Counted from the first letter of the stretch, positions 1-28,105 are shown. The stretch: DNA of 28,105 nucleotides from Candidatus Auribacterota bacterium (GCA_023136205.1 JAGLRQ010000114.1:1-28105), one strand, 5' to 3'. Notes: a model not told the origin generated them from the sequence alone. Numbers and translations are program-made.

Positions 1-137
1 GGGGGTAAGAGCGGCTCTACTGCCGAAACCTGGGCCGGCTGAGTAATATTATCTTCACCCAGGGTACTTTCAAGCGGCAAAACTGACAAAAGAAAAATAA
101 TTAATATCCTTTTAAAGAATGTACTTTTGGGAAGCAT
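1..137 (-). CDS. Hypothetical exported protein, N-terminal fragment (gene runs off the left edge)
   Basis: The ATG at 137..135 overlaps the TAA stop (139..137) of the upstream gene in a TAATG junction. My reverse-strand translation reads MLPKSTFFKRILIIFLLSVLPLESTLGEDNITQPAQVSAVEPLL..., a basic n-region plus hydrophobic core typical of a Sec signal peptide. It is absent from the ORF track because it is truncated. Its position after an ExeA/ExeB-like pair would fit a secretin or another envelope protein, but that is not shown. Confidence 0.4.
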   Translation of the reverse strand, partial: MLPKSTFFKRILIIFLLSVLPLESTLGEDNITQPAQVSAVEPLLP

Positions 138-835
138 TATTTTAACTCCGTTCTTTCTCCCTCAAAACTCAAAACTAACCTGTCTCTTAAGATGGTTTCA
201 ACCCTGACTTTACCTATCATATCGCCTTCTTTTACAAAAAAAGTTTTCAGCGCTTTTTTATCTTCAACCATCGCGTCCGGATCGCTTGACCATGAAATTC
301 CGACCAACCCCAAATTTTGTGTAACCTGTATAATCCTGGAAGATGGGCTGCTTGTAACCTCCTCAGTTTCCGCAGTTGGCTTCATTCCCATTTTAAATAT
401 ATCGCGCTCTCTGGCCTTTTCTAAATAATATAAGCCAGTTTCCCTAAGGCTTGACAGTACCGCGGGCGACTCCTTAAAAGGCTCCCTGCCCCCCGGCTCA
501 ATATCTAAACGGGGCAATTTCTTTAAATTAATCATCGAGGTATATAGATTATTGACAAAATATATTGAATATACTAAAAGAACAAAAACCAAAAGAGCTA
601 ATGCCCTATTTATAGTTTTAATATCCGGCCGGGCTGTTTTTCTTCTAAGCAGCCGTCTTTTTTTCAGCCTTTCCTTTAAAAAAGAAAACCTGCTTATCCA
701 CCAACCCAAAGAGAGCATTCCAATTCGATGAGGTTTAATCTTTTTAAGTTTTGCTTGTGAGTCCCCTGCTGTAGTTTGATCCTCAATTAATTTTAATAAC
801 TGTTTCTCTGGAGTAAAGGGTCTTTTTTGTGCCAT
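137..835 (-). CDS. Bitopic membrane protein, GspB/ExeB- or GspC/PilP-like secretion or pilus assembly component
   Basis: 232 aa with a basic cytoplasmic N-terminus and one TM helix (ALALLVFVLLVYSIYFV). The periplasmic C-terminus ends in a beta-rich segment (LGLVGISWSSDPDAMVEDKKALKTFFVKEGDMIGKVRVETILRDRLVLSFEG) resembling the GspB/GspC-HR/PilP fold signature. It overlaps the ExeA-like gene by 43 nt, so the true start could be the internal Met at 718. Confidence 0.5.
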   Translation of the reverse strand: MAQKRPFTPEKQLLKLIEDQTTAGDSQAKLKKIKPHRIGMLSLGWWISRFSFLKERLKKRRLLRRKTARPDIKTINRALALLVFVLLVYSIYFVNNLYTSMINLKKLPRLDIEPGGREPFKESPAVLSSLRETGLYYLEKARERDIFKMGMKPTAETEEVTSSPSSRIIQVTQNLGLVGISWSSDPDAMVEDKKALKTFFVKEGDMIGKVRVETILRDRLVLSFEGERTELK

Positions 836-1680
836 CCTGTTTTTATCTCTTTATCGGTTATTATTTCTTTATCGGTTATCTCTCTGATTAATCCGCTATC
901 TACAACTGATTTATTCAATAGCACTAATTTAGTCAATGCCTTATGGCAAAGCATGGTTATTTGTCTGGGATAACCGCGGCTATGCTGATGAATTTCTCGA
1001 ATGGCATCATCCAAAAAAAGATACATGCTTGACTTGTATCCTGCCTGTCTTATACGAAATTCAACCATCTCTTTGGTCTCTTCAAAATTCAAGGGATTCA
1101 ATGTATATTTAAAACTGATACGGTCAAAGAAATTTTGCATATTCATTATTTTATAATGGAGTTCCATCTGGCCCAAAAGAACAAGTTGAAGAAGTTTATA
1201 TTCATTGGTCTCATAGTTTAATAACGTCCGTAATATCTCCAAAGAATTTTCAGTTAATTTTTGGGCCTCATCGATAATAAGAACAGTAGTTTTGCCTTCT
1301 TCCACCCCTTTTTGGAAAAGAAACCTTTCCAGAGATTCTCTCAAATCTAAAATTGTAAAAGATTTGCCGCTTTCTATGTCAATATCGAAATTTCTGGAGA
1401 GCGATGTAAGAAAAAGCTGCTCATTGTCAAACGAAGGATCTAATATCATATGGAAAATAAAGGCCTCTCTCTTTTTTAATTCCTGAATAAGTTTTCGGGA
1501 AAGCGTGGTCTTTCCCGTGCCTATATCCCCCAATATTACAGAAAGACCTCTTTTGAGCCTGAGTTCTATCAATATATTCATCAGAGCTATCTCATGTTCC
1601 TTCGACATATAGAAAAATCGAGGGTCAGGGCTCGTTGAAAACGGTTCCTTCTGAAATCCCAACACTTTATAATAGGACAT
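793..1680 (-). CDS. ExeA/GspA/MshM-like AAA+ ATPase (secretion- or EPS-locus-associated ATPase family)
   Basis: 295 aa. Walker A is GDIGTGKTT and Walker B is VLIIDEAQKL. The N-terminal FGFxxxPF-type motif (LGFQKEPFSTSPDPRFFYMSKEH) is characteristic of ExeA/GspA-type ATPases. Two AGAGG Shine-Dalgarno-like elements lie in 1681..1712. Confidence 0.8.
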   Translation of the reverse strand: MSYYKVLGFQKEPFSTSPDPRFFYMSKEHEIALMNILIELRLKRGLSVILGDIGTGKTTLSRKLIQELKKREAFIFHMILDPSFDNEQLFLTSLSRNFDIDIESGKSFTILDLRESLERFLFQKGVEEGKTTVLIIDEAQKLTENSLEILRTLLNYETNEYKLLQLVLLGQMELHYKIMNMQNFFDRISFKYTLNPLNFEETKEMVEFRIRQAGYKSSMYLFLDDAIREIHQHSRGYPRQITMLCHKALTKLVLLNKSVVDSGLIREITDKEIITDKEIKTGWHKKDPLLQRNSY

Positions 1681-1712
1681 ATATTATATACCTCTATTAT
1701 ATTTCCTCTTTT

Positions 1713-1943
1713 TTAAAGTTTCGAGTTCAACATCCTGCAGATTATTCTTAATGGATAACCCGCGTTTATCAGTTTCGATATTTTGGCCCGCTTATTTTTT
1801 ATTTCCCTTTCATCATATAATCTCACGTTGCCGTTTCTCTTCTCTACCTTAAAGAGCCCCATGTTGGTGTAATAATTAAAAAGAGAATAGGAAATCTTGT
1901 ATTTATCGATTACCTCTTTCGCGGATATGTATTTCCTTTTCAT
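1713..1943 (-). CDS. Short MerR-family HTH DNA-binding protein (HTH only, no effector domain)
   Basis: MKRKYISAKEVIDKYKISYSLFNYYTNMGLFKVEKRNGNVRLYDEREI matches the MerR N-terminal HTH pattern (xxYY...GL...R..g.R.Y). I place the start at Met25 of the tracked ORF (1943) because AGGAAA sits 7 nt upstream. The first 24 codons of the 1713..2015 ORF (MIVVIVVTATV...) look non-coding. Confidence 0.6.
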   Translation of the reverse strand: MKRKYISAKEVIDKYKISYSLFNYYTNMGLFKVEKRNGNVRLYDEREIKNKRAKISKLINAGYPLRIICRMLNSKL

Positions 1944-1993
1944 ATTTGCTTTCCTGTGCTTCTTAAGACTTATAGCACTTCTAACAGTTGCAG

Positions 1994-2011
1994 TAACTAC
2001 TATAACTACTA
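1994..2011. repeat. Perfect tandem 9-mer (TAACTACTA x2) upstream of the MerR-like gene
   Basis: Read directly: taactacta at 1994..2002 and again at 2003..2011. It lies in the 96-nt spacer between the GT2 stop (2040) and the preferred MerR-like start (1943). Confidence 0.9.
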
Positions 2012-2039
2012 TCAAAAGTATCTAATGTTTTAGATTTTG

Positions 2040-2939
2040 TCAAGATGAAAGGGTGTTTTTTTTGAGGCCTTCTTCAACACCTTCCAGGTATGAATTCACT
2101 ATCCTGCAATACCAATAGAATTTTTTATTTATTTTCCTGATAAATCCGATCTTTACCAAAACTGAAAAAATTATACGGGCAGCCCATATGTTTATCATCG
2201 GCAGGAGTATCGATTTCAATTCCGGGTGTTTTTTAAGCAGTATCACCGCGGAAATTCCTGTAAGTTTCATCCTGTGACAGAAAGACTCCATAGTCATCGG
2301 ATGAAAATGACAGCCTTGTGCTTTATTATTATATACAATTTTCAGGCCTTTCTTTTTCAAACGATAGGAGAGCTCAGAATCTTCCAGAGCTCCATAGGGA
2401 AAATCCTCATCAAATCTATCGTCTGCCATCCATTTTTTTGCCAGCGAAATATTGCATGTATAAAAATGCCTGAAATCGCAATCATTCGGGTCTTTAATTG
2501 TATTATATCTGAACTGAAAACCGTTTGGCGCTACATAATTCATAAAATCTGTAACTTTCTGTTCTTTACTCCAGTCAACAAAGCCTAAAATAGCTGCCTG
2601 GGAATGTTCTTTCAAAGATCTTACATGTTGTTCGATTAGATTTTTTGCCGGAAAAATATCATCGCCTATAAATAATATAAAATCTGATTGTGCTTCTTTT
2701 ACTCCTTTATTGCGCGCTGAAGCCGGCCCTTTTTGTTTCTGTTTTATATATTTTAATTTATAATCTACTCTATTTTGAAATTCTTTTACAATCGCTTCAG
2801 TATCATCATTACTGCCGTCATCCACTACTACTACTTCAAATTTGTCATGTGAATATGTCTGTTCATTTAGAAGCCGGAGTGTTTCTTTAAGAAGCTTCTC
2901 TCTATTATAGGATGGTATAATTACGCTTATATCGTACAT
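2040..2939 (-). CDS. Family 2 glycosyltransferase (GT-A fold), soluble or peripheral
   Basis: 299 aa. The N-terminus ISVIIPSYNREKLLKETLRLLNEQTY...EVVVVDDGSNDDT and the DXD-type GDD (FILFIGDDIF) are classic GT2 signatures. Confidence 0.85.
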   Translation of the reverse strand: MYDISVIIPSYNREKLLKETLRLLNEQTYSHDKFEVVVVDDGSNDDTEAIVKEFQNRVDYKLKYIKQKQKGPASARNKGVKEAQSDFILFIGDDIFPAKNLIEQHVRSLKEHSQAAILGFVDWSKEQKVTDFMNYVAPNGFQFRYNTIKDPNDCDFRHFYTCNISLAKKWMADDRFDEDFPYGALEDSELSYRLKKKGLKIVYNNKAQGCHFHPMTMESFCHRMKLTGISAVILLKKHPELKSILLPMINIWAARIIFSVLVKIGFIRKINKKFYWYCRIVNSYLEGVEEGLKKNTLSS

Positions 2940-2947
2940 GGCATTGG

Positions 2948-4957
2948 TTATGAAATTAGATAATTATAAATCAGATAAAAAACAGTTCTAAAATAGCTTG
3001 ATATTGTCAATTTAATAAAACATACATGGGTACAGCTGCAGTTTGTCTCTTTTATAGACATTTTCAGCCTGTTGGCCTGTTTTGAATTAAGGACTGCAGG
3101 AAAATCATAATTTGCCTCTTTTATATTTCCCACCGCGGGCTTAAGTTCACACAGTTTAACGTTTCCATCCGCGTCTAAAACAGCTATATTCCGGCCGGCC
3201 GAACATGTATAGAGAGCTCTTTTTTTTGCCAGGAACCGCTCTTTCAATTTTTGAGACATTTTAAGAAGGCTTATCGCGGCAAAATATTCTAAAGGGTTTA
3301 CATTCTTTCTTTTCAAATAACGTTTTCTATTTCTAATTATCAGATTATGTATTCTATTTACTTTTTCCAAGTCAGGAAGATAGAGATTCTTATCTTTATA
3401 ATCTCCGCGAAGGAGTTCGAAATCATGATAATCAATATCGAAATTATTGAAGGTAAAATCCATGAAATTTTCCAGCTGACCGATACTCCTGTTTGTAATT
3501 ACAGTATTTACAATTACTTCAAGGCCCTTGTCCCGATTTTTAAGCTTTAACAGTTCATTTAGAGTTTTGATTGCTTTATCAAAAACTCCGTCCACACCTC
3601 TTATAGAGTCATGCAGATCTCTAAATCCGTCTATTGAAATAGATATTGAGAGGATAAGATCCGGATATGCTTTCAGGATTCTTTCGGAGAATCGCACAAT
3701 TTTTTCGGTCAGGATTCCGTTTGTCGGTACAGTCAAAGCCGATATCCTGTTATTTTCTATAAACGGCCGGCATACCTCAAAAAGGTCATCTCTTAAAAAA
3801 GGTTCTCCACCCGAAAGCAAAAGCGTTCTGAATTTACCCATAGAATTTGATATTTTCTTTATTTCATCAACCGACAAGTTACTCGTTTTATTAAGTTCCT
3901 GCCAATAAAAACATGTGCTGCACCGGCAATTGCAGTTAGAGGTTACAAAGAAAATAAGAAATTCGAGTTTATTTCTTACAAACGCGTTTTTTAATAATTG
4001 AGTTGAATATCTCGCGAAATTCTTAAGGCTGGGCGCGCGTTTTTTCTTTTGTGCCCAATAGGCTTTATTTTCAGAAATAGATTCCTTAAACCATATCGGT
4101 AAAAACTGGCTGTATTTGCCCAATAAAAAGCCAAATAACCTGAAGGATTCATAAAACGGAAATAACAATAAGTATTTAAACATCTTGTTTTTATAAAAAT
4201 AGAGCATCGCTTTTTTTATATAATGTGTTTCACACAAAAGATTTCTTTTAAACGGCGCGTTAACAATGTCTTTCAAGGAAAGGCCGCTGTCAAAGTTTCT
4301 TGATATTATTCTTCCCACATTATAATCGTGGCTATGAAATACGGAAGCTAACGGTTCGTAGTCTATTTTTTTCCCTTTCATCAACATATCGCGGGACCAT
4401 GCCTGGTCTTCGCTCATTACCAAATGTTCTTTAAATTTATTCTTTTCCCATTCTGACCTGCGTATAGCAGAGTTCACGTTCGAAAATAATATATCCTGCA
4501 GAGTACAATTGTCAGGGTTTATAAAATATTTTATTATTTTGCGGCCGGGATATATATACCGCAAAAAAAACTTCTCCATCGCGGAAGCGTCCTCATTGGG
4601 AATCTGTCGGCCGAATATACCAGCCACATTCTTGTCGGTAAAACCCTTAACTAAACTGGAAAGCCATCCTTCATCTTTTGGGATCGCGTCCTGGCTCAGG
4701 AAAACAAGAATCTCGCCTTCAGCGTTTTCCGCTCCGATATTTCTTGAGCCGCCATGGCTAAAGGATAAAGGCTTTATGTCGATAAGCCTCGCGGAAAAAT
4801 TTTTAGCAATATCTTTTGTATTATCTGTTGAACCCGAATCAACTACAATAATCTCATAGTCAAAATCTACTTTATTTTTTGTTATCCCGTTTAAAAGCTT
4901 ATCAAACCTCGCGCCGGCATTTTTTGTAGGTATTATTATTGAGGCATAAATTGACAT
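2948..4957 (-). CDS. Fusion protein: N-terminal GT2 glycosyltransferase plus C-terminal radical SAM domain with SPASM/Twitch-like Cys cluster
   Basis: 669 aa, one uninterrupted ORF. Residues 1-230 are GT2 (IIIPTKNAG...EIIVVDSGSTDNT...LVFLSQDAIP). Residues 255-295 form an aromatic/hydrophobic linker (FKYLLLFPFYESFRLFGFLLGKYSQFLPIWF). From residue 335 it is radical SAM: CX3CX2C at C342/C346/C349 (FFVTSNCNCRCSTCFYW, nt 3911..3934) and a GGEP SAM-binding motif (LLLSGGEPFL). C-terminal auxiliary-cluster-like cysteines are CSAGRNIAVLDADGNVKLC and CSCTHVC. Confidence 0.8.
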   Translation of the reverse strand: MSIYASIIIPTKNAGARFDKLLNGITKNKVDFDYEIIVVDSGSTDNTKDIAKNFSARLIDIKPLSFSHGGSRNIGAENAEGEILVFLSQDAIPKDEGWLSSLVKGFTDKNVAGIFGRQIPNEDASAMEKFFLRYIYPGRKIIKYFINPDNCTLQDILFSNVNSAIRRSEWEKNKFKEHLVMSEDQAWSRDMLMKGKKIDYEPLASVFHSHDYNVGRIISRNFDSGLSLKDIVNAPFKRNLLCETHYIKKAMLYFYKNKMFKYLLLFPFYESFRLFGFLLGKYSQFLPIWFKESISENKAYWAQKKKRAPSLKNFARYSTQLLKNAFVRNKLEFLIFFVTSNCNCRCSTCFYWQELNKTSNLSVDEIKKISNSMGKFRTLLLSGGEPFLRDDLFEVCRPFIENNRISALTVPTNGILTEKIVRFSERILKAYPDLILSISISIDGFRDLHDSIRGVDGVFDKAIKTLNELLKLKNRDKGLEVIVNTVITNRSIGQLENFMDFTFNNFDIDYHDFELLRGDYKDKNLYLPDLEKVNRIHNLIIRNRKRYLKRKNVNPLEYFAAISLLKMSQKLKERFLAKKRALYTCSAGRNIAVLDADGNVKLCELKPAVGNIKEANYDFPAVLNSKQANRLKMSIKETNCSCTHVCFIKLTISSYFRTVFYLIYNYLIS

Positions 4958-4962
4958 AATGT

Positions 4963-6600
4963 TTATTCTGTATCTTGAGGTTTTTCCATAACAGGCGTTA
5001 ACGAATAGAAAAAGATATATCTGTCGCGCTCAAGCGATTTATAGATAGCCCCGATTCTCTTTATTCCGGAGAGTGACCCAAGAGATGCTTCTATATCCTG
5101 CCCCTTTCCTTTCTCAAGTATTACATAATGTAATTTTAAAGGTTCTTCTGTCATCCCAATTTCCTTAATATGGTAATTGTTTTGTATATATTCAAAAAGC
5201 GGCAGATTCGTGAATTTCAGCTGAAACAAATTCTCTATCGGGTAGAAACAGGTATATTTAATATTAAATTCTTTCTCCTTATTTTTAAATCCTTCCAGGT
5301 CTTTTACCCAACCCGCCATTCTACGGCTATAACGGACTATCCCATATCCCTGGGAATGAGTGGATAAAAATATATATTCACCGGGCCTGGTAAATTCGCG
5401 CAGTGATTTCCCCGCGACGTCTACTCCCAGAAAGGCTGTTCCATGCATCCTTAAAATTGAATTGTAAAGAAGGGGCGCTGAAATAATAATAGCAATTAAC
5501 ATAAATACTAAAAATAAATCGCGCCTAAAAAATTTTCTTACCACACTGGATATGGATGAAATTGTATAAACACTAGAAACCGAAACTAATATCAAAAAAG
5601 GCATCTGAGAGTAATTATTCTGAAATAAATATTTAGAATATATCATGCCATAAATTATAATCGCGAGCCCCCACCCGATTATATATTTATCTAACAAATT
5701 TTTTCTCTTAAAAAACGCGATGCATATTCCTAATAAAGCCAATATGGTATAGACAATTGTAAAATTTTCCTGTTTCGCGTACCACCATATCGTCCTGCCG
5801 TGCTCTGTCCAGTAGCGCGCGGTAAATATGTCAAACGGCTTTATTCCAGACATCTGTGTGAAATACCATCTATTCATAGATTTCAGCCATATTATACCGA
5901 TTATCAGCACTGAGGCCGACAAACAAAATACCAGCAGAGTCTTGAGAAGCTCCTTCCTGTTAGAAAGCAGCGCCTTAAAAGGGAAACAAACAAGATATGG
6001 AATGACGGTTATAAAGAAGTTAAACCTGTAGAAACACGCCGCTGACAAGGCCAGGCCGCTAATAAAAATATTATATTTTTTCATAGAGGATATAAATCGA
6101 ACATAAAATAAATTTGATAAAATCATAAAAAAGAACGCGGGGCTTTCGGGTTGAAGCTGTCGGGAAAAAAATACCGCAAGCGGCATAATGGCCAACAGGA
6201 AACTTGAGAAAAATGAAGGGAGCGGATTTTTAAAAAGAATAGCAGCTATAAAATAAATGATCAGTATGCTAAGCGCCCCAAATAGTATATTAAATAAACG
6301 CGGGCCCCACAAATTCTTATCCAAAAGGTTCCATGCTAAAATAACCTGGTACGAAATTAAAGGCGGCTGAGGATGGAATCTTTCTATAGGTTCTTCAAAT
6401 ATATTATAGCAATATAATCTATTTGAAGAATAATCACCGGCCTTTTGCATCTCGTGGGCAGTAGTCAAATATTCGTTTTCATTCATGTTGTGATAACCAA
6501 TCGATGGGAAATTAAGATTAAAGGATCTTAACGTGACCCCCAGCAAAATTATGAGCGTTAACACAAGAATTTTTGCTAATTTATAGATTCTTTTTTCCAT
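4963..6600 (-). CDS. GT-C fold membrane glycosyltransferase, ArnT/PMT_2-like (polyprenol-P-sugar dependent)
   Basis: 545 aa and polytopic, with about 11-12 hydrophobic helices. The first periplasmic loop carries an acidic motif (HNMNENEYLTTAHEM). This is followed by the PPL motif (HPQPPLISYQVILAW) typical of ArnT/PMT_2 enzymes. A soluble C-terminal domain of about 130 aa follows. Confidence 0.75.
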   Translation of the reverse strand: MEKRIYKLAKILVLTLIILLGVTLRSFNLNFPSIGYHNMNENEYLTTAHEMQKAGDYSSNRLYCYNIFEEPIERFHPQPPLISYQVILAWNLLDKNLWGPRLFNILFGALSILIIYFIAAILFKNPLPSFFSSFLLAIMPLAVFFSRQLQPESPAFFFMILSNLFYVRFISSMKKYNIFISGLALSAACFYRFNFFITVIPYLVCFPFKALLSNRKELLKTLLVFCLSASVLIIGIIWLKSMNRWYFTQMSGIKPFDIFTARYWTEHGRTIWWYAKQENFTIVYTILALLGICIAFFKRKNLLDKYIIGWGLAIIIYGMIYSKYLFQNNYSQMPFLILVSVSSVYTISSISSVVRKFFRRDLFLVFMLIAIIISAPLLYNSILRMHGTAFLGVDVAGKSLREFTRPGEYIFLSTHSQGYGIVRYSRRMAGWVKDLEGFKNKEKEFNIKYTCFYPIENLFQLKFTNLPLFEYIQNNYHIKEIGMTEEPLKLHYVILEKGKGQDIEASLGSLSGIKRIGAIYKSLERDRYIFFYSLTPVMEKPQDTE

Positions 6601-6609
6601 ATAAAAATT

Positions 6610-7758
6610 TTAGCTTTTTATCTCTCTTTCCAAAAATAACAGACTTATAAAAAAGGAAGAAAACATGGTCTGTAAGCCGATAACCAGAAAAGTCATGGCT
6701 AAGAGGGCTTCTCTTATTCTGTATAAGGCACCGAAATTCTTAGAAAACCAGTCTATAAAAATGAAAATTAGAATTACGAATCCCGTCAAAAATACGGCGC
6801 CGCCTAAAGCAAGCCCTTTTTCCAAACTAAAACGGCTCTGAAAAAAGACGGTTACCTTATCATACTTCAAGAATCCCTGTTTCAAAGCAAAGGTATGGGC
6901 AAATATACCCAGGTTCATCAACTGATAAGAAAGAATAGATATCACACTGGCAAAGGCCATCACGTGAATGTCCCAGGACCGGCCTAAAAAATATATCGGC
7001 CGCCTGGACAAAAGCAATAAAAGGATCATACCCCCCGCGAATCCCAAAATTCCGGGAATAAGATATAGCCACATCGGGCAATAAAGAAGCATAAATCTCG
7101 TATGGCGCCACGCGTCATACAAAGGTTTCAGCTTAGACTCGCCTATTCTAGGGTGGTAGTCAATTGGGACTTCGGATACCTTCAGATTCTTTGTTATAGC
7201 AGAAACAACCATCTCTGTCGCAAATTCCATACCCAGTGTTCTCAACTTCATTTTCTTATACGCCTCATTTGTAAGAGCACGCATACCGCAATGGATATCT
7301 GAAAGCCTGGTACGAAAAAATAGGCGGCATATTCCTGAAAGCACAGGATTGCCTATATACCGATGTGACCAGCTCATCGCCCCTTTTCTGATTTTGCCTT
7401 TAAACCTGGAACCCATCACTAAATCATATCCCTCTTTCAGGGGTTTTAAAAATTTAGGAATATCATAGAAATTATATGTATCATCCGCGTCTCCCATGAT
7501 TATATACTTACCTTTTGCTTCCCTTAAACCTCGCAAATAGGCCGCGCCGTAACCTTTATGTGTCTCGGAAACAACAATCGCCCCTTCTCTTTCGGCAATC
7601 TCCCTTGACCTGTCTATGGAACCATTATCAACGACAACAATCTCACCGGCAATATTCTCCTTCGCGAATACATCTTTAATCTTTTTTACGCAGAGGCCAA
7701 TTGTTTCTTCTTCGTTAAGACATGGTAAAATACAAGAAACATCCACAGTTTTACTCAT
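6610..7758 (-). CDS. Membrane-anchored GT2, polyprenol-phosphate glycosyltransferase type (DPM1/GtrB/ArnC/AglD-like)
   Basis: 382 aa. The GT2 head reads VSCILPCLNEEETIG...IVVVDNGSIDRS, with DXD in IIMGDADDTY. Four C-terminal TM helices follow (e.g. LYLIPGILGFAGGMILLLLL, FLTGFVILIFIFIDWF). Adjacency to a PMT_2-like GT-C is the usual pairing of a lipid-P-sugar synthase with the enzyme that consumes it. Confidence 0.75.
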   Translation of the reverse strand: MSKTVDVSCILPCLNEEETIGLCVKKIKDVFAKENIAGEIVVVDNGSIDRSREIAEREGAIVVSETHKGYGAAYLRGLREAKGKYIIMGDADDTYNFYDIPKFLKPLKEGYDLVMGSRFKGKIRKGAMSWSHRYIGNPVLSGICRLFFRTRLSDIHCGMRALTNEAYKKMKLRTLGMEFATEMVVSAITKNLKVSEVPIDYHPRIGESKLKPLYDAWRHTRFMLLYCPMWLYLIPGILGFAGGMILLLLLSRRPIYFLGRSWDIHVMAFASVISILSYQLMNLGIFAHTFALKQGFLKYDKVTVFFQSRFSLEKGLALGGAVFLTGFVILIFIFIDWFSKNFGALYRIREALLAMTFLVIGLQTMFSSFFISLLFLEREIKS

Positions 7759-7785
7759 TCTGCCACCGCCATCCTTTCCATGTTA

Positions 7786-10290
7786 TCATGTCATATTATA
7801 TATCCGTATAAACTTATTCGATTCTTCAACGTCTATAAAAGGGTGAAAATGCTTAAGGCCCCTGCCTTTAAAAAAATAGAGGCGCGAAAATAAACTTTTA
7901 CCCAATTCTCTGTCCAAAAAAATCAGTTTATAAACACCATCCCCCTCTTCCGAAATTAAGGCCGAGTATATCACATTCGCGTTGTTATACGTTATTTCCT
8001 GAATATCATTATCTTCATCTTCAAAAATAAACAGGCTTCTTGGTATATGCCCGTTCTTTGAATAAACTGTTTTTTCTTTTGGGTTATAAATGTATCCGTT
8101 GGCAAAAAGAACCACTTCACCCTGTTCCTTGCCATTGACTAAAGGGCTGTAAAATTGGAGCCTGTTTGAAAGCCAATCATCCAAAGTATTTGGAGTAATC
8201 AAAAACGCCTCCTGGTGAAACTTCTGAATCAACCCCTTATCTCTCCCCAAGTCAACGAGGCGTTCTATAATTTTTTGTTCTTCCTTAATATCAAGGTTCT
8301 GAGCAATATACACTTTTGAGAAATCCCAATTCCCTAAATAGGAAATCGCCCCTATTTTCGGTACCATTGTATCATCCACGACAAAATAAGCGGGGGCAGG
8401 TGTAGAAAACAATAAATTAATTACTTTCTTCACGGCATATTGAGGCAAATAATTTTTTAATAATTCTCGAGCCCGTTCAGGATTTAATACCATTACTTTT
8501 TCTAATAACAAAACAGCTTCCAGGGGGTCCTGGATATGCTTATCCATAACCTCAAATGCCATGTTGCCGCCATTATTTAACATCCTTAGAATCGCGATTG
8601 CCTGGCCTTCATTATGGCTCAGTATGGCCTTTGCCATCCAATAAGCCTGAGGATGAACCTGGCTTTGCCCATCAAAAATTACTCTGCGCCTCGCAATTAC
8701 TTTAAACCAGTCACCAAAATCCCACCAGGAATTCAGGATCGCGTTTTGGGGTGTTTTCTCTTTAACAATATTGAGTACCCTATACCATGTGTCATTTATA
8801 AGAGGATAAATACCGGTAGCTGACCTGTGGCTAATTTTGAGATATAACGCGCCGGGAACAACTAATGTTATTGACAAAAGTAAAATGCCTGCCGTGTTCT
8901 TATTATTTTTTAATTTTTTATATATCTCGTCTATCAGCCATCCTGTACATATGCCAAGCGGCACAATTAAGAACATTACAAATCTTATACCCGTGAAACA
9001 CGCGAAAAGCATGGCCGCAAACCAGATATTTAATATAATTATCGCGGCATGTTTAGATTCCCGGTACGGGTTATACCAGATAGTTCTTATCAAAAGTAAA
9101 ATCATGCAAATAGCGGTAGAGGCAAATACCCATATCCCGCCAAGGGACCGCGATACGCTGGCGATATTGGCATTTCTTAGTTCTCCGACAGTATATAAAA
9201 CGTTGGGCCACACAGACGCGACCAGAGGTTTGGTCAAAAATATCGCTTTAAATGTTTCCGTACATAATACGCGAATCGGCTCTTTGCCTGAAATAATTAA
9301 AACCCAAAAAAGAGTGCCAATTAAAAAACAAATTAAAGAAATAACATGCTTTTTAGCCGGTTCTATCTTGTCTTTTCCCGAAAAGAAATAAATGAAAAAT
9401 AGAGAAATTAAATATATGATTTCGTACGCGATAAGGATAAAAAAGACAAACCACCAATGCGTCCAGTTAAAACAAAATAAACCGAGCCAGAATGAAGAAA
9501 AAATTATCCACAACAACCTTTTCTTCAAAGGCCGGTCTTTTTGGCCTTCGATATATGTCCATATCACTAATACGGGAAAAAGCAAATTTAGAATATCTTT
9601 GTCAAACCAGCCTACACAGCTCCGGTGCAAAAATGTTGGCGCTAAACCAATAAAGATACAACTGATAATAGCGCCGAGGTGACCACTATAGCGGTAAGAA
9701 AATAGATATGATATGACAATAAATATTGCTGTGAAGAATAAAGGCAGGTAAAACAGAAAATTATATAATTCTACTTGTCGAAACAATCTGAAGATTTTAT
9801 AGAGATAAGCTGAAGCATAATAAAGGAGCTGCTGCCATTGCAAATAATAGCCGTTTGGCGCCAGCATATAATAATCCCATTCCCTACCGGCAATTGTCTG
9901 GTCACCCGGGCTCCCCCGTTGAACAACATTTTCTACATATCTTGCCCAATGCCAGCAGTCTAACTCCATGATATAAGTCTGGCCCCGGTCATCCTGGAAC
10001 CTGTCTTTTAACTGCTGATATATTGCCTGTGTCTGGTTTTTTATCTCTTTTTTATTCAGGCTTATATATTGTTTAACTCTGGACTTTGCTATTCTATCTT
10101 TTGCCGTCGGATAAAAATGAGGGAATTTTTTCTGGATATCGCCCATAGCAATCTGACGTATCCTGTCATAGACTATATTTTTAGCTTGCTTCTTTAATTG
10201 CGGGAAATAGACTGGAAATAAACGCGGATAAAGGGTTAAAACTAAAACAATTCCTAAACATATGCCGAAAATGATCTTTCTTCTTTTCAT
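7786..10290 (-). CDS. STT3/PglB/AglB-family oligosaccharyltransferase
   Basis: 834 aa with about 13 TM segments plus a C-terminal periplasmic domain of about 330 aa. All hallmark motifs are readable. The EL1 acidic motif is IMELDCWHWAR (D111). The second is HRSCVGWFDKDIL (compare PglB RxxxGYYDTDML). The EL5 TIXE/SVSE-type motif is YTVGEL (residues 367-370). WWDFG occupies residues 522-526 (nt 8713..8727, verified on the reverse strand as tggtgggattttggt). A candidate MI/DK-region segment is DDTMVPKIGAISYLG. Confidence 0.85.
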   Translation of the reverse strand: MKRRKIIFGICLGIVLVLTLYPRLFPVYFPQLKKQAKNIVYDRIRQIAMGDIQKKFPHFYPTAKDRIAKSRVKQYISLNKKEIKNQTQAIYQQLKDRFQDDRGQTYIMELDCWHWARYVENVVQRGSPGDQTIAGREWDYYMLAPNGYYLQWQQLLYYASAYLYKIFRLFRQVELYNFLFYLPLFFTAIFIVISYLFSYRYSGHLGAIISCIFIGLAPTFLHRSCVGWFDKDILNLLFPVLVIWTYIEGQKDRPLKKRLLWIIFSSFWLGLFCFNWTHWWFVFFILIAYEIIYLISLFFIYFFSGKDKIEPAKKHVISLICFLIGTLFWVLIISGKEPIRVLCTETFKAIFLTKPLVASVWPNVLYTVGELRNANIASVSRSLGGIWVFASTAICMILLLIRTIWYNPYRESKHAAIIILNIWFAAMLFACFTGIRFVMFLIVPLGICTGWLIDEIYKKLKNNKNTAGILLLSITLVVPGALYLKISHRSATGIYPLINDTWYRVLNIVKEKTPQNAILNSWWDFGDWFKVIARRRVIFDGQSQVHPQAYWMAKAILSHNEGQAIAILRMLNNGGNMAFEVMDKHIQDPLEAVLLLEKVMVLNPERARELLKNYLPQYAVKKVINLLFSTPAPAYFVVDDTMVPKIGAISYLGNWDFSKVYIAQNLDIKEEQKIIERLVDLGRDKGLIQKFHQEAFLITPNTLDDWLSNRLQFYSPLVNGKEQGEVVLFANGYIYNPKEKTVYSKNGHIPRSLFIFEDEDNDIQEITYNNANVIYSALISEEGDGVYKLIFLDRELGKSLFSRLYFFKGRGLKHFHPFIDVEESNKFIRIYNMT

Positions 10291-10369
10291 AATTATCTGA
10301 TATTAACATAATTTATAAAATAGTGTAATGTTACAAATGCCATAGAGTAATGTAATGCTCCCCCATTAG

Positions 10370-12739
10370 TCAAGGGGAATCAGGTTGGCGGCATTCTTCA
10401 TTATACCGATTGAAATATTCTTCCGCTTTTTCCTCGTTTTCCTCAAGATTGCTTAATATTCCTAATTTTTTATACACATCAGCACTGCGCGTTGGTATCT
10501 TAAGGCAATTATTTAATGTATCACGAGATTCAGTATATTGCCCTCTATAATAATACACATCAGCTAATAGTTCCAATACTTTGGCCCCTAATGGCTCAAC
10601 AACCAGATCTTCGAAGCTCATGAGCTTTAAATATTCTTTCAATAGATTTTCAGTCTTCTCATATCGGCCAAGCTGAAAAAGGGCCTGGCTTAATACAAAG
10701 ACAGCTTCGCTCCCTTTGGGAACCTTTTTAACCACCGGCTCCAGAATATCAGCAGCCATAAATGCTTCTCCTCTCTTCAGTAGAACGGATGCCCGGTTTA
10801 CCTTTTGAGCGTAAGCAATAATTACCTCATCATAGTTTTTACGCGTATTCTTATAGAATCCTTTTTCCTTAGTATAAAGAATGGGATCATATATTGGCGA
10901 ATAAGGTATTTTTTTTATGGCCGAGTCCAATTTTTCACTAACTTCATAAACAATAAAGGCGCTGTTCCTGAATACGGGCGTAAAGTATTTAAGTTCCGGA
11001 CTACTGAAATGCAGGCGGGATGCCATTGCCTTTTCCGATATATCCGGTACAGCCGCGCCAAGGTATCTCATTGAATCATTACCATCGGTTATGAAAAAAC
11101 CCCAATCGTAAATCAAATATTTAGCCCCGTTTTTCTCGCAAAACTCAAACAAAGCCTCCTCATCCTCGCTATACATAGACGTTATCAGCTCCTCATATTT
11201 TTTTCTTATCGCGAGATTTTCGAACTTGGGATGCAGGACCTCAGGCCGGCCGGTGTTAATTAATACCATGGGGCTCAAGTGAATATGCGCTACAAAAGCG
11301 TCGTTGGGCCGGGTATTGGTATTTATCCAGTTGTAAAGCTCATTATAACTTGTCGGGGTAAAACGGCCTGCCTCTATCGGCCTTAAATTCAGGCCTAAAA
11401 CATTTAATATAACCAAAGAAGATAAACCGATTTTAAAATAATTTTTTTTATCGCCATAAATTATACATCCCCATAGCGCTACCGAAACAAAGGGAGCGGC
11501 AACTACCAATACGCGCTTCGCCATTATAGATAACAAAAATAGTATTATCGATACCGACGCGATAAAAGTACCGGAACCTGGTTTATGTCTTTCGTACCAC
11601 AAAATAAAAAATGACCCGATTATCCCCAGAGGAAAGACCAGTTTCCCAAGCCACCATAGTTCGGAAAGCGTCGGTGAATTGAACGCGGATTCCCATAATT
11701 GACGAGCATTAAAACTAAGGAGTAATGGATCATCCGGTTTTTCCAATAAGAATTTTAATTTTTCGAAGAACATGCCGAAAACATGCGAATAGGCCGGGTT
11801 ATAAAGGCCTGTCATATTTCTAGTCATCAGCAGAATAAAAAATACCAATGAGGCGAGCAGAAGCCGGTTCAGGGGGGTTTTTGTAATTTTTTTCAGGGGA
11901 TATGAGATAAGAAGGGAATACAGGCCGCACATCAATATGGATGTTACGAATACTCTCTCTCTCAATACAGGTATAGTAAAACCAGCCAGGAGCAATATGA
12001 GCAAAGCAGGGAAAAATTTTTTTAACAAGGTAGGCCTTGTCGCGTATATCAAAAAGAAAAAAGGCAGCATGCACATATAAATAAAATGATTAAGGTGCCA
12101 TGACGACACATTAAAGACAATCACAAGGCCCAGGAACACGCCTTTTAATGGATTTGGCTTACTGTCTAACTGTTTCAAAATTAATAGTACGCTGAACAAC
12201 AAAAAAAACAGAGTAAAGTCTTCACGCAGGAAAGAGCCTGACGCGATCCGAAGATAACTGACAGGTGTAGTAATATAATAAAGAGAGGCCGCGAGCGCGA
12301 CAAGGCTATTTTTAAATAACGTTTTAGTAATCAGAAACACCATTACGAGAGACAGGCTTGAGAAAAAACAGCTTAAATATATAAGAAAGAGATTAAAGGG
12401 TAATCCAAAACTGAATAGCCTATACAGGAAACCATAAAAAAATTCCATCATTATTGTGTAATATTTAAAAACATTGATAGTTTCCGGATGCTGTATTGAC
12501 TTATCATTTTTTAATAAAGGAAAGACGTTTTCCCCTTCTTCCGCTGCAAGTTCCGCGTAACGGTAATGGAAAGCCGCCTCGGCATAATATAAGGAACCCG
12601 GCGCTGAGGGATTAAAATGGCTGTTCTTTTTCACCTTGACAATTTTGTAAATGGAAGTACCAATGACAAGGATTCCAAGAATAAGGCATATGCTGATAAA
12701 CTTTATATTGAAACGCCTGGTATATGAATAATCTTGCAT
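10370..12739 (-). CDS. STT3-like GT-C paralog lacking the WWDXG motif, with C-terminal TPR repeats
   Basis: 789 aa and polytopic. It aligns by eye to the neighbouring OST. EL1 reads YYAEAAFHYRYAE (acidic residue plus HYR). The second motif is RIASGSFLREDF. The EL5 motif is PTLSEL. Where the OST has NAILNSWWDFGDW, this protein has NDAFVAHIHLSPM. The downstream periplasmic segment KYLIYDWGFFITDGNDSMRYLG aligns with AYFVVDDTMVPKIGAISYLG. Residues 640-789 carry TPR-like helical repeats (RGEAFMAADILEPVVKK..., QALFQLGRYEKTENLLKEYLKL, LADVYYYRGQYTESRDTLNNCLKI, KKLGILSNLEENEEKAEEYFNRY). Confidence 0.65.
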   Translation of the reverse strand: MQDYSYTRRFNIKFISICLILGILVIGTSIYKIVKVKKNSHFNPSAPGSLYYAEAAFHYRYAELAAEEGENVFPLLKNDKSIQHPETINVFKYYTIMMEFFYGFLYRLFSFGLPFNLFLIYLSCFFSSLSLVMVFLITKTLFKNSLVALAASLYYITTPVSYLRIASGSFLREDFTLFFLLFSVLLILKQLDSKPNPLKGVFLGLVIVFNVSSWHLNHFIYMCMLPFFFLIYATRPTLLKKFFPALLILLLAGFTIPVLRERVFVTSILMCGLYSLLISYPLKKITKTPLNRLLLASLVFFILLMTRNMTGLYNPAYSHVFGMFFEKLKFLLEKPDDPLLLSFNARQLWESAFNSPTLSELWWLGKLVFPLGIIGSFFILWYERHKPGSGTFIASVSIILFLLSIMAKRVLVVAAPFVSVALWGCIIYGDKKNYFKIGLSSLVILNVLGLNLRPIEAGRFTPTSYNELYNWINTNTRPNDAFVAHIHLSPMVLINTGRPEVLHPKFENLAIRKKYEELITSMYSEDEEALFEFCEKNGAKYLIYDWGFFITDGNDSMRYLGAAVPDISEKAMASRLHFSSPELKYFTPVFRNSAFIVYEVSEKLDSAIKKIPYSPIYDPILYTKEKGFYKNTRKNYDEVIIAYAQKVNRASVLLKRGEAFMAADILEPVVKKVPKGSEAVFVLSQALFQLGRYEKTENLLKEYLKLMSFEDLVVEPLGAKVLELLADVYYYRGQYTESRDTLNNCLKIPTRSADVYKKLGILSNLEENEEKAEEYFNRYNEECRQPDSP

Positions 12740-12740
12740 A

Positions 12741-14195
12741 TTATTTCGCGGAATATCTCAATATATGAAGCGCCCGTTTGGCAAGAAAAGGAAGGTCTTT
12801 CAGTTTGAAATATTTTCTTTTCAAGAGACACATCATTCTAAGAAATTCACCTTTTAATTTTATTATGTTTCTGTCCGTTTTGCTAACACCGGGCAAATCC
12901 ATTATAAATAAGCCTTCTTTTTGCCAACTTTCCCAACTATCCCGAAATGCCGGGTTCAACAAATTATGTTTACAAGCAATATCGTATAGTTCGCTGCCCG
13001 GATATGGTGTTGCTATTGACCAGCTGATATAATCAGCAAGATTATTTTTAACCAGTTTCCACGCGAAATCCAGTGTATTTTTGGTCATTTTTACATCTTC
13101 ATAGCACAATTTCCCGTTTTCTTCCCATACATTAAAAAGCATAAAAAGCGCCATAACTTTTATATTATATTTTTTCAAGAGTTTACAAGTCAGCTCCACG
13201 TCCTTTAAATCTATCTTCTTTTTTATGCCATTTAGTGTTTCCTGATTGCCGCTTTCAACTCCGAGGTGCACATACCAGCAGCCTGACGCGGCCAATTCTT
13301 TCGCAAGTTCTTCTGTAAACGGGCTAACCCGTAATTGTGTCTTCCAGGTTATACCCAAATTTCTTTTTTTAATTTCACGGCAAACAGCTAAAGAATGTTC
13401 TAAATTGCAGTTAAATTCATCGGAGTTATCAAATATCTCTTTCACAGAAAAACTATTCTTTAGATACTCCATTTCATCAACTATATTCTGTGGGCTGCGG
13501 AAACGAACAACCGGCTGTGATGATTTCCATACACGGTTGGAACAGAATGTGCAGTTGTACGGGCACCCCCGGGAAAAAAACATAGTTGCCTCCGGGCTCT
13601 GTTTTGACATATACCACCCCTTATATTCCGCAATGTCAATCAAGTCCCAGGCAGGGAAGGGAATCTTGTCTAAAGGAGTTATGAATTTAGACGGCGCATT
13701 TTGGCGTACTTTACCATCAATCTTAATACATATTCCCGGAAGATTCGCGAACTCAGACAAATTCTTATCCTGGGATATTAGTCTTACAATCCGACTGAAT
13801 GTCTTTTCGCCTTCACCTATTATTACTATATCCGCTCCGCTGGCCTTAAGTGTATCCTCCGGCAGGGTAGTAGCATGAGCGCCGCCCATCACCACTATTG
13901 AGGAGGGTAGTATTTTTTTTACCTCTTGAGCTAACTTTGACGCGCCGTAGGCCAGGGTAGTATAGAAAGAAATCCCGACTATGTCCGGCTTGAATTTTTT
14001 TATTTCTTGAAGCGTACTTTTATATCCTATTTTACAGCCGTCAGTTATCTTGATTTCTACATTCGCCATTCTGGAACGAAGATATGAGGAAAGATAAAGT
14101 ATGCCCATAGGCGGCCACATATTTTCGCCCAAGACCTCATACGGCGAGTAAAGAAGAGAAGGAGCGAAGACTAAATGGACTTTTTTTTCATTCAT
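12741..14195 (-). CDS. B12-binding-domain radical SAM enzyme (class B rSAM)
   Basis: 484 aa. The N-terminal Rossmann-like cobalamin-binding region reads VHLVFAPS...PPMGILYLSSYL...PDIVGISFYT...IVVMGGAHAT. This is followed by the radical SAM CX3CX2C motif in FFSRGCPYNCTFCSN. Its stop codon (12741..12743) lies 1 nt from the ATG of the next gene (12739). Confidence 0.85.
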   Translation of the reverse strand: MNEKKVHLVFAPSLLYSPYEVLGENMWPPMGILYLSSYLRSRMANVEIKITDGCKIGYKSTLQEIKKFKPDIVGISFYTTLAYGASKLAQEVKKILPSSIVVMGGAHATTLPEDTLKASGADIVIIGEGEKTFSRIVRLISQDKNLSEFANLPGICIKIDGKVRQNAPSKFITPLDKIPFPAWDLIDIAEYKGWYMSKQSPEATMFFSRGCPYNCTFCSNRVWKSSQPVVRFRSPQNIVDEMEYLKNSFSVKEIFDNSDEFNCNLEHSLAVCREIKKRNLGITWKTQLRVSPFTEELAKELAASGCWYVHLGVESGNQETLNGIKKKIDLKDVELTCKLLKKYNIKVMALFMLFNVWEENGKLCYEDVKMTKNTLDFAWKLVKNNLADYISWSIATPYPGSELYDIACKHNLLNPAFRDSWESWQKEGLFIMDLPGVSKTDRNIIKLKGEFLRMMCLLKRKYFKLKDLPFLAKRALHILRYSAK

Positions 14196-14203
14196 TATTT
14201 GTG

Positions 14204-14232
14204 ATCATAACAAAAACAAAATATACCCGCAA
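14204..14232 (-). promoter_or_regulatory. Weak candidate sigma-70-type promoter for the glycosylation block
   Basis: On the minus strand: TTGCGG (14232..14227), a 17-nt spacer, then TATGAT (14209..14204). It sits only 8 nt upstream of the ATG at 14195, which would give a near-leaderless transcript. The -35 is poor and I found no ECF-type GAAC...CGT motif. This is speculative. Confidence 0.2.
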
Positions 14233-14306
14233 CGTATTTCAATATATGTGTTGTAAGCTAATTCCACCCGCTACTCCCCATTTTCAAAACAAGGTTCGGG
14301 TAACCC

Positions 14307-15071
14307 CTAATTTTCTGCTATAGCCAACTTGGACATTACGACAAGCTCCAGATATAAAAGATCAAAAGGTTTCAAAACATAACCGTAAGCGCCCATCTCT
14401 ATCGCTTTTTTGATATTTTCATTATCTTGTCTCCCTGTAACTATCACAATGCCGAGTTTAGGGTTGATCTCCAATAGCTTTTGCATAGTAACGAGGCCGT
14501 TCATTCCCGGCATATTGATATCAAGCAAAGCAACCGAGAATTCCTTAGAACGGGCAATTTCAAGCGCTCTTTCACCATTTTCAGCCTCCTCCACATTCGC
14601 ATACCCCTTTTTTTTAAAGAAGAGGCTTAGGACGCGGCGAATTTCCGGCTCGTCATCGACAATAAGGATTGACTTCTCTTTTCTTTTAGACAAACCCTGA
14701 GAAACACGAGCACTACCCTTAATAAACTTGCTTATTTGCTCTACAAGCTGCATGATCTCTGTATCTTTGCTTAAGACTTCGTTAGCTCCGGCTATTCGAG
14801 CTTCCTTTTCAAGCTCAGGCGTAATAACACCTGAATAGATCACCACGGGGATCTTCTTCTGCAGTTCTCTGATTTTTTTTAAAACAGAAATCCCTGACTC
14901 TCCGGTTAATCTAATATCCAAAAGGACAAGGCCAAAAGATTCTTGAGTAATACAAGCCAATGCCTGCTCCGCGTTTGGAACAGTAACAACATGGTATCCT
15001 TTCTTAACCAGGGCTTTATGTAAAAGTTCCCTAATCCTCACTTCATCATCTACAACCAATATCTTTATCAT
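14307..15071 (-). CDS. Tandem receiver (REC-REC) response regulator without an output domain
   Basis: 254 aa. REC1 reads ILVVDDEVRIRELL...LVLLDIRLTGESG...PVVIYSG. REC2 reads ILIVDDEPEIRRVL...VALLDINMPGMNG...IVIVTGRQD...AYGYVLKPF. A strong SD (AAGAGGAG) lies upstream. Confidence 0.85.
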   Translation of the reverse strand: MIKILVVDDEVRIRELLHKALVKKGYHVVTVPNAEQALACITQESFGLVLLDIRLTGESGISVLKKIRELQKKIPVVIYSGVITPELEKEARIAGANEVLSKDTEIMQLVEQISKFIKGSARVSQGLSKRKEKSILIVDDEPEIRRVLSLFFKKKGYANVEEAENGERALEIARSKEFSVALLDINMPGMNGLVTMQKLLEINPKLGIVIVTGRQDNENIKKAIEMGAYGYVLKPFDLLYLELVVMSKLAIAEN

Positions 15072-15162
15072 AAGACAATGCTCCTCTTTTATGGGCAGGC
15101 TGTCTCAGCAGATCCGCGAATACATTTACCACATCAACCCTTGATTTTTGCTATAAAGTGGT

Positions 15163-16308
15163 CTATCGTTTCTTTGAAAAATAAATCGAAATCTTTGCTA
15201 GTTTACTGGCTGGCTGATCCTCTTCAGGTTCCAAATAGCCAAATTCGGTAAAAACAACATCCGCAGAAACCACCATGGTTTGTATTCGGCTTTTCAATTT
15301 CGCGATTTCTGTCCTTGCAATAGAGAAAATAATAAGCTCTCTCGATTCATAATCAACTGAAACACCTGTTTTTCGAATAATATTCAATAATTTTGGCCTC
15401 TGGCGTACAGCGGAAAAAATATGCCAGTGAAAGATGTTAGAAGGTTTATCTTTTTTGTTTTCAAGATACATAGAAACACGGCTTTCTCTTTCCTGAAAGG
15501 CAGCTGTTCCGGCACTGTAATTATGTAAAGGATTTCTCCGCTGAAAAGCGAACTTTATTTGCTCAAGCAAGTTATCAAGCTCCGCACCCTTGACATTAAA
15601 AACAAGCAAACTAGAATCTTGATAGTCGGGCCTGATGCCCAGGATGCTAATCATATCCAATAGTTTGGTTTTTTCAGTGTCTTCAGAATATATAAAATGC
15701 CAATGAAGCGGTTTGGGTTCAACAATTTGAACCTCGGCCATATCTGAAGAATCAGCCAATGCCGAAGTTTTTTCTGTAGAAACTCTCTCTTCAAAAATTC
15801 CCCCGGCAGCTTCTTTCTTCTCAGGCAGTCCTCGTGTTTTTGCGATTCCTTTTAAATCTTCAGATAACAATTCTGTTTCGTAATTGTTTATCGCCGGCCT
15901 TCGCTCTATAATTGTTGTTAGCACGGGAGTTTCATCTACTTCCCTTAAAGAACAGCGGTATTTAAAATACTCAGTCCCGAAGAAAAGTATCGAAAGTGCT
16001 AAAATCCCGACAAGAATTCTGATATTCAGCTTTTTCGAAATAACAAACTTGGGCTTTCTAATTTCTTGTTCAGCTTGTTTTAACCTGAAAAGGATTGTAG
16101 AGCTTAAATCCGAAGGGGCGTCAACATCGCCTAATTCCCACAACTGATTGGAAATAGACCCTATTTTTCTTACATAATCCTTGCACTTCCCGCAGCTATT
16201 CAGGTGGTTAACGAAAGCCTGATATTCATCATCTACAAGTAAGTCATCCAGGAAGGCTTTTAATTTTTCCCTGATATCGCCGCAATCCATGTTAAAATTA
16301 TTCTCCAC
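15163..16308 (-). CDS. Membrane-spanning zinc-finger (ZAS-type) anti-sigma factor with a duplicated extracytoplasmic domain
   Basis: 381 aa. The N-terminus has C9 plus the HxxxCxxC motif (HLNSCGKC, H35/C39/C42). One TM helix follows (IRILVGILALSILFFG). The C-terminal region has two similar units of about 85-90 aa, each opening with HWH (residues 200-285 and 291-380). The gene overlaps the sigma gene by 11 nt. An alternative start is Met7 at 16290. Confidence 0.75.
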   Translation of the reverse strand: MENNFNMDCGDIREKLKAFLDDLLVDDEYQAFVNHLNSCGKCKDYVRKIGSISNQLWELGDVDAPSDLSSTILFRLKQAEQEIRKPKFVISKKLNIRILVGILALSILFFGTEYFKYRCSLREVDETPVLTTIIERRPAINNYETELLSEDLKGIAKTRGLPEKKEAAGGIFEERVSTEKTSALADSSDMAEVQIVEPKPLHWHFIYSEDTEKTKLLDMISILGIRPDYQDSSLLVFNVKGAELDNLLEQIKFAFQRRNPLHNYSAGTAAFQERESRVSMYLENKKDKPSNIFHWHIFSAVRQRPKLLNIIRKTGVSVDYESRELIIFSIARTEIAKLKSRIQTMVVSADVVFTEFGYLEPEEDQPASKLAKISIYFSKKR

Positions 16309-16804
16309 TGCTCAAAACCTCCTCAACCTTCTCTCTGATATGAATCCGTGCGCGCACTGTTTGAATCCGAGAATCACTTTCAGGTATCTTAAAGATGGCG
16401 GAGATTTCTCTATAGGAAAGATGAAGCTGATCGCGTAAAAGAAGAAGGGCTTTCTCGTTAAAGGTGAGCGCCTGAAGAGCCTTTTTTATCATAAGAAGTG
16501 AATTTCTTTTTTCGGAAGGAAAATCCGCAAAATCAGTTTTCTCAGAAAAGGGAATTATTTTTGCGGCCCGGCTTTTTTCAATAGCCGCGCGGACAAGACT
16601 GATAAGAAAAGAGCCTTTATCTTCAAGCGAAGGGGTCGAGACAAGCGCCTCAACAAAACTCGAAGCTGTAATATCATATGCCTTATCACGGTCATCTCCA
16701 ATCAAATACAATACCAAGACAAAAGTTCTTTGCTGATACTGCTCCACGAGCAGCGCTGCAGCCCCCTCATTACGCCTTATGCCACTATTGTCTCTATCTG
16801 TCAT
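16298..16804 (-). CDS. ECF-type (group 4) sigma-70 family factor, divergent
   Basis: 168 aa. The region 2-like segment is LVEQYQQRTFVLVLYLIGDDRDKAYDITASSFVEAL followed by FLISLVRAAIEKSR. The region 4 HTH is LSYREISAIFKIPESDSRIQTVRARIHIREKV. It lies immediately upstream of, and overlaps, a ZAS anti-sigma gene. The usual W and N residues of region 2.3/2.4 (WL..IA.N) are replaced. Confidence 0.7.
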   Translation of the reverse strand: MTDRDNSGIRRNEGAAALLVEQYQQRTFVLVLYLIGDDRDKAYDITASSFVEALVSTPSLEDKGSFLISLVRAAIEKSRAAKIIPFSEKTDFADFPSEKRNSLLMIKKALQALTFNEKALLLLRDQLHLSYREISAIFKIPESDSRIQTVRARIHIREKVEEVLSSGE

Positions 16805-16822
16805 CTTATCCTTTATGGTCTA

Positions 16823-17212
16823 TTATGCCTTAAGGTTTTGATTTTGTATCTTCTTAATTGCATCTAAAAGCTGGCCAAGATCTACAGGTTTTATAAGATA
16901 CTCAAACAACTGAGGGCACCCCATGTTTTTCAACTGCTTGCGATACGATTTTGTGCCTAATGAACCGCTTAAAATAATAACCGGTATCCGCTTATTTATC
17001 CTTTTCATCTCTTGTAAAACATCAAGGCCTTTTATCTTGGGCATCTTCATATCCAGAATTATAAGATCGGCCTTAATATCAGAACGAAGTATTTCAACAG
17101 CCTTCTCTCCGCCTAAAGCGGTTATTACTTCAAAGCCCATTTTTGCAAGAAAAGTTTCTAAAATTTTTACTATCGCGGGTTCGTCATCTACTACTAAAAT
17201 CCTATATGTCAC
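16823..17212 (-). CDS. Single-domain CheY-like response regulator
   Basis: 129 aa. ILVVDDEPAIVKILETFL...LIILDMKMPKIKGLDVL...PVIILSG...YLIKPV shows the full receiver-domain signature (DD pocket, phospho-acceptor D, conserved S/T and K). Confidence 0.9.
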   Translation of the reverse strand: MTYRILVVDDEPAIVKILETFLAKMGFEVITALGGEKAVEILRSDIKADLIILDMKMPKIKGLDVLQEMKRINKRIPVIILSGSLGTKSYRKQLKNMGCPQLFEYLIKPVDLGQLLDAIKKIQNQNLKA

Positions 17213-17236
17213 GCTCTACCCCCATTTTTTTCTCCA

Positions 17237-19918
17237 CTAATAGATAGGTAAAAGGATGACAGCGGCCGTCCCCTTGCCCATTTTGCTTTCATATATTATT
17301 TCTCCTCCATGAGCCTTGACAATGCCATAACACACAGAGAGCCCTAATCCGGTTCCGTTTTCCTTCGTTGTAAAGAACGGGTCAAATATCTTTTTGATAA
17401 CTTTTTGCGATATGCCGATGCCCGTATCTTTAAAATTTATGTGTATATTATCATCTTTTTTTGAAGTAGATATCGTAATAGTCCCTCCTTTGGGCATAGC
17501 TTCTTCGGAATTCTTTAATAAATTCATAAATACTTCGTGCATTTGTTTTTCGTCTATCTCTATTTTAGGTAAAGACGCGGTATACTTTTTTGTTATTTTA
17601 ATATCTGAAAGCGAGTATTGGTGTTCCAGTAATTTGACCACAAAATCTAAAGATTTATTAATATCTACCGCTTTAATTTCGCCTTTGCTTGGTTTCGAAA
17701 ATACAAGCAATCTCCTGATAATATCCTTTGCCCGCGTACACTCTTCTTTAATAACCTGGAAACTTTCCTTTAAGTGCGGCCGGCCTTTGAAATCTTCCAT
17801 TAGAGAAAGCTGCGCGTTGCCGGATATTATCATCAAGGGATTATTTACTTCGTGAGCCATGTCGGAAACGAGGCTGCCAAGCGAGGCAAGTTTTTCAGAC
17901 TGCACCAACATGCCCTGGGTTTCTTTTAATTCCTTTAAATTTTTTTCCAATTTTTCTCTTATTTGATTATTGTCATTCAGCATGCTTAGCATTATTCCGT
18001 GGGATTTTACCGCCTCTCTTAAGGCCTGGTTTAATTTTTCTTCCGCTTGCTTACTCTTGGTGTTGTCAATAAATGTTTCAAGCAAAACATTTTCATTGTC
18101 AAACGTAATCTCGTTGACTGTCTTAATAATAGGTATTTCCTTACCGTCATGCCGCCGTAATATCCTCTCACTATTATCCAATTGCTTATTTTCATCCAGG
18201 ATTGGGCATCTATCTTGATCGGCAGGACAAAGATATTCACCACAGTTTTTACCTATCAGAACATTTACATTCTCAATACCGGCCATCCTTCTAGCGCTTT
18301 CGTTAACCCATCTAATCTTCCTGTCCTTGCCGACGATTACAATCCCGACTTGCGTCTTCTCTAATATGCTTTTAGTGTTCGTATGCGCTTGTTCAAGCGC
18401 TTTTTCCGCTTGCTTGCGCTCAGTGATGTCTTTAGCCAAATAAACTATGCCCAGAATTTTTTCACAATGCACGCCCCTCTCTTTGTATGTTGGGCAATCT
18501 TTTACCGGGCCGTTAAAAGGGCAATCTACAGACTTCATCACCGCACCGCTTAAAAGTACAGGAACTTTTCTGTCATCTTTGGCCCTAAAATATATCTCGT
18601 AGTCCTCTAATATGCCCCTCTCAACAAGTTCCCCAAGTTTAGTCCCCTTAGGCGCTCTTTCTTCTTCCGGAAACAAAAGGCTTACATCTTTTCCGATTAA
18701 TTCTTGCTCATTGTATCCCAAAACATCTAATACTACTCTGTTAGTTTTCTCAATTTTCCCATCAGGAGCTGCCACAACCAGAATATCAGTCATACTGCCG
18801 ACAATATTATCAACATAATTTCTAGAAACAACTGTATTTTTTAAATCAGCGGTCATTTGATCAAATGCCCGTGAAAGTTGGCCAATTTCATCTTTCGCGT
18901 TAGTTCCTACCTTATAATCCAGATTGCCAAAACCAATAACTTCGCTTCCTTTGTGCAGCGCATGAATTGGACGGGAGATAATTCTACCTACAAAAATTCC
19001 AATCAGCCATGCCGCAATAGGAGTAACTATTGCGACAAAAATTAGCAAATTTTTCATTTTCCACAATGGCGCAAAAGCCTCTTTTTTATCAATTTCTGTA
19101 ACAAGAATCCACTGCATTGGATTTATATGATCGTGTATACCCACAACTTCAACGCCTCTGTAATTCGTATATAGGAGAGGGTTGTGCCTATGTTTTTCTA
19201 TCCCAAATTTTTCAATAGCTTTAAAAGCTTCTCTTACAACTTCAGTGTCAATTCTTACTTTAAGAAAAGTATCTTCTTTAAAACGGGAAGGCGTTATCAT
19301 GTGGCCGTCTCTATTCACAATATAGATCTCGCCGGTTTTGCCTAAACCTGTTCTGTTTGTTGTTGTTTCAAACAATGCTGTCTCATTAAAATTTATAACA
19401 GTAATCCCCGCGAACTCTCCACTTAAAAATATCGGGGCTGCTATGCTGATAACAATATTTCCGGTGAATTTAGAAATATGTATATCTTCGATATAAATGT
19501 CTTCCCGGCCTTTTAAGAATATTTTTTCCGCACTTTTATCAAGGCTTATATCTTTATGGCTGGACACGATTACTATGCCGTTTTTATCCAAAATCCTGAT
19601 TCTGGAAATTTCCGGGAGGGCTTGTAGCGTACTTTTTATCCTTCTATTGGCCTGCGCTATTCTCTGATTATTGTCTTTAGTCATATCTACTGCGTCTTTA
19701 AAAACGTTTCCCGCTGCTAATATTGCGGTAGCTTCTTTATAGCCTTTTAATATCGTTTCTATATGGGCAGCTCTTGATTGACTCGCTGTGGCTAAATGGT
19801 TAAATATCGCTGTCTTTAAATTTTCTTTTTCTATATGATAAAAAATAATCGTTACTGATACAGCCAAAGTAATGGCTGTGACAAAAAAAGAAAAGCTTAT
19901 CTTATTCGCTATCTTCAT
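17237..19918 (-). CDS. Sensor histidine kinase: Cache-like periplasmic domain, HAMP, two PAS domains, HisKA, HATPase_c
   Basis: 893 aa. TM1 spans residues 8-27, followed by an extracytoplasmic domain of about 260 aa with Cache-like features, then TM2 (LLIFVAIVTPIAAWLIGIFVG). A HAMP region follows (RPIHALHKGSEVIGFGNLDYKV...DEIGQLSRAFDQM), then two PAS domains. The H-box is SDMAHEVNNPL, the N-box is NLLKNSEEAM, G1 is DTGIGI and G2 is GTGLGLS. Confidence 0.9.
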   Translation of the reverse strand: MKIANKISFSFFVTAITLAVSVTIIFYHIEKENLKTAIFNHLATASQSRAAHIETILKGYKEATAILAAGNVFKDAVDMTKDNNQRIAQANRRIKSTLQALPEISRIRILDKNGIVIVSSHKDISLDKSAEKIFLKGREDIYIEDIHISKFTGNIVISIAAPIFLSGEFAGITVINFNETALFETTTNRTGLGKTGEIYIVNRDGHMITPSRFKEDTFLKVRIDTEVVREAFKAIEKFGIEKHRHNPLLYTNYRGVEVVGIHDHINPMQWILVTEIDKKEAFAPLWKMKNLLIFVAIVTPIAAWLIGIFVGRIISRPIHALHKGSEVIGFGNLDYKVGTNAKDEIGQLSRAFDQMTADLKNTVVSRNYVDNIVGSMTDILVVAAPDGKIEKTNRVVLDVLGYNEQELIGKDVSLLFPEEERAPKGTKLGELVERGILEDYEIYFRAKDDRKVPVLLSGAVMKSVDCPFNGPVKDCPTYKERGVHCEKILGIVYLAKDITERKQAEKALEQAHTNTKSILEKTQVGIVIVGKDRKIRWVNESARRMAGIENVNVLIGKNCGEYLCPADQDRCPILDENKQLDNSERILRRHDGKEIPIIKTVNEITFDNENVLLETFIDNTKSKQAEEKLNQALREAVKSHGIMLSMLNDNNQIREKLEKNLKELKETQGMLVQSEKLASLGSLVSDMAHEVNNPLMIISGNAQLSLMEDFKGRPHLKESFQVIKEECTRAKDIIRRLLVFSKPSKGEIKAVDINKSLDFVVKLLEHQYSLSDIKITKKYTASLPKIEIDEKQMHEVFMNLLKNSEEAMPKGGTITISTSKKDDNIHINFKDTGIGISQKVIKKIFDPFFTTKENGTGLGLSVCYGIVKAHGGEIIYESKMGKGTAAVILLPIY

Positions 19919-19928
19919 AAAAGTTCTC

Positions 19929-21458
19929 TCATTTTTTCTTTACTTTATTAAGTTCTTCTTCAAGCCGCTTGACTTCCTTTTTCAATTCCAGAATCCGCTC
20001 TTCTCTTACCGTGCTGGCTTTAAAGAATATTTCGAGCTCCTTTAAGCGTTTTTGAAGCTCAGCATCAGCCTTCTTACGCTCGGTAATGTCTTGCGCGAAA
20101 CCCGCAAAGCCGTAAGGCTTGCCTTGTTCGTTTTTAAGGAGAGTAACCATCATCATTGTCGGAAATGTTGTTCCGTCTTTGCGCATGTGTCCTACTTCAC
20201 CGATTTTGTGCCCACTTTGCTTAGCCTCCTCGTTGAACAGGATCACATCAGTCTTCAACTGTTCTTTAGTGTGAAATATACTTAGATGTTTACCTATCAG
20301 CTTGTCACTACTCTTATATCCGTGCATAGCAGCCCACGCGTGGTTAACGAACTGTATATCGCCTTCAATGTTCGCAACGGCAATTCCTTCCGCCGCCTGT
20401 TCTACTATTGTTGCCATCCGACGTATCTCTTCGTTCGCCTTCTTACGCTTGGTGATATCTCGTGTAATTCCGGAAAAACCCGCGGGATTTTTATTTTTAT
20501 CAAGCAGGATTTTACCATGTATTTCAACGGAAATCATTCTTCCATCTTTATGGTTCATGCTCATTTCATATGTCGCGTTGTAACTTCCCTTATTTTTAAA
20601 CGTTTCAGTTATTACGGTTAGCGTTTTTTTTATATCTTCCGCGGAACAATGCTCAGTTAAAGTAGTGCCGATCCATTCTTCCGGTGTATATCCAAGCATG
20701 GGAAAGATAGCCGGATTGATATAGGTAAATCTTAAGTCTTTATCCATCATCCAGATGCAGTCAGCAGTATTATCAGCGAGAAAACGATACTGTCGCTCGC
20801 TAGCGCGTAATTTCATATCAGCTTTTTTGCGCTCGGTGATATCAAATACCCTTGCCTGAAGTACTTCCTTGCCACCCAGCGTCATCTTATCAAGCAACAC
20901 TTGGGCAGGAAAATCAGTACCGTCCAAACGTCGGTGTAAATGCTCAAACCGTATGCTGCCTTCTTTTAAGGCACGTGCAATATTATTCCTGGCATAACTC
21001 ATCGAATCAGTGCCGTCCGGTTGAGTCGGAGGTGAAAAATCAGCCGGATGCTTGCTGCAAAATTCTTCTTTGGTGGCACAACCGAAAAGTCGCAACGTCG
21101 CATTATTACAATCAAAAAAACCTTTCTCATCGAGGAGCATTATCGCATCGCTGGACGAATCGTACAGGACTTGGAGCTTAATTCTACTTTCGCGTATCTC
21201 ATCTTCCGCTTCCTTGCGCTCGATGATTTCAGCGCGGAGCTGCTGTTCACTCGCCTTTAATTGGTGATTAGCGGCTTTCAATTGCTGTTCAGATGCTCTT
21301 AACTGCTGGTTCGCGGTTAACAAGGCGCCTTTTGTCTTGTTGTACTCGGCTTGCGATTTTAGAAATCCTGATATCTTTTTTTTAAAAACTTTTATTTCTT
21401 CAATAAGATTTTTTATTTTGGTTTTTCCTTTATTTTCCATTTTTCGGCCTTTTGACAT
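19929..21458 (-). CDS. Soluble triple-PAS sensory protein with N- and C-terminal coiled coils and no output domain
   Basis: 509 aa. The N-terminal coil carries a tandem 14-aa repeat (QQLRASEQQLKAAN/HQLKASEQQLRAEI). Three PAS-like modules each end in a DITERKK/DITKRKK junction. The C-terminal coil reads ELQKRLKELE...ELKKEVKRLEEELNKVKKK. Met7 (21440) has the better SD-like AAAGG, so the start may be 18 nt downstream of 21458. Confidence 0.8.
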   Translation of the reverse strand: MSKGRKMENKGKTKIKNLIEEIKVFKKKISGFLKSQAEYNKTKGALLTANQQLRASEQQLKAANHQLKASEQQLRAEIIERKEAEDEIRESRIKLQVLYDSSSDAIMLLDEKGFFDCNNATLRLFGCATKEEFCSKHPADFSPPTQPDGTDSMSYARNNIARALKEGSIRFEHLHRRLDGTDFPAQVLLDKMTLGGKEVLQARVFDITERKKADMKLRASERQYRFLADNTADCIWMMDKDLRFTYINPAIFPMLGYTPEEWIGTTLTEHCSAEDIKKTLTVITETFKNKGSYNATYEMSMNHKDGRMISVEIHGKILLDKNKNPAGFSGITRDITKRKKANEEIRRMATIVEQAAEGIAVANIEGDIQFVNHAWAAMHGYKSSDKLIGKHLSIFHTKEQLKTDVILFNEEAKQSGHKIGEVGHMRKDGTTFPTMMMVTLLKNEQGKPYGFAGFAQDITERKKADAELQKRLKELEIFFKASTVREERILELKKEVKRLEEELNKVKKK

Positions 21459-21487
21459 TTATAATTTTTTTCATCTTATTGTAAATT

Positions 21488-21496
21488 ATTATATCA
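21488..21496 (-). promoter_or_regulatory. Candidate extended -10 element (TGATATAAT) for the long minus-strand array
   Basis: Plus-strand attatatca at 21488..21496 is TGATATAAT (TGnTATAAT) on the minus strand, about 30 nt upstream of the ATG at 21458. No good -35 is present. It lies in the AT-rich 240-nt divergent intergenic region. Confidence 0.3.
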
Positions 21497-21640
21497 TATC
21501 AAAAAAATATCCATACTTTTTTAGGGAGCAATATGGCAAGAATATCTTTGTTAGAATATTTTTTTAGCAATTTCTTTACCTGTCTTAAAGTTTAAATTCA
21601 TATCCAGCTCTTTTCAACAATTACAGTTTCTCTTTAATCG

Positions 21641-21669
21641 TTGAATTTTCGATGCACTTAACTTATCAT
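21641..21669 (+). promoter_or_regulatory. Candidate sigma-70 promoter for the ParB-like/phosphoesterase pair
   Basis: TTGAAT (21641..21646), an exact 17-nt spacer, then TATCAT (21664..21669). An AAGGGGG SD follows at 21676..21682 and the ATG at 21699. Confidence 0.4.
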
Positions 21670-21698
21670 CTTTTTAAGGGGGTATTACAAAATAACTT

Positions 21699-22661
21699 AT
21701 GAAAAAGAAACAAAAAATTGAAATTGATGCTTTAAAGGCTCAGGTTGCCTCAAAATCCGGCAAAAAACTTTTAAGGAACAATGATATAATTATAAAAGAG
21801 GACAAGGAGCTTGTCGATTACACGAGGCTGATTAAAAATCTCGACACAAAAAGCATTTCGTATGTAGGCATAAAGCCGATACCAATAAAAAACATAATAG
21901 GCAGTGTGGATCGTTATACCGATTTTACCAGTAAATTTTTCACAGCGAAGGACATCAAAAGCGCAAAATATTTAAGCGTGCTTAACGCGATAAAAAGTGG
22001 AAAAGAACTTGCTCCAATAAAAGTTTATCAGGTTTTGGATAATTATTTTGTCATAGACGGGCACCACAGAGTAACTGTAGCAAAAAATGTCTTTAAAACT
22101 GAATTTATAGATGCTGAAATAACAAAAGTGGGTTTCGAACTTGATCTCAAATCCGCAAAAAAATATACATACAACTCCGCGACAGCAAAGAAGTTTCTAA
22201 TACTCCTTGAAGAAAAAAGCTTTGAAGAAAAGACACATCTAAAAAATAACATTTTAAAATATCCTATAAAAGTAACCAATCTTACAAGCTTTGCCAAGCT
22301 ATACGAAGCAATCCTATCGTTTAAGGAATATCATGATAAAGGCAGGTTAAAAAACAGGGAAATAATTTACGCGGCTTACGAATGGTATGAAAACATCTTC
22401 ATACCCGCAATTCATGTAATCTTCAAGGATAAGCTCTTGAAAGATTTTCCTGATAGAACCTATACTGACCTTTACGTCTGGGTTTCTCTTCATAAGTACT
22501 ATTTGTCTCAAGAAGTCGGTTATGACGTAGGCTTCGATTTTTCAAAGAAAGATTTTATAAAAAAATTTAAGCCTGAGAAGATTACAGATATTATCCCTTC
22601 AATATTCACTAAATTTTTCAAAGGTATTGCCAGGCCCTCCAGGGAAAAGGGTAACACGTGA
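21699..22661 (+). CDS. ParB/Srx-fold N-terminal domain protein with a DUF4032-like C-terminal region
   Basis: 320 aa. IPIKNIIGSVDRYTDFTSKFF...LAPIKVYQVLDNYFVIDGHHRVTVAKN matches the ParB/sulfiredoxin-like domain pattern (IvGSvgRy.dF...PPI.vy....YFV.DG.HRvsvA). The C-terminal part (AAYEWYENIFIPAIHVI...FPDRTYTDLYVWVSLHKYYL) resembles the conserved tail that accompanies this ParB-like subgroup. I recall the family name from memory and have not verified it. Confidence 0.6.
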   Translation: MKKKQKIEIDALKAQVASKSGKKLLRNNDIIIKEDKELVDYTRLIKNLDTKSISYVGIKPIPIKNIIGSVDRYTDFTSKFFTAKDIKSAKYLSVLNAIKSGKELAPIKVYQVLDNYFVIDGHHRVTVAKNVFKTEFIDAEITKVGFELDLKSAKKYTYNSATAKKFLILLEEKSFEEKTHLKNNILKYPIKVTNLTSFAKLYEAILSFKEYHDKGRLKNREIIYAAYEWYENIFIPAIHVIFKDKLLKDFPDRTYTDLYVWVSLHKYYLSQEVGYDVGFDFSKKDFIKKFKPEKITDIIPSIFTKFFKGIARPSREKGNT

Positions 22662-23365
22662 TAAAAATACTAGCCATATCGGACAGGGAAAGTTCTTCTC
22701 TGGAAAGTATTCTGAAAAAAAATCCGTCCATTTCCAAAAGCCTTGACTATCTAATCTCATGCGGAGACCTTGGAAGAGATTATCTGACATATCTCTCCGG
22801 ATCGCTAAACCTTGAGCTAATGTTTGTTTACGGAAATCATGATGCCCGGCAAAAAGAAAGCCCCGGCGGAATTCAACCAGCCGCTTTTAACTCAAGAACA
22901 GCTCTCCCCGGCAGTAATCTCCATAAGAATTTCATCAAACGGGGAGAATATTCATTAATCGGATTTGAGGGCTCACGGTGGTATAACGGGCAGGGAACAC
23001 AATATGAAGAAAAAGAGATGAAAAGTCATGTCAATTCCCTATTAAAAAAAATTAAGCTGAAACATATGTTCGGGAAAATATCCGGCAGGCCTAAAAATCC
23101 GCTTATTGTCGTATCGCACGCACCCATCGCGGATGTTCACGATCTCAAAGATCCCTGTCACAAGGGCTTTGACTGCTTCAAAACAGTTATTGAAAAACTG
23201 CAGCCTGTCCTATGGCTGCACGGGCATATCCATCAACCAAGCCTTTTAAAAAACCAGGCTACAACATATAAAGGTACCAGGATTATAAATGTCTGCGAAT
23301 ACAGGTTTATAAGTATTGACGCAGGTGGAAAGATAAAAGTTTCCTATGACTGGAATAAAATTTAA
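22658..23365 (+). CDS. Calcineurin-like metallophosphoesterase
   Basis: 235 aa with a GTG start in a GTGA overlap with the upstream stop. The motifs are ILAISDRE (motif I with His replaced), CGDLGRD (GDxxDR), VYGNHD (GNHD/E), VVSHAP and LHGHIH (GH). Confidence 0.8.
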   Translation: MIKILAISDRESSSLESILKKNPSISKSLDYLISCGDLGRDYLTYLSGSLNLELMFVYGNHDARQKESPGGIQPAAFNSRTALPGSNLHKNFIKRGEYSLIGFEGSRWYNGQGTQYEEKEMKSHVNSLLKKIKLKHMFGKISGRPKNPLIVVSHAPIADVHDLKDPCHKGFDCFKTVIEKLQPVLWLHGHIHQPSLLKNQATTYKGTRIINVCEYRFISIDAGGKIKVSYDWNKI

Positions 23366-23433
23366 AACAGGAAAAATAGCTTTGACAGCCAGCCTTCCAA
23401 CATTTTGTGACAGGGATTAACAGAATTTACAGT

Positions 23434-23468
23434 AAAAAAAAGAAAAGATGCTGAAACAGGTTCAGCAT
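23434..23468 (-). terminator. Rho-independent terminator of pyruvate kinase
   Basis: A perfect 8-bp stem, atgctgaa (23448..23455) with ttcagcat (23461..23468), encloses the 5-nt loop acagg. On the minus strand the stem is followed by CTTTTCTTTTTTTT (complement of 23434..23447). It lies 72 nt downstream of the pyk stop. Confidence 0.8.
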
Positions 23469-23485
23469 GACAAAGCAAGGAGATA

Positions 23486-23517
23486 AAATACTGTATCCCA
23501 CCTACTAAATACTGTAT
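23486..23517. repeat. Direct repeat AAATACTGTAT x2 with 21-nt period
   Basis: Read directly: aaatactgtat at 23486..23496 and at 23507..23517. A third partial copy, aaatac, is at 23521..23526. All lie between the pyk stop and its terminator hairpin. Confidence 0.9.
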
Positions 23518-23539
23518 ACGAAATACGATTCACGAGTTA

Positions 23540-24952
23540 TTACACCTTTACCATTTTAAGAGTATTAGCAGTTGCATCGTGATGAGCATCCCCGGATATC
23601 ATAACCAAAACCTGGCCTTTTTTAACAAGGCATTTGGTTAAAAGCTTACGGCGGCCTTCACTAATAAGTTTCGAATAATCCTTGTTCCCCTTTATAAGGA
23701 CCGGTATTACTCCATTATAGAGACATAGCCTTTGGGCAACCACCGGTGATGAAGCAAGAGCTATAATAGACGCGGTGGGTTTTCTTTTGGAAAGGTTCAA
23801 AGCTGTTTTACCTGTTTCGGTATAAACAACTATCCAGTTTGCTTTTGATTCTGCCGCTGCTTCACAAGCAGCATGAACAATAGAAAAAGCCAGGCCTGTC
23901 TTCTCGCTGTCAAACCCCGTTACAATCCGTGGTTCGTATCCGCTGGACTCTGAGTTAGCGGCAATTTTATTCATCATACTTACGGCTCTTACAGGGTATT
24001 TACCCACTGACGTCTCTCCGGATAACATAACAGCATCTGTACCGTCAAAAATAGCATTTGAAACGTCACTCACTTCCGCTCTTGTAGGAATGGGATTTTC
24101 TATCATGGATTCCATCATCTGGGTCGCGGTTATTACCGGCTTGTACATTTTATTAGCAAGGCTTATTAACCTTTTCTGCACCGGAGGAACCTGCTCCGCG
24201 GGAATCTCTGTGCCCAAATCTCCCCTGGCAACCATTATTCCGTCAGATAAATTTAAAATCTTTTCAATATCTTTCAGAGCTTCGCCTTTTTCTATCTTCG
24301 CGATAACAGGAATATCTATTCCCCTCCGCTTCATAAAAGACTTTATCATTTTAATATCGCCAGCCGAACGAACAAAGGACAAACCCAGGTAATCAACACC
24401 TATTTTGGCCGCGCAAATAAGGTCTTTTTTATCCTTAGCCGTCAGTGACGGAGAACTTATTTTTACCCCCGGGAGATTTATTCCCTTATGGTTTTTTATT
24501 ATGCCGCCGTTTATGACTTTACAATATACTTTTGTTGAATCCTTCTTTAAGGCTTTTAACTTTATGAGGCCGTCATTAACAAGTATGGTGTCATTCTTCT
24601 TAATGTCTTTGACAAAATTCTTATATATCGTGGGGATTAACCCTTCCTTTCCCTTAACATCACTGCCGGTTATAGCAACAATACTACCTCTTTTTATTGT
24701 TATATGGCCATTTTCAAAAATTCCAACCCGAATTTTAGGGCCCTGGAGATCTGCCAGTATGCCTATGGGCCTGTCAAAATACCCGGACACTTTCCTTATG
24801 GTTTTTACTATTTTTTCAGCTTCAGAATGTTCGCAATGAGAAAAATTAATACGGAATAAATCAACACCGGCTGAAACCATACTCTTTAATGTAGAAAATG
24901 TATGAGCAGCCGGACCGACAGTCGCGATTATTTTTGTTTTGATAGGCTTCAT
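23540..24952 (-). CDS. pyk: Pyruvate kinase
   Basis: 470 aa. TKIIATVGPA, RINFSH, GILADLQGPKIR, MVARGDLGTEIP, KPVITATQMMESM and DAVMLSGETSVGKYP are canonical pyruvate kinase motifs. No extra PEP-utilizer domain is present. Confidence 0.95.
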   Translation of the reverse strand: MKPIKTKIIATVGPAAHTFSTLKSMVSAGVDLFRINFSHCEHSEAEKIVKTIRKVSGYFDRPIGILADLQGPKIRVGIFENGHITIKRGSIVAITGSDVKGKEGLIPTIYKNFVKDIKKNDTILVNDGLIKLKALKKDSTKVYCKVINGGIIKNHKGINLPGVKISSPSLTAKDKKDLICAAKIGVDYLGLSFVRSAGDIKMIKSFMKRRGIDIPVIAKIEKGEALKDIEKILNLSDGIMVARGDLGTEIPAEQVPPVQKRLISLANKMYKPVITATQMMESMIENPIPTRAEVSDVSNAIFDGTDAVMLSGETSVGKYPVRAVSMMNKIAANSESSGYEPRIVTGFDSEKTGLAFSIVHAACEAAAESKANWIVVYTETGKTALNLSKRKPTASIIALASSPVVAQRLCLYNGVIPVLIKGNKDYSKLISEGRRKLLTKCLVKKGQVLVMISGDAHHDATANTLKMVKV

Positions 24953-25011
24953 AACGTATCCCCGCTTTAAATTGGTATTGAGTATTATAAAAGTTCAGTA
25001 GATGTGTTTTT

Positions 25012-25308
25012 TTAATTCAAATCCCAGCTAAATGCCTTTATGCCCTCTTTGCCGCGCTTTTTTCGAAGTTCCGCGACGCCGTTAATTATTTTTCCTGCTG
25101 TTTCATCTTCACAGGCAACATATATTAAATTGTTTTTGCCGGGCCATACATCATTCCCAAGCCTGGTTCCGGACAATTCGCCTTTGCCAAAAACCCCCTG
25201 TAACTTTGTGAAATAAGGCATACAGCAACGGCCTAAAACCTCCATCACTTCATCATCCATTGCCTCATAATAAACCACCATTACCATCTTTAATTCTTTT
25301 TCAGGCAT
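25012..25308 (-). CDS. Small transporter-associated protein, possibly PII/GlnB-like ferredoxin fold
   Basis: 98 aa. The predicted beta-alpha-beta start is KMVMVVYYEAMDDEVMEVLGR and the C-terminal beta-alpha is LIYVACEDETAGKIINGVAELRKK. It sits 11 nt downstream of an RND permease gene. It resembles small PII-like proteins found next to efflux pumps. The family assignment is from memory only. Confidence 0.45.
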   Translation of the reverse strand: MPEKELKMVMVVYYEAMDDEVMEVLGRCCMPYFTKLQGVFGKGELSGTRLGNDVWPGKNNLIYVACEDETAGKIINGVAELRKKRGKEGIKAFSWDLN

Positions 25309-25319
25309 TTAAATACTCC

Positions 25320-28105
25320 TTAGCTAATTATCTCCCGGTTATTTTCTTTTCGCATTTCAAATATAGCATATACCGTTGGAATCAGGAACAAAGTCACAAA
25401 CGCTGATACACTAAGCCCCCCTATCATAGTAATTCCTAACGGCTGCCAGGATTCGGAACCCTCGCCCCGGAAAAACGCCAGCGGACACATCGCGACTATG
25501 GTTGAAAGTGTAGTCATTAATACAGGCCTGAGGCGATCCCTGCAACCGCTGATTATAGAATCCTTCACGGAAAAAGCCCTTGATCTAAGAATATTGATAT
25601 AACTTATCAGGACTATGGCGTTGTTTACAACAATACCCATAAGCATAACGACCCCGAGGAAAGACATAACATTCAAAGTGGTTCCTGTAAGAATAAATGC
25701 CAGAAGCACACCGGTAAATGTAAACGGAATTGAAAAAACCACAATAAAAGGGTCCAGGAAAGATTCAAACTGCGCGGCCATAACCATGTATACAAGTATA
25801 ATTCCAAGAACAAGAAGTGTAAAAAGATCTTTAAAAGCTTCTTTCTGTTCTTCCGCCTCCCCTCCGAAATTTATAGCTACCCCTTCCGGCAAAGGCATTC
25901 TGCTGATTCCCATTCTTACATCCGCGACAACTTCTCCCATAGAACGATCGTGAATATTGCATTCAACCATCAAAACTCTTTCACGGTTTTTCCTTTCTAT
26001 TTCCAAAGGGCCTACTGTTTCTTCAACTTTTGCTATATTGCTTAGCCGTATCTGCCTGCCGGAATACGGTGAAATCACAATAAGATTTTGTATATCCTCA
26101 ATGCTCTGCCGAAAAGGCTCTTCAAGCCTTACCGTTATATCATAAGTGTTACCCTCTTCCCTGTAATTTGAAGCCACGCCTCCCTCGATATAAGTTTTCA
26201 ATGTCTGGCTGATAATGGTCATATCAAGCCCGAGAGAAGATGCTTTTTCCCTGTCAACTTTAATTATTATCTCCGGGCGGTTTATCTCACGTGAAATGCT
26301 TATATCAACGGCACCTTCAACATCCCTCATGACTTCCATAATGCCTTTAGCAACCTTATCAGTTTTTTCGAAAGAATTGCCAATTACTTCCACCTGAATG
26401 CTTTTGCCCCCGCCCCCGATAACTATTTGTCCGATAGGGCTGCCGGTAGATATCCCCAGCTTTACAACACCGCCTATTTTTTCAATTCTTTCTCTTACTA
26501 CCTGCGCAATTTCCCATATAGACCTTTTTCTTTTATCCTTTTTTACACATTTTACACCGGACTCGCAGAGATTATTCCCCATGTTGTGCCCGAGAGCAGC
26601 AGCTATCCCCGGCATCTTCCCGGATCTTACAAACATATATTTCTTCTCGGGGACTTCTTTTTCAAAAATCTCTTCTATTCTCGCGGCAACCTTATCGGTC
26701 TCTTCCACCCTGGTTCCTACAGGAAGTTCGGCAGTCACCCGCAAATCACCTGAATCTTCTTCGGCAAAAAAATCCGCTCCTATAAAAGGAGCCATTAATA
26801 AGCTTGTAAAAAAAATAACCGCAAACGCGAACGCTACAATGCCTTTATGCTTTATGCAAAATTTAATCAAAGACGCGTATATTCTCTCGATAGCCGTAAA
26901 ACTTTTTTCAGAAGCATTATATAATGATCCGAAAATTAATTTCTTCCCTGATTTTTGAGCGGAAGGTTTTATCCATTTTGAACACAGCATCGGGGTAAAC
27001 GTGGCACAGGTAAAAAGGGCCCCAAAAAGCGTAATTATAATAATGGCAGCCAGCTCGCCAAACATGATTCCTACCACTCCCCTTACAAAAAGCAGCGGCG
27101 CAAAAACTACAACCGTAGTTAAGGTGGAGGCAGCCACCGCAAAAAATATCTCCATAGTGCCATATATTGCCCCTTCTCTCGGACGCTCCCCCCTGGCCAC
27201 ATGCCTGGTAATGTTGTCAACAACGACGATTGCGCCGTCAACCACCATGCCGAGAGCTATAACCAAAGATGAAAGGCTTACTATATTTATGGTCTTATCG
27301 GTCATAAAAAGGTATATAAATGATAAAAGAAGAGAGAATGGTATTGTAAAAGCAACGATAAGGCTTGACTTAAAACTCCTCAGGAAAAACCAAACAACCA
27401 GAACTACAAGCAAAATCCCGTACCAGAGGTTTGTTTTAAGTGTGTCGATAGATGTAACAATGTCCGCGGAAGTATCAAAAATAATTTTAGCCTTAACATC
27501 AGGCGGAAGTTTTTTTATCAGTTCATCAAGCCTTTTTTTAACTCTCCGGGCAACCTGAACTGAATTCGTTCCCACCTGTTTCTGCACCATAAGAAAAAGG
27601 CCCGGGTTTTTATCAACCCTTACATGCATATCCAGCTCTTTGAACCCGTCTTCTATTCTCGCGACATCTTTAAGATATATGAGTTTTCCGTTTCTTTCAC
27701 CCAGCGTCACATAATTAATCTCCTCGGGATTTTCAAATTCCCCGGGAATCCTTACAAGATAATCCGTTAGCCCCGTCTTTACATTTCCAACAGGCTGGGT
27801 AATATTTTCACGCCTTAAGACATCCTTAATATCCAGAACCGAAAACCCATATCCCTCAAGCTTTTGTCTGTCAATCCATATGTTAATCTGCTTCTGGAAC
27901 CCCCCGTACAGCTGAACAGTACCTACTCCGGGAAGCTGCTTCAGCTGATCAACTATCCTGTTATCTACCATATCGTAAAGTTCTATATAAGATTCATCTC
28001 CCTGGATCCCAATCTGAAGTATTGGAATATTTGCCGTGTTAAATTTAAAAATAAAAGGGTTTTCCATTTCGTCCGGTATGTCCGGAAGAAATCTTTTTGC
28101 CAGCT
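25320..28105 (-). CDS. RND superfamily efflux permease (AcrB/CzcA-like), 5'-truncated by the window edge
   Basis: The reading frame stays open from 28067 to the window end (my translation is ...LAKRFLPDIPDEMENPFIFKF...). The tracked 915 aa is about 100-130 aa shorter than typical RND permeases, so the ATG at 28067 is internal. The TM4 motif is ALGMVVDGAIVVVDNI (D-G as in CzcA-type, not the AcrB-type D-D). There are two six-TM bundles with large periplasmic loops. Confidence 0.9.
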   Translation of the reverse strand, partial: LAKRFLPDIPDEMENPFIFKFNTANIPILQIGIQGDESYIELYDMVDNRIVDQLKQLPGVGTVQLYGGFQKQINIWIDRQKLEGYGFSVLDIKDVLRRENITQPVGNVKTGLTDYLVRIPGEFENPEEINYVTLGERNGKLIYLKDVARIEDGFKELDMHVRVDKNPGLFLMVQKQVGTNSVQVARRVKKRLDELIKKLPPDVKAKIIFDTSADIVTSIDTLKTNLWYGILLVVLVVWFFLRSFKSSLIVAFTIPFSLLLSFIYLFMTDKTINIVSLSSLVIALGMVVDGAIVVVDNITRHVARGERPREGAIYGTMEIFFAVAASTLTTVVVFAPLLFVRGVVGIMFGELAAIIIITLFGALFTCATFTPMLCSKWIKPSAQKSGKKLIFGSLYNASEKSFTAIERIYASLIKFCIKHKGIVAFAFAVIFFTSLLMAPFIGADFFAEEDSGDLRVTAELPVGTRVEETDKVAARIEEIFEKEVPEKKYMFVRSGKMPGIAAALGHNMGNNLCESGVKCVKKDKRKRSIWEIAQVVRERIEKIGGVVKLGISTGSPIGQIVIGGGGKSIQVEVIGNSFEKTDKVAKGIMEVMRDVEGAVDISISREINRPEIIIKVDREKASSLGLDMTIISQTLKTYIEGGVASNYREEGNTYDITVRLEEPFRQSIEDIQNLIVISPYSGRQIRLSNIAKVEETVGPLEIERKNRERVLMVECNIHDRSMGEVVADVRMGISRMPLPEGVAINFGGEAEEQKEAFKDLFTLLVLGIILVYMVMAAQFESFLDPFIVVFSIPFTFTGVLLAFILTGTTLNVMSFLGVVMLMGIVVNNAIVLISYINILRSRAFSVKDSIISGCRDRLRPVLMTTLSTIVAMCPLAFFRGEGSESWQPLGITMIGGLSVSAFVTLFLIPTVYAIFEMRKENNREIIS

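What the first reader, a model, noticed from the sequence alone, without database searches (positions are those of the whole stretch)
2948..4957. Single-polypeptide fusion of a GT2 glycosyltransferase with a radical SAM/SPASM-like domain
One uninterrupted 669-aa ORF joins a typical GT2 head to a radical SAM core (C342-x3-C346-x2-C349 and GGEP). C-terminal cysteine clusters (C-x18-C containing G-x4-C, then C-x-C-x3-C) resemble SPASM/Twitch auxiliary Fe-S sites. An aromatic/hydrophobic linker between the domains could sit at the membrane interface. SPASM-type rSAM enzymes usually modify peptides or proteins (sactisynthases, anaerobic sulfatase maturases) or cofactors. Some GT2 enzymes (SunS-type) glycosylate peptides. 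The fusion therefore implies obligatorily coupled glycosyl transfer and radical chemistry on one substrate, whether sugar, lipid carrier or protein.
Basis: partly seen in the sequence, partly recalled or inferred. Interest (0 to 1): 0.75.

Follow-up and report, generated by a model that had tools for sequence, protein, structure and literature searches.

The report
Glycosyltransferase fused to radical SAM enzyme
This is a genuine natural fusion of a sugar-adding enzyme and an iron-sulfur radical enzyme in a protein-glycosylation operon of an uncultured bacterium, and it points to a widespread, unstudied family of radical enzymes that probably tailor sugars during glycan assembly.

Summary
The 669-aa ORF is real; it lies on the minus strand at 2948-4957. 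It joins an intact GT2 glycosyltransferase (residues 1-~300) to an intact radical SAM enzyme (~312-669).

- **Not an artefact.** The same fused ORF occurs in independent assemblies at 97%, 91% and 72% identity.
- **How it arose.** Relatives (L008, L006) keep two adjacent genes. A 1-nt indel upstream of an ATG...TAA overlap merged them.
- **Cofactor domain.** The C-terminal Fe-S domain has five conserved Cys (CX12GX4C...CXCX3C). That is a one-cluster, Twitch-type pattern like SkfB/BtrN, not the seven-Cys SPASM motif.
- **"Linker".** The hydrophobic stretch is the conserved tail of this GT2 family.
- **Context.** The gene sits in a Candidatus Auribacterota operon with STT3, an AglJ/Dpm1-like polyprenyl-phosphate GT2, PMT-like and Dpy19-like GT-C enzymes, another GT2 and a B12-radical SAM.
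- **Recurrence.** The same rSAM family sits beside or is fused to unrelated GT2 domains in many lineages, usually with a B12-rSAM.

I found no RiPP recognition element and no room for a precursor peptide gene.

Best reading: a bifunctional enzyme that adds a sugar to a glycan intermediate and modifies a sugar by radical chemistry. The exact reaction is unknown, and I found no characterised homologue.

The parts
2948..4957 (-). Complete fused gene: 669 aa plus stop (NCBI MCK4948073.1, 'glycosyltransferase', Candidatus Auribacterota)
4268..4942 (-). GT2 (GT-A fold) catalytic domain, residues 6-230. Invariant D40, H68-G69, R72, Q89-D90-A91 (DXD-like) and E183-D184.
   Evidence: Pfam PF00535 78 bits; alignment A2; Foldseek hits to K4CP, PcManGT, TarP/TarS, WrtF, RmlT
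4052..4252 (-). Helical, partly hydrophobic C-terminal tail of the GT2 family, residues 236-302. It is conserved in stand-alone and otherwise-fused GT2 relatives and may be a membrane-interface element.
4025..4051 (-). Fusion junction, residues 303-311 (QKKKRAPSL). A 1-nt indel relative to the split relative L008 removes the GT2 stop and the rSAM ATG.
3413..3964 (-). Radical SAM partial TIM-barrel core, residues 332-515
   Evidence: Pfam PF04055; AF2 pLDDT 93.5; Foldseek hits to SkfB, anSME, SuiB, BlsE, MoaA
3911..3934 (-). CX3CX2C motif (C342, C346, C349) for the SAM-binding [4Fe-4S] cluster. The extra C344 is not conserved.
3800..3811 (-). GGEP SAM-binding motif, residues 383-386, invariant
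3020..3205 (-). Twitch-type auxiliary-cluster domain, residues 585-646: C585-X12-G-X4-C603(-E604)-X36-C640-X-C642-X3-C646
2951..3025 (-). C-terminal pair of helices, moderately hydrophobic (Kyte-Doolittle 1.39, below the transmembrane threshold). Possible peripheral membrane contact.
2040..2939 (-). Downstream GT2b (EpsD-like), 8 nt after the fusion gene. Conserved partner in all syntenic loci.
4963..6600 (-). PMT_2-type GT-C glycosyltransferase, multi-TM, 5 nt upstream of the fusion gene
6610..7758 (-). GT2 with C-terminal TM domain (AglJ/Dpm1-like polyprenyl-phosphate sugar synthase)
7786..10290 (-). STT3-family oligosaccharyltransferase with WWDFG motif at residue 522
10370..12739 (-). Dpy19-like multi-TM GT-C protein with C-terminal TPR repeats
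12741..14195 (-). B12-binding radical SAM enzyme (BchE/HpnJ-like), first gene of the operon. Recurrent companion of the Twitch rSAM in glycan clusters.

Best explanation
The ORF is a real, evolutionarily recent fusion of two adjacent genes whose reading frames overlapped in relatives: a GT2 glycosyltransferase and a Twitch-type radical SAM enzyme. It sits in an operon of a Candidatus Auribacterota bacterium that builds a polyprenol-linked glycan and most likely transfers it to protein through an STT3 oligosaccharyltransferase.

Proposed mechanism:
- The GT2 half, peripherally attached at the cytoplasmic membrane face, transfers a sugar from a nucleotide sugar onto the growing lipid-linked glycan.
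- The rSAM half reductively cleaves SAM at the C342/C346/C349 cluster. The 5'-deoxyadenosyl radical abstracts a hydrogen from an unactivated sugar carbon of the same intermediate (or of the GT2's sugar donor).
- The single auxiliary cluster (C585/C603/C640/C642/C646) handles the electron of the substrate radical. The result would be a keto, epimerised, deoxy or rearranged sugar.
- The co-conserved B12-radical SAM enzyme then probably methylates or rearranges the glycan further.
- Fusion tethers two consecutive steps. It does not create a new active site.

Shown: the reality of the fusion, its origin, intact motifs in both halves, the one-cluster cysteine pattern, and the conserved glycan-pathway context.

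Inferred: the membrane location, the sugar substrate, the order of steps and the exact chemistry.
For: Fusion real and conserved:
- Fused ORFs at 97%, 91% and 72% identity on independent contigs.

Origin:
- L008 has a GT2 ORF of 311 aa. The rSAM ORF begins at an ATG inside the GT2 gene's last codons (ATGTCACATCTTAA).
- The window, L001 and L004 differ by a 1-nt indel just upstream, which puts both genes in one frame and loses that ATG.
- L006 has the two genes 54 nt apart in identical synteny.

Both halves intact:
- GT2 invariants D40, D90 and E183-D184.
- rSAM invariants C342/C346/C349, GGEP, N413, D443, R517, C585, C603, E604, C640 and C642 across 62 stand-alone and 22 fused homologues.

Fold:
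- The rSAM-half model has pLDDT 93.5.
- Its best PDB matches are SkfB, anSME, SuiB, BlsE, CteB and MoaA.

One-cluster pattern:
- It matches the definition in PMC6231123.
- It fails the NCBIfam SPASM cutoff.

Operon:
- Gaps of 1-79 nt from the B12-rSAM down to GT2b.
- It contains STT3 (WWDFG), an AglJ-like GT2_TM_C, PMT_2, a Dpy19-like protein and GT2b.
- Synteny is conserved in L001, L004, L006, L008 and L081.

Recurrent association:
- L077 holds an independent fusion (rSAM halves 34% identical, GT2 halves unrelated) in another STT3 cluster.
- 19 further fused representatives carry non-orthologous GT2 halves.
- Fused and stand-alone forms are interspersed in the rSAM tree.
- Stand-alone members are flanked by GT4, GT2, WecG, B12-rSAM, NDP-sugar enzymes and Wza.

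Precedent for an rSAM remodelling a sugar after a GT has placed it on a lipid: HpnI/HpnJ and Cds (PMC13459092).
Against: - No homologue has been characterised, so substrate and chemistry rest on context only.
- Sequence and fold place the rSAM roughly equidistant (13-19% identity, TM about 0.5-0.6) from peptide-modifying enzymes (SkfB, anSME, SuiB, CteB) and from sugar- or nucleotide-modifying ones (BlsE, DesII, viperin, MoaA).
- PMC6231123 itself warns that function cannot be predicted from similarity in this subfamily.
- A large clade of 30-36%-identical homologues in Acidobacteriota and Gemmatimonadota has no glycosyltransferase context. Those genes sit by ECF sigma/anti-sigma genes instead. 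The family is therefore not uniformly glycan-linked.
- The full-length model gives no confident domain-domain interface (pTM 0.55). This rests on a 22-sequence alignment.
- No transmembrane segment is predicted in the fusion, so membrane association is conjecture.
Confidence: 0.6

Rival explanations
1. Donor-tailoring variant. The rSAM half acts on a soluble nucleotide sugar, as DesII acts on a TDP-sugar or viperin on CTP, and makes an unusual activated sugar. The fused GT2 then transfers it directly, so the fusion channels a labile donor.
For: - The fold-search hit list includes three rSAMs, BlsE, DesII and viperin, that (from my own knowledge) act on a nucleoside or nucleotide-linked substrate.
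- GT2 enzymes take nucleotide-sugar donors (established knowledge).
- L082 carries an NTP_transferase, a DegT aminotransferase and an epimerase next to the rSAM.
- The fusion partner varies between lineages. That fits a donor-supplying role that can serve different transferases.
Against: - The window operon has no nucleotidyltransferase or other NDP-sugar enzyme.
- All other operon members act on lipid-linked substrates.
- Both halves carry hydrophobic helices suggestive of membrane proximity.
Confidence: 0.22
2. Peptide or protein maturase reading. The rSAM half modifies a peptide or protein residue, as a sactisynthase or anSME does, and the GT2 half glycosylates that peptide or protein in SunS style.
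For: - The best structural and sequence matches include the RiPP maturases SkfB, SuiB and CteB, and anSME.
- NCBIfam partial hits include many peptide maturases.
- The operon is about protein glycosylation, and a pilus/secretin cluster with giant proteins lies downstream.
Against: - No RRE/PqqD-like domain was detected. Only about 40 residues (one helix) precede CX3CX2C in the stand-alone forms.
- Flanking gaps are 5 and 8 nt, leaving no room for a precursor gene.
- Every NCBIfam maturase hit is far below cutoff, for example StsB 61 against 625, PapB 47 against 340 and MftC 52 against 265.
- Distant members sit in polysaccharide clusters with Wza, WecG, GT4 and NDP-sugar enzymes.
- The GT2 half resembles glycan- or polymer-acting GT2s.
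Confidence: 0.08
3. The rSAM half modifies the lipid carrier (polyprenyl phosphate) or another membrane lipid rather than a sugar, by analogy with HpnH, Tes or Gms. The GT2 then glycosylates that lipid.
For: - The family profile gives a weak hit to GDGT/macrocyclic archaeol synthase, 48.5 bits over the cluster-binding region.
- HpnH scores 51.5 bits.
- Lipid-modifying rSAMs are a growing class (PMC13459092).
- The homologue distribution in Acidobacteriota is compatible with a lipid role for that clade.
Against: - Scores are far below cutoffs (HpnH 51.5 against 225).
- The tight recurring linkage is to glycosyltransferases and a B12-rSAM, not to lipid synthesis genes.
Confidence: 0.07
4. Artefact: the single ORF results from an assembly chimera or a sequencing indel in the A-rich junction (CAAAAGAAAAAAC), and the organism really has two genes.
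For: - The junction lies in an A-rich tract.
- A close relative (L008) differs there by 1 nt and has two genes.
Against: - Fused ORFs come from independent samples and assemblers and have diverged junction sequences: QKKKRAPSL, QKKKSVSSL and QKKKNISGI. All are in frame and all lack the ancestral ATG and stop.
Confidence: 0.02

Closest known systems
Twitch-domain radical SAM enzymes (SkfB, BtrN, MoaA)
   Same: - Radical SAM core followed by a beta-hairpin/helix domain with a single auxiliary-cluster cysteine set.
- C603-X36-C640-X-C642 parallels SkfB's CX33CXC.
- SkfB is the top hit by both fold and profile.
   Different: - Only 16-19% identity.
- No N-terminal RRE as in SkfB.
- A fifth conserved Cys (C646) and an invariant Glu after the hairpin Cys.
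- Genomic context is glycan assembly, not RiPP, aminoglycoside or Moco synthesis.
SPASM radical SAM enzymes (anSME, SuiB, CteB, PqqE, MftC, AhbD/NirJ)
   Same: - Same superfamily branch.
- The CX9-15GX4C part of the motif is present.
- The Pfam SPASM model is marginally passed.
- anSME has an acidic residue (Asp) directly after the hairpin Cys, where this family has the invariant E604 (alignment). That this Asp is a catalytic base is my recollection only, not verified here.
   Different: - Lacks CX2CX5CX3C and the terminal Cys, so it cannot hold two fully ligated auxiliary clusters.
- NCBIfam SPASM domain and all equivalogs are below cutoff.
HpnI (GT2) / HpnJ (radical SAM) of hopanoid side-chain synthesis, and calditol synthase Cds
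   Same: Same logic: a glycosyltransferase places a hexose on a membrane-anchored acceptor, and a radical SAM enzyme then remodels that sugar (PMC13459092). The operon's B12-rSAM neighbour gives its second-best NCBIfam hit to HpnJ.
   Different: - Those enzymes are separate proteins acting on hopanoid or GDGT lipids.
- Scores are far below family cutoffs (HpnJ 139.5 against 577.6; HpnH 51.5 against 225).
- There are no hopanoid genes here.
- I could not obtain the Cds sequence for comparison.
Multidomain GT2 fusion proteins of glycan assembly (GT2-GT4, GT2-methyltransferase, GT2-ABC2 relatives of the window's GT2 half)
   Same: The same about 300-aa GT2 module, including the hydrophobic tail, serves as the N-terminal module of bifunctional glycan-assembly enzymes.
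   Different: The C-terminal partner here is a radical SAM enzyme rather than a second transferase or a methyltransferase.
Archaeal Agl / Campylobacter Pgl N-glycosylation pathways
   Same: - STT3/AglB/PglB-type oligosaccharyltransferase with a WWDxG motif.
- AglJ-like polyprenyl-phosphate GT2.
- Soluble GT2s extending the lipid-linked glycan.
- A GT-C that could add a sugar from a polyprenyl-phosphate sugar donor, as AglS does (the AglS comparison is my own knowledge).
   Different: - To my knowledge, and in the literature searched, no radical SAM step has been described in these pathways.
- All equivalog scores are below cutoff (AglJ 164.6 against 325; PglB 30.7 against 1300).

Membership tests
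Radical SAM superfamily (PF04055) | CX3CX2C motif ligating the SAM-binding [4Fe-4S] cluster | tested here: met
   C342/C346/C349 are invariant in 62 stand-alone and 22 fused homologues. Pfam scores 50.1 bits against a gathering score of 29.5.
Radical SAM superfamily (PF04055) | [quoted passage not shown] | tested here: met
   GGEP 383-386 is invariant. The AF2 model has pLDDT 93.5, with Foldseek probability 1.00 to SkfB, anSME, MoaA and viperin.
Radical SAM superfamily (PF04055) | Reductive cleavage of SAM to 5'-deoxyadenosine | not testable with these tools
   Needs anaerobic biochemistry.
SPASM domain (two auxiliary clusters) | Seven-Cys motif CX9-15GX4C-gap-CX2CX5CX3C-gap-C (definition in PMC6231123) | tested here: not met
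   Only C585-X12-G-X4-C603 ... C640-X-C642-X3-C646 is conserved. There is no CX2CX5CX3C and no terminal Cys.
SPASM domain (two auxiliary clusters) | Profile score above the curated cutoff | tested here: inconclusive
   Pfam PF13186 scores 24.1 against 21.5 and passes. NCBIfam TIGR04085 scores 18.6 against 27 and fails.
Twitch subclass (one auxiliary cluster) | Truncated SPASM fold: a beta-hairpin flanked by Cys, then a helix followed by further Cys ligands, enough for one cluster | tested here: met
   - Predicted strands at 591-594, 599-601 and 608-611, then helix 626-638, then C640/C642/C646.
- The pattern parallels SkfB's CX33CXC.
- SkfB is the top hit.
Twitch subclass (one auxiliary cluster) | Actual Fe-S stoichiometry (two clusters in total) | not testable with these tools
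   Needs Fe/S analysis, EPR or Mossbauer spectroscopy.
GT2 glycosyltransferases (GT-A fold) | Glycos_transf_2 profile above cutoff, GT-A fold, and an acidic DXD-like motif plus a catalytic acidic residue | tested here: met
   - PF00535 scores 78.3 bits against 23.3.
- Foldseek hits to K4CP, TarP, PcManGT, WrtF and RmlT.
- Invariant D40, Q89-D90-A91 and E183-D184.
- The motif is QDA rather than a classic DXD.
RiPP radical SAM maturases (sactisynthases and similar) | N-terminal RiPP recognition element and an adjacent precursor peptide gene | tested here: not met
   - No PqqD/RRE hit in Pfam at E<=0.01.
- About 40 residues precede the Cys motif in the stand-alone forms.
- Flanking intergenic gaps are 5 and 8 nt.
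- All maturase equivalogs are far below cutoff.
Mycofactocin pair MftF (GT2) / MftC (rSAM-SPASM) | NCBIfam equivalog scores above cutoff | tested here: not met
   TIGR03965 scores 70.7 against 280. TIGR03962 scores 51.9 against 265.
Heme/siroheme rSAMs AhbD, AhbC, NirJ (best NCBIfam hits) | NCBIfam equivalog scores above cutoff | tested here: not met
   - AhbD 71.5 against 500.
- NirJ1 70.6 against 650.
- NirJ2 68.8 against 500.
- AhbC 64.3 against 650.
Hopanoid HpnH / HpnJ | NCBIfam equivalog scores above cutoff | tested here: not met
   HpnH scores 51.5 against 225.05 for the fusion. HpnJ scores 139.5 against 577.6 for the neighbouring B12-rSAM.
SunS-type peptide S-glycosyltransferases | Specific similarity to SunS/ThuS-type GT2 and an adjacent glycocin precursor | not tested
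   No SunS profile or sequence was compared. No precursor-sized ORF is adjacent.

The most novel reading that the evidence does not exclude
This rSAM family performs radical sugar tailoring directly within lipid-linked glycan assembly. In Auribacterota and in the L077 lineage it feeds an STT3 oligosaccharyltransferase. That would be the first radical SAM step built into an N-glycosylation-type pathway. Together with the B12-rSAM partner, it might yield C-modified, keto, epimerised or even ring-contracted (cyclitol-like, as with HpnJ/Cds) sugars on bacterial glycoproteins. The recurrent GT2 fusions would mark a widespread, unrecognised class of glycan-tailoring radical enzymes in anaerobes.
Probability: 0.35. 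Interest if true: 0.75.

Novelty: new variant of a known kind. Interest (0 to 1): 0.58.

Why it matters
Radical SAM enzymes that modify sugars are known almost only from antibiotic pathways (BtrN, DesII, GenK, BlsE) and from lipid head groups (HpnJ, Cds). None is known in the assembly of cell-surface or protein-linked glycans.

This gene and its relatives are strong 'Rosetta stone' evidence: independent fusions to different GT2 domains, plus constant linkage to GTs and a B12-rSAM. They indicate that a whole Twitch-type rSAM family works hand in hand with glycosyltransferases.

The Auribacterota operon also combines STT3, PMT-like and Dpy19-like GT-C enzymes, which is an unusually eukaryote- or archaeon-like glycosylation toolkit for a bacterium.

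The fused enzyme is a compact target for finding new anaerobic sugar chemistry. It could also help glyco-engineering, because one polypeptide carries both transfer and tailoring.

Tried and rejected
- **Plus-strand reading.** Translating 2948-4957 on the plus strand gives only stops. The gene is on the minus strand.
- **Assembly or frameshift artefact.** Rejected by the independent fused assemblies. The apparent split in cluster members P0122/P0123 is a contig break, not two genes.
- **Canonical SPASM domain.** Rejected on the cysteine count and the NCBIfam cutoff.
- **Transmembrane linker.** No segment reaches a TM-like hydropathy; the maximum is 1.39. The segment is a family feature of the GT2.
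- **Single ancient fused family.** Rejected. The GT2 halves are non-orthologous, and fused forms are scattered among stand-alone ones in the tree. The NJ tree is rough.
- **Uniform family function.** Rejected. The Acidobacteriota/Gemmatimonadota clade has a different context.
- **Alignment A4.** This full-length alignment mixed in GT2-only sequences, which were misaligned onto the rSAM half, so I discarded it.
- **Literature searches.** Searches for rSAM + STT3, rSAM + SPASM + GT fusion, and rSAM + lipid-linked oligosaccharide found nothing relevant.
Full report
**1. Observation**

The window holds a 669-codon ORF at 2948-4957, on the minus strand, with an ATG start. The plus-strand reading of these coordinates is full of stops.

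Pfam finds three domains:
- Glycos_transf_2 at residues 6-152 (8e-22)
- Radical_SAM at 338-501 (5e-13)
- SPASM at 585-642 (24.1 bits, just above the 21.5 gathering score)

C585...C603 is C-X12-G-X4-C, which is x17 rather than x18.

The gene is packed into an operon with gaps of 1-79 nt running from 14195 down to 2040.

**2. The fusion is real, and how it arose**

The exact protein is NCBI MCK4948073.1, named 'glycosyltransferase', from a Candidatus Auribacterota (Aureabacteria) MAG. The window's pyruvate kinase carries the same taxon label.

Fused orthologues at 97%, 91% and 72% identity occur on contigs assembled independently from ENA, NCBI, Logan and JGI samples. Shorter gene calls (P0004, P0005, P0122) are truncations that still span the junction.

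Two relatives share the same gene order but carry two genes:
- L006 has a GT2 of 289 aa, a 54-nt gap, then an rSAM of 370 aa.
- L008 has a GT2 of 311 aa whose last codons overlap the rSAM start (ATGTCACATCTTAA).

At the DNA level the fused lineages differ from L008 by a single-nucleotide indel in an A-rich stretch just upstream. This joins the frames and eliminates both the GT2 stop and the rSAM ATG.

The junction peptides have diverged but stay in frame: QKKKRAPSL, QKKKSVSSL and QKKKNISGI. The window and L004 share the derived QKKK junction while L008 keeps the ancestral arrangement. That points to one fusion event at the base of this sub-clade. An assembly artefact is therefore excluded.

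**3. Anatomy**

*GT2 half.* Its relatives (36-40% identity) are a GT2 module that JGI labels 'rhamnosyltransferase' in some members. It commonly forms the N-terminus of GT2-GT4, GT2-methyltransferase or GT2-ABC2 proteins.
- It is not hydrophobic enough to be a transmembrane helix.
- D40, Q89-D90-A91 and E183-D184 are invariant.
- The fold resembles glycan- or polymer-acting GT2s: K4CP, PcManGT, TarP/TarS, WrtF and RmlT.

*rSAM half.* Across 62 stand-alone and 22 fused homologues, the invariant residues are C342, C346, C349, GGEP, N413, D443, R517, C585, C603, E604, C640 and C642. C646 is at least 90% conserved. C344 and C396 are not conserved.
- By the published definition, SPASM is the seven-Cys motif CX9-15GX4C-gap-CX2CX5CX3C-gap-C with two auxiliary clusters. 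Twitch is the truncated one-cluster form. SkfB uses CX33CXC (PMC6231123).
- This family's pattern is therefore Twitch-like.
- It fails the NCBIfam SPASM domain cutoff (18.6 against 27).
- The AF2 model of this half is confident (pLDDT 93.5, pTM 0.91).
- It matches SkfB, anSME, SuiB, BlsE, CteB, MoaA, viperin, EpeE and DesII at TM about 0.5-0.6 and 13-19% identity. That is the right branch of the superfamily, but no solved relative is close.
- There is no RRE: only about 40 residues (one helix) precede the Cys motif in the stand-alone forms.

*Full-length model.* pLDDT is 81 but pTM only 0.55, and residues 285-329 score below 50. This gives two folded domains on a low-confidence tether, with the caveat of a 22-sequence alignment.

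**4. Context**

Upstream on the same strand lie:
- a B12-binding rSAM (BchE/HpnJ-like)
- a Dpy19-like multi-TM protein with TPRs
- an STT3 oligosaccharyltransferase with a WWDFG motif
- an AglJ/Dpm1-like GT2 with a C-terminal TM domain
- a PMT_2 GT-C

Downstream lie a second GT2 (EpsD-like), a MerR-like gene and an ExeA-like ATPase. In longer relatives these are followed by secretins, TPR proteins and giant proteins.

The glycosylation block is syntenic in L001, L004, L006, L008 and L081. L081 has the order rSAM-GT2b-GT2a, so the GT2a-rSAM adjacency is itself derived.

**5. The association goes far beyond this clade**

- L077/L078 carry another STT3 cluster (STT3, GT2_TM_C, B12-rSAM, GT2, GT4). 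It ends in a 657-aa GT2::rSAM protein whose rSAM half is 34% identical to the window's, while its GT2 half is essentially unrelated.
- An exhaustive HMMER search of 1.84 billion representatives found 19 more GT2(N)::rSAM(C) proteins (618-733 aa) among the top 150.
- Their rSAM halves score 157-221 bits. Their GT2 halves score only 18-109 bits against either window GT2, whereas orthologues score 350-620.
- In a rough NJ tree, fused and stand-alone forms are interspersed, and the window clade nests among stand-alone 370-aa proteins.
- Stand-alone members at 36-39% identity sit in GT4-rSAM-GT2-WecG-B12rSAM or GT4-B12rSAM-rSAM-B12rSAM-MTase-GT2 arrangements.
- A fused member lies in a Wza-type export cluster, again beside a B12-rSAM.
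- A profile-based tally over all held loci confirms GT2, GT4 or B12-rSAM neighbours for these clades.
- It confirms none, or at most one GT2, for the large Acidobacteriota/Gemmatimonadota clade. That clade sits next to ECF sigma/anti-sigma genes instead.

**6. Mechanism**

*Shown:* two intact catalytic modules; a one-cluster-type auxiliary domain; membership of a glycan-assembly operon; and recurrent independent fusion of this rSAM to GT2 domains.

*Inferred:*
- The GT2 half extends a polyprenol-linked glycan at the cytoplasmic membrane face.
- The rSAM half abstracts a hydrogen from a sugar carbon of the same intermediate, or of the donor.
- The auxiliary cluster handles the radical's electron, as suggested for the dehydrogenases BtrN and anSME (PMC6231123).
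- The B12-rSAM adds a further modification.

The invariant E604 directly follows the hairpin Cys, where anSME has an Asp (alignment). That this Asp is a catalytic base is my recollection, and I could not verify it.

HpnI/HpnJ and Cds show that 'a glycosyltransferase followed by an rSAM remodelling the sugar on a membrane anchor' is an established logic (PMC13459092).

Auribacterota are inferred to be anaerobic fermenters (PMC9324843), which suits oxygen-sensitive radical chemistry.

**7. Rivals**

- Donor (NDP-sugar) tailoring is the main alternative. I cannot separate it from acceptor tailoring in silico.
- A RiPP or protein-maturase role is unlikely: no RRE, no precursor gene, and a glycan context.
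- A lipid-carrier role has only weak similarity in its favour.
- An artefact is essentially excluded.

**8. Comparison with known families, and novelty**

No NCBIfam equivalog comes near its cutoff. No paper in the searchable library describes the architecture or an rSAM step in STT3-type pathways.

The domains are well-known superfamilies, and the fused architecture already exists, unannotated, in public databases. It is therefore not categorically new.

It is an uncharacterised variant: a Twitch-type rSAM family dedicated to glycan assembly and repeatedly fused to glycosyltransferases.

Interest is moderate to good (0.58). A specialist would find the recurrent GT2-rSAM-B12-rSAM module and its presence in a bacterial STT3/Dpy19-like/PMT-like operon notable and directly testable. 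The fusion itself is a shallow, mechanistically ordinary event, and the chemistry remains unknown.

Noticed in passing
window 10370-12739 (-): A 789-aa multi-TM protein with a clear Pfam Dpy19 match (7e-26) plus C-terminal TPR repeats, in a bacterial operon. From my own knowledge, Dpy19 is the eukaryotic tryptophan C-mannosyltransferase family. It is conserved in L001, and in L006 the orthologue also hits STT3. It may be a bacterial GT-C of unknown acceptor specificity.
   Followed up: no
window 4963-10290 (-): Three further glycosylation genes sit in a row: a PMT_2 GT-C, an AglJ/Dpm1-like GT2 with a TM C-terminus, and an STT3 oligosaccharyltransferase with WWDFG at residue 522. This is an archaeon- or eukaryote-like protein-glycosylation toolkit in Candidatus Auribacterota. 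All NCBIfam equivalog scores are below cutoff.
   Followed up: partly
window 12741-14195 (-): The B12-binding radical SAM enzyme (best hits BchE at 155 bits and HpnJ at 139 bits, both far below cutoff) co-occurs with the Twitch rSAM in nearly every glycan-type locus examined (L001, L006, L009, L077, L081, L082, L083, L085). This suggests the two radical enzymes work as a pair.
   Followed up: partly
window 137-1680 (-); L001 13295-22010; L004 8225-16449; L006 12649-21113; L081 16021-21110: The glycosylation operon is always followed by a MerR-like gene, an ExeA/MshM-like AAA_22 ATPase, a T2SSB-like protein, one or two secretins, TPR proteins and very large proteins (1717-2762 aa). This pilus/secretion cluster could supply the glycosylation targets.
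   Followed up: no
L079/L080 7001-8170; L084 8001-9113; most of L012-L068: Homologues of the rSAM at 30-36% identity in Acidobacteriota and Gemmatimonadota sit beside an ECF sigma factor, a zf-HC2 anti-sigma protein and a large OMP-like protein, with no glycosyltransferase cluster. This is probably a functionally different subfamily.
   Followed up: partly
L004 513-1580: In the 72%-identity fused relative, an extra 355-aa Radical_SAM + SPASM gene sits between an STT3 fragment and the GT2_TM_C gene. The window has no such gene between its STT3 and GT2_TM_C genes.
   Followed up: no
L081 10001-12934: In this 53%-identity relative the order is PMT-rSAM-GT2b-GT2a, followed by two B12-rSAM genes. 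The GT2a-rSAM adjacency that allowed the fusion therefore arose by a prior rearrangement.
   Followed up: yes
window 14307-21458 (-): Upstream of the operon lies a dense regulatory block: a double-receiver response regulator, a putative anti-sigma protein (381 aa, no Pfam hit), a sigma-70 region-4 protein, a single-receiver regulator, a dCache-HAMP-PAS histidine kinase and a multi-PAS protein. These may regulate the glycosylation/pilus genes.
   Followed up: no
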